The translations under genes were made by a program, and so were the position numbers. 64,000 bases of DNA. Source: Macrostomum lignano. Lineage: Eukaryota. The notes beneath the pieces were generated by a model. That model did no database searches. It was given only the letters and a program-made list of their open reading frames with translations, and was not told the origin of the DNA. Positions 1-64,000 of the stretch are shown one piece after another. The stretch's first letter is position 1. The number at the start of each line of letters is the position of its first letter. Location: NCBI GenBank assembly GCA_002269645.1, contig NIVC01001761.1, positions 1 to 64,000 of the forward strand, written 5' to 3'.

Positions 1-24
1 TCATTCGCCGACCGGCACGCCAGC

Positions 25-1622
25 ATGATGAGCTCCACGCCCCGGGAGCCCAGCTCGGGTCTCTGGCTAGCCTGGCAGATCGCCTACCCAATCTGTCTCG
101 GCCTGCTCAACTTCTGCCTGGTGGTTGGCGCCTGGCTCTGGTTCAAGCACCCGCTCTACCTGTTCCGCCTGCTGCGCTGGCTGCAGACCCGCCGGGCCGG
201 CCTGCCTGCTGCCGCCAGATCAGCTGGACGGCACAGTCTACCGCATCGCCGAGAAGGGCGGGCTGACAAGTTCCGCACCTCCATTGCTGCTGATCCACGG
301 CCTGGCGGATGACGTGTCCAGCTGGAACAGCTTTGTGGAACTGATTGACGCGCAGGTGAGCGGTTTAAATTAGCTCACCAGTAAGCCCAGGATAAGCTAG
401 TAAATCTTAAACCATTGCCTGGATGGACTTTTGAGGAATGTGCGAACTGGATGAACCCTGGATCATGCCTTGGATGAACCCTGGATCATGCCCTGGGTGA
501 ACCCTGGATCTTGCCCTGGATGAACCCTGGATCATGCCCTGGATGAACCCTGGATCATCCCCTGGATGAACCCTGGATCATGCCCTGGATGAACCCGGAT
601 GCCCCCCGCCCCGACCGCAGCGAGCCAGCACTGCCTGGCCGTCGAGCTGCCCGGCCACGGCGGCAGCCTGGCCAGTTCGGCCGAAGAATTCGACCTGGAG
701 CCGCTGGCCCGCCGAGTCCGCAGCCTGGTCTGCGCGGCCGGCTACGAGAAGCAGCCGATGCACGTGATCGGCTACAGCATGGGCGCCTGCGTGGCTGGCG
801 CCTACGCGGCCCTCTACCCTGAACAGGCCGACCTGCTCACCGTGGCCGCCCCGTTGATGCGCCAGCCTTCGGCCACCGAGGAGGCCAACACTGAGCTGCT
901 GCACCGCCTGAGCAGCTGGCTGGCTCCGGCCAGCTACGACGAGCTGACGGTGGCGCTGCGGCACCGCGCCTACAGGCCCGTGCCGGTGGCCTCCCAGGTG
1001 CTCACCGGCATGCTGGAGGACCGACTGCCCAAGCTGGAGTTCCACGAGCTCTGCTGGCCAACTGCTTCGAGGAGGCCAACTGCAATATTCTGCTGCGCCT
1101 GGCCGAGCAGATCACCGCCGCCACGCACATCATCTGGGGCAAGCAGGACGAGGTGAGCTGCAATCTGATTGGCTGAGATCTGATTGGCCGAAATCTGATT
1201 GGCTGAGATCTGATTGGCTGAGATCTAGTTGGCTGAAATCTGATTGGCTGCGATCTGATTGCTGAAATCTGATTGGCTGAAATTTTATTGGCTGAAATCT
1301 AATTGGCTGCGATCTGATTAGCTGAAATCTGATTCGATGCGATCTGATTAGCTGAAATCTGATTGGCTGCGATCTTATTGATTTACAATAAGGCAGTTTC
1401 ATAGAAAAAATCACCGATTCCATTAATCAGTCTCCCTCCAACCCATTCCCTCAGCTATCCCTGGTGTCCCTGGCCGGCCAGCTCCAGAAGTCGCTGCCCA
1501 ACGTGTGCCAGTCGGACATTCTGGACGAATGCGGCCACTCGCTGGAGCTGGAGTGCCCCGCCAACTTCTTCGGCCTGGTGTACAAGTTCAGGAAGAACCA
1601 GTCGCTGAAGAAGTTCAGTTGA
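25..1622 (+). CDS. ABHD6: ABHD6-like monoacylglycerol lipase (alpha/beta hydrolase); exons 25-355, 629-1152, 1455-1622; two apparent frameshifts (~200-220, ~1045-1050)
   Basis: N-terminal TM segment, LLLIHG, CLAVELPGHG, GYSMG nucleophile elbow, THIIWGKQDE (Asp), ECGHSL (His). GT-AG introns join in phase 0. Homology continues only after a frame change at two places. Confidence 0.85.
447..600. repeat. 23-bp minisatellite CCCTGGATGAACCCTGGATCATG in ABHD6 intron 1
   Basis: About 6 copies seen directly. Confidence 0.9.
1162..1378. repeat. 15-bp minisatellite ATCTGATTGGCTGAG/AA in ABHD6 intron 2
   Basis: About 14 copies, starting ~10 nt after the donor. Confidence 0.9.
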
Positions 1623-1884
1623 ATTTTACAGTTTTACAGAATCAAGCATAACAAATATTATGCGTCGGAACCTCTGAAAATACCTTTGAGCACGCCCATG
1701 GCCCATGAGTACAACATATATATTATATGCACCGACTTCTGCTGTCTCCAGTGTTTAGTTATGAGAACGGTTTCTTTCAGCCGTTATTAATGACTGGAAA
1801 CCTTGGGCACTGCTGTGCTTTACTCGACTGTCTCCCAGGCCTTGTCTACCTGTCTGTCACTTTACCTCACCCCATCTTCCTTGT

Positions 1885-5206
<3,322 letters not shown>

Positions 5207-6124
5207 TAGTTGGCTGGCATAATTAATTAATAATTAATAGCAATAAAATATTGAACTAAAATTATTAAATCGAGCACAGAATAGAAACGTCTGCAGTGCT
5301 ACGAGATTAAGCTTCAATACTGGGCGTATTACAGCAAGTTTTCATTGTACACTTTATCTATCAGTCTTGTGCATATGCTGTGCATGCTCTGATATCTAAT
5401 ATTGCATAGATGTAGACTTTTCCGCATCTATATTACTGTCAGTAGCAAGCCTTGAATCGTGTGCGTCTCATTTCTAATGAAATCTCTGCCGTTTTTCTTC
5501 ATGCTTTTGCTGACCACTGCAAGCTGCGGGAGCGATGAGTTTTAATTTGCCTGTACGCCACGCGAGCCTTCACAATAAATTATAAGAAACAAAACGGGCC
5601 GTCCAATTTGGTCAAGAGGTCCATGGCTGGCGCAAATTTTGCCGAGAAAATCTCAATCTTGCTACTTTAGGTATTTCTGATGATCCAGTCTAGTCTCAAC
5701 TGAAGTCTTATTCTTACCAATGGCTTTAATCCGCTCTTCTGCTTATTGTTTATTATTAAACTCTTTGGTGTCTGCTGTCATTTTTATTGTTTCCTGACAC
5801 TGTCTATTAATCTCTGATCTACCCTTGCTGCTGTGTGCAAAGTTATTAATAGGGAAAAAATATACTATTGCTCTGTCCCACACTTTATCGCTTTATGTTA
5901 AATCTGTCATTCAGTCAGAATCATCGGCTCTGTGTGCATTGCTGCCATTTCTGCTGCTTTCGGGTTTTGTAGATTGGGATGGGGGATTGAGGACTGCGGC
6001 ATGCCGTTCGAGCAAATTCATTCGATTGCAGAGATGGGATGAGGGAGCTCTGGCTGGAAGCGTGTGAGAATGGGGACTGGTTGAGCTTGGCGTGTGAGTA
6101 GGAAGAGGGGGGCAGACACAGGTG

Positions 6125-6640
6125 GGAGAGGGATAGGGGGAGAGATGAGAGAGGGAGAGAGGGATAGGGGGAGAGATGAGAGAGGGAGAGAGGGATAGGG
6201 GGAGAGATGAGAGAGGGAGAGAGGGATAGGGGGAGAGATGAGAGAGGGGAGGGGGATAGGGGGAGAGATGAGAGAGGGGAGGGGGGTAGGGGAGAGATGA
6301 GAGAGGGAGAGAGGAATAGGGAGAGAGATGATAGAGGGGAGGGGATAGGGGGAGAGATGAGAGAGGGAGAGAGGAATAGGGGGAGAGATGAGAGAGGGAG
6401 AGAGGAATAGGGGGAGAGATGAGAGAGGGAGAGAGGAATAGGGGGAGAGATGAGAGAGGGAGGGAGGAATAGGGGGAGAGATGAGAGAGGGAGAGAGGAG
6501 GGGGAGAGATGAGAGAGGGAGAAAGGAGGGGAAGAGATAGGAGAGGGAAGAGTGGAATAGAGAATAGGGGAGAAAGGAGAGGGAGAGGGGGAAGACGGGA
6601 GAGGAGGAGAAGGGACAGGAGAACGGGGATATGAGAAGAG
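6125..6640. repeat. GA-rich ~30-bp minisatellite GGGGAGAGATGAGAGAGGGAGAGAGGAATA
   Basis: Seen directly; degenerates toward the 3' end. Confidence 0.9.
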
Positions 6641-8564
6641 ATGCGAGAGGTAGAGCAGCAATTATTAAATGAAAACAAACTGTAAAAGAAGAGTTGATCT
6701 GGTAGGTGAGGACTGAGGAGTTGTCCCCAGTCCTGGTGCTCAGTACCCAGCCTGCTCAAATCTTAAACAAGTAGAACCCTATTTGCGGCTAAGCAGCACT
6801 GCGCCTGAGCAAGATTAGAAGGAAGGGAGAGGAAGCCAGAGGGGTTATCAATGCAAAGGATACGCTCACAGTATCCATTGTTTACAAGTGAATTGCAGTA
6901 TCAGTTGGGCATGGAGTCGAAGGCGGTCAACCTTCATTAAGAATCTTGTCGTGTATTCATTATACGAGTAGTTGTTGAATTATTACTCATTGGACGGTTT
7001 TCGAGAGTCCGCCCGACTTGCATGGGGTGTGCCGCATTTAATCTGGAGTTCTTGATGTCTTGTTGTCAGTTGTCAGTTGTCTTGTTGTTACAGTATTGGC
7101 GCGCTTGTATGTTGCTCAGGAGTCAGCGGAATGGGCATGGAGTTGCCTCAGCGCTGGTTAATGCGAGACCTCGAGCCCGAGCACGGCTCCATAGCGCACT
7201 GCAGCAGCGGCAGCTCCCCCATGGAATTTCGAAGAGCTGCTTTTCCCACACCAGCTGGACAAGCACAAACAGCCGGTGGAATTTCGGATTTCTTCTGCTG
7301 GATTTTGGCTCAGCTTTCAGACCCTCACACGGCACCTGCAGACCCGCGCATGGCAACGCAAGCCGTGTCGCGGTCCGCTTCGGTTAGCCCAGCAGCCTCC
7401 CGATGATGCAGCAACAGCATCACGGATCCGGGAGCCCTTCAGCCCCCCAATAATATCCCTCTCCCCTCACTTCCCGCAGGTCCCCGCCGGTTTCCCATGG
7501 CCGGTCGGGCTTGTTGCGTGTCAGCCCGGTGGCAGATAATGAGCCGCAGACTGACTGACATCCGCCTTACAGCTTTGATAAGGATATCCCGGCAGCTTCT
7601 GCGGTGTCGAAAACATTTTTGCCGCTTTGGCCTCCTTTTTGTCTCGGAAATTCGGCCTCAAGGAGTTCTGGAAACTTGGGGTCTGGCGGAGTGCTGGCTA
7701 CCGGCCGAACCCAAGTTTCACTCAGAGACAAATAGGAGTTGTGGAACATCTTGTTGCCAGGGGGTCAAGAGTCCCAGATACCAAGATACTGACCCCCTTG
7801 ACCTCTTGACCTCCTCTGGAAGGCAACTATTGTAGTTAAGCGGTTAATCTCGAAGTCGCGGTGTAGTTGCCCCCCCACATCTTAATGCCAAGAGGGGCAG
7901 CTGCCCCCTCTGTCCCCCCTACCCCGTTCCGCAGTGCCTACCTCAACTAGTCATGAGCTGACTCCAACATGTATGCAGCTGATGAGGCTTTGGGGAAGAG
8001 CTGCTGCTACTCCGAATTCCAGTTCAAGATCGCCTTGGCGGGGGCATCCGGCCGTGGGAGAATGCGGCGGCAGGGGGGTGGGGAGCCCCGCTGCTGGCTG
8101 ACATGACAGCTGGCCCAGTCCGGATATTTGGCCAATTTGCGAGCACCGGATGCTCGCGCCCTAATTAACCAGTCCGCCCGCTTAATGAACTTATCAGCCG
8201 CAGCTCAGCGCCCCTTCCTCACCTGGCATTCCTTCTTCTGGGCTTCGCTTATTTTTCTCTGCTTCCGATAGAGCGCGGCCGCAGCAACCCCAGCCTCCGC
8301 CCGCTCCATCTGTCCCCCGCTTTCTCCTCTCCACCCCCATTGCTGCTCCAGCGAATGGCAGCCGAGCAGTGCCATTGCCTATTTCTGCAGCTCCCAGAAG
8401 CAGAAGCTCAATGCTTTGCAGCGGCTGCGCGCACAGGCAAATTCGGCTGTCTTCCGGAGACCGAAGCAACTGGCAATGAAGCGCCTGGCAACTGAGGTCC
8501 ACCCGTTCGGCGGCGGCAAGTCGTCGCGACTTGAAGGCAAGTTGATTTGAGCCAAGCACTTAGT

Positions 8565-9870
8565 CTCTCTCATCAAATATGGCGCCACTCTCATCAAATA
8601 TGGCGCCACTCTCATAAGATATGGCGCCACTCTCATCAAATATGGCACCACTCTCATCAAATATGGCACCACTCTCATCAAATATGGCACCACTCTCATC
8701 AAATATGGCACCACTCTCATAAGATATGGCACCACTCTCATCAGATATGGCGCCACTCTCATCAGATATGGCGCCACTCTCATCAGATATGGCACCACTC
8801 TCATCAAATATGGCACCACTCTCATCAAATATGACACCACTTTCATAAGATATGGCGCCACTCTCATCAGATATGGCGCCACTCTCATCAGATATGGCAC
8901 CACTCTCATCATATATGGCGCCAATCCTATCAAATCTGAGGCCAATCTCATAAAATATGGCGCCAATCTTATCAAATATGGCGCCACTCTCATCAAATAT
9001 GGCACCACTCTCATCAAATATGGCACCACTCTCATAAGATATGGCGCCACTCTCATCAGATATGGCGCCACTCTCATCAAATATGGCACCACTCTCATCA
9101 AATATGGCCCCACTCTCATCAAATATGGCACCACTCTCATCAAATATGGCACCACTCTCATCAAATATGGCACCACTCTCATCAAATATGGCACCACTCT
9201 CATCAAATATGGCACCACTCTCATCAAATATGGCACCACTCTCATAAGATATGGCGCCACTCTCATCAGATATGGCGCCACTCTCATAAGATATGGCACC
9301 ACTCTCATCAAATATGGCCCCACTCTCATCAAATATGGCACCACTCTCATCAAATATGGCACCACTCTCATAAGATATGGCGCCACTCTCATCAAATATG
9401 GCACCACTCTCATAAGATATGGCACCACTCTCATCAGATATGGCGCCACTCTCATCAGATATGGCGCCACTCTCATCAGATATGGCGCCACTCTCATCAG
9501 ATATGGCACCACTCTCATCAAATATGGCACCACTCTCATCAAATATGGCACCACTCTCATCAGATATGGCACCACTCTCATAAGATATGGCACCACTCTC
9601 ATCAGATATGGCGCCACTCTCATCAGATATGGCGCCACTCTCATCAAATATGGCACCACTCTCATCAAATATGGCACCACTCTCATCAAATATGACACCA
9701 CTCTCATAAGATATGGCGCCACTCTCATCAGATATGGCGCCACTCTCATCAGATATGGCACCACTCTCATCATATATGGCGCCAATCCTATCAAATCTGA
9801 GGCCAATCTCATAAAATATGGCGCCAATCTTATCAAATATGGCGCCACTCTCATCAAATATAACGCCACT
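8565..9870. repeat. 21-bp minisatellite ATATGGC(A/G)CCACTCTCATCA(A/G) with an 861-bp higher-order duplication
   Basis: The variant block GCCAATCCTATCAAATCTGAGGCC recurs at 8920 and 9781 (41 x 21 bp apart). Confidence 0.95.
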
Positions 9871-10640
9871 CCTATCAAACGCCACTCTCAGCAATCACAA
9901 CGCCACTCTCAGCAAACACAACGCCACTCCCAGCAAACACAACGCCACTCCCAGCAAACACAACGCCACTCCCAGCAAACACAACGCCACTCCCAGCAAA
10001 CACAACGCCACTCTCAGCAAACACAACGCCACTCCCAGCAAACACAACGCCACTCCCAGCAAACACAACGCCACTCCCAGCAATTACAACGCCACTCTCA
10101 GCAAACACAACGCCACTCCCAGCAAACACAACGCCACTCCCAGCAATTACAACGCCACTCTTAGCAAACACAACGCCACTCCCAGCAAACACAACGCCAC
10201 TCCCAGCAATTACAACGCCACTCCCAGCAAACACAACGCCATTCACAGCAGACACAACGCCATTCACAGCAGACACAACGCCATTCACAGCAGACACAAC
10301 GCCACTCCCAGAAAACACAACGCCACTCACAGCAGACACAACGCCATTCACAGCAGACACAACGCCATTCACAGCAGACACAACGCCATTCACAGCAGAC
10401 ACAACGCCATTCACAGCAGACACAACGCCATTCACAGCAGACACAACGCCATTCACAGCAGACACAACGCCATTCACAGCAGACACAACGCCACTCCCAG
10501 AAAACACAACGCCACTCACAGCAGACACAACGCCATTCACAGCAGACACAACGCCATTCACAGCAGACACAACGCCATTCACAGCAGACACAACGCCACT
10601 CCCAGAAAACACAACGCCACTCACAGCAGACACAACGCCA
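9870..10640. repeat. 21-bp minisatellite CACAACGCCA(C/T)TC(C/A)CAGCA(A/G)A
   Basis: Abuts the previous array and shares the GCCACTC core and period. Confidence 0.95.
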
Positions 10641-11281
10641 CTCTACCCCGGCCAAGAGTGGCGCCAATCCCGTGAATCATGGTGCTCATTATATTGTAAT
10701 TCTCAAAGCCGCTTTGCACCTCAAGTTAGCTAGAGAATCGGGCAGTCTGAACGCTCTCGATCCGCGCGCAAAAAAACTTCGTGCCAAACGAAACGAACGC
10801 TGCGGGAACATTGCGGTTGAATAATCAGGTTGTCAGGATTCCATTGCGGATGGGGGCAAACTCCCATGCACCATCCCCCTCATATGCCAGCGCCATCATG
10901 GGAACTGCGCGACTGCTGGGGTAAGCTGGCAGGGGATGGCAAACCACCTGGCCATAGATGCAGCTGCAAGCTGACTGTCAGGAGCCACTGCGGCTTGGCA
11001 AACTGCCGCGCGCACTGCCGCCCGTGCGCCTGGGAGAGGCTGTGAGGGGCGGGGCAGCAACAGCGAGCTAATCATCAATCACTGGCTGGGACCCGAGAGA
11101 GTGGGGGTTTGGCAGGGGGTGAAGCCGCCCCCAGCAAGATGGAGTGGCCCATTTTTGCTGGAATAATAGAGACAACACAGAATGCTGGGAGATTGTCGGG
11201 TGGGATTTTAGGTGTGGCTTGGATACCGCGAATTAGAATGCTAATAATGACTGCCTTGAAGTAATTGGCTCATTGTGCCCA

Positions 11282-11770
11282 GATGGCGCACCTTGCGGAC
11301 TCCTTGATGGCACACCTTACAGACTCCTGATGGCGCACCTTACAGACTCCTTGACGGCAAACCTTAGACTCCTGATGGAACACCTCACAGGCTCCTGATG
11401 GCGAACCTTGCAGACTCCTTGATAACGCAAATTGCAGACTCCTTGATGGCGCACCTTACAGACTCCTTGATGGCGCACCTTGCAGACTCCCGATGGCGAA
11501 CCTTGCAGACTCCTTGATAACGCAAATTGCAGACTCCTTGATGGCGCAACTTACAGACTCCTTGATGGCAAACCTTGCAGACTCCTGATGGCGCACCTTA
11601 CAGACTCCTTGATGGCGCACCTTACAGACTCCTTGATGGCGCACCTTACAGACTCCTTGATGGCAAACCTTGCAGACTCCTGATGGCGCACCTTACAGAC
11701 TCCTTGATGGCGCACCTTACAGACTCCTGATGGCGCATCTCATAGATTCCTGATGGTGCACCTCATGAAT
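11282..11770. repeat. 23/24-bp minisatellite GATGGCGCACCTTACAGACTCCT(T)
   Basis: Seen directly. Confidence 0.92.
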
Positions 11771-12304
11771 GCCTCATAGACTCCTCATGACACCAACCGA
11801 CCTTCGAGTCCGGACTCCCATAGAATATCCCATCCGAACCTCTGAAGGCTCATCCGGAAGTCTTACAGCCAGTAAATATTGCCGACTCGGCCCCTGCATG
11901 CAACCCGAGCCGAAGCGAACGCCCCCCACAGCCCAGTAGGTGGTCTCGGCTTGATTCCTCTTCGACTTTCCCCCTGCTTGTGTTTGACTCTGCAGTGAGA
12001 GCGAAAAAAACTCTGCAGGTTGGTCACGCGCGGCTCTGGCCAAACCCGAAAGCATGCCGGGTCCCCGGGGAGTCCCAGGTATCCGATAACAATAACAGTT
12101 CGGGCTCGGCACCGCCGCTCGCTGTTTACGTTTGAGGGGTAGCTGGCAGCAGATGCGGCAGATGAGAGGCCGGCGGGCTGCATTGATGATTTATGGAGTC
12201 TGTCTGGGTGCCGATGTTGTTAAGAAATTGGTAGACATGTTTCTAAGTTGAAGTAAGTGAGTATGACAGCGCCTGAATGTGGTGTAGCGCCCTGTGCCTG
12301 CGGC

Positions 12305-13039
<735 letters not shown>

Positions 13040-13042
13040 CAG

Positions 13043-16000
13043 AGCCGGTGCACCACCCAAGATCGAGCCAGAGTCGGCTGACAGCATCGCTAGCAGATCT
13101 GTGACGGCAGCCAAAGCCGCCCAAACTACCGAGTTCCTTCAGCAGCAGCAGCAGCAGCTCAGGGAGCTCCAGCTGCTCAATCCTTACGTCGCTCAAATTG
13201 AGTGCCGCCTGGAGAACAGCAACCTGTGGGAGAAATTCGACAATCTCGGCACAGAGATGATCGTCACCCGGGCTGGCAGGTACTGGCCTCGGTCTGTAGC
13301 CTCTCTCTGAGTCTGCTAGCCCCTCTCTGAGTCTGTTAGCCTCTCCCTGAGTCTGTTAGCCTCTCTCCCAGTGTCTGTTAGCCTCTCTCTGAGTCTGCTA
13401 GCCCCTCTCTGAGTCTGTTAGCCTCTCCCTGAGTCTGTTAGCCTCTCCCTGAGTCTGTTAGCCTCTCTCCCAGTGTCTGTTAGCCTCTCTCCCAGTGTCT
13501 GTTAGCCTCTCTCCCAGTGTCTGTTAGCCTCTCTCCCAGTGTCTGTTAGCCTCTCTCCCAGTGTCTGTTAGCCTCTCTCCCAGTGTCTGTTAGCCTCTCT
13601 CCCCGAGTCTGTTAACCTCTCTCCCTGAGTCTGTTAGCCTCTCTTAGCCCCTTTCCCTGAGTCTGTTAGCCTCTCTCCCTGAGTCTGTTAGCCTCTCTCC
13701 CTTAGGCTGTTAGCCACTCTCCCTGAGTCTGTTAGCCTCTCTCCCTGAGTCTGTTAGCCTCTCTCCCTTAGGCTGTTAGCCTCTCTCCCTGAGTCTGTTA
13801 ACCTCTCTCCCTGAGTCTGTTAGCCTCTCTCCCAGAGTCTGTTAGCCTCTCTCCCTGAGTCTGTTAACCTCTCTCCCTGAGTCTGTTAGCCTCTCTCCCT
13901 GAGTCTGTTAGCCTCTCTCCCTTATGCTGTTAGCCTCTCTCCCTGAGTCTGTTAGCCTCTCTCCCTGAGTCTGTTAGCCTCTCTCCCTTAGGCTGTTAGC
14001 CTCTCTCCCTGAGTCTGTTAACCTCTCTCCCTGAGTCTGTTAGCCTCTCTCCCTGAGTCTGTTAGCCTCTCTCCCTGAGTCTGTTAGCCTCTCTCCCTGA
14101 GTCTGTTAGCCTCTCTCCCTGAGTCTGTTAGCCTCTCTCCCTTATGCTGTTAGCCTCTCTCCCTGAGTCTGTTAGCCTCTCTCCCTGAGTCAGTTAGCAT
14201 CTTACATAGAGCAGGTTGACATCCCTCTCAGACTCAATATCAGTGCATTTTAACGAAAACTTTCTAAGAAGCGCATCCCCACGCCGCAGGCGGATTTTCC
14301 CCACATTCCAGGTGCGCCTGTCCGGCCTGGACCCCGATGCCAGCTTCATGCTAATGCTGGACTTTGCACCCTGCGACGACAAACGCTATCGGTACAGCTT
14401 CCACACCTCCAGCTGGATCGTGGCTGGTGAGCCCCGAATTCCTGGGGGGGGGCACCCACCGAGTCCTGACAGGCTGCTACCCCAAGCTCGGTCTATCGAA
14501 TATCAATCACTCCTAAAGCGCGGAACGGCGCGCTCATGTAGCGATTCGAAACTCGCTGAAGAGAATCGCAGCGAGCGGCGGTCCTGTTGCGGACTGTCAG
14601 TCAGTCAGTTAAAGCAGCAATGCAGAAGCAGTAGAAGTAGCAGCAGCAACAGCATTGTTGCCTCCGCGTGGGAAACGCTCTGACTTTCAAGGGGTTTTGT
14701 ATCGAACATTTCTTGCCCGAACCGGGGTAGCTGTGAGAGCGCGCAGGATTCAACTTTGAAACTGCGATCGACTTTGCTTGTGTCTGTTAGGAAGGATTAT
14801 GAGGCCTGCGGAGGCTGCAATGAGTTACTGATTAGCTTTGGAGTTGACTCTGATAGGTTCTCCGTGCTCTGTTCTGCGGAATGTCTCTGCTAAGTATAGT
14901 TCTACCTTTTTGCATGTTTTTACTGTCACCTTTGGAATTTCACTCACTACAGACCCTTCATTCTCTCTACAGACCCTTCATTCTCTCTACAGACCCTTCA
15001 TTCTCCCTACAGACCCTTCATTCTCTCTACAGACCCTTCATTCTTCATACAGACCCTTCATTCTCTCTACAGACCCTTCATTCTCTCTACAGACCCTTCA
15101 CTCTCTCTACAGACCCTTCATTCTCTCTACAGACCCTTCATTCTCCCTACAGACCCTTCATTCTCTCTACAGACCCTTCATTCTTCATACAGACCCTTCA
15201 TTCTCTCTACAGACCCTTCATTCTCTCTACAGACCCTTCATTCTCCATACAGACCCTTCATTCTCCATACAGACCCTTCATTCTCCGTACAGACCCTTCA
15301 TTCTCCATACAGACCCTTCATTCTCTCTACAGACCCTTCATTCTCCCTACAGACCCTTCATTCTCTCTACAGACCCTTCATTCTCCCTACAGACCCTTCA
15401 TTCTCCATACAGACCCTTCATTCTCCGTACAGACCCTTCATTCTCCATACAGATCCTTCACTCGCCCTAGACACCCTTTTTCCTTACTGAACCTTCATTA
15501 TTCCTACAAGCTTTTCATCCTTCTAACAGACCCTTCCTCCTTTTTACAGACCCTTCATCCTCCTTACAAGCCCTTCATCCTTCTCGTAGATCCTTCATAC
15601 TCCCTACAGACCCTTCCCGTTACCTACTTTACCCTCGCAAGGGCCATACCCTCCTAAACACAGTCACTCAGAGCCACTTGCCCCACTTCCCAGCTCACCA
15701 GCCACCCCCACCACCGCACTGCAGGCAAGAGCGACCCGCAAGAGCCGGGCAGGGTGCACGTGCACCAGGACAGCCCCGCCAGGGGCGCCCACTGGATGAA
15801 GCAGGTGGTGTCGTTCGACAAGCTGAAGCTCACCAACTACAACATGGACAGGAACGGGCATGTAAGAGGGTTTGCTGGAGTCAAAGTGTCCCTGGCTACT
15901 ATGAGTAGAGAGCATAGCCTTCCGAAAGAGTAATTCTTGTTTGTCTCTGCTGCCTCTCATGTTCCTTCCTTGTGTCTCTGGTGTCTCTCATGTTCCTTCC

Positions 16001-18274
16001 TTGTGTCTCTGCTGCCTCTCATGTTCCTCCATTGTGTCTCTGGTGTCTCTCATGTTCCTTTATTGTGTCTCTGGTGTCTCCCCTGCTCCTTCTCCTTCGC
16101 TTCTTAAAAGCCTGTGTGACCAACAATGGAACCCTGCAACCAACCAACGCAGATAATTCTGAACTCGATGCACCGCTACCAACCCCGCTTTCACGTGGTG
16201 CACCTGCCGGACAAACAGCTGCCCGCTGGCCGCGGCGGCGGCGGACTGCAGCCGCCAGCCTCTGGCGACGACCTGAACGGGCACTCGGACAGCATCCGCA
16301 CCTTCGTGTTCCCGGAGACCAAGTTCTATGCAGTGACGGCCTATCAGAACCAGCGGGTGGGCAGCTAAATGATCATTGATTTCTTTTGCTTTGATCCCCA
16401 TCTCCTGATCTCAAATCTGAATGATCCCAACCCAGAATCTGAATAATCCCGATCCAGAATCTGAATGATCCCAACCCAGAATCTGAATAATCCCGATCCA
16501 GAATCTGAATGATCCCGATCCAGAATTTGAATGATCCCAACCCAGAATCTGAATAATCCCGATCCAGAATCTGAAAGATCCCGATCCAGAATCTGAATGA
16601 TCCCAACCCAGAATCTGAATAATCCCGATCCAGAATCTGAATGATCCCAACCCAGAATCTGAATAATCCCGATCCAGAATCTGAATGATCCCGATCCAGA
16701 ATTTGAATGATTTCAATCCAGATTCTGAAAGATCCCGACCCAGAATCTGAATGATCCCAACCCAGAATCTGAAAGATCCCGATCCAGAATCTGAATGATC
16801 CCGATCCAGAATCTGAAAGATCCCAACCCAGAATCTGAAAGATCCCGATCCAGAATCTGAAAGATCCCGATCCAGAATCTGAAAGATCCCAACCCAGAAT
16901 CTGAATGATCCCGATCCAGATTCTGAAAGATCCCGATCCAGATTCTGAAAGGTCTCGATATCAAATCTGAATGATCCGGATGCAGAATCTGAAGGATTGC
17001 AATTCTTAATTTTAACCATAACCATATTTGGTCTACGCTGAGCACTTTCTGAAGGGCAAAAAATTTATTAATTTTTTCAGATCACGCAACTCAAAATAGC
17101 CAGCAACCCGTTTGCCAAGGGCTTCAGGGACTGCGACACGGACGACTGGTGAGCTGGATCCCAGGGTCCAATTCTGAAGCCCCTGATTCACTTCTGGTAT
17201 CTCTGAATTCACTCAGTGATGGTAGTTGTTAAATTAATTTGTCAATCGCTGAAACCCTGAAGCCAAGCGTCAATCCCTGAGGCCATTAGACAATCCCCGA
17301 AGCCATTAGTCAATCCCTGAAGCCATCAGTCAATCACTGAGGCCATTAGTCAATCCCTGAAGCCACTCGTCTCCACCCTGCAGCACCGCCCAGCTGCTCA
17401 ACCAATTTAGTCCGCCTGCGAGGCTCAACGGCCGCGGCCCGCCTTCGACGCCGGGGTCCTTCCTGCCCGCTGTCAGCCCAGGTGACTTCACAACCGCAGC
17501 TGCTCGTCGAAGAGGCCTGAAGCCGGCGGCCGACTGCCTGTCGCTGGCAGGTGAGTTTAATGAACGTATGAACGTGTAAACTTGTGAACGTGTGAACGTG
17601 TGAACGTGTGAACGTGTGAACGTGTGAACGTGTGAACGTGTGAACGTGTGAACGTGTGAACGTGTGAACGTGTGAACGTGTGAACCCGTGAACGTGTGAA
17701 CGTGTGAACCCGTGAACGTGTGAACTTGTGAACATTTTAGGTAAAATTCTTTATAATTGAAACGTTTTTCCTAACATATCTATTAAAAGTAGGCAGTAAA
17801 GTAAGTTTCACAGAAAATCATTAACCAAATTTTGCAGGAAGTTTCTCCAGTCTGCAACAACAACAACAGCAGCAGCAGCAGCCGCCGCCGCCGCCAGCAT
17901 CGGCAGCGGAGATGGCCTACTACTGCAACGGGCTGTACTTGCAGCAGCCGTCAGACCGAATTCCTCATTCCTTCAGCTATGAATCTTCCTTGTCGTTTGA
18001 GCAGCAGCAGCAGCGGCAGCAGTGCAGTCAGGACGTGTCAGAGATGTACTACCCGGAGCAGCCTGAGTGCCAGCCGGCTCTGATGGACAGGTACTATCAG
18101 GCCCAGAAATCGGCTCTGCAGACTCGGGGCCCGAGCGTCTGTCACTACAGACCAGCTGCCCTGCTGTCGCAGCCGCAGCAGCTGCCGCTGTACTCCTGCG
18201 AATTCCAGGAGACGCCGGAGTCCACCGGCCCGTTTTATCATTCGACGAGCTGCGACACTGAGCTGCAGAAGTAG
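13043..18274 (+). CDS. TBX1: T-box transcription factor, TBX1 orthologue; exons 13043-13279, 14290-14426, 15725-15861, 16153-16356, 17081-17148, 17384-17550, 17838-18274; 5' exon/ATG not resolved
   Basis: [19 protein letters not shown]|RIFPTFQV...[18 protein letters not shown]|KSD...[15 protein letters not shown]...GH|[16 protein letters not shown]...[11 protein letters not shown]|[19 protein letters not shown]. These match Tbx1-subfamily diagnostic residues; all junctions are GT-AG and phase-compatible. Confidence 0.95.
13295..14195. repeat. 22-bp minisatellite CCTCTCTCCCTGAGTCTGTTAG in a TBX1 intron
   Basis: About 40 copies. Confidence 0.95.
14945..15620. repeat. 20-bp minisatellite TACAGACCCTTCATTCTCTC in a TBX1 intron
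   Basis: About 26 good copies to ~15460, then degenerate. Confidence 0.95.
15950..16090. repeat. ~31-bp repeat TGTGTCTCTGGTGTCTCTCATGTTCCTTCCT in a TBX1 intron
   Basis: About 4 imperfect copies. Confidence 0.75.
16410..16995. repeat. 22-bp minisatellite GATCCC(GAT/AAC)CCAGAATCTGAAT in a TBX1 intron
   Basis: Seen directly. Confidence 0.93.
17255..17365. repeat. 20-bp repeat GTCAATCCCTGAAGCCATTA in a TBX1 intron
   Basis: About 5 copies. Confidence 0.8.
17570..17735. repeat. 8-bp repeat (TGAACGTG)n in the last TBX1 intron
   Basis: Seen directly. Confidence 0.93.
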
Positions 18275-18464
18275 AACTTGAGAGTTTCATAAAGCACCTG
18301 TCCTAATGAGCTTTTTATTGCTTTGAAATTTGTTTATTAACAGTGCAAATTCACTCAATAAAATCAGATTCGCCATGCAATAGATTAAAATACAATAATT
18401 ATTGCATAGCAACGCGCTTCATCTTCTTAAACTCATTTGCTGCTAATCTACAGTCTGTCCTTCC

Positions 18465-19160
18465 GGCATGTCAAACTGATTTGTCTCTGCAGGACAAACA
18501 TGTCAAACTGATGTCTCTGCGGGACAAACATGTCAAACTGATTTGTCTCTGCAGGACAAACATGTCAAACTGATTTGTCTCTGCAGGACAAACATGTCAA
18601 ACTGATTTGTCTCTGCAGGACAAACATGTCAAACTGATTTGTCTCTGCAGGACAAACATGTCAAACTGATGTCTCTGCGGGACAAACATGTCAAACTGAT
18701 TTGTCTCTGCAGGACAAACATGTCAAACTGATTTGTCTCTGCAGGACAAACATGTCAAACTGGTGTCTCTGCAGGACAAACATGTCAAACTGGTGTCTCT
18801 GCAGGACAAACATGTCAAACTGGTGTCTCTGCAGGACAAACATGTCAAACTGATTTGTCTCTGCAGGACAAACATGTCAAACTGGTGTCTCTGCAGGACA
18901 AACATGTCAAACTGATTTGTCTTAGCAGGACAGACATGTCAAACTAATTTGTCTCTGCAGGACAAACACGTCAAACTGGTTTGTCTCTGCAGGACAAACA
19001 TGTCAAACTGATTTGTCTCTGCAGGACAAACATGTCAAACTGATTTGTCTCTGCAGGACAGACATGTCAAACTGATTTGTCTCTGCAGGACAAACATGTC
19101 AAACTGATTTGTCTCTGCAGGACAAACATGTCAAACTGCTGTCTCTGCAGGACAAACATA
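18465..19160. repeat. 30/32-bp minisatellite CATGTCAAACTGATTTGTCTCTGCAGGACAAA
   Basis: About 22 copies between TBX1 and the BtpA-like gene. Confidence 0.95.
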
Positions 19161-19488
19161 TCAGACGCCTATTTCAGCATTTCAAACCCAATCACAATCA
19201 AGGCTTGAATGCATAATAACTCATTCACAAACTTTGATACCTTGCCCTCCAAGGTGTGCACAGTGTGAAGCCCAATTAAGCTATTAAGTTTGCCTGTGAA
19301 ATTGAGGGGGTCAAAGGAGTGGCAGGCTCGCAGATACGCACTCCTCCACGAGTGTACGCTAGATGCACGTGTACACTTCTGGAGAGCGGCAGCAAGTTTA
19401 GTCACCAAAAATCTTATCGTGATTTCCTGTGCACTGCAGTGAACGCTATAACTACAACTGGGCGCACCTCGGACTCCAGTGAAACAGC

Positions 19489-20604
19489 ATGGCTGCGGGA
19501 GCGAACCGGCTGCAGGCTCTGCTCAGCCAGGGCGTCAAGCCCATCATCGGCATGGTGCACGTGCGACCTACCCTGGCCTCGCATCGGTACAGGGACCCGC
19601 ATTCTAGGCTGGTTGAGGAGGCCGTGCAGGAGGCGGTGAGCTCTGCTGTTGCTGGGTGACCTGTAGATCAAGTTTTTTAGAGTGACGGGGTGACAGAGTG
19701 ACGGGGTGACAGAGTGACGGGGTGACAGAGTGACGGGGTGACAGAGTGACGGGGTGACAGAGTGACGGGGTGACAGAGTGACGGGGTGACAGAGTGACGG
19801 GGTGACAGAGTGACGGGGTGACAGAGTAACGGGGTGACAGAGTGAAGGGGTAAAATCATCGATTTTAAGGATCCTGAGAACAACAAAGTCGCTCCTGCCC
19901 CCACGCAGGTCACTCTGGTCAGTCGCGGAGTTCACTCGGTGCTCATCGAGAACATGCATGACGTACCCTACCAGCGTGCCGAGGAGGCCGGGCCCGAGCT
20001 AAGCGTTTCTATGACAACTGTTGCCATGGAGACCAGGCGACGCCTGCCCAACACGCCGCTTGGCGTGCAGATTCTCTCCGGCTGCAACCGGGCCGCGCTG
20101 GCTGTTGCCAAGGCAACCGATCTGGACTTTGTGCGCGCCGAGGGCTTCGTGTTCGCCCACATCGGCGACGAAGGCCTGACGCAGTCCTGCGCGGCCGACC
20201 TCCTGCGCTACCGGAGGCAGCTGTTCGCCTCATCAGTCTGGCTGCTGGCCGACGTCAAGAAGAAGCACTCGTCTCATGCCATCACAGCCGATACGGACCT
20301 GGCCGAGACCTGCCGGGCGGCCAAATTCTTCTTGGCCGACGCTCTGGTTGTCACCGGCCGCGCCACCGGCTGTCCGACGGTGCCAGCCGACGTGGCCGAA
20401 GCCGCAGCCGCCGGCCAGTCGCTGCCGGTGTTTGTCGGGAGCGGCGCCAGCGCCAGCGACTTGGCCGGCCTGTGGACAGCAGCTGACGGCTTCATCGTCG
20501 GCTCAGCGTTGAAAGCCGGCGGCCGATGGGAGAACGCGGTGGAGCCGAGGCGAGTGGACGAGCTGGTGCGGGAGCACTCGAGGCTGGCTGCTAGCGGCCT
20601 CTGA
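19489..20604 (+). CDS. BtpA/SgcQ-family TIM-barrel protein; exons 19489-19635, 19909-20604
   Basis: KPIIGMVHV, VLIENMHDVPY, LGVQILSGCNRAALAVA, FVRAEGFVFAHIGDEG, ADVKKKHSSHA, ADALVVTG..TG, PVFVGSG, ADGFIVGS..K..G.WEN.VEP.RV are family motifs; phase-0 GT-AG intron. Confidence 0.9.
19678..19850. repeat. 16-bp repeat AGAGTGACGGGGTGAC in the BtpA-like intron
   Basis: About 10 copies. Confidence 0.93.
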
Positions 20605-20624
20605 AACTTTTGTTCTTGCGGGAA

Positions 20625-21069
20625 GTGACAATTGACTGCCAGTGACAATTGACTGCCAGTGACAATTGACTGCCAGTGACAATTGACTGTCAGTGACAAT
20701 TGACTGTCAGTGACATTTGACTGCCAGTGACAATTGACTGCCAGTGACAATTGACTGCCAGTGACAATTGACTGTCAGTTTACAAACTTTGTATCTCATC
20801 AGTGACAATTGACTGTCAGTGACAATTGACTGTCAGTTTACAAACTTTGTATCTCATCAGTGACAATTGACTGTCAGTGACAATTGACTGTCAGTGACAA
20901 TTGACTGTCAGTGACAATTGACTGTCAGTTTACAAACTTTGTATCTCATCAGTGACAATTGACTGCCAGTGACAATTGACTGTCAGTTTACAAAATTTGT
21001 ATCTCATCAGTGACAATTGACTGCCAGTGACAATTGACTGTCAGTTTACAAAATTTGTATCTCATCAGT
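20625..21069 (+). repeat. 17-bp array GTGACAATTGACTG(C/T)CA with interspersed GTTTACAAACTTTGTATCTCATCA modules (left arm of an inverted pair)
   Basis: Starts 20 nt after the BtpA-like stop codon. Confidence 0.92.
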
Positions 21070-21764
21070 GCACATTTTAGTTAATTTTCGCCTTGAAAAT
21101 AAATTGTGAATGCACTGCAGAACGCGACTGCTACGTCACTGCTACAACCGTAACTTTTTAGTGGTCCTTGGCCAGCGTTTCTCTTACACACTCAAGCACT
21201 GGGCTTGTACCAGCGCAAGGCGAAACTTGTGAAATCGTCTCGTTTTGTCTTTACAAAAAAGCAGACATTGCTTCTATTTTTTAACGAAAAATAGCAAAAA
21301 AACTCGAATGTCGGCGCGGTCCATCAGCGAAACTCGAACCTGCCTCCAAATTTGGAAGGAAACAAAGGGATTAAAAAAAAACGGGCGACAAAAAATCAAG
21401 AAAGAAATTCGACAAGCAGCTTCCGGCCTCCTGGGACCGCCTGCGCGAACTGCAGAGCTGCACCGGCTGGGGACGGTGGCGGCGCCGCCTTGGCGCCCTC
21501 GAACTCGGTGTCGAATCGCAAAAGCACCGATGCGTAAGCCCAGCCCGCCTGGCTCAGCAGCCGCTTATCTATCCATTAGTAACTGGATGCGCCGACTGAA
21601 GTCGAAGTATTTGAAATCAACGTTTTTCTTAGAAAATTCAAGAACTTACCGACAGCTTTAGCTTGGGAGGAAGTTTAAAAATGCTTTTGAGTTCTGATTT
21701 TTTTATCAAGTTTGTTGCTGGAGCATCTAGCGGCGCTCTAGTGGTTTCTAACGAGCATTTATGC

Positions 21765-22085
21765 TGACAGTCAATTGTCACTGGCAGTCAATTGTCACTG
21801 GCAGTCAATTGTCACTGACAGTCAATTGTCACTGGCAGTCAAATGTCACTGGCAGTCAAATGTCACTGGCAGTCAAATGTCACTGGCAGTCAAATGTCAC
21901 TGGCAGTCAAATGTCACTGACAGTCAATTGTCACTGACAGTCAATTGTCACTGACAGTCAATTGTCACTGGCAGTCAATTGTCACTGACAGTCAATTGTC
22001 ACTGACAGTCAATTGTCACCGACAGTCAATTGTCACCGACAGTCAATTGTCACTGACAGTCAATTGTCACCGACTAGTCAATTGT
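21765..22085 (-). repeat. Same 17-bp array in reverse orientation, CTG(A/G)CAGTCAATTGTCA (right arm)
   Basis: Unit is the reverse complement of the 20625 array. Confidence 0.92.
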
Positions 22086-22409
22086 TGCATACATTCTATT
22101 AGCACTTAACAGACGATTTGTTACCTCCTGCCATGCACTACGCGATCACATATGAGGCTAAATTTTGCTTATGTTCGGAGATAAAAATCAGATTTTTAAT
22201 CTAGTTAATGCTTTAAAAAACAAAACTGGGCCTTCAGCTAAATCTGAAATTGTGTGACTGGTGAGCATCTATCTCTGTATTGCGCTTGTTTTCAGAGTCT
22301 GGAGCAGCTCTGCAGCGCCCCATAGGCTAGCGGGTTTTGTTCATTTTTTGTCTCGATTAATTGCTCCAAAATGAGATGCTACGTGTAAATCGTGACATGA
22401 AAGCAATGA

Positions 22410-23240
22410 CATTTCATTTGAGACAGCGCCATTTTATTTGAGACTGTGCCATTTCATTTGAGGCAGCGCCATTTCATTTGAGGCAGCGCCATTTCATTTG
22501 AGACTGTGCCATTTCATTTGAGGCAGCGCCATTTCATTTGAGACTTTGCCATTTCATTTGAGACTGTGCCATTTCATTTGAGACTGTGCCATTTCATTTG
22601 AGACTGTGCCATTTCATTTGAGACTGTGCCATTTCATTTGAGACTGTGCCATTTCATTTGAGACTGTGCCATTTCATTTGAGACAGCGCAATTTCATTTG
22701 AGACAGCGCTATTTCATTTGAGACAGCGCAATTTCATTTGATACAGCGCAATTTCATTTGATACAGCGCAATTTCATTTGAGACAGCGCAATTTCATTTG
22801 AGACAGCGCAATTTCATTTGAGACAGCGCCATTTTATTTGAGACTGTGCCATTTTATTTGAGACTGTGCCATTTCATTTGAGGCAGCGCCATTTCATTTG
22901 AGGCAGCGCCATTTCATTTGAGGCAGCGCCATTTCATTTGAGGCAGCGCCATTTCATTTGAGACTTTGCCATTTCATTTGAGACTGTGCCATTTCATTTG
23001 AGACTGTGCCATTTCATTTGAGACTGTGCCATTTCATTTGAGACAGCGCAATTTCATTTGAGACAGCGCAATTTCATTTTAGACAGCGCAATTTCATTTT
23101 AGACAGCGCAATTTCATTTGAGACAGCGCAATTTCATTTGAGACAGCGCAATTTCATTTGAGACAGCGCAATTTCATTTGAGACAGGGCCATTTCATTTG
23201 AGACAGCGCAATTTCATTTGAGACAGCGCAATTTCATTTA
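22410..23240. repeat. 20-bp minisatellite CATTTCATTTGAGAC(AGC/TGT)GC
   Basis: About 40 copies arranged in variant blocks. Confidence 0.95.
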
Positions 23241-23425
23241 AATTGTCATACAGATGAAGTAAAACAAAAATATCTTCAAAGCACAATTTAGATTTTTTAT
23301 TTATTTTGCATCGAGAATCTGCAGCCTCGTCCGAACATATTTTTCCATTCGATGGTTTATTTGGTAATATTAATAACAGCATGGGCACATTCTGACGTTC
23401 TTATCTGATAGTCCCGATTATAAAT

Positions 23426-23752
23426 ATGAGTGTAAAACTTGTCATTCTTTTTTTATGTGTCGGAGCTCTTCATAGCCCCAGGGTGGCGACCAAAGCAGCC
23501 GATTGGGTGGTAGAAGCAGCCGAGCCAATCATTGTGTGGCTGTTTCGCAGCCTTCTGCGACCGGCGCTTTTCGATAGCGAAATACGGCTTGGTCAGCTGG
23601 CGACGAGCCTCGGCATCGCCGAACAAAGAGTCATTCAGATCCTCGGTTGGCCATCCGTCCAGATTATGCAGAGCTGCTTTGAGCTCTGCAGAAAACTGCA
23701 AATACGACTGGGTGGAGATTCACAGTTTCAAACGGGATGTTCCTTTATTTAA
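23426..23752 (+). CDS. Candidate small secreted protein (108 aa), no recognised family
   Basis: ATG-initiated intronless ORF in non-repetitive DNA with signal-peptide-like MSVKLVILFLCVGALHS. Confidence 0.35.
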   Translation: MSVKLVILFLCVGALHSPRVATKAADWVVEAAEPIIVWLFRSLLRPALFDSEIRLGQLATSLGIAEQRVIQILGWPSVQIMQSCFELCRKLQIRLGGDSQFQTGCSFI

Positions 23753-24364
23753 TAATGCCATAACTACTCAAAATCTATGGTGCAACTTACGAGTATGTCA
23801 GAACCATCCATTGGGTTCTGGCAGAGTGGCCAAGCATCCGTCATGTTGATTGCACACAGGAGCAAGCAGGCTGACAACAGGGCTGGGATGAATGCACGCA
23901 CGCCTCGCATTTTCAATGTGTTGGTTCCTGCCTGCTCTCCGTCTTATTAGAAAGAGACTTTCTGGTGCAGTTAAAGCAGACATTTTTCAAGATTTGTTCC
24001 TTATATACCTTTTGAGGAAATTTAGTATATTTCCCATTACCCACTCCTAAAATGCACAGCCAATCATCATTACAAATCGCTTCTTCATCCAACTGGGAGT
24101 TCCATTTAGAAGCATTTTTAGTGTAAAATGTTTTAAATACAAACTAATTTATTTAAAAATAATCCTGTAGTTCCAGCATCCTGCCGGCCGGTCGCGGACA
24201 CGACTCGACTCGAAAAAACGACACCAAAGTGCAAAGCAATCACATGGCCTAGTATATATTTGTTATCATGATCGTTTTCTACAATACAAAGTGTGGTGTA
24301 TGATAATAGTTAGGTTTTATTGGATTGGATTGGATTTTGCTTTACTTGCGATCTACTTGTGCTT

Positions 24365-24367
<3 letters not shown>

Positions 24368-24424
<57 letters not shown>

Positions 24425-25525
24425 TATTACGAATATTAGCTTCAAGGCTAGGTCGCGAATGAACGCCATGCCGCCATCCGAATCCGGGGCGCCGGCGTCA
24501 GCCAGCAGGCAGTCGACGAAACGCCGAGTGCGCGCCTGCCTCCGCCGGTGCAGTGTTAGCAGCAGCACCTCCTGCACCTGGGCAGTACGACTCAGTGCGG
24601 ATGATGTGACCTGCCAGCTGGAGTCGCCGACGGCGCAACAGGTCGCTTGGACGGACCAGGCCGTCAAAGCCGTGTTGGTCACTCGCTCGTAGCCGATCTT
24701 GAAGGCGGCGTGCAGCAGGCCAGCGTGCGCTGCGTCAACTTGTTGCTCCAGCGACTCCGTCAGCGTCCAGGGTCTCGGCGTTGTACAGCAGGACGGTCTC
24801 GATCACCGCCTGGAACAACGCCGCCCTCTGGCGGTCCGGTAGGGCCTCGGACTGCAGGACTGCCCTCAGAACGAAAGGCAGCCCAGGCAAGCCCGCGGCG
24901 ACGCCACAGATCCTTCCGGACTCCGGGAACCAGACCGCCGAGGTAGACGAACTGCTGACAACGCGGAAGCTCTGTCGCCTGTCCATCAGCGCCTCGGCAC
25001 AAAATCTCTGCCTTGATGTCGTCCGGCACGCATAGCACGACGGTCTTCTGCATGTTGACCACCAGGCCGACACTCGCCGCAACAGCAACCAGCTTGTCCA
25101 GTTGTCGCTGGGCGCCCTCGACAGTTGAGGACAGCAGGGCGAGATCGTCGGCGTAACTAAGCACGCTGAGCCGCCTCTCCGGTTGACGTCGACCCACGCG
25201 TCGCCGCAACAGAAAGCCGTCGTCGTTGATAGGAAGAGCGGTCCGCAACACCCAGTTAAGCACCAGAACGAACAGGAACGGCGCAAGCGTATCTCCTTGA
25301 AGCACGCCGGAGGATGTCTCAAAGAAGTCCCGTCCGGTGTTGAAACAGCCGCTTTCGTATCACGGTACATCGTTATGATTGGCGGAAATCAGCTGCTCTG
25401 GCACGTTGTACGCACGGAACACCTTTGGGAGCACAGAGCTGACGACCGAGTCGAATGCCTTCTTGAAATCTATGAAGAAAACAATTAGGATCGACTGGCG
25501 TATCCCTGCTTCCACGATGTGCTTT
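24368..25525 (-). mobile_element. 5'-truncated RTE-like non-LTR retrotransposon with a (TTG)n 3' tail
   Basis: RT motifs IDFKKAFDSV, LQGDTLAPFLF, YADD, VNMQKT, FVYLG across frameshifts. The (CAA)n run at 24364-24423 is the tail. Candidate TSD TGCTTACA at 24360-24367 and 25526-25533. Confidence 0.9.
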
Positions 25526-25689
25526 TGCTTACACTGCTAGTGGAGAGTGTGCATGTACAGTAAAGTATAAATTGAATATACGAGCGTACATCTACGAGCT
25601 AGCTCAAGCAACATTGAAAACCACCTCTGCAGAGCGATTGACTTCTGCTCACTACACCGCAATGACGCTACATACTGCTACGATTGCCC

Positions 25690-25742
25690 TCTCTTCTCTC
25701 TTCTCTCTTCTCTTCTCTTCTCTCTTCTCTCTTCTCTTCTCT
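25690..25742. repeat. (CTCTT)n microsatellite
   Basis: Seen directly. Confidence 0.9.
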
Positions 25743-25779
25743 TGACACCATCGATCGCTCTGTCATCCCCTTATTCTGG

Positions 25780-26700
25780 CCGCTTACGGAGTCCCTCGAT
25801 CGAGCTCTTGCATGTATCTGCGCGGTTATAGACCTACATGTATATAGTAACACCAAAGCTCTTGTTCTGCTCCGCGAGAATCGCACAAATGACTTCTCCA
25901 CCAGCTCTGGCGTCCTGCAAGGGGACACTCGCCCCTTTCATCTTCATCGTTGCGCTCGATTACGTCCTTCACTGCGAGATCGAGAAGAAAGACGGTTTTG
26001 TCGTCGCGCGCCGCAGGAGCCGACGTTTCCCCGGTGTCACGATCGCTGCCCTCGCTTTTGCTGACGGCATCGCCCTCTCCTGCCGAGACCCGGAAGCCGC
26101 TCAGCGCACCCTCACCGCCTCTGTCAAGAAAGCGAGCGAGTTACCCTGAAAATCAGTTCCAAAAAACTGAGGTCCTTACACGTCGGCATGGAACGCCCCT
26201 GCTCTGATCCTTCCTATAGTGGGATCCTCCCTAGCCTCATCGACGGACGACCAGATCAAACTCCTCATCTTCCGAGCTGCGGCCGAGCCCATCTTCTACG
26301 GCCTTGAGGCTGAGCCCATCACTACTGCAAGCCGGGATGAAGTCTTGAATGCGGCCTATAGAGCTCTGCTGCGCTTCTCGCCCAACATCCGCTAACCCGT
26401 GCACCCTGTCGAACCGCGCTCTGATGGCGAAAATCGGCATCCCACCGATTAAGCGACTGCATCCTCAGACAACGACGACGACAGAGACTCCTCGGACACG
26501 TGCTCAGGAGGCACAGACGGGGAGAAGGCAACCCGCACCGCACCTCAGGAGAGATTTCGCTGAGGACGAGGCGGCACCATGACTTCATGGAAACTTTTAC
26601 TTTTACTTCCAGCGAAGCCATACGCCTTCCCTCCTCAGTTTTTCGCGAGCGCTTGTGCGCTAGGGCTCTTTGAGTCCTCTGCGTCTCTACTACTACTACT
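25780..26700 (+). mobile_element. Decayed RTE-like retrotransposon fragment (diverged from the 24368 copy), head-to-head with it
   Basis: SLDR, TSSGVLQGDT/LAPFIFIVALDYVL, LAFADGIAL (YADD box degenerate), KKTEVL, and C-terminal LLIFRAAAEPIFYG..AAYRALLR, all broken by frameshifts. Confidence 0.8.
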
Positions 26701-28371
26701 CTCTTCTCTCTGTCTCACTCCAAATCCTACAAAAAAGCCTAATTTGAATGCATTGATACATACATGTGTTATACAGCTGTGTTATTATTGTTGCTTTTTT
26801 ATCTTCAATCCATTTTTATAGGAACTGGAATTAAATTTGTCGCTCTAAGGATCTTAGAACTAATATGATGAACTATGAATTACTTTTTGAGCTAATTTTC
26901 CCTTGTTGTTTAAACACACTGATACTGATCTAAAATAAACCTACATTTACCAAGACTCAGACGATATTGCATGCTAGGTTCTTAATCTGATTAGCCTAGT
27001 TGAATAAATGCAACATTCGAATACAATTCATGAATTCACTAGCGGTAATAAATAATGACCACTTTCGGTAACAGCCAATTCAGGAACAAAGCAGATTTAC
27101 GACTGTTAAGACAATATTTTATGGTATTAGAGTTTAGCAGTTGGTTTAATAGTTAACATTTCAAATAGTTTTTTGGTATTTGTTAATTTTTAAATAAAAC
27201 TATGTCACAATTTGTTTAAAATCCCGCTTTGACTTTGTAAAAAATTTGAAAGCACTGGGTGCATCGAAACTATATATGATAAGAGATACAAGATAAGAGA
27301 TACAATATACCTCCTTGCAATTAAGTTCCTGCTTCTCTTCGTTGAAAAAATACCGGTGCAATTTCTCCCACTTTACGCGTTCATTCGTACCATAAATTCT
27401 CTAATCGCAAACACTTAGCCTATCTAAAACTTTGTTTTAAGCGCTCTTTTTTTTGGTCATTTCCTCCTATACTTGCTTTATGCCTAATAATTGCCTAATA
27501 ATTGCCAACAATCCTTATACATTTGATTTTTGTTATTATCTGATCGATACTCTATATGCATTTCGCTTTCGCTTTGAGATTAGTATTGAAATCCTGTCTC
27601 CCTGCCAGCATCTATGCGCTCCCCTAGTGACGCCAACTTATTTATATCACCTATGGCATCAATCGAATTGCTATACATCAAGTTCATACTATACTTGTTT
27701 TTTAATTCCTTACTAAAATAATACTTTTTGCCTCGTTAGTCGTTAAAGATCGTTTGAAGTTTCGTAGAAAAATTTAGGCGATTTTTCAAATACGCCTAAA
27801 TATTTTTAGGCAATAATTTTAGGCAAGATTATTGCAAAACTCTTGAAAATTTGCATAAATATTTCCAATGCTACTCTTGTCTTGAAACGTACTATTAAAA
27901 ACATTGAAATATATTGGCCAAACAGGCTTTTTGCCTGAGCCAAACTTACTACTACTACTAAAAATCGAATTTGAAGTTTTAAATATAGAATAAAGTAGAT
28001 GGTTAGTAATTAATTTCAAGCCACTAATCCAGAGATTCTAATTACTAATATACACAATAATTTAGCATTAAAAATTGTATCTGGTGCCTGTATGTGGCGC
28101 ACCGGGAAATTAAAATAAATTGGTTAAAACATATTTCAAACACACACACATGGGTATGGTATGGCTATGCTTTGGATAGTTTTTTGTCTTTCCTTCTCTA
28201 GACTAAAGTTTGTTTGCATTTTTGGAGCATAGGCCCTATCAATTAATACACTGCCATTCTCATTGGTTACTGAAGACGAAGTTGCTGTTACCCACCTGGA
28301 CTGTTATCCATATCCACTGCACTTGCCTAATCAGGTGCAAATAATAAGAAATCTGTCATATAAGCCTGATG

Positions 28372-29514
28372 GGCTATCCTTCAGTTTCGTTCGTTTAATT
28401 ATTTTCAGAGTCTTATATCATTGAGCCACTTCAGGCAGGGTAGTAGTGGCTCACCCAGTACAGGAAGTTGCCAAAGTGTTGCCCGTCTGGGTACAGCCGG
28501 CACCACAGGCAGGTATTCCTGCAGGTGGGACTTGAACAGCGCATTGCTTGGACTTGAACAGCGCATTGCTTGTCTCGTGCAAGCGTGCATGGCCCGCAGC
28601 TTTGCCTTGGAGTGTGCCCAGGTGCCCTCGATGGTATTGGTATGGACGGTTGGGTCCTGGGGGTCCACGAAGTGTAGGCGATGGTTCACGGTGGCATGGG
28701 CATAGCTAGGTACGGCAAGGCCATTGTAAGCCTGCCACCCATCAGTCAGCACCCGAGAACCAGGCATGATGTACTGCTGCATGATGGGCAGCAGCGTCTG
28801 GGCACGTCGATCAAGGACGATGACTATCATGCACTTGTTGCTGTTCCTCTTGACCATGCCAAGCACCCAGTGGCCCTCATGGTAGTTGCCAACGTGGTAC
28901 TTGCGATGGAAGAACTTAGACTTATCCATCTCAATTTCCACATTTGGGCCACCGAGCTGCATGGGGTGGTTGATCAGGACTTGGGCATAGACATCATGGC
29001 AGAAGTTGGCCCAATCAACGGCTGTGGCCCATGCCGTCAAGTCGCATTGTTGCATGGTGTCCTTCATCGGTGTCTTGAGGGCCCACCAGTACAGGAAGTC
29101 CACCAGTTGGGTTAGCTACAGGTGGCTACGCTCAAAGAACGAGCCCTTCTTGATAGACTCTTGAGCGTGACAGTCCTTGCAGGCCCAGGCCCAGCCATCA
29201 ACGTAATGATCACCTTGACAACGTTGAAGCCACATTCGGGGTGTCATAGGGCAGTTGTCGTTGTGGCATTGGCGCTCATTGGGCAGCAGCCGGTACTTCG
29301 CCAGCCAGCGCATCACAGATTGCATGTCAGCAGTCAGGATAGCGAGATCACGTATCTTCATGAACGGAAGATCGCATAAGTCAGTCATTGGCCTGATCTC
29401 AGCTGGTGGGACAATCGCCGTCAGAGTAGATAGGCAACCCGCCATGCTGAAAAAGGGGTAAAAAATGATATAAGACTCTGAAAATAATTAAACAAACGAA
29501 ACTGAAGGATAGCC
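28372..29514 (-). mobile_element. Merlin (IS1595/IS1016-like) DNA transposon, 1143 bp, both ends intact
   Basis: 51-bp TIRs starting GGCTATCCTTCAG (28372-28422 / 29464-29514, one mismatch); perfect 8-bp TSD GCCTGATG (28364-28371, 29515-29522). Confidence 0.95.
28405..29445 (-). pseudogene. Merlin DDE transposase pseudogene
   Basis: N-terminal Cys motifs (C..C...W.C..C), GGPNVEIEMDKSKF (consensus EIDES), WVLGMV, TLLPI, TDGWQAYNGL, TVNH, HTNTIEGTW. In-frame TAG at 29116-29118; tandem duplication/frameshift near 28530-28575. Confidence 0.92.
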
Positions 29515-30080
29515 GCCTGATGTTATGTTGTAACCATCCAACTATGCTAATGCCATTAAAAAATCCATTGGAAAATATTTTTTTCTATTTTTAGAGTCAC
29601 AAAAAACTTCTGCATAGCATAGACTTGGCCTAACTGGTCATATAGCTAGGTTTTTTGTGGTATTGTATTGTGGCATTGCCAAGGGTATATATAGTATAAT
29701 ACTATAAGTCCCACTTATAGAGGTATACCACATTTTCATATAAATTATTAAAGGTACATGTAGCATGTCGGCCCAACAAAATGACAAAATGTGACAGTCT
29801 AGGCCTAAAGCCAGAGGTAAAGGTATAATATTTTATTTAATAAATTTATTAAGTAGACCTGCCTAATTGGCTAAAGGCTTAGCAAATCTAGGGCCTAGTT
29901 ATAAAAAGGTTATCTTCTAGAATTAAAAACTTTTGGCTAATACTTGATTCACATACATGTATTATTGCCTTTTTTGGACTGAATAGGCATACTAGCCTAA
30001 TATTTATTAGGGCCTTAGGCCTTAGGGTAAGAATTATAAAAACTTCTTTTTAGGTATTTTTAAAACTTTGTATGCCTATG

Positions 30081-30865
30081 CCATAGTCCAGATCATGCTA
30101 GGTGCATACTCAAACAAAAATTGAATAATTACAAATGCATGCCACAAAATTGAGTGCATGCCTATTCTCAAAACTACATTAGTGCTATGACAATAAATTA
30201 CCTTTTTCAAATTGCATAAGGGACCCATTTTGGCAAATAGCTTGGTTGCTTTTTCAATAATACTATTTATAGTAGAAAAGCAATACATGCAAAGATTTGT
30301 TTAAATGCATTATTAGGCCTACAAGCTTAAAAAACCCCAAAAACGTGACATTTATGCTCAGAAAATGAACTTTTGTTATCTTTTTTCTACTTAACAATAA
30401 CTCTTCCTTGTGATTATAAAAAGTGCACACCAAGTGTGCATACACTATTTTCTCAGAAATGATGCATGCCAACAGTGGCAGATCCAAAGTTTCATTTTGG
30501 GGGGAGGTGGTTCAAGTTTTGGGTGCCAACACAAGTATAAAGGGTGCCAATTTTTAAGCTAGGGGGCACAAAAATGCACGTAAAAGGCAAAAAATCAAGC
30601 TTAGGTGCGCTAAAAAGGCATTGAGGGCAAAAAATCAAGCTTAGAGGCACTATAAAGGTGTTTAGGGCAAAAAATCATATTTAGGGATGCAAATTTAGGT
30701 TTTTTGGGGGGCGCAATATGTTTGGTTAAGCTATTTTGGAGGGGGGGGGGGCAGCCCGCCCCCCTAAATTTGCCCCTGCATGCCAACTATGCATGTCTAT
30801 TTTTGGTATGCAAGGCCAATGCCTATCAAAATTTTTGAGTGTATACTACATGATCCAGAGTGTGG
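30081..30865. mobile_element. Old TIR-bearing non-autonomous element, superfamily unresolved
   Basis: Imperfect inverted ends TCCAGATCATGCTAGGTGCATACTCAAA vs reverse complement TCTGGATCATG-TAGTATACACTCAAA; no clear TSD. Confidence 0.5.
30473..30778. mobile_element. hAT-type MITE (306 bp) nested in the previous element
   Basis: Ends CAGTGGCAGATCC...AAATTTGCCCCTG; perfect 8-bp TSD CATGCCAA (30465-30472, 30779-30786). Confidence 0.85.
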
Positions 30866-31227
30866 TTTATATGAAAAAACCTTTAAAAAGTCACTTATAA
30901 AATTGAATTACCAAAAATGTCATAGTTCAAGATAAAAAACTTGCACAAAAATTATGATTTTATTCCAAAATTAGAGTTCTTTTTTATCTATAGATATAGA
31001 TACAAAAAGTTACAAATATATTTTTTGGCTTCCTAGTTATAGTTTGATGATTAAAAAAGAACCATACATATATTTTATGCTCTACTATATGTTCAGTTGT
31101 TTTAGAATTCATAAGCTGCTATATGAAAAATATAGAACTAGAAGTTTGATACAGATTGCTTATAATAATATATAAAATGCATAAATGTTTATTTGCATCT
31201 TAATACATGTATTAACCTAGCTATGTG

Positions 31228-31494
31228 CAGTGGCATAGCCAGGGAGAGGGGCTGGGGGAGACTGCAGCCCCTCCCCCAATCGCCTACAGGGGGGGGGTGG
31301 GGTTGGGTGTGGCAGGTACCAAAAACCATAAGGCAATTAAGTGCCTGCAATGCTAAAATGAGTGCCTGTAATACCAAAATGAGTGCCTACAATGCCAAAA
31401 TAAGTGCTTGCAGCACCAAAAGTGGCAATGGCATAAGGCATGGCCAGCCAGGCCAACCTGACCCCCCCAATTGAAATTCCTAGCTTTGCCACTG
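31228..31494. mobile_element. hAT-type MITE (267 bp), nested
   Basis: TIRs CAGTGGCATAGCCAGGGA vs CAGTGGCAAAGCTAGGAA (15/18); degenerate 8-bp TSD GCTATGTG / GCTGTGTA. Confidence 0.8.
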
Positions 31495-31712
31495 GCTGTG
31501 TATACTACTTTCAACCCTGTCACCTATGCATCTATGGTGTTGCCTATTAAACTGATTCCTTGGGACTTATAAGCCTCTGCCCCTAGGTCTATTATTGGCT
31601 TCCTATATGTAGCTCTTGCTAATTAGCCATCATGTATATTTTCATATATAAACCTATACCCTGACTTTTAATTAATGCATAAACAACTATATATATACTT
31701 GTATGCCACAAT

Positions 31713-32468
31713 TAGGGGTCACAAAATCCCGGATTCTGTCAATCCCAGGATCCTAGGATTAGACAAATACCAACAAACATCAATGCCAATAGCTAACAAA
31801 TACCAAAAGACATCAATGCCAATAGCTGATAAACACCAACAGATATCAATGTCAATAGCTGACAAACACTAGCAGTTGATATTTTTCCAGTACCATCCTT
31901 GTCGTAACATTGTTATAATGTTATAACAACACTGCAAATTACTTTTTTTATCACGTGACTAATGTGAGAACATTATTGTGCAAAGCAATATAAATGTATA
32001 TATATGTATTACATACTATGTAGTAGCACTAGCAGTATGCACATTGCAAAACAAATGCACATGACTTGTGGACATGGTCGTGGAGTCATTGGCCCATGGC
32101 ATGAGTCACATTCACAAGGAGTCACAAGGACTCACAGTCACAACACAAGTCACAACCTACTACCACCTGGGCATTCACGTTGTCACTTGTCAGTCTGGAG
32201 TCTGGACTCACAACTATGAGTTTAAACTTTAAAATCAAATCTCAATGTTAAATGATTTAAACAAGACTCAACTCAAACAACATTAAAGACCTTACAAAGT
32301 GGGCAACAGAGAATGGACATGTATGCGTGTTTGTTCCATATTTGAACTAACTGCCATTTTATGATAAAATACTTGCTATTATATTAGACATTATAAAAAC
32401 ATAGCATTAACATTCTGGGATTGAATCCCGACCCTGTAAATCCCAGGATCCTGGGATTGTGACCCCTA
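31713..32468. mobile_element. Non-autonomous hAT-type element (756 bp), nested
   Basis: TIR TAGGGGTCACAA, subterminal ATCCC/GGGAT motifs; TSD GCCACAAT / GCCTCAAT (7/8). Confidence 0.85.
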
Positions 32469-33253
32469 GCCTCAATTCGCTGGAATTTATTTAATTTTTT
32501 ACAAGCTATTGACACTTGGATACTCTGAAAGATTATCTCCTAATGTAACACAAAACTAAAGATCTCTAAGATGCTTGCACAATGCAATAACAGATGTAGC
32601 AACTTATTTGCAAGTAAATGGAAATAGTAATATAAAAAGCTATATAAGCTTTTTGTGGTTATGGATACAGATATAGATACGGCTACGGGAATTTTTGTAG
32701 ATACAGATATAGGAAATTTTTGGATATAATAGATAGAACTCTATCCAAAATTGTCATTTGCAAAGATTTTATCTTAACAAATAAACCATTTCCTTTGAAC
32801 TAATAATAATAAACAAACTCTATAGATATATATCTATATAATATCTATTATATATAATATTAGTTAAGATAAAAAGGGGTCAATAAGAACTATAATATTG
32901 TATATTTGTAGGGACTTTACTGATGGTCTTATGATTTGCTAATATATATTATCGAAATAAAAGTAGTTTCTAATAAAATAGAAGTCTTTTTATGAACAAA
33001 AAACCTTGCTACATTTGCAATGCAGTTAAATATAAAATAAAAAGTAAATATAAACAAGAAAGAAAAGGCATCGATTAATTAGTTAGCCACTACAATGCCC
33101 AGAGCTCAGCATTCTGGCACCATACTTGCATTAGTGGACACTTAAATTGATCATTGCACTGTTGTCATGCATAATAGAGATGGTCTATCAAATCTAAAAG
33201 TATATACTTAGCAGTCTATCCACCTTTACTTGTCTACCCTATGCCGCAATCGC

Positions 33254-36200
33254 ATGGCAACCAAGGGTGGAGACAGCCAGATGTACAAGTTTTCCATCCT
33301 GGCGCCAGAAGTTTACTGCCAGGCAATAAAATCTGCAGAGCCTGTGAAGCAAGATGATGCTGCTTACAGATTTGGTCTGTTTCTCAAGCAGTGGGCTGAA
33401 GAAGTCTTTGGCATGAGCTGCTTTGTACCATCAAGTTCTGGTGCAGCTTTTATTGAGAATTTCAACACTTTTGAGAGCGACTTTCTTGCAAAGTCAGAAT
33501 ATTGCGTCATCATTATCAGTGAGGTTGCTGCCAAACCGTTGAATAGGTTCCTGGCCAGACTGCTCGTGTTTGTCACCATGCGTGCAATGTGGCGCAGTCG
33601 CTTCATATTTATTGCGCTGGGCGAGTTCGAAGGCTTAAAGAAGTTGCACTTGGACGTTTCCGTGCACGATCTAATTATCTTTAAATCTCGCACCGAGGAG
33701 GGATGGATGGTGGAGACTGAGTGCTGGAAGGCTCTCTACTTCATACTCAACATTTCCTGGGCATCCTTAGGCGACTCGAATGGGACAGCAGAGAATTCTA
33801 ATGGCGCTCAGTCAAGCGAGATTACTGAATCAACCGACCAGCTTGACAAAGCCTTCAAGCTGATTCTGATGACTTCGAGGAGTTACTCGAAAGAGTCTAA
33901 TGATGACGGTCGGGGCGAAGCATTTGCTCAGTTTTTGCAGCAAAAATCTGAAAGCGAGTTTAGTATGTCCTGCAAGATACCAAGCTCATCTGGTAGCGCT
34001 TTTATCACGGATTTTAACAAGTTTGAGAATGAGTTTCTGCGCGTAAGTGAGTATTGCTTGATTGTCGTGTCAGAGGAGTCCGTGCGCCGCTTCCGCATCT
34101 TCTTGCCGCGCCTTCTGGTGTTTTTGACCAGGCGAAGTGTGTGGAGCAACCGCTTCATAATTGCATGCGTTGGTAATGTTGATCTACGCGAGTCCGAGGT
34201 TGACTTTCTGACCCATCCTCCTGTATATTTTACATCCACTGAGGCTGAGTCTTGGTCAACGGAGGTTCAATCCTGGCAAATTTTGTATCGCATCCTGCGC
34301 ATAACGTGGGCGCCGACTGATGCCGAGAGTCAGCTTGCAAAAATCTCTTTCGATGCCGATCAATTCTACCACACTGTGGTTTTTACGTCGATTTTTTATT
34401 CGACATCTGCCGAAGAGCAACCGGACGATTGCACCGGTTGGCAGTTTGCCTCTTATTTTTCCACGAAAATGAGCAACGAGTACAAGCTCATGGTTTATGT
34501 ACTGACTGCTAGAGATGCCGTACAGGTTGAAACTCTGGATGAACTAGAGATAAAGTACTTGCAAAAGTGCGGAAATCTGGTTTTTATCGTGACTGAAGAG
34601 TCAGTAGTGCAGTTCACTCAGTTTCTAAACCGTCTGCAGCAGTTCCTATCTGGACGCGTTCAGTGGCGCAATCGACTCACGCTGGTTTGCGTAGGCAACG
34701 TGCAGTTGGATGAGAGCCATTTAGCTTTGTTTGGCTCTTCTGTAATTACCATCTACTCATCTGAGCGCTCCAGCTGGACAAGTATCGAGTCGAGCACTTG
34801 GACCACAATTGTGACTTTAGTGCGTCAGAATGAGATCATTACTCAGGAGGAACTCGTTGAGCAGGCCACTTCACTGCCTGTCAACGCATCAAGTGTAAGC
34901 AACATAGACGGTGCAACGAAGTCTTTGGACGTTAAAAGCACTAGCCAAACTGTTGTCACGGGAGGAAACTCGAGGAATGCAACAGAAACATCATCGTCAT
35001 CGACTCTCACAACCACAACAACTCGCATCACCAACACAACCCACACGACCTCTTCAATAGACGTTACGGATTCTTCTACGCAGGAAAAGCAAGAGCAGGA
35101 ACGTCAGAAGCTGGAACAAGAACGGCAGGATCATGAGCGTCTGAAGGAGCAGGAGCGTCAGAAGCGGGAGCAGGAGCGTCAGGAACAGGAGCGTCAGACG
35201 CGGGAGCAGGAGCGTCAGGAACAGGAGCGTCAGAAGCGGGAGCAGGAGCGTCAGGAACAAGAGCGTCAGAAGCGGGAGCAGGAGCGTCAGGAACAAGAGC
35301 GTCAGAAGCAGGAGCGGGAGCGTCAGGAACAAGAGCGTCAGAAGCGGGAGCAGGAGCGTCAAGAACAAGATCGTCAGAAGCGGGAGCAGGAGCGTCAGGA
35401 ACAAGAGCGTCAGAAGCGGGAGCAGGAGCGTCAGGAACAAGAGCGTCAGAAGCGGGAGCAGGAGCGTCAGGAACAAGAGCGTCAGAAGCGGGAGCGGGAG
35501 CGTCAGAAGCGGGAGCAGGAGCGTCACGAGCAAGAGCGTCAGAAGCGGGAGCAGGAGCGTCAGAAACAAGAGCGTCAGAAGCGGGAGCGGGAGCGTCAGG
35601 AACAAGAGCGTCGAAAGAAGGAACAGGAGCGTCTTGAGCAGCAACAGCAACAAAGCCAGACACATTCGCAAACTAGCTGGACGACTACTACTGTAACTAA
35701 AACTACAACAAAGACAACTGAAAATCAGGAAAAGCTGAACGTATCTAACGTTCCTAATGTTGATGATGTTTCTCGCCATTCCGGTGAAGACAGCAGCAGT
35801 GAATCGGATGATAGTAATCGCAAAGGCGAAATTGGTGACTCCCGACGCACCAGTGGTCGCTCATCCTTGGTTGTTCGAGTTATGCGAGTAATTCACACTC
35901 GCATTGTGCGCATCACGATCTTGATTCATTCCACCACCGTAGTCACGATCACGCGCATTGTGACTTTGATTGGCGCTCCGGTCAGAATGGTTCGCTACAC
36001 TGCGCTCTACGCCAGCCAGCAGAGTTGGCTGCTCCGGATCTTGACTATTATTCGTCGGGTTTTGCGCCTGACAAGCGAGACAATTGGCTACGTTTCTGGC
36101 AGTCGCATTGCCATCACGAGCGGTGGCGACCGCGATGATGACGTCCTGATTGGCGACTCCGATCGGCGCAGCCGATATCTCCTGCTTCCAGCCTGGCTGG

Positions 36201-36409
36201 TGCGCTTTGTATTCTACGCGTCCGGCCGCTTCATCGCCTGTCGGACCGAGGCCGAGGCCAAGGCTAAGCTGACCCAGCAGGTCAAAGGTGGCGGCGGCGC
36301 TGGGGTCCCAGATGCTACTGGCGTTTCAGCAATACAGACTGTCACCGATTGGCGCGATGAGAACTGCGCAATGTGTCATCAACTGGTTGTTGACGGTCTG
36401 GCCGCGTGA
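33254..36409 (+). CDS. Intronless 1051-aa protein: three tandem TIR/SEFIR-like domains, Thr/Ser linker, E/Q/R/K coiled-coil repeat, basic hydrophobic C-terminal region
   Basis: Long non-repetitive ORF. Three alignable ~150-aa units (~33284-33760, ~33850-34310, ~34365-34830) with alternating beta/alpha pattern, e.g. SEYCVIIISE / SEYCLIVVSE / CGNLVFIVTE. 36-bp coding repeat ERQKREQERQEQ at ~35085-35650. The fold is inferred from pattern only. Confidence 0.8.
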   Translation: MATKGGDSQMYKFSILAPEVYCQAIKSAEPVKQDDAAYRFGLFLKQWAEEVFGMSCFVPSSSGAAFIENFNTFESDFLAKSEYCVIIISEVAAKPLNRFLARLLVFVTMRAMWRSRFIFIALGEFEGLKKLHLDVSVHDLIIFKSRTEEGWMVETECWKALYFILNISWASLGDSNGTAENSNGAQSSEITESTDQLDKAFKLILMTSRSYSKESNDDGRGEAFAQFLQQKSESEFSMSCKIPSSSGSAFITDFNKFENEFLRVSEYCLIVVSEESVRRFRIFLPRLLVFLTRRSVWSNRFIIACVGNVDLRESEVDFLTHPPVYFTSTEAESWSTEVQSWQILYRILRITWAPTDAESQLAKISFDADQFYHTVVFTSIFYSTSAEEQPDDCTGWQFASYFSTKMSNEYKLMVYVLTARDAVQVETLDELEIKYLQKCGNLVFIVTEESVVQFTQFLNRLQQFLSGRVQWRNRLTLVCVGNVQLDESHLALFGSSVITIYSSERSSWTSIESSTWTTIVTLVRQNEIITQEELVEQATSLPVNASSVSNIDGATKSLDVKSTSQTVVTGGNSRNATETSSSSTLTTTTTRITNTTHTTSSIDVTDSSTQEKQEQERQKLEQERQDHERLKEQERQKREQERQEQERQTREQERQEQERQKREQERQEQERQKREQERQEQERQKQERERQEQERQKREQERQEQDRQKREQERQEQERQKREQERQEQERQKREQERQEQERQKRERERQKREQERHEQERQKREQERQKQERQKRERERQEQERRKKEQERLEQQQQQSQTHSQTSWTTTTVTKTTTKTTENQEKLNVSNVPNVDDVSRHSGEDSSSESDDSNRKGEIGDSRRTSGRSSLVVRVMRVIHTRIVRITILIHSTTVVTITRIVTLIGAPVRMVRYTALYASQQSWLLRILTIIRRVLRLTSETIGYVSGSRIAITSGGDRDDDVLIGDSDRRSRYLLLPAWLVRFVFYASGRFIACRTEAEAKAKLTQQVKGGGGAGVPDATGVSAIQTVTDWRDENCAMCHQLVVDGLAA

Positions 36410-36924
36410 GAGGCGTCGGGGAAGGCTGCCCTTACACCGGCATAAACTTCTGGGCGACGATGACCAGTAAGGCTGCAAAGTCTCTTGTGCATGTTTTTAG
36501 TCTGTTGATTCTTGCCCATGGTCAAGTTGGTTGATTTGTTAGTTATAGGGTAGCGCTTGTCGGGCTGATTGAGGTGGGCAGCAGAGTGCATGGATTAAAT
36601 AATAGACGGGTGAATCGCTTCATGCACGGCAGAGCAGCTTAGCAGCAAACGCGTCTTGCTCATGGAGGAAGGAGCGACATGGAATGGTAACCTGAGCTAG
36701 TTATTTTTGTCTTGCGCAAACTGTAGTTTCAGTACCCTTTGTTCCCTCCGAGGTCTACCTTTCCTCCAAGAGTGTTTATAAAGAAAACGGAAGAAAATAA
36801 TGCGTTTAGATTATCACCTAGAAAACTTGCAATTAGCTTTGGCCAAAACTCACTTACTTGGATGAGTTACAGAGGCTGGCTATGCAATTCCGGGTGAACA
36901 TCTTGAATTAGAACTGAACTCTTG

Positions 36925-37327
36925 AGCCCTGCTGCTCCTGAACCTCATCGCAGGGCGGGCCTATTACTGGTCTGACGTCATCAGCGACCGGCTGCACGTG
37001 TACTCCCGCCGCCGGGCCGTCGCTCACGGCTTCCTCTGCGTGCCGTTCCTGGCCGCCGGTCCGGGCCTGCTGTCCGGACTGCGGGCCGCCCTGGCCGGTG
37101 TGGCCAGCTCGGCGGTGTACATCGGCCAGGCCGAGCCGAGCAGCGGCGGCGCCACACTGGACGGCGGCTCGCCTCCCGGCGCCTCCGTTGGGCGCGGCCT
37201 GTCGGCTGCCGCAGTCGCGGCCGGCCCGGTTTGGATCAACCCGCTGCTGTACAAGAAGGCGGCCACCGAGTCCGAGAGAGAGATGTTCGCCGTCAGGTAC
37301 AACCGGCGCTACTTCCAGATTGATTAG
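36925..37327 (+). CDS. Unidentified GC3-rich exon-like ORF ending ...VWINPLLYKKAATESEREMFAVRYNRRYFQID*
   Basis: Codon style like host genes; in-frame stop just upstream and no ATG, so it may be a terminal exon or a pseudogene fragment. Confidence 0.4.
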
Positions 37328-37429
37328 CGCTAGCAGCTGGGGGCTTTGGACCAATTGAAAATTCTGCTGTTAACTGGCTGGTGGGTTCGCGCTTTGGGTT
37401 TCTTAATTGTACTGAATAGAACCAATCAT

Positions 37430-37940
37430 AGTACTGGAGCGCATCATTGTGTTTCAGTATAACAGCTTATAGTAGTACTGGACCGCATCATTGTGTTTCA
37501 GTATAACAGCTTATAGTAGTACTGGACCGCATCATTGTGTTTCAGTATAACAGCTTATAGTAGTACTGGACCGCATCATTGTGTTTCAGTATAACAGCTT
37601 ATAATATTACTGGACCGCATCATTGTGTTTCAGTATAACAGCTATAATAGTACTGGACCGCATCATTGTGTTTCAGTATAACAGCTTATAGTAGTACTGG
37701 ACCGCATCATTGTGTTTCAGTATAACAGCTTATAATAGTACTGGACCGCATCATTGTGTTTCAGTATAACAGCTTATAATAGTACTGGACCGCATCATTG
37801 TGTTTCAGTATAACAGCTTATAATAGTACTGGACCGCATCATTGTGTTTCAGTATAACAGCTTATAATAGTACTGGACCGCATCATTGTGTTTCAGTATA
37901 ACAGCTTATAATAGTACTGGACCGCATCATTGTGTTTCAG
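37430..37940. repeat. 44-bp minisatellite AGTACTGGACCGCATCATTGTGTTTCAGTATAACAGCTTATA(G/A)T
   Basis: About 11 copies. Confidence 0.95.
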
Positions 37941-38949
37941 CTTCAATTAGATTTATTAAAAACGCAGTTCAGGTTAAGTTGAATCACAATGTGAAGTTTG
38001 TATCTGGACTTAATCCAGTATGTCCTCTTCAATTATAATTTTCATAATAAAGTTTTTTCGATGTAATTTTTTTAATCACCTAAATTAGTACGAGTAGTCT
38101 AAAACATCCAATTAGCCGTAGCCGTGTTCACTCCAACCAAATGCTATTCGAAGCTCCTACTTGCAGTAGTAGTGCTTAACAGTGGCTCAATTTTTGGTAA
38201 AAATGCCTAAAAATCTCGCGTTCCCAAATTCCCAGATGAAGAGTGCCAGCCTCTTTAATCTTCATGCCAACAATCGATATTCTGTGTTATTTTATTACTA
38301 TCAGTAGCTTACTGGCACATTACGTGCCCAATTTTAATCTTGACAGCTTTTTTGACGGAGCCAAACTGACTGCTGAGCGGTCGGCTCTACTGTCGGTATA
38401 AAATTACTCCATTACTATTTTATCCCTACATTTTATTGTTTTTCAGTCTCAAATCATTGAGCAACGAACTCAACTCTGAGAAGAATTTCATTCGTGTTTT
38501 GTTTCTTTATACAGCAAATTGACGAGCCTTTTTATATTTTTTATTTTTGATTCGTTTCTCAAATCAATTTCTTGAGATTTTCGATTGGATTTTAGAAGGC
38601 CGCTAGCTAATGGCAACAGCCTTCTAGACTGACTTGCGTATCTCAGACTGTTCATTGTTCATCATGCTTGCCTTCATGTAGTGCTGCTTTTATTGTTTAT
38701 TATCGGCTCAGAGATGCTCAGTTGTCAGTCTGACAGAACCATGATTGAAGTTCCACTGTGTTTTTTGGTACCAAGGACTGCGTCTTTGTTACGTTGACTA
38801 CGATACATATCGGCTACTCGCGCAGGCTTAACATTTTTTCTGGACTGATTGCTGCACTTGTGTCATTGGCGCGCTTTTTGAGTACCCGCCTGCACCTGCT
38901 GATTCTCTACTCCACTCTTCGGCCTCTTTCCTTTCTTATCTGCCTCTTC

Positions 38950-39190
38950 CGCCCCTCCCCCCGCCCCTCTTCCTCCGCCCCTCCCTCCGCCCCCTCTCCC
39001 TCCGCCCCCTCTCCCTCCGCCCCCTCTCACTTCGCCCCTCTTCCTCCGCCCCCTCTCCCTCCGCCCCTCTCCCTCCGGCCCTCTCCCTCCGCCCCCTCCC
39101 TCCGCCCCCTCTCCCTCCGCACCCCTCTCCCTCCGCCCCCTCTCCCTCCGCACCCCTGTCTCTCCGCCCTCTCCTTCCTCCCTTCTTCCC
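38950..39190. repeat. 15-bp C-rich repeat CCCTCCGCCCCCTCT
   Basis: Seen directly. Confidence 0.85.
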
Positions 39191-39534
39191 TGTCCCACCA
39201 CAGCTCAATGCTAGATTTCTCATACCAGTAAGCTACATAAAAGTTTAGCAGATTTTTATGCAGTTTTGCTTACCCCATCTGCCACTATTAGCACTGACAG
39301 CTTTTTCTGCTCCATTAGTTAAACGATATTTTATATTTATTGTGTTTTACACTTCTAACAAATAGTAACCTATTTTGCTGCGTTATAATTTTTTTACTAT
39401 TGATATTTATACTGCATCAATTTTTAGCCTTACACATCTCTGCCGTGCTACAATTGATAATGAAATTGGCGAAATACATTGGCCACTTAATCATAACTCG
39501 CTTTCATTCGCAGCTTTTCTCTGCTTTTTTAATT

Positions 39535-40065
39535 ATTTCCCTGTCATCGAGCTAGAAATTCCCTTGTCATCGAGCTAGAAATTCCCTTGTCATCGAGCTA
39601 GAAATTCCCCCGTCATCCAGCTAGAAATTTCCCCGTCATCCAGCTAGAAATTCCCCCGTCATCCAGCTAGAAATTCCCCCGTCATCGAGCTAGAAATTTC
39701 CCCGTCATCCAGCTAGAAATTCCCCCGTCATCCAGCTAGAAATTCCCCCGACATCGAGCTAGAAATTCCCCCGTCATCGACCTAGAAATTCCCCCGTCAT
39801 CGAGCTAGAAATTCCCCCGTCATCGAGCTAGAAATTCCCCCGACATCGAGCTAGAAATTCCCCCGTCCTCGACCTAGAAATTCCCCCGTCATCGACCTAG
39901 AAATTCCCCCGTCATCCAGCTAGAAATTCCCCCGACATCGAGCTAGAAATTCCCCCGTCATCGACCTAGAAATTCCCCCGTCATCCAGCTAGAAATTCCC
40001 CCGTCATCCAGCTATAAATTCCCCCGTCATCGAGCTAGAAATTCCCCCGTCATCCAGCTAGAAAC
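39535..40065. repeat. 23-bp minisatellite C(G/C)AGCTAGAAATTCCCCCGTCAT
   Basis: About 23 copies. Confidence 0.95.
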
Positions 40066-40694
40066 TGCCAGTCGAATTAAAAAATTCCTTTCACAGAATT
40101 AAACAGCCAGAAAAGTCGAGCCTCGGTTGCACAGAGTTGCAATAGCAAATTCGTTAAGTCAAGCCAGCCCAGTTTGGTCTCCACACAGTGGCCGCAGAGT
40201 TCTTCGCAGAAATTTTTAGAGAACTTTTTTAGCTCGGGTTGCTGCCGTCTCTCAGTGAGTTGTTTAGGTTGAGCTGGCAGCCCTCTGCCTGCCCGCATTC
40301 TCCGCTCTGCATCGGAGTCAAGCGCCCCCCCCCCCCACCTATTCTGCCCCGGGGGGACCCATTAGAAATTCACGGGCAGACATTTCGCACCAAGTGTTTA
40401 CTATTGAGAATAAGCGGCTCGTGTTTGCGTACTCATTGTGCTGCGCCTGTGCACTCCGATCTGTTGGGTGTGATGGAATTTCTGCCCTGCTGCTAGCTAC
40501 TGGCTCTAGTGCCTACCCTTTTAGCACAGGAAACTCCTTGCATATTACTAATCAGGCATATGTATCATAGGTGTCGTTTTTAGCTTTAAACTGTTTATTA
40601 GGCTAAGACTGCTCACAGCCATTCTCAAATAATTTCCTGTAATATTCTCTTTTTGGCTCAGTATTTGGCTCAGTACTCAGTAGTTTCCCCTCAA

Positions 40695-40965
40695 TCCCCT
40701 GTCATTCACTAAACCCTCAGATATGTTTCCCTGTCATTCACTGAACCCTCAGCAGTTTCCCTGTCATTCACTGAACCCTCAGCAGTTTCCCTGTCATTCA
40801 CTGAACCCTCAGTAGTTCCCCTGTCATTCACTGAACCCTCAGATATGTTTCCCTGTCATTCACTGAACCCTCAGCAGTTTCCCTGTCATTCACTGAACCC
40901 TCAGTAGTTCCCCTGTCATTCACTGAACCCTCAGCAGTTTCCCCTGTCATTCACTAAACCCTCAG
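40695..40965. repeat. 30-bp array CCCTGTCATTCACTGAACCCTCAGCAGTTT; last copy supplies the AG before the CK2 beta ATG
   Basis: 9 copies ending in CTCAG at 40720...40965. Confidence 0.9.
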
Positions 40966-40979
40966 CTCGCCGGCCGCCA

Positions 40980-42232
40980 ATGCGAATGGTTGACAGCGAC
41001 AGTCCCGCCAGCGCCGCGGCAAACTGGATTGCCGAGTTCTGCGACCGGCCAGGCAACGAGTTCTTCTGCAAAGTAGACGAGGACTACATCAGGGACCGCT
41101 TCAACCTCACTGGACTGGGCACGGCGGTGCCGAACTACCATCGGGCCATGAAGCTCCTGCTTGATGGCCCGGAACAGCTGGACTTGGCCAGCGACGACCC
41201 GCAGCTGGAGACTCTGCAGCGGAGTGCCGAGCTGCTGTACGGCTTGATTCACGTGCGCTTCATCATGTCCGTCCAGGGCATGCCGCAGATGGTGGCCAAG
41301 TGGATGCTGGGCCACTTTGGAGTCTGCCGCCGTGTCTTCTGCGAAAAACAGCGGGTTTTACCTGTTGGTGAGCGATTTCCAGGTATTCCTGTGCCTGTTG
41401 GTGAGCGATTTCCAGGTGTTCAGACGTGTTCCTGTGCCTGTTGGTGAGCGATTTCCAGGTGCTCCTGTGCCTGTTGGTGAGCGATTTCCAGGTGTTCCTG
41501 TGCCTGTTGGTGAGCGATTTCCAGGTGTTCCTGTGCCTGTTGGTGAACAGTTTCAGGGGGAGCGGTGGTTTCCAGCTGTTCCTGTGGGTTCAGGGGGAGC
41601 GGTGGTTTCCAGGTGTTCCTGTGGGTTCAGGGGGAGCGGTGGTTTCCAGCTGTTTCTGTGGGTTCCAGGGGGAGCGGTGGTTTCCAGCTGTTCCTGTGGG
41701 TTCCAGGGGGGAGCGGTGGTTTCCAGGTGTTTCTGTGGGTTCCAGGGGGGAGCGGTGGTTTCCAGGTGTTTCTGTGGGTTCCAGGGGGGAGCGGTTGTTT
41801 TTCCACTTTTTGCCAAGTCAAGGCTGCAGGGAAAAGGCCTATTCAATAATGCTCATCGATCAACCCGCAGGTCTGTCGGACATCCCAGGTGAGGCCACGG
41901 TAAAGGTGTACTGCCCCCGCTGCATGGAGGTGTACGTCCCCAACTCGTCCCGCCACTTGCACGTCGACGGCGCCTACTTTGGCACAGGGTTTCCCCATTT
42001 GCTATTTTTATCCCATCCGGAATGCCGGCCCAAGCCGCCAGCCAATCAGTTTGCGCCCAGCCTGTACGGCTTCAAGATTCACCCGCTGGCCTATCAGCTG
42101 CAGCAGGCGGCGGCCGCCGGCGCCCAGCGGCAGCACCGCGACTCCGGCATCGGCACCAGCGGCAACCCCGGGTCGACAGCCGTGACCGCTGGAGCCGCCG
42201 CTGCCGCTGCCTGTCCCGCATTCAAGCCGTGA
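40980..42232 (+). CDS. CSNK2B: Casein kinase 2 regulatory (beta) subunit, divergent; exons 40980-41367, 41871-42232
   Basis: WIAEFC...[46 protein letters not shown]...LPVG|[36 protein letters not shown]; four Zn-finger Cys present. Confidence 0.93.
41361..41800. repeat. Intronic arrays: 33-bp unit CCTGTTGGTGAGCGATTTCCAGGTGTTCCTGTG (contains the donor), grading into ~37-bp unit GGGGAGCGGTGGTTTCCAGGTGTTCCTGTGGGTTCA
   Basis: 6 copies of the first unit, then ~7 of the derived unit. Confidence 0.9.
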
Positions 42233-42644
42233 CAGATTGTTTAGCTTGAACCTTGGCCTTTCTTCTGCATTCGGAAAGTTCAACTGCAAATCCACACTGA
42301 ATGGCCCGCATTTCTATGGACTGAAGATTCCAAGCCTGTCTCAGTTGCCCACCCTCTGTGCTCAAATTTGAAAATTTTAATTCCATACTATGCTGAGGTC
42401 AGCGTTATTATGCTTTCCATAAATGGTAGTTGATGGATTGTCCTGTAATCTCAGCCAACCCGCAGGATTATAAATTTATTTTTAATGCTTTTCTCTGCCT
42501 ACTTTTGTTTTTTAATGATCTTTCTTGTCACCCGATGTCAGGAAGTTCACCTCGGTTCGAGTGGGCAATGTTTGTTTAAATGAGCTTTTAAAAACAGTTT
42601 TGACCTAATTTTTGTTTCTTTTCTTTCATTTGAAAACTGCAGTA

Positions 42645-42938
42645 TCCCAGAATCGGTCCTTCTACCCTGAGAATCGGTCCTTCTACCCTGAGAATCGGCC
42701 CTTCTACTCTCAGAATCGGTCGTTCTACCCTGAGAATCGGCCCTTCTACCCTGAGAATCGGCCTTTCTACCCTGAGAATCGGCCTTTCTACCCTGAGAAT
42801 CGGCCCTTCTACCCTGGGAATCGGCCCTTCTACCCTGAGAATCGGCCTTTCTACCCTGAGAATCGGCCCTTCTACCCTGGGAATCGGCCCTTCTACCCTC
42901 AGAATCGGCCCTTCTACCCCGAGAATCGGCCCTTCTAC
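42645..42938. repeat. 21-bp minisatellite GAGAATCGGCCCTTCTACCCT
   Basis: About 14 copies. Confidence 0.93.
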
Positions 42939-43047
42939 TGTAAGGAAAGTATTCATTTTTTTCAAAAAAACTCCATTGCAGCTACTGACAGGTCTGCAGT
43001 TAGTCAGTAGTATATCCGCAGAAAATATCGCATAGCATCTGTCGGCC

Positions 43048-43425
43048 ATGCTGTCCAGCCTGCTCAAAGAGCACCAGCGCCTGCAGTCGCAGCGTCGGGC
43101 TGCCCAGGACGCCCGCCGTGCCGAGGTGGCAACCGGTGTAGCGTCCTTGACAACGGCTCTGGTGGACGGGCTGAACAGCGGGGTGGCGCAGGCCTACGCC
43201 AACCAGCGCAGGCTGGACTGCGAGACCAAAGCCCTGCAGGCCAGCGTCACCACCTTCGCCCGCCAGACCGGCCAGTGGATCAAGCTGGTCGAGGACCTCA
43301 ACTCCGCGCTCAAGGAGATGGGAGACGTTGAGAACTGGGCCCGGAGCATGGAGAGGGACATGCGGATTGTGGTGGGCGCGCTAGAGAGCGCTTATGCTGA
43401 GCACGGACAGGCGCAGGCCCTGTGA
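43048..43425 (+). CDS. BLOC1S1: BLOC-1 subunit 1 (BLOS1/GCN5L1), intronless, 125 aa
   Basis: MLSSLLKEHQ...LVDGLNSGVAQAYANQRRLD..TK.LQ...FARQTGQW..LVEDLNSALKEMGDVENWARSMERDMR...ALE.AY. Confidence 0.95.
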   Translation: MLSSLLKEHQRLQSQRRAAQDARRAEVATGVASLTTALVDGLNSGVAQAYANQRRLDCETKALQASVTTFARQTGQWIKLVEDLNSALKEMGDVENWARSMERDMRIVVGALESAYAEHGQAQAL

Positions 43426-43429
43426 CTTC

Positions 43430-43935
43430 TGGCACTCTCCTGACACATTAGGCACTCTCCCAAAACATCCTATTGGGCACTCTCCCGACACACATGTATT
43501 GAGAACTCTCCCGATGCACCATATTGGTCACTCTCCCGAGATGTCATACTGGGCACTCGAATGACACTCGTCATATTGGGCACTCCAATGACACTGGTCA
43601 TATTGGGCACTCCAATGACACTGGTCATATTGGGCACTCCAATGACACTCGTCATAATTGGGCACTCCAATGACACTCGTCATAATTGGGCACTCCAATG
43701 ACACTGGTCATATTGGGCACTCCAATGACACTGGTCATATTGCGCACTCCAATGACACTGGTCATATTGCGCACTCCAATGACACTGGTAATATTGGGCA
43801 CTCCAATGACACTGGTCATATTGGGCACTCATATTGGGCACTCCAATGACACTGGTCATATTGGGTACTCCAATGACACTGGTCATATTGGGCACTCTCC
43901 TGGCAATGTACTCATGGATGAATTGGGCACTCCCT
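43430..43935. repeat. 27-bp minisatellite ATTGGGCACTCCAATGACACTGGTCAT
   Basis: Begins right after the BLOC1S1 stop codon. Confidence 0.92.
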
Positions 43936-44479
43936 GACTGTATATTGAATACTCATACTCAACTCTTTATATGGCATAATTTCCAACTCATTAATTCCGT
44001 TCAATATATCAAGTTGATGTACATTAAGAATTATTGATCTCTCGTATTTTCGCAATCAAATTATTTGTATTCCAATTCATACCTGTGCGCGTCTCAGATT
44101 TTATTAATTATAAGCCGCACTTATCGGTCTGTGTTAACTTTCTCATCATTTAAACAAAATCCAGATTAAATTCAATAGACACCAATAATTGAACTCTATT
44201 TCGCGGTGTTCAAAAGTCGTTTTTTACCCTGTGTTTGTCGCTTGTTTAACTATGCTCTTTTTGGCGCGAATTTGAATTTAATTGCCATATTTCAATACGC
44301 AAAATACACATTGAGCTGTTCAGTATGCTTGAACTCGGGCGGAGTACAGCTGTGTGGTCTATTCTTATTTTATACACCAATATCTTCTCAGTCAGCAGCG
44401 GCTCTGAAAAACCGGCTGCTTCGCCCGCCCCCCGCAGCTCCGGCCGCCGCAGACCTTCGCCTGAGCCCGCCGCCCATCT

Positions 44480-46187
44480 TTGAAGCCCGCAATTGTCGCC
44501 GCTCTGGCCGCAGCCGCCGCAGCTGCCTCGGTGGCCGGCGATCCCGCTGTCGTCGCTTCATCCGCCGCCGCCACCGTGGCGGCTGCCGTCGTCAACAGCC
44601 TGCAGTCGTCAGCGACCTCGACGACAACGACGGAGTCGCCGACATCGACAGCAGCCGAGAACGACAGCAAGACCGACTGCACGACTTGGCGCCGACTGTC
44701 CTGCGGTTGCCGACTGCGGATTCAGCGGCTGAGCGGCGGCGGCGGCGGCGGCGGCCTTCTCCGAGTCTGCGTCCGCCGCAGTTCAGCCGACGACGTCGAC
44801 AATCGGCGCGTCGGCTGGCGAATCGCCGCCAGCGTCACCCGGCTGGGCCTGGTGAGCCTCTGCCCGCTGCTGCTCTGCCTGCTGTCCACCTCGGCAGCAA
44901 CCTTCGGTGCCGCCTCCAGCAGCAGGTCTCAGTGGCACCGGCTGGGCTGGCAGCTCTGGTCCGTGCCGGGCCTGCCTGCCGGCCTCTGCTGCCTGGCGCT
45001 GCTCCTGCTGCTGCTCCACTCCGCTGCTCTGGCTGGCGGCGGCTTCTGCCTCCGTGCCGGCGCCGAGACCTCCGGCGAGACCCTGCTGCTGGCGCCGGGC
45101 CTCGGCCTGCAGCACTGCCGGCTGGACCGGCGAGGCCAAACTGTAAGGGCCCGGTTCATACCGGCTCAGGCTGTGCGGGACATCATTGTGCACGAGTTCG
45201 TCACCTTTGTGAGTCCGGTTAGGGACTCCGGGATTGGCTCTCTATGGTACATTACAGGCTCTCTATGGTACATTACAGGCTCTATGGTACAGTATAGACT
45301 CTCTATGGTACAGTACAGGCTCTCTATGGTACAGTACAGGCTCTCTATGGTACATTACAGGCTCTATGGTACAGTATAGACTCTCTATGGTACAGTACAG
45401 GCTCTCTATGGTACAGTACAGGCTCTCTGTAGTACAGTACACAGGCTCTCTTTGGTACAGTACAGGCTCTCTATGGTACAGTACAGGCTCTCTTTGGTAC
45501 AGTACAGGCTCTCTGTAGTACAGTACACAGGCTCTCTTTGGTACAGTACAGGCTCTCTATGGTACAGTACAGGCTCTCTTTGGTACAGTACAGGCTCTCT
45601 GTAGTACAGTACACAGGCTCTCTTTGGTACAGTACAGGCTCTCTATGGTACAGTACAGGCTCTCTATGGTACAGTACAGGCTCTCTTTGGTACAGTACAG
45701 GCTCTCTATGGTACAGTACAGGCTCTCTTTGGTACAGTACAGGCTCTCTATGGTACAGTACAGGCTCTCTTTGGTACAGTACAGGCTCTCTATGGTACAG
45801 TACAGGCTCTCTTTGGTACAGTACAGGCTCTCTATGGTACAGTACAGGCTCTCTTTGGTACAGTACAGGCTCTCTATGGTACATTACACAGGCTCTCTAT
45901 GGTACATTACAAGTTCTTTATCAAAGGTTACGACTTCTGTATTGTATACCACAGATTTCTTTAATTACAAAAATAGCTATGAAAATTCCCTAATTTCTGC
46001 AACAACCAAAACTTGCTACTCGCAGACGCGCGTGTTTCCTCTACTAACAGTAGTGCTGCGCGACACTTCGTCAAATGGCGGCAGCCCCAGCGGCCTCTAC
46101 CAGCTGTTCTCCGAATGCTGCCTGCCGCTGGCAGTTCAGGCCGAGATCTACCGCCGCGTTCAGGCACTGGGCGGTCTGACTGCGTGA
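44480..46187 (+). CDS. PIGH: GPI-GlcNAc transferase subunit PIG-H; exons ~44465-45208, 46026-46187; start codon unresolved
   Basis: Two TM-like segments, then ETLLLAPGLGLQ...RFIP...VRDIIVHEFVTF|TRVFPLLTVVLRD...LF....P..VQAEIYRRVQ; phase-0 GT-AG intron. Confidence 0.8.
45237..45910. repeat. 21-bp minisatellite GGTACAGTACAGGCTCTCT(A/T)T in the PIGH intron
   Basis: About 31 copies. Confidence 0.95.
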
Positions 46188-46359
46188 CCAACAGCTCATT
46201 GTTCCTTGCTGATGAGGCATTCCTTGAGCTGAACTGCCGCTGAGAATCCTGAGAATCGGCCTGATCTGATCCTCAGAATTGCCATCATCCCAATCAGTTT
46301 CTTGAATTGCCTCTAGCGCAAAAATTTTTTGCAAGAATTCCAAGTTTTCCAAGCTCCGA

Positions 46360-47425
46360 ACAGTTTCTAAGAATCGCTCTGAACAGTTTTTAAGAATCGC
46401 TCTGAACAGTTTCTAAGAATCGCTCTGAACAGTTTCTAAGAATCGCTCTGAACAGTTTCTAAGAATCGCTCTGAACAGTTTCTAAGAATCGCTTTAAATA
46501 GTTTCTAAGAATCGCTCTGAAAAGTTTCTAAGAATCGCTTTAAATAGTTTCTAAGAATCGCTCTGAACAGTTTCTAAGAATCGCTTTAAGCAGTTTCTAA
46601 GAATCGCTTTAAACAGTTTCTAAGAATCGCTTTAAACAGTTTCTAAGAATCGCTTTAAACAGTTTCTAAGAATCGCTTTAAATAGTTTCTAAGAATCGCT
46701 TTAAACAGTTTCTAAGAATCGCTTTAAATAGTTTCTAAGAATCGTTTTAAACAGTTTCTAAGAATCGCCTTAAACAGTTTCTAAGAATCGCTCTAAACAG
46801 TTTCTAAGAATCGCTCTGAACAGTTCCTAAGAATCGCTTTAAACAGTTTCTAAGAATCGCTTTAAACAGTTTCTAAGAATCGCTTTAAACAGTTTCTAAG
46901 AATCGCTTTAAACAGTTTCTAAAAATCGCTCTAAACAGTTTCTAAGAATCGCTTTAAAAAGTTTCTAAGAATCGCTTTAAACAGTTTCTAAGAATCGCTT
47001 TAAACAGTTTCTAAGAATCGCTTTTAATAGTTTCTAAGAATCGTTTTAAACAGTTTCTAAGAATCGATTTAAACTGTTTCTAAGAATCGCTTTAAACAGT
47101 TTCTAAGAATCGCTTTAAACAGTTTCTAAGAATCGCTTTAAATAGTTTCTAAGAATCGCTCTGAACAGTTTCTAAGAATCGCTCTGAACAGTTTCTAAGA
47201 ATCGCTCTAAACAGTTTCTAAGAATCGCTTTAAACAGTTTCTAAGAATCGCTTTAAACAGTTTCTAAGAATCGCTCTAAACAGTTTCTAAGAATCGCTCT
47301 GAACAGTTCCTAAGAATCGCTTTAAACAGTTTCTAAGAATCGCTTTAAACAGTTTCTAAGAATCGCTTTAAACAGTTTCTAAGAATCGCTCTAAACAGTT
47401 TCTAAGAATCGCTCTAAACAGTTCC
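46360..47425. repeat. 23-bp minisatellite AACAGTTTCTAAGAATCGCT(TTA/CTG)
   Basis: About 46 copies. Confidence 0.95.
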
Positions 47426-47939
47426 AAAAACCCTTTCGTTAAGGCAAAGACAGCCGCCTTCTGTACGTCGGTACCATCGCTGGTGTTTCATGTTTGCAAT
47501 CAAATGCAATAAAAATCTGTGCTATTTTTTACTTTTCTATGCAACGAACAGGGCCAAGCGATTTGTCTTTGCCAGTCGAGGCCCTCCAAAGCATTCGAGA
47601 CGCCAGTTGAGCATCCATTCAGTCTGCGAGTGCACAGAATTTGGCACCTACGAGCTAGATGTAGCACCTAAATTTGCTCACTTTTGCTCCTTGGCTTGTA
47701 GATTTATCTCCAATGTTTAATAGATTATCTCCAATGTTTAATTGATTGCTTGATTGCGATCAGAGGCCTGTCTTGTCGCTCTGAAAAACACTTGCAATCT
47801 TTTCTGTTCTTTTATATCTGCTTTTTCTATGCTCACTCTGAAATTTGGCAACTCCTTGTGCTTTTCTCGGATGCCCAGCTTTCTGCCACTGTACGTTTGG
47901 CAGCTGCTTCACTGCTAATTGCTTTCTGCTATGTCCTCA

Positions 47940-48980
47940 CCCCCCCCCTCACCCTGTCCTCTCTCCCTCTCACCCTGTCCTCTCCCCCTCTCACCCTGTC
48001 CTCTCCCCTCTCACCCTGTCCTCTCCCCCTCTCACCCTGTCCTCTCCCCTCTCACCCTGTCCTCTCCCCCTCACCCTGTCCTCTCCCCCTCTCACCCTGT
48101 CCTCTCCCCCTCACCCTGTCCTCTCCCCCTCTCACCCTGTCCTCTCCCCCTCTCACCCTGTCCTCTCCCCCTCTCACCCTGTCCTCTCCCCCTCTCACCC
48201 TGTCCTCTCCCCCTCTCACCCTGTCCTCTCCCCCTCTCACCCTGTCCTCTCCCTCTCTCACCCTGTCCTCTCCCTCTCTCACCCTGTCCTCTCCCCCTCT
48301 CACACTGTCCTCTCCCCCTCACACCTGTCCTCTCCCTCTCTCACCCTGTCCTCTCCCTCTCTCACCCTGTCCTCTCCCCCTCTCACCCTGTCCTCTCCCT
48401 CTCTCACCCTGTCCCCTCCCTCTCTCACCCTGTCCTCTCCCCCTCTCACCCTGTCCTCTCCCTCTCTCACCCTGTCCCCTCCCTCTCTCACCCTGTCCTC
48501 TCCCCCTCTCACCCTGTCCTCTCCCCTCTCACCCTGTCCTCTCCCCCTCTCACCCTGTCCTCTCCCTCTCTCACCCTGTCCTCTCCCTCTCTCACCCTGT
48601 CCTCTCCCCCTCTCACCCTGTCCTCTCCCTCTCTCACCCTGTCCCCTCCCTCTCTCACCCTGTCCTCTCCCCCTCTCACCCTGTCCTCTCCCCCTCTCAC
48701 CCTGTCCTCTCCCCTCTTACCCTGTCCTCTCCCTCTCTCACCCTGTCCTCTCCCTCTCTCACCCTGTCCTCTCCCCTTCTCACCCTATCCTCTCCCCTAC
48801 TCACCCTGTCCTCCCCTCTCACCCTGTCCTCTCCCCTTCTCACCCTATCCTCCCCTCTCAACCTGTCCTCTCCCTCTCTCACCCTGTCCTCTCCCCTTCT
48901 CACCCTATCCTCCCCTCTCAACCTGTCCTCTCCCCCTCTCACCTTGTCCTCTCCCCCTCTCACCTTGTCCTCTCCCCCTG
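47940..48980. repeat. 21-bp CT-rich minisatellite CTCACCCTGTCCTCTCCCCCT
   Basis: Seen directly. Confidence 0.95.
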
Positions 48981-49464
48981 TCCTTTAAAAGTTAACCTTT
49001 TTTGCAAGGTCACAACTCTGTGAATTCAAGGATAAAAAATTAGTTTTCTACTTTATAAAATAATTTTACAATTCATGGATCTGACAAGTTACTTATTCGT
49101 CTCCTTGGTTCCTATCTGCCTCTTCTGTCTCCAGCGCTGCCTCCTGTTCTTAACATGTGCGGAATCTTTGTTAAATCAACTTTTCTATTGATGTTTTCTA
49201 ATTGATTTCAAACTACAAGCCGTTACAGCGCTCATTTACTTGTCTGAATTGCTTTTGTCAAGAATGTTTTTGAAATCTTAAAAAATGTGATGTTGAGCTT
49301 GTGCTTCAGATTGTACAAGCTGCTTTCCACCTGTCTTTGCTGAAGTCTTTTATTTCTAAACTGCGACTGAAGATGGACTGAATTAAGTTTTGCTTTTAAC
49401 CCTTGACAATTCTTTAACCATAGAAAAGTAAAGTAACTAAGAGGGTCGCCCCTCCTACCAGCCA

Positions 49465-49995
49465 TTGGAATCGCATTCCCTAGCAACCGTGAAGAATCGC
49501 ATTCCCTAGCAACCGTTGAGAATCGCATTCCCTAGCAACCGTTGAGAATCGCATTCCCTAGCAACCGTTGAGAATCGCATTCCCTAGCAACCGTTGAGAA
49601 TCGCATTCCCTAGCAACCGTGAAGAATCGCATTCCCTAGCAACCGTTGAGAATCGCATTCCCTAGCAACCGTTGAGAATCGCATTCCCTAGCAACCGTTG
49701 AGAATCGCATTCCCTAGCAACCGTTGAGAATCGCATTCCCTAGCAACCGTTGAGAATCGCATTCCCTAGCAACCGTTGAGAATCGCATTCCCTAGCAATC
49801 TTTGAGAATCGCATTCCCTAGCAACCGTGAAGAATCTCATTCCCTAGCAACCGTCGAGAATCGCATTCTCTAGCAACCGTTGAGAATCGCATTCCCTAGC
49901 AACCGTTGAGAATCGCATTCCCTAGCAACCGTGAAGAATCGCATTCCCTAGCAACCGTGAAGAATCGCATTCCCTAGCAACCGTAAAGAATCGCA
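49465..49995. repeat. 26-bp minisatellite GAATCGCATTCCCTAGCAACCGTTGA
   Basis: About 20 copies ending ~75 bp before the UBOX5 ATG. Confidence 0.95.
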
Positions 49996-50069
49996 ATCCC
50001 CAGAAGTCACGCCAACCCCGCCCCCCACCGGCAGTTCCGAGCCAGCCTGCACCAACTGGCTGGCAGCCC

Positions 50070-52205
50070 ATGGACTTCCCGCCTCCGCCTCCACCGTCTT
50101 CTGCCTGCTTCTATGCCGCCCGTGCGTCCGATGACGGCGAGGCGGCCGACGATGACGACCTTGAGCGGCGTCGCCTGGTCGACCTGCTCGACCTGAACCC
50201 GACGGTGCTGTGCGACCGCGCTTTGCTCAACGCCGAGACGGCGCAGGCGGCTCTCGCGGTCGCCCGGCCGCAGCAGCGCCAGCTGGTGCCCTGTGGCTTC
50301 GTCAGCCCGCCGCTGCACGTCTTCATCTGCCTGGACCGCTGCGTGCGCCTCCGCCGCCTGGAGCTCCGGCCCGCCTACGCCCGGCACCGCCTGCGCTCCG
50401 CCCAGCTGCTCGGAGCCGCCGCCCAGTCCCAGCGCCTGACCGACATCATCGCCCGGCTAAAGTCCGGCGGCAGCGGCTGCAGCGACAGCCGGCAGCTGGC
50501 GGCGGAGCTCGACTCCTGCCCCGGCCTGGTCCGCCTGGCCAGCCTCCGCTTCCCCGCCGAGATGCGCCGCTGCCGCTTCGATGTGGCCCCGCCGGCCGGC
50601 GCCCGGGTTCGAGTCGCCGTCCTGAGAATCACCAGCGTGCAGCCCGGCTGCCTGCCGGCCTTCAGCGGCCTCCGCCTGCTGGCCGACCCGCCCGAGCCGC
50701 TGGCGGTGCCCGCCAGGGTCGCCGCTAAGCCACCGCCGCCGCTGCCGCTACAGTCTTTGATGTCGCCGCCGTTGCTTCCTCCGACGCTGTTGTCGCCGCC
50801 TTTGATGTCGCCCGTGCCGCTGCCGCCGCCGCCGAACGTGACTTCGCCGTCCGCGTCGCGTTCGCCAACCCCGCCTGAGGAGTTCGTGGATCCCATCACC
50901 TGCGAGCTGATGCAGACTCCGGTGCTGCTGCCCTGCGGCAAGAGCATCGACCAGGCCACTCTGGCCCGCTGCCAGCAGACCGGCGACCCCTTCACGGGGC
51001 TGGCCTTCACGCAGGTTGGTTTGTTGCGTTGAGTATGGGTGGCTGACAATGGCACTGTCTGACAATGTCTTTGATTAAGAATAGTCTTTTTGACAAATCA
51101 AAGTTTGAGATGAAATGTCAGACAGGAGACAGGGGAACTTCTGACACAGCAGGAATGTCAGACAGAAGACAGTGGAACTTCTGACACAGCAGGAATGTCA
51201 GACAGAAGACAGTGGAACTTCTGACACAGCAGGAATGTCAGACAGAAGACAGTGGAACTTCTGACACAGCAGGAATGTCAGACAGAAGACAGTGGAACTT
51301 CTGACACAGCAGGAATGTCAGACAGAAGACAGTGGAACTTCTGACACAGCAGGAATGTCAGACAGAAGACAGTGGAACTTCTGACACAGCAGGAATGTCA
51401 GACAGAAGACAGTGGAACTTCTGACACAGCAGGAATGTCAGACAGAAGACAGTGGAACTTCTGACACAGCAGGAATGTCAGACAGAAGACAGTGGAACTT
51501 CTGACACAGCAGGAATGTCAGACAGAAGACAGTGGAACTTCTGACACAGCAGGAATGTCAGACAGAAGACAGTGGAACTTCTGACACAGCAGGAATGTCA
51601 GACAGAAGACAGTGGAACTTCTGACACAGCAGGAATGTCAGACAGAAGACAGTGGAACTTCTGACACAGCAGGAATGTCAGACAGAAGACAGTGGAACTT
51701 CTGACACAGCAGGAATGTCAGACAGAAGACAGTGGAACTTCTGACACAGCAGGAATGTCAGCTGTCAACCCCCCCCCACCCCCACCGCCAGGACCGCCGC
51801 CCGGTGTTCAACTCCGCGCTGAAGCTCCGCCTTGACGACTTTCTCGCCCTCCGCCGGCGCAGGAAGCGGGCCGCCCAGACCGCCGCCGCCGAGACCGCCG
51901 CCGCTAGGGCCTCCGCCAAGCGGCGCCGCTGGTTCCTGCCGGCCGACCTGGACCCCTACAGCCAGCTGGCAGCCCTGCCGGAGTCCAGCTGCCAGCTGTG
52001 CAACGCCAAGGACACCCGGCACGCCTGGTACCGCCTGCCCTGCTCCCGGGACCGCGTCATCTGCTACGCTTGCCGCATGTCCATCAGCGTCATGTCCTGC
52101 AAACTGTGCTACTCCAGCCACACTCAGGCCGAGTTCCGCGCCAACAAGCTGCCCGTTGATGGCGCTGATGGCACCGGCGGCGACTGGCCGAACTGCTTCC
52201 GCTGA
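50070..52205 (+). CDS. UBOX5: U-box + RING E3 ligase (RNF37/UBOX5); exons 50070-51014, 51792-52205
   Basis: [12 protein letters not shown]-terminal motif; U-box [40 protein letters not shown]|[18 protein letters not shown]; C-terminal CQLC..YRLPC..RVICYAC..CKLC RING. Confidence 0.88.
51113..51760. repeat. 40-bp minisatellite GACAGAAGACAGTGGAACTTCTGACACAGCAGGAATGTCA in the UBOX5 intron
   Basis: About 16 copies, all but the first apparently identical. Confidence 0.97.
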
Positions 52206-52209
52206 TGCT

Positions 52210-52800
52210 GGATCTGATTGGAGTCTGACATGATCTGATTGGAATCTGACAAGATCTGATTGGAATCTGACAGGAACTAATTGTAGTCTGACAGGATCTG
52301 ATTGGAGTCTGACATGATCTGATTGGAATCTGACAGGAACTAATTGGAGTCTGACAGGATCTGATTGGAGTCTGACATGATCTGATTGGAATCTGACAGG
52401 AACTAATTGGAGTCTGACAGGAACTAATTGGAGTCTGACAGGATCTGATTGGAGTCTGACATGATCTGATTGGAATCTGACAGGAACTAATTGGAGTCTG
52501 ACAGGATCTGATTGGAGTCTGACAGGATCTGATTGGAGTCTGACAGGAACTAATTGGAGTCTGACAGGATCTGATTGGAGTCTGACAGGATCTGATTGGA
52601 GTCTGACAGGATCTGATTGGAGTCTGACAGGATCTGATTGGAGTCTGACATGATCTGATTGGAGTCTGACATGATCTGATTGGAGTCTGACATGATCTGA
52701 TTGGAGTCTGACAGGATCTGATTGGAGTCTGACATGATCTGATTGGGAGTCTGACATGATCTGATTGGAGTCTGACATGTCAGATATTGGAATCTGACAA
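52210..52800. repeat. 21-bp minisatellite ATCTGATTGGAGTCTGACA(G/T)G
   Basis: Starts right after the UBOX5 stop codon. Confidence 0.95.
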
Positions 52801-53277
52801 GATCCTATCAGAATCCCTGAGACCTATATTTATCCTAAACGTTGCTCTCAGCCTTATTCCTGTGTCTCCCCGCAGCCTTAGTTTATTAATTGCATGTACA
52901 ACACAGGTGAAATTGCCGTTCTGTTTTAATTGCAATTATTTCAAATCCTGTCTCGCTTTTCATTCGCGGCCGGCAGTTCAATAGGGACGGCTCTGGGCCT
53001 GTCTGTCCATTTGCTTTTGGCCTTCTGTTCCGTATGGTTCTTCTGCTTGAGACCAACTTCCACCTGTAAATCTGCGCTGCCTCTGCTTTGCTTGCTGTAA
53101 TATTTCCCTCATTAACACTTTTACAGAAATCTTCTTTTTCTGTTAGCCCAGTTTTTGAGGCTCTCTGATTTTACTTAAAATACACTGAATATGAGCACCT
53201 GGCCATGCCGGTCTGCGGAATTCGTTTTCCTCACTAAATGAGCTTCTTGGCCGCTTTGCCTGTTTCTGTTTTTGCTT

Positions 53278-53908
53278 GTGGATTACAGGTACAGGACAGA
53301 TTACAGGTACAGGACAGATTACAGGTACAGGACAGATTAACAGGTACAGGACAGATTACAGGTACACAACAGATTACAGGTACACAACAGATTACAGGTA
53401 CAGGACAGATTACAGATACAGGACAGATTACAGGTACAGGACAGATTACAGGTACAGGACAGATTACAGGTACAGGACAGATTACAGGTACAGGACAGAT
53501 TAGCAGGTACAGGACAGATTAGCAGGTACAGGACAGATTACAGGTACACAACAGATTACAGGTACACAACAGATTACAGGTACACAACAGATTACAGGTA
53601 CACAACAGATTAACAGGTACAGTACAGATTAACAGGTACAGGACAGATTACAGTTACAGGACAGATTACAGGTACAGGACAGATTAACAGGTACAGGACA
53701 GATTACAGGTACAGGACAGATTACAGGTACAGGACAGATTACAGGTACAGGACAGATTACAGGTACACAACAGATTAACAGGTACAGGACAGATTAACAG
53801 GTACAGGACAGATTACAGATACAGGACAGATTACAGGTACAGGACAGATTACAGGTACAGGACAGATTACAGGTACAGGACAGATTACAGGTACAGGACA
53901 TTACAGGT
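53278..53908. repeat. 18-bp minisatellite ACAGGTACAGGACAGATT
   Basis: Seen directly. Confidence 0.95.
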
Positions 53909-54269
53909 GCACGACTTTCTAATCGTAGAATGGCTACTTTGAATCTGAGCGAATCTCCTGTTTTTTATTAGAATTTTATGCGCAGTAATAAGACTGACGA
54001 AAAACTTACTTTGTATTTACCAAAAGCTTAGTATTTTTGCCCCGATATGGTGCGCATGACGAAATATTCGAGCTACAGTGCAAACTTTCGCATGTGGAAA
54101 ATGTCTTGAAATAGAAAAAAATTACTGACGCTGTTAGCGATTTTTACTACCATTTATGCTTGGATGAGCATTGTTAACTGGCTAAGAGAGTCACCACACA
54201 ATAATATGATGATAATTTCCTGACCTGACCATGCGCCGGAGCCGGAGGTCCCACAACTTCGTCGGTAGT

Positions 54270-54810
54270 CTGCGAGGGAGATCCCAGCCCGTTTGCAGAC
54301 TCCGAAGGAGATCCCAGCCCGCTTGCAGACTCCGAAGGAGATCCCAGCCCGCTTGCAGTCTCCGAAGGAGATCCCAGCCCGCTTGCAGACTCCGAAGGAT
54401 TAGAGCAACTGGGATTAAAACAGCTGGGATTAAAGCAGCTGAGATTAAAGCAACTGAGATTAAAGCAACTGAGATTAAAGCAACTGAGATTAAAGCAACT
54501 GAGATTAAAGCAAATGAGATTAAAGCAACTGAGATTAAAGCAGCTGAGATTAAAGCAACTGAGATTAAAGCAACTGAGATTAAAGCAACTGAGATTAAAG
54601 CAACTGAGATTAAAGCAACTGAGATTAAAGCAGCTGAGATTAAAGCAACTGAGATTAAAGCAACTGAGATTAAAGCAACTGAGATTAAAGCAACTGAGAT
54701 TAAAGCAACTGAGATTAAAGCAACTGAGATTAAAGCAACTGAGATTAAAGCAACTGAGATTAAAGCAACTAGAATTAAAGCAACTGGGATTCAAGCAACT
54801 GGAATTAACT
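54270..54810. repeat. 30-bp repeat (GCAGACTCCGAAGGAGATCCCAGCCCGCTT x4) followed by a 15-bp array GCAACTGAGATTAAA
   Basis: Seen directly. Confidence 0.93.
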
Positions 54811-55316
54811 TTTAACCTTCACAGTTCAGAATCAGGTGTTGCGCAATCGTGCCCTTTTCGCTCTCGTGCCCCGCCACAACCCTTCCAGTCTGCCACACCC
54901 CTCTATTTTTCTCAATCAATAATCAATGCGTACGCTGATCGCGCTACTTCACGTCACCTTCCCCTTAAAGGTACCCTTTATTTGTTCTTAGAGTATTCAA
55001 TATTCATGTATTCGTAGGTCAAATGACAAATATAAAAGAAAGTCGCTGTCTAGTGGGCAGTTGCCGCCTTGCTTATTTTGATCCTATCGTTGGCTACTTC
55101 AAAACAAACCCACCTGTCTACCACAACAAGTGCACGGCGAACTGCATCGGCTTTCGTGAGCTCCTGAGTTACTGTTCTTTTCCTACTTCTAGGGCGCGGG
55201 ACGGGAGCTCCAACTGGGAACCTGGGGGGTCGCAGCTTCCCAACTGGCTAGACTACAGGCGTCGCTCCGGAGGATGGGGCTCAAAACAGAGGTATCCAGT
55301 TTTTACCACCAGCCAT

Positions 55317-56060
55317 TCAGCGCACCAGATCGAGGAAGCTGCGGATCTCAGGCTCGGTCATTGTGTCGTTCATGACGGCCACCGCGTGCACCGTGTCCTT
55401 CAGCATTCGCGAATCGCCAAGTGAATAGCCCAGTTTCAGGCAGTTGCAGTTGGGAATGCTTGCTTTAGTATAAAAAGTTTCTCACAATCACCTGCCCTGG
55501 TGGCACGAAGCCTCCGTTGGAGAAAAATGTTCGGCTCGAGCGAGACGCCGACGTCAGGCCGACTTCCACGAACGAATTCGGGCTAAACGAGTTCGTTTCC
55601 GGTGCGGTTTGAAGTACAGGCTGATTGAAGCTGGTTCGTCGTCCCAGAAGACGGCTTCAAAGTTCTTGGTGGTGCAGTCGTAGCTCTCCAGAATTGCTAC
55701 ATTCTTGATCTCCCGCTTGAGCCTGAAGAGCCACATGAGAGCCTGCTGGTAGTTCGCGAGCTCCACGTTCTCCAGCCACATCTTGGACGACACTCCGTCG
55801 AGCTTGGCTCCCTCGCTGCTCCACTCCACATTCTCCGACATCCACTGCTGCGTCTGGCCGCACACCAAGTTGCTCCTGCTGGCGTCCGCATCGTCGCTCA
55901 TCACCCAGGCGGCCCTCAGCTTCGAGCCCACACCCAGCATGAGCTTCCTGCTCAAGGTGAGGAACTTGGCGGCTCTGTCATTGGCGAATGCGGCACAGCG
56001 GCGGGGCTGCGAGCTCTCTGCAGCAGCGAGTCCATCGATGAGGTGGCACACTGCGGTGTA
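55317..56060 (-). pseudogene. LamG/concanavalin-A-like (pentraxin-type) lectin-fold CDS, intronless, two apparent frameshifts (~55600, ~55475); 5' end unresolved
   Basis: Reconstructed: LRAAWVMSDD...NVEWSSEGAKLDGVSSKMWL...MWLFRLK...NSFVEVGLTS..RTFFSNG...LKLGYS...LKDTVHAVAVMNDTMTEPEIRSFL*. This follows the LamG jellyroll motif series W.LDE / W..G.L.FDG / W.HV..T / Y.NG / G.IDEVAVFN..LT..EI. Confidence 0.7.
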
Positions 56061-56159
56061 TTGGAAGAGCGAGCACTGGCGTACGCGTGTCAGTGGAGGA
56101 CCGCAGCCAGGGTCAGTACGCGAACCTGGGTCTGGAAAGGGGCTCGAAGGGACCGAGCC

Positions 56160-58720
56160 CGTGAACCCTATCACCACACTATTATTCTTTGAAGGCTAAC
56201 ATTAACCAGGCCGATGCGCAGATCCAGAAAGAATTTCTGCCCGACTGGCATCAAGCCGCAGATTGTCAGTGCCGTAGAGGCCATTCCCAAGCCTGGATCC
56301 GCCTCCGGTGCGACTCATTCACGAGTGCAGCCGGCCTGATGGACTCGCACTTGACGACTACTACTCGATGCCATCAAAGTTCCGTTTGACATCCGCTACG
56401 AACTCTTACATGTGTAAGGCTGACCTGATCCAAGCCTACCGTTCATGCGGGATCCACACTGATGCTCAAATGCTCGCCGGCATCAAGTACTTACCTCCTG
56501 GTAGCCGCGAACCAGTCTATCTCATAGACACCAGGCTTCCGTTCGGAGTAGCGGCTTCCGTCTGCTATTTCCAAAAGCTGAGCTCTGCCATCAGACTCCT
56601 GATGATCAAACGCGGTTTCTATAACACGGAGGCCTATATTGATAATTTTGCCTTCTGCGGTTCCTTGTCTGAATGCAGGGACTTCTATTCGGAGCTCAAG
56701 AGTCTCGTTGTGCACCTCGGTTTTGAGATCAACGAAGAGAAGTGTGTGCCACCGACTCAGTGCATGGTTTTCTTGGGAATCAGATTCCACTCTGTGGCTG
56801 AAACAATTCTGCCAACAAATGAAAGTCGGAGAAGCTGCAACTGCTGCTGAAGGATTGCCTAGCGAAGCCGAGGCTTTCCAAGCGGATGCTGCAGAGGGTG
56901 ATGAGGGACCTCATTGACGCTGCCGAGTCACTGAAACGCCCGAGTCATCGGGTCAAGATGAACACTCCACTGCACAGCTGCTTACTCTGGTGGAGCCTTG
57001 CGCTGGAAAGCCGTCGATCTGGGCCGATCTGGCAGCCAAACAAGCCCTGCCTCGCCATGGAGACAGATGCTTGTGGCCTGGGGGATGCTGCTATTCTCCA
57101 AGGTGCGAATGGTTGCCGGGACTGGCTCTACTTCAATTGGTCAGCTGTACTCAGACCGAGTACGATAATCTTCCTATTTATTACAAGGAAGCTGCGACTG
57201 TCCTTCTCTCAGTCCTCTGCTAGGGTAGCCAGCTTTTCGGCTATCGTATTGGCGTTTTCTGCGACGAGGCTGCGTGTGCTATTATGTGTAAAGAACCCAT
57301 CATTCTCCAGCTACTGCAACAACTGGCTCTGCTCTGTGTTCAAAATGATCTCGATCTGGAAGGTGCTGCACGTCCCGAGAACCACTCCAGTTGTTGGCCG
57401 ACCCGGGTTCCCCGCTGTATAGCCGCAGTCAGCTTGTGAATTTTCTGCAGCCACTGACTCTGCCCGACCACCCGTCGCTTTCTCAATTTTCAAGTCGCCT
57501 CTCTATTGCGGCCGCCGGCCACGCCGGGCCCCAAGCCCGCCGCCTGCTGAGTCTCGCCTACGCTAGCAGCTCCAGGCGGTCACTGTCATCCGCCGCGGCG
57601 GTCGGCACCGATCCGGTCAACTCTACCGTCGCCACGCCGCTCAACTACCTGGCGGAGCTGTGCTCCACTCGCCTTCGGTCACCCAGTAGCCTCTGAGTGC
57701 ATCTCGGCGCAATTTCTGCTTTTCCGCGATCCGCCAGTGCGGTCGACATCACGAAGCATCCCCTGGTGCTCCTCCTGGTTCGCGGCTCCCTCAGCGGCGC
57801 CCCACGGCGAGCTCAGGCACTCTCACCTGACGACCTGCTTCGCATCCGTCGCACCATTCACGAAGGCGACCCACGAGGCGTCGCATCCTGTGCGGCTGGT
57901 GGGCGATGTTGCGCGAATCCAGCCTGTTCCCCTAGTCAGCAGGATTGCAGGCGCTCCAACGAAAGGACCTGACAGCAGTGTCATCCGGCCTGGTTCTGAG
58001 CCTGAGGCACAGCAAAAACAATCAGTTCGGAGCCCGGGTGCAGCGCGTGCTGCTGCCGAAACTGTCCGGTGGCCACCCACTCTGCCCGACTGAACCCATG
58101 ATGCCACACCTTCGTGTCAACGGCGTCTCAGCTCCGTCCACCCCGCTCTTCTCGGCGTCAAGCGGCCAAAACGGGTCAACCTGTCAGCTTCCTACTTCGG
58201 TGGCTTCCTCCGAAATTCCCTGCGCTGCGCTGGACTTCAGAGCTTTGGTGTGCTGCACAGCCTGCGAGCTGGGCTGGCAGAGGATGAGACCAAAGCTGTC
58301 GGTGACTGGCGCAGCGACGCGGTTCGGTGACACCTACCTGAAAGTGACTTATCTTTCAGAGCTGCCAAGAAGATGGCTCAGGCGGTGCAGCGCCTTTGCT
58401 AACTCAGCCACTTCGTGACTTTTCCGTGGGCTAAATTTCTCATTGCGCCCTCTGCCATTTTTTCAAAACTTTTCTTTTCTTCTGTCGGTTTCTATTGGTT
58501 TACCTTCCTTGATTGCCTTTGAAATGTTTTTTTTTCCTTTTTTTAACCTTCGTAAACCTTCGTGCTCGGTGTTTTTTTGCTTCGTTCTCGTTGTGTCTGG
58601 TCTTTGTGTTCGGCATTGGACCTCGTTTGCGCCACCTGTGTTCTCAACAGCGTTGTTGGCTCTACGACCCAACCTCCCTCCGTACCCACCAATTCTAAAG
58701 TAAATCAGTGAGTTGGAATT
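56160..58720 (+). mobile_element. Decayed, 5'-truncated tyrosine-recombinase retrotransposon (Ngaro/DIRS type): RT ~56170-56830, RNase H ~57040-57420, YR ~57500-58418
   Basis: IVSAVEAIPKPG..RLIHECSRP, DLIQAY, RLPFG..S..YFQ, YIDN (YxDD mutated), LGFEINEEK..PTQ..FLGI; METDACGLG, YYKEA; YR SLRHSKNNQFG..LCP..HSLRAG..GDWRSDAV. RT-RH-YR are in tandem on one strand; many frameshifts. Confidence 0.88.
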
Positions 58721-58741
58721 CAGATTCACAAAATCCCTAGG

Positions 58742-59125
58742 GAGCGAGTACATGAGGTGGGAGAGTACATGAGGTGGGAGAGTGCATGAGGTGGGAGAGT
58801 ACATGAGGTGGGAGAGTACATGAGGTGGGAGAGAGTACATGAGGTGGGAGAGTGCATGAGGTGGGAGAGTACATGAGGTGGAAGAGTACATGAGGTGGGA
58901 GAGTGCATGAGGTGGGAGAGTACATGAGGTGGGAGAGTACATGAGGTGGGAGAGTACATGAGGTGGGAGAGTACATGAGGTGGGAGAGAGTACATGAGGT
59001 GGGAGAGTGCATGAGGTGGGAGAGTACATGAGGTGGGAGAGTACATGAGGTGGGAGAGAGTACATGAGGTGGGAGAGTGCATGAGGTGGGAGAGTACATG
59101 AGGTGGGAGAGTACATGAGGTGGGA
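58742..59125. repeat. 17-bp minisatellite GGGAGAGT(A/G)CATGAGGT
   Basis: About 22 copies. Confidence 0.95.
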
Positions 59126-59695
59126 AAGCGTATGAGATGGGAAAGTAGAAAGTCTGGCACCGGTTTAACCGTTTCTCTTTTTGCTTGTTGTTTGATTGCC
59201 TGTCAGTTCGAGCCGGTCTCAGATGAGCTGTTGAGAAGCGGTGCTCAGGACTGCAGAGCAGCTTCAGAGTGCCATCTCATCGATGGACTCGCTGCTGCAG
59301 AGGGCCGTAACTGACTGCAACAGCAGCAGGTCCGAGAGAAACTGCCTGCTCAGAGAGGTCCTCCAGCCGTCACTCCAGCTGGAGTGTTTTTGTCAGCCTG
59401 ACGATATGAAAATTCACTGAAGTGAAATTGCAAGTCTTCAAGTACTCGTGAGTAGCATCTTGCACCAATCAATGGGGGCTGAAGTTCGGGATAACAGCTG
59501 TCAGTCAGCATTTGCCTGCAGGTCTATAAAGACATGCAAATTTTTCACTGAAACTGCGCTGACTCAGGCAACTCACCGAATCGTGCAGGATTCGAGACTT
59601 TGTTCACCAGCTCGGGATGCTCAGTAAACTGTTGAGTAAGTTTTAAACTGTTTTGGTTTTGCTTGCTAAGTGAGACTCATGAGTGAGCCAAGGAT

Positions 59696-62600
59696 ATGAA
59701 TGTGGATTTGGATATGGATGTGGATGTGGATTTGGATTTGGATATGGATGTGGATGTGGATGTGGATGTGGATGTGGATGTGGATATGGATGTGGATGTG
59801 GATGTGGATGTGGATGTGGATATGGATGTGGATGTGGATGTGGATGTGGATGTGGATGTGGATATGGATGTGGATATGGATGTGGATTTGGATTTGGATA
59901 TGGATGTGGATGTGGATGTGGATATGGTTATGGATGTGGATGTGGATATGGTTATGGATGTGGATGTGGATATGGATGTGGATGTGGATTTGGATATGGA
60001 TGTGGATGTGGATGTGGATATGGTTATGGATGTGGATGTGGATGTGGATATGGATGTGGATGTGGATTTGGATATGGATGTGGATGTGGATGTGGATTTG
60101 GATATGGATGTGGATGTGGATGTGGATATGGATTTGGATATGGATGTGGATGTGGATGTGGATATGGATATGGATGTGGATATGGATGTGGATGTGGATG
60201 TGGATGTGGATATGGATGTGGATGTGGATGTGGATATGGTTATGGATGTGGATGTGGATGTGGATATGGATGTGGATATGGATTTGGATATGGATGTGGA
60301 TGTGGATTTGGATATGGATGTGGATGTGGATGTGGATATGGATTTGGATATGGATGTGGATGTGGATGTGGATGTGGATATGGATGTGGATGTGGATATG
60401 GTTATGGATGTGGATGTGGTTATGGATGTGGATGTGGATGTGGATGTGGATATGGATATGGATGTGGATATGGATGTGGATGTGGATGTGGATTTGGATA
60501 TGGATGTGGATGTGGATGTGGATTTGGATGTGGATATGGATATCGATGTGGATGTGGATGTGGTTATGGATGTGGATGTGGATGTGGATGTGGATATGGA
60601 TATGGATGTGGATATGGATGTGGATGTGGATGTGGATTTGGATATGGATGTGGATGTGGATGTGGATATGGATTTGGATATGGATGTGGATGTGGATGTG
60701 GATATGGTTATGGATGTGGATATGGATGTGGATATGGTTATGGATGTGGATGTGGTTATGGATGTGGATGTGGATGTGGATGTGGATATGGATATGGATG
60801 TGGATATGGATGTGGATGTGGATGTGGATATGGTTATGGATGTGGATGTGGTTATGGATGTGGATGTGGATGTGGATATGGATGTGGATGTGGATGTGGA
60901 TGTGGATGTGGATGTAGATATGGATGTGGATATGGATATGGATGTGGATATGGTTATGGATGTGGATGTGGATGTGGATGTGGATGTGGATATGGATATG
61001 GATGTGGATATGGTTATGGATGTGGATGTGGATGTGGATGTGGATATGGATGTGGATATGGTTATGGATGTGGATGTGGATGTGGATATGGATGTGGATA
61101 TGGATATGGATGTGGATATGGTTATGGATGTGGATGTGGATGTGGATGTGGATATGGATATGGATGTGGATATGGTTATGGATGTGGATGTGGATATGGA
61201 TGTGGATATGGATGTGGATATGGTTATGGATGTGGATGTGGATGTGGATATGGATGTGGATATGGATATGGATGTGGATATGGTTATGGATGTGGATGTG
61301 GATGTGGATGTGGATATGGATATGGATGTGGATATGGATATGGTTATGGATGTGGATATGGATGTGGATATGGATATGGATGTGGATGTGGATATGGATG
61401 TGGATGTGGATGTGGATATGGATGTGGATGTGGATATGGATATGGTTATGGATGTGGATATGGATGTGGATGTGGATGTGGATATGGTTATGGATGTGGA
61501 TATGGATGTGGATGTGGATGTGGATGTGGATGTGGATATGGTTATGGATGTGGATATGGATGTGGATATGGATGTGGATATGGATGTGGATGTGGATATG
61601 GATGTGGATATGGATATGGTTATGGATGTGGATATGGATGTGGATATGGATATGGATATGGTTATGGATGTGGATATGGATGTGTATGTGGATGTGGATA
61701 TGGATGTGGATATGGATGTGGATATGGATGTGGATATGGATGTGGATGTGGATATGGATATGGTTATGGATGTGGATATGGATGTGGATGTGGATGTGGA
61801 TGTGGATGTGGATATGGATGTGGATGTGGATGTGGATGTGGATGTGGATGTGGATATGGATATGGATGTGGATATGGATGTGGATGTGGATATGGTTATG
61901 GATGTGGATATGGATGTGGATGTGGATGTGGATGTGGATGTGGATATGGATGTGGATGTGGATGTGGATGTGGATGTGGATGTGGATATGGATGTGGATA
62001 TGGATGTGGATGTGGATATGGATATGGTTATGGATGTGGATATGGATGTGGATGTGGATGTGGATGTGGATGTGGATATGGATGTGGATATGGATGTGGA
62101 TGTGGATGTGGATGTGGATGTGGATATGGATGTGGATATGGATGTGGATGTGGATATGGATATGGTTATGGATGTGGATATGGATGTGGATATGGATATG
62201 GATATGGTTATGGATGTGGATATGGATGTGGATGTGGATGTGGATATGGTTATGGATGTGGATATGGATGTGGATGTGGATGTGGATGTGGATATGGATG
62301 TGGATGTGGATATGGATATGGTTATGGATGTGGATATGGATATGGATGTGGATATGGTTATGGATGTGGATGTGGATGTGGATGTGGATATGGATGTGGA
62401 TGTGGATGTGGATGTGGATATGGATGTGGATGTGGATGTGGATGTGGATGTGGATATGGATGTGGATGTGGATGTGGATGTGGATGTGGATGTGGATATG
62501 GATATGGATGTGGATATGGATGTGGATGTGGATATGGTTATGGATGTGGATATGGATGTGGATGTGGATGCGGATGTGGATGTGGATATGGATGTGGATA

Positions 62601-63650
62601 TGGATGTGGATGTGGATATGGATATGGTTATGGATGTGGATATGGATGTGGATATGGATATGGATATGGTTATGGATGTGGATGTGGATGTGGATGTGGA
62701 TGTGGATGTGGATGTGGATGTGGATGTGGATATGGATGTGGATGTGGATATGGATATGGTTATGGATGTGGATATGGATGTGGATATGGATATGGATATG
62801 GTTATGGATGTGGATATGGATGTGGATGTGGATATGGATGTGGATATGGATGTGGATGTGGATGTGGATATGGTTATGGATGTGGATATGGATGTGGATA
62901 TGGTTATGGATGTGGATGTGGTTATGGATGTGGATGTGGATGTGGATTTGGATATGGATGTGGATTTGGATTTGGATATGGTTATGGATGTGGATATGGA
63001 TGTGGATTTGGATGTGGATATGGATATCGATGTGGATGTGGATTTGGATATGGTTATGGATGTGGATGTGGATATGGATGTGGATATGGATGTGGATATG
63101 GATGTGGATATGGATGTGGATATGGATGTGGATATGGATGTGGATATGGTTATGGATGTGGATGTGGATGTGGATATGGATGTGGATATGGATGTGGATA
63201 TGGATGTGGATATGGATGTGGATATGGATGTGGATATGGTTATGGATGTGGATGTGGATGTGGATATGGATGTGGATATGGATGTGGATGTGGATGTGGA
63301 TATGGATGTGGATATGGATGTGGATGTGGATGTGGATATGGATGTGGATATGGATGTGGATGTGGATGTGGATATGGATGTGGATATGGATGTGGATGTG
63401 GATGTGGATATGGATGTGGATATGGATGTGGATATGGATGTGGATATATGTGGATATGGTTATGGATGTGGATGTGGATGTGGATATGGATGTGGATATG
63501 GATGTGGATGTGGATGTGGATATGGATGTGGATATGGATGTGGATGTGGATGTGGATATGGATGTGGATATGGATGTGGATATGGATGTGGATATGGATG
63601 TGGATATGGATGTGGATATGGATGTGGATGTGGATATGCGTGGATATGGA
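59696..63650. repeat. ~3.95-kb hexanucleotide array of GGATGT/GGATAT with GGTTAT and GGATTT variants
   Basis: Seen directly; source of the MDVD/HIHI/GYGC/WMWI artefact ORFs. Confidence 0.98.
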
Positions 63651-64000
63651 CAAATCAGTAACAGTTGCAACAGTAATCTAAGTGATGCAGTGAGGCTATC
63701 GGTTGTCATGGCTGTGTTTGTTGCCTGCTGAAGACGTATGGAGCTGAGAAAACGAAATCAAAATCAAATCAAACCCATTGCAAAATTTCAGAACTCTCTC
63801 TGCTTGCTCTTGTCTGCTGGGATTAGATTGAGCAGTGCTCCGGCAGCTGGAGTAAAATTGAGTTACAGCAGTGCCTGTCTGAGAATCTGGCAGTGCGGGC
63901 GGCCCAGACTCCGAAGGGCATCAGCGAGTGCCTCATCATGGTCGTCCGCCTCGACTACGTCCTGCAGGTGGTCCAGTTCGACTCGGACACTCGCCAGTGC

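What the first reader, a model, noticed from the sequence alone, without database searches (positions are those of the whole stretch)
28000..33200. CpG-depleted transposon nest: signature of local methylation-driven decay
By eye I count 6 CG in 29521-30960 (1440 bp) versus 21 in the similarly AT-rich 27301-28020 (720 bp), about 7-fold lower density. TIR mismatches point the same way. The single mismatch in the 51-bp Merlin TIRs is CG vs TG. The 30081 element has TCCAGATC vs TCTGGATC (ancestral TCCG). MITEs here read GGCATAGC and GGCAGATC, whereas the similar MITE at 1959 keeps GGCGTAGC. This suggests a sharply bounded, germline-methylated TE domain in an otherwise CpG-rich genome, notable if this is a flatworm. 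The domain also has none of the minisatellites that fill the rest of the window.
Basis: partly seen in the sequence, partly recalled or inferred. Interest (0 to 1): 0.8.

Follow-up and report, generated by a model that had tools for sequence, protein, structure and literature searches.

The report
CpG-depleted transposon block in Macrostomum
A 5-kb stretch of old, nested DNA-transposon debris between two genes of the flatworm Macrostomum has lost about 80% of its CpG sites while everything around it keeps them, which is the usual footprint of long-term germline DNA methylation aimed at transposons; it is a real and clean signal but of a known kind.

Summary
With the Merlin insertion removed, 27967-33244 (4,127 bp, 34% GC) has 22 CpG against 121.6 expected, o/e 0.18. 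AT-rich non-repeat DNA elsewhere in the window has o/e 0.77 (Poisson P about 3e-20). All six of the 68 non-repeat chunks with o/e below 0.4 lie in this block. A change-point fit places the borders at 27795-28185 and 33431-33561, with o/e 0.17 inside and 1.01 outside. Only CpG is strongly depleted; GpC is not.

The block contains a defective Merlin element, two hAT-like MITEs, a TA-flanked MITE, a weakly bounded fourth element and unclassified AT-rich debris. The organism is Macrostomum lignano or a sibling species. Reviews report that this flatworm retains DNMT1 and DNMT3 and has low 5mC.

The most likely cause is transposon-targeted germline methylation followed by deamination decay. Two points remain unproven. 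No methylation data exist for this locus. I also could not separate local decay from CpG poverty inherited from the source copies, and the MITE end-repeat argument favours inheritance. The missing minisatellites are not specific to the block. This is a new member of a known kind, of moderate interest.

The parts
27967..33244 (.). CpG-depleted block, interrupted by Merlin. The maximum-likelihood borders are 27795-28185 on the left and 33431-33561 on the right.
   Evidence: With Merlin excised there are 22 CpG against 121.6 expected, o/e 0.18. Change-point fit: 2dLL 123, o/e 0.17 inside and 1.01 outside. CpG positions are listed.
27967..28363 (.). Unclassified AT-rich sequence left of Merlin. 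It was continuous with 29523-30080 before Merlin inserted.
   Evidence: 3 CpG against 11.3 expected, o/e 0.27.
28364..28371 (.). Left copy of the Merlin target-site duplication, GCCTGATG.
   Evidence: Identical 8-mers flank the element.
28372..29514 (-). Defective Merlin-superfamily DNA transposon. It has 51-bp end repeats matching at 50 of 51 positions. The transposase reading frame (29445 down to about 28405) is broken by a stop at 29116-29118 and by a frameshift linked to the 22-bp tandem duplication at 28528-28572.
   Evidence: Pfam PF12762 DDE_Tnp_IS1595, E = 1.9e-17. End repeats. Translation with the stop. C-terminal frame analysis against homolog P0001. CpG o/e 0.58 and TG+CA o/e 1.46.
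29515..29522 (.). Right copy of the Merlin target-site duplication, GCCTGATG.
29523..30080 (.). Unclassified AT-rich sequence rich in TAGGCC/GGCCTA motifs.
   Evidence: 1 CpG against 13.8 expected, o/e 0.07.
30081..30865 (.). Putative element A. Its end repeats of about 40 nt are degraded to about 75% identity and no target-site duplication is evident. MITE B is nested inside it. The arms differ by CA against TG at one dinucleotide.
   Evidence: Alignment of the arms. CpG: 1 against 9.5 expected in the left arm and 0 against 2.8 in the right arm.
30473..30778 (.). MITE B, hAT-like. Its ends read CAGTGGCAGATCC and CAGGGGCAAATTT, and it has a perfect 8-bp target-site duplication CATGCCAA (30465-30472 and 30779-30786). 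It carries an internal 40-bp unit repeated three times.
   Evidence: 4 CpG against 14.1 expected, o/e 0.28.
31228..31494 (.). MITE C, hAT-like. Its ends read CAGTGGCATAGCCAGG and CAGTGGCAAAGCTAGG. Its 8-bp target-site duplication has decayed to 6 of 8 matches (GCTATGTG and GCTGTGTA).
   Evidence: GC 54% but 1 CpG against 19.6 expected, o/e 0.05. TG+CA o/e 1.52.
31715..32466 (.). Element D, a non-coding element flanked by TA on both sides. Its ends read GGGGTCACAA, with repeated ATCCCAGGATCC motifs near both ends. It resembles a Tc1/mariner-type MITE.
   Evidence: 7 CpG against 25.6 expected, o/e 0.27.
32467..33244 (.). Unclassified, very AT-rich sequence (28% GC) directly upstream of the orphan gene.
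   Evidence: 5 CpG against 15.7 expected, o/e 0.32.
26766..27966 (.). Left flank, used as a control. It is equally AT-rich (32% GC) but CpG-normal.
   Evidence: 28 CpG against 29.8 expected, o/e 0.94.
33254..36409 (+). Right flank: a long orphan reading frame (1,051 codons from the first ATG) that is CpG-normal after its first ~220 bp.
   Evidence: Reading frame. Symmetrised CpG 0.99. No homolog found.
1959..2112 (.). Comparison element outside the block: a hAT-like MITE with a perfect target-site duplication TTCCCTGT, inserted in a minisatellite. It keeps CG in both end repeats.
   Evidence: 6 CpG against 12.2 expected, o/e 0.49.

Best explanation
The block is an intergenic pile-up of old, mostly non-autonomous DNA transposons in the genome of Macrostomum lignano or a very close relative. 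It was CpG-methylated in the germline over a long period. Spontaneous deamination of 5-methylcytosine turned most CpGs into TpG or CpA, and later into other dinucleotides. This brought CpG down to about 0.18 of expectation, a level typical of vertebrate bulk DNA. The flanking genes, the AT-rich flank and the minisatellites stayed unmethylated and kept their CpGs.

Shown here:
- the depletion, its specificity to CpG and its borders;
- the transposon content of the block;
- the identity of the organism.

Taken from the literature: this flatworm keeps DNMT1 and DNMT3 and has low global 5mC.

Inferred:
- that methylation caused the loss;
- that it was aimed at this transposon block, for example by a small-RNA or heterochromatin pathway;
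- that much of the decay happened in place, with part of the deficit already present in the source copies when they inserted.
For: 1. CpG is the only strongly depleted dinucleotide (symmetrised rho 0.17-0.18), while GpC is 1.5-1.6.
2. Every one of the 11 sub-parts outside Merlin, whether bounded by end repeats or unclassified, has o/e of 0.32 or less.
3. TG+CA is raised: 1.24 in the block against 1.16 in AT-rich controls, and 1.43 in the TIR-bounded elements (symmetrised CA/TG rho). The excess of about 36 dinucleotides covers about half of the CpG deficit of about 72.
4. CpG o/e falls with apparent element age. Merlin (end repeats 98%, perfect target-site duplication) is 0.58. MITE B (perfect duplication) is 0.28. 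Element D (21-36-nt terminal matches 86-95% identical) is 0.27. MITE C (duplication 6 of 8) is 0.05. Element A (repeats about 75%) is about 0.1.
5. The only Merlin end-repeat mismatch is CG against TG. The arms of element A carry CA against TG at one dinucleotide, which are the two products of an ancestral CG.
6. Equally AT-rich non-repeat DNA outside the block has o/e 0.77. The adjoining 1.2 kb has 0.94.
7. The borders are sharp.
8. The organism is Macrostomum. M. lignano is reported to keep DNMT1 and DNMT3 with low 5mC (PMC11292947, PMC9246332, PMC10658182).
Against: - No 5mC measurement for the locus or the genome could be reached. The primary paper (Wasik 2015) is not held.
- The unclassified parts show no TG/CA excess (1.08 against 1.14 in controls).
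- All four end-repeat arms of MITEs B and C carry CA at the supposed ancestral CG. This fits a source copy that already lacked the CpG better than four independent local events.
- MITE B has an intact target-site duplication yet o/e 0.28, so at least part of its deficit preceded insertion.
- The block differs from host AT-rich DNA in other dinucleotides too. TA is 1.01 against 0.78, CC/GG is 1.41 against 0.92 and GA/TC is 0.65 against 0.94. Excluding CpG, delta* is 0.193 against 0.051 +/- 0.013. Its composition is therefore partly intrinsic to the sequence class.
- The end-repeat evidence rests on two events.
Confidence: 0.6

Rival explanations
1. Inherited CpG poverty with no local domain. 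The elements and debris arrived already CpG-poor, because their families are methylated wherever they sit or because their source copies have that composition. The block is then just where such elements piled up, and its sharp borders are the edges of inserted DNA.
For: - All four end-repeat arms of MITEs B and C share CA.
- MITE B has a perfect target-site duplication but o/e 0.28.
- The young Merlin copy is already at 0.58 with TG+CA at 1.46.
- The block has its own dinucleotide signature beyond CpG, shared by the bounded elements and the unclassified parts: CC/GG is about 1.4 and GA/TC is 0.6-0.7.
Against: - The depletion is uniform across at least five unrelated elements and all the sequence between them.
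- o/e falls with the apparent age of the insertion.
- A related hAT-like MITE outside the block keeps CG in both end repeats and has o/e 0.49.
- No end repeats mark the outer borders as the ends of one inserted element.
- This rival still needs methylation somewhere in the family history.
Confidence: 0.25
2. A cause unrelated to 5mC. The block is neutrally evolving or foreign DNA, for example horizontally acquired transposons, whose low CpG reflects another mutational or compositional bias. The CpG-normal sequences used as controls would then be functionally constrained.
For: - The dinucleotide signature stays distinct when CpG is excluded.
- TpA is near 1.0 in the block against 0.78 in controls, as expected for unconstrained DNA.
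- GA/TC is unusually low at 0.65.
Against: - An o/e of 0.18 with GpC at 1.5 is the specific signature of 5mC deamination. Genomes without CpG methylation show CpG near expectation (established knowledge).
- CA/TG is raised, not depleted, so a RIP-like process is excluded.
- The host is reported to keep the DNMT1/DNMT3 machinery.
Confidence: 0.1
3. Chance, or an artefact of low GC content.
For: None beyond the low GC content of the block.
Against: The Poisson P is 1e-28 to 3e-20. No shuffle out of 2,000 came near the observed count. GC-matched controls have o/e 0.77-0.94. The change-point fit gives 2dLL 123.
Confidence: 0.01

Closest known systems
Mosaic invertebrate methylomes in which transposons as well as, or instead of, gene bodies carry 5mC, with CpG depletion of the methylated compartment (reviewed in PMC11292947 and PMC9246332)
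   Same: There are two compartments, CpG o/e about 0.2 and about 1.0, with a sharp border. The loss is specific to CpG and TpG/CpA is raised. The host is reported to keep DNMT1 and DNMT3.
   Different: In most invertebrates the depleted compartment is the bodies of housekeeping genes. Here the exons in the window (CK2-beta 0.92, BtpA 1.04, U-box 1.02) are not depleted and a transposon block is. Methylation was not measured here.
Vertebrate bulk-genome CpG depletion with unmethylated CpG islands
   Same: The depth of depletion (o/e about 0.2) and the abrupt change to CpG-normal DNA at a gene start are alike.
   Different: The proportions are reversed. Here the depleted DNA is a 5-kb island in a CpG-normal background.
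Merlin superfamily of DNA transposons (eukaryotic relatives of the bacterial IS1016/IS1595 group; from my own knowledge, Feschotte 2004)
   Same: It has an IS1595-type DDE transposase domain, an 8-bp target-site duplication and long end repeats starting with GG.
   Different: This copy is dead, with a premature stop and a C-terminal frameshift. Its nearest database relatives are only 53% identical.
Fungal repeat-induced point mutation (RIP)
   Same: Both are repeat-directed C-to-T decay that produces AT-rich repeat islands with sharp borders.
   Different: RIP removes CpA/TpG and creates TpA. Here CpA/TpG is in excess (1.24) and only CpG is lost. It is not RIP.

Membership tests
Merlin superfamily DNA transposon | DDE transposase of the IS1595/ISXO2 type | tested here: met
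   Pfam PF12762, E = 1.9e-17, 64 bits against a cut-off of 27. Homologs carrying PF12762 were found at up to 53% identity over the full length.
Merlin superfamily DNA transposon | 8-9 bp target-site duplication | tested here: met
   GCCTGATG lies on both sides.
Merlin superfamily DNA transposon | Terminal inverted repeats | tested here: met
   51 nt, 98% complementary.
Merlin superfamily DNA transposon | Intact transposase, meaning an autonomous copy | tested here: not met
   There is an in-frame TAG at 29116-29118 where the homolog has Glu. The 22-bp duplication at 28528-28572 comes with a frame change before the conserved C-terminal FxNxLYWxxHYY motif. The copy is a member of the family but defective.
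hAT-type MITE (elements B, C and the copy at 1959) | 8-bp target-site duplication | tested here: met
   B has CATGCCAA on both sides. The 1959 copy has TTCCCTGT on both sides. C has GCTATGTG and GCTGTGTA, 6 of 8.
hAT-type MITE (elements B, C and the copy at 1959) | Short end repeats starting with CAG and no coding capacity | tested here: met
   The ends read CAG(T/G)GGC. The elements are 154-306 bp long.
hAT-type MITE (elements B, C and the copy at 1959) | Ends matching those of an autonomous hAT element in the same genome | not testable with these tools
   No Macrostomum genome sequence beyond the window could be reached.
Tc1/mariner-type MITE (element D) | TA target-site duplication and terminal inverted repeats | tested here: met
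   TA flanks both GGGGTCACAA ends. The inverted repeat matches are 86-95% identical.
Genomic compartment depleted of CpG by 5mC deamination | CpG o/e far below the flanks after correction for base composition | tested here: met
   0.18 against 0.77-1.01.
Genomic compartment depleted of CpG by 5mC deamination | Depletion specific to CpG, with GpC unaffected | tested here: met
   Rho for CG is 0.17-0.18 and for GC 1.5-1.6.
Genomic compartment depleted of CpG by 5mC deamination | Matching excess of TpG/CpA | tested here: inconclusive
   The excess is 1.24 against 1.16 in controls and covers about half the deficit. It is strong in the bounded elements (1.43) and absent in the unclassified parts (1.08).
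Genomic compartment depleted of CpG by 5mC deamination | Excess of CpG transitions against family consensus or between duplicated parts | tested here: inconclusive
   Only two informative events support it: the Merlin CG/TG mismatch and the CA/TG pair in element A. The MITE end repeats point to loss before insertion. No family consensus was obtainable.
Genomic compartment depleted of CpG by 5mC deamination | The host encodes DNMT1 and DNMT3 | not tested
   Reported for M. lignano in PMC11292947 and PMC9246332. It cannot be checked from the window.
Genomic compartment depleted of CpG by 5mC deamination | 5mC present on the remaining CpGs in germline DNA | not testable with these tools
   This needs bisulfite, EM-seq or nanopore data.
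RIP-like repeat mutation | Depletion of CpA/TpG with a gain of TpA | tested here: not met
   CA/TG is 1.24, which is an excess.

The most novel reading that the evidence does not exclude
Macrostomum, one of the few flatworms that kept DNMT1 and DNMT3, may use 5mC almost only on transposon islands and not on gene bodies. That would be a fungus-like or plant-heterochromatin-like pattern, unusual for an invertebrate animal. This block would be its sequence footprint. The methylation might be guided by the piRNA pathway. Housekeeping exons in the same window, such as CK2-beta, show no CpG loss.
Probability: 0.3. Interest if true: 0.6.

Novelty: new member of a known kind. Interest (0 to 1): 0.4.

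Why it matters
Parasitic flatworms and planarians are reported to have lost DNMT1 and DNMT3, while Macrostomum kept them. [quoted passage not shown] I found no later methylome paper for Macrostomum in the held library.

A sequence-only footprint suggesting that transposon blocks, not gene bodies, carried germline 5mC gives a concrete prediction. It can be tested cheaply with existing long-read or bisulfite data. The result bears on what DNA methylation did in the flatworm ancestor before it was lost in other lineages. As a single locus, it is a lead rather than a result.

Tried and rejected
**Looking for other copies of the elements, to build family consensus sequences**
- Self-BLAST of the block against the window found only its own end repeats.
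- Exact-protein look-ups found nothing on record for the orphan gene, the U-box reading frame, two Merlin reading-frame pieces and the M. lignano BtpA protein. One look-up failed on the server.
- A metagenome scan with the Merlin end repeat, made degenerate at its CpGs, gave 0 hits.
- The Merlin protein search gave only distant relatives of 53% identity or less, from unnamed read sets.

**Literature**
- The primary Macrostomum genome paper that reports 5mC is not held.

**Other scans**
- The Rfam scan of the window was empty.
- The bacterial promoter and terminator scan does not apply to a eukaryote.
- Pfam scans of flanking reading frames at 24-27 kb and 55-58 kb were uninformative, apart from a weak reverse-transcriptase hit.

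**Hypotheses rejected**
- The whole block as one large element: no end repeats at its outer borders, only a 14-nt AT-rich match that is probably chance.
- RIP.
- An effect of low GC content.
- Gene-body methylation of an intron: the adjoining exon is CpG-normal.

**Minisatellite control**
- Several arrays show frequent CG-to-CA or CG-to-TG units, but each is a single variant spread through the array.
- Counted per site, CpG positions are no more often polymorphic by transition than other C/G positions (6 of 34 against 74 of 304).
- This gives no evidence for CpG hypermutability in the arrays, though the test has low power.


Full report

Yes. The two counts are exact: 6 CpG in 29521-30960 (GC 34%, o/e 0.14) and 21 in 27301-28020 (GC 32%, o/e 1.17). 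One-kilobase bins give o/e 0.11-0.32 for 30001-33000. The bins at 24-28 kb give 1.02-1.16 and those at 34-38 kb give 0.92-1.07.

Tandem repeats cover 41% of the window, so I masked them and cut the rest into 68 chunks of about 250-850 bp. Six chunks have o/e below 0.4, and all six lie between 28017 and 33026. The others range from 0.48 to 1.32.

The CpG positions show that the poor stretch starts after 27966 and ends at about 33245-33478. A CpG-richer insert, the Merlin element, interrupts it. With Merlin and one copy of its target-site duplication excised, the block is 4,127 bp at 34% GC. It holds 22 CpG against 121.6 expected, o/e 0.18.
- The Poisson P is 1e-28 against o/e 1.
- It is 3e-20 against o/e 0.80, close to the 0.77 of fourteen AT-rich non-repeat control segments.
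- Two thousand shuffles gave 121.6 +/- 9.2 CpG, with a minimum of 90.

A two-border likelihood fit on 24.4-38.9 kb gives 2dLL = 123, with o/e 0.17 inside and 1.01 outside. The left border falls at 27795-28185 and the right border at 33431-33561. The depletion is real, survives composition correction and is sharply bounded.

**2. Is it specific to CpG?**

Symmetrised dinucleotide ratios for the block are CG 0.17-0.18, GC 1.5-1.6 and CA/TG 1.24. CpG is the only dinucleotide that collapses.

The TG+CA excess over the control level is about 36 dinucleotides, against a CpG deficit of about 72. It is strong in the elements bounded by end repeats (1.43). It is absent in the unclassified parts (1.08), where TpA is high instead (1.11). 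This fits old decay whose products have mutated further, but it does not prove it. RIP is excluded because CpA/TpG is in excess.

**3. What is in the block?**

- *Merlin, 28372-29514.* It has 51-bp end repeats (50 of 51 matching) and an 8-bp target-site duplication GCCTGATG. Its minus-strand reading frame hits Pfam DDE_Tnp_IS1595 at E = 1.9e-17. The copy is dead. It has a TAG at 29116-29118 where a homolog has Glu. It also has a 22-bp tandem duplication (28528-28572) with a frame change ahead of the conserved C-terminal motif. Its CpG o/e is 0.58.
- *MITE B, 30473-30778.* It has hAT-like CAGTGGC and CAGGGGC ends and a perfect 8-bp duplication CATGCCAA. Its o/e is 0.28. It is nested in putative element A.
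- *Putative element A, 30081-30865.* Its end repeats are about 75% identical and no target-site duplication is evident. Its o/e is about 0.1.
- *MITE C, 31228-31494.* It is hAT-like, with a duplication matching at 6 of 8 positions. It is 54% GC yet has 1 CpG against 19.6 expected.
- *Element D, 31715-32466.* It has GGGGTCACAA ends flanked by TA and an o/e of 0.27.
- *The remaining 2.3 kb.* This is unclassified AT-rich sequence with o/e 0.18. It shares the odd signature of the bounded elements (CC/GG about 1.4, GA/TC 0.6-0.7), so it is probably older debris of the same kind.

No end repeats mark the outer borders, so the block is not one large element. 'Transposon nest' is therefore a fair description, although only about half of the block is formally delimited.

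**4. Which organism?**

The reading frame at 19846-20601 is a BtpA-family gene. Its best hit is a Macrostomum lignano protein. Past the probable splice site, 228 of 231 residues are identical. The window therefore comes from M. lignano or a sibling species.

Reviews state that M. lignano, unlike planarians and parasitic flatworms, retains DNMT1 and DNMT3 and has low-level 5mC (PMC11292947, PMC9246332, PMC10658182). The 2022 review says the genomic pattern is unknown in free-living flatworms. Five further searches found no later Macrostomum methylome study in the held library. The primary paper is not held.

**5. Mechanism**

An o/e of about 0.2 limited to CpG, in a host reported to have the maintenance and de novo methyltransferases, is best explained by germline 5mC and deamination.

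Within the block, o/e falls with apparent insertion age.

| Element | Age indicator | CpG o/e |
|---|---|---|
| Merlin | end repeats 98%, intact duplication | 0.58 |
| MITE B | intact duplication | 0.28 |
| Element D | diverged end repeats (terminal matches 86-95%) | 0.27 |
| Element A | end repeats about 75% | about 0.1 |
| MITE C | duplication 6 of 8 | 0.05 |

The one Merlin end-repeat mismatch is CG against TG. Given 8 CpG bases among 102, that is about nine times more likely if CpG mutates about ten times faster than other sites; this is my own rough calculation. The arms of element A carry CA against TG at one dinucleotide.

Elsewhere in the window there is no sign of such decay.
- Exons of CK2-beta (0.92), BtpA (1.04), the U-box gene (1.02) and the orphan gene (0.99) are CpG-normal.
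- A degenerate reverse-transcriptase-like stretch at 55.5-58.4 kb has 0.87.
- The unique core of a foldback-like element has 1.23.
- CpG positions in minisatellite units are no more often polymorphic by transition than other C/G positions, 6 of 34 against 74 of 304.

So the inferred methylation is neither genome-wide nor on gene bodies. It is also not on every transposon.

**6. What stays open**

First, methylation itself is only inferred.

Second, local decay cannot be separated from inherited CpG poverty.
- All four end-repeat arms of MITEs B and C read CA where the 1959 copy reads CG. Four independent local events would give a mixture of TG and CA.
- MITE B has an untouched target-site duplication but o/e 0.28.
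- The young Merlin copy is already at 0.58.
- The block's dinucleotide signature differs from host AT-rich DNA even without CpG. Its delta* is 0.193, against 0.051 +/- 0.013 (maximum 0.086) for 500 random 4-kb control sets.

I therefore think both components contribute. The family-only version is the main rival at 0.25.

Third, the missing minisatellites are not specific to the block. The array-free gap is about 23.2-35.1 kb.

**7. Comparison and verdict**

The block behaves like the methylated compartment of a mosaic methylome, or like vertebrate bulk DNA next to a CpG island, but with the proportions reversed and transposons rather than gene bodies depleted. This is a known kind of feature in a lineage where its pattern has not been described. 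It rests on a single locus.

I rate it a new member of a known kind, with interest 0.4. The most novel reading still open is transposon-only methylation without gene-body methylation in a flatworm. I give it a probability of about 0.3 and an interest of 0.6 if true.

Noticed in passing
window 20624-22085: Two arrays of the same 17-bp minisatellite, (AGTGACAATTGACTGTC)n and its reverse complement, lie in inverted orientation. The match reaches 156 nt at 96% complementarity. They flank a 693-bp unique, CpG-rich core (21071-21763, o/e 1.23). This looks like a Foldback-type transposon whose end repeats are made of tandem repeats.
   Followed up: partly
window 33254-36409 (+): A 1,051-codon reading frame has three tandem copies of a domain of about 170 aa, followed by a long (QEQERQKRE)n stretch encoded by a 36-bp tandem repeat. 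It has no Pfam hit and no homolog among 5.8 billion proteins. The first ~220 bp of the frame still lie in the CpG-poor zone, so the true start codon may be further downstream.
   Followed up: partly
window 1959-2112: A hAT-like MITE with a perfect 8-bp target-site duplication (TTCCCTGT) is inserted into the 3-kb (CCCTGTCTCTC)n array. The duplication is itself part of the repeat unit, so the array predates the insertion.
   Followed up: partly
whole window: Minisatellites with periods of 8-44 bp cover 41% of the window, in more than 30 different arrays. The longest are an 11-bp unit repeated 282 times (2115-5091) and a 12-bp unit repeated 329 times (59692-63635). Several arrays show higher-order alternation of two unit variants that differ at a CpG (8567-10231, 16414-16997, 22410-23239).
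   Followed up: partly
window 27967-33244: Besides CpG, the block has unusually low GA/TC (0.65 against 0.94 in controls), high CC/GG (1.41 against 0.92) and many TAGGCC/GGCCTA motifs. The CpG-normal flank next to it instead carries TTAGGCG/CGCCTAA motifs. This is unexplained.
   Followed up: partly
window 40908-41444, 19846-20601, 50070-51032, 593-1153: Host gene pieces were identified by Pfam: casein kinase II beta, a BtpA-family protein, a U-box protein lying in a 73% GC stretch, and an alpha/beta hydrolase. All have CpG o/e of 0.8-1.04, so there is no footprint of gene-body methylation.
   Followed up: partly
window 55500-58450 (+): A run of plus-strand reading frames changes frame at least four times. 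One piece gives a weak reverse-transcriptase hit (RVT_1, E = 4.6e-6, below the Pfam cut-off). It is probably a decayed retroelement, yet its CpG ratio is 0.87.
   Followed up: partly
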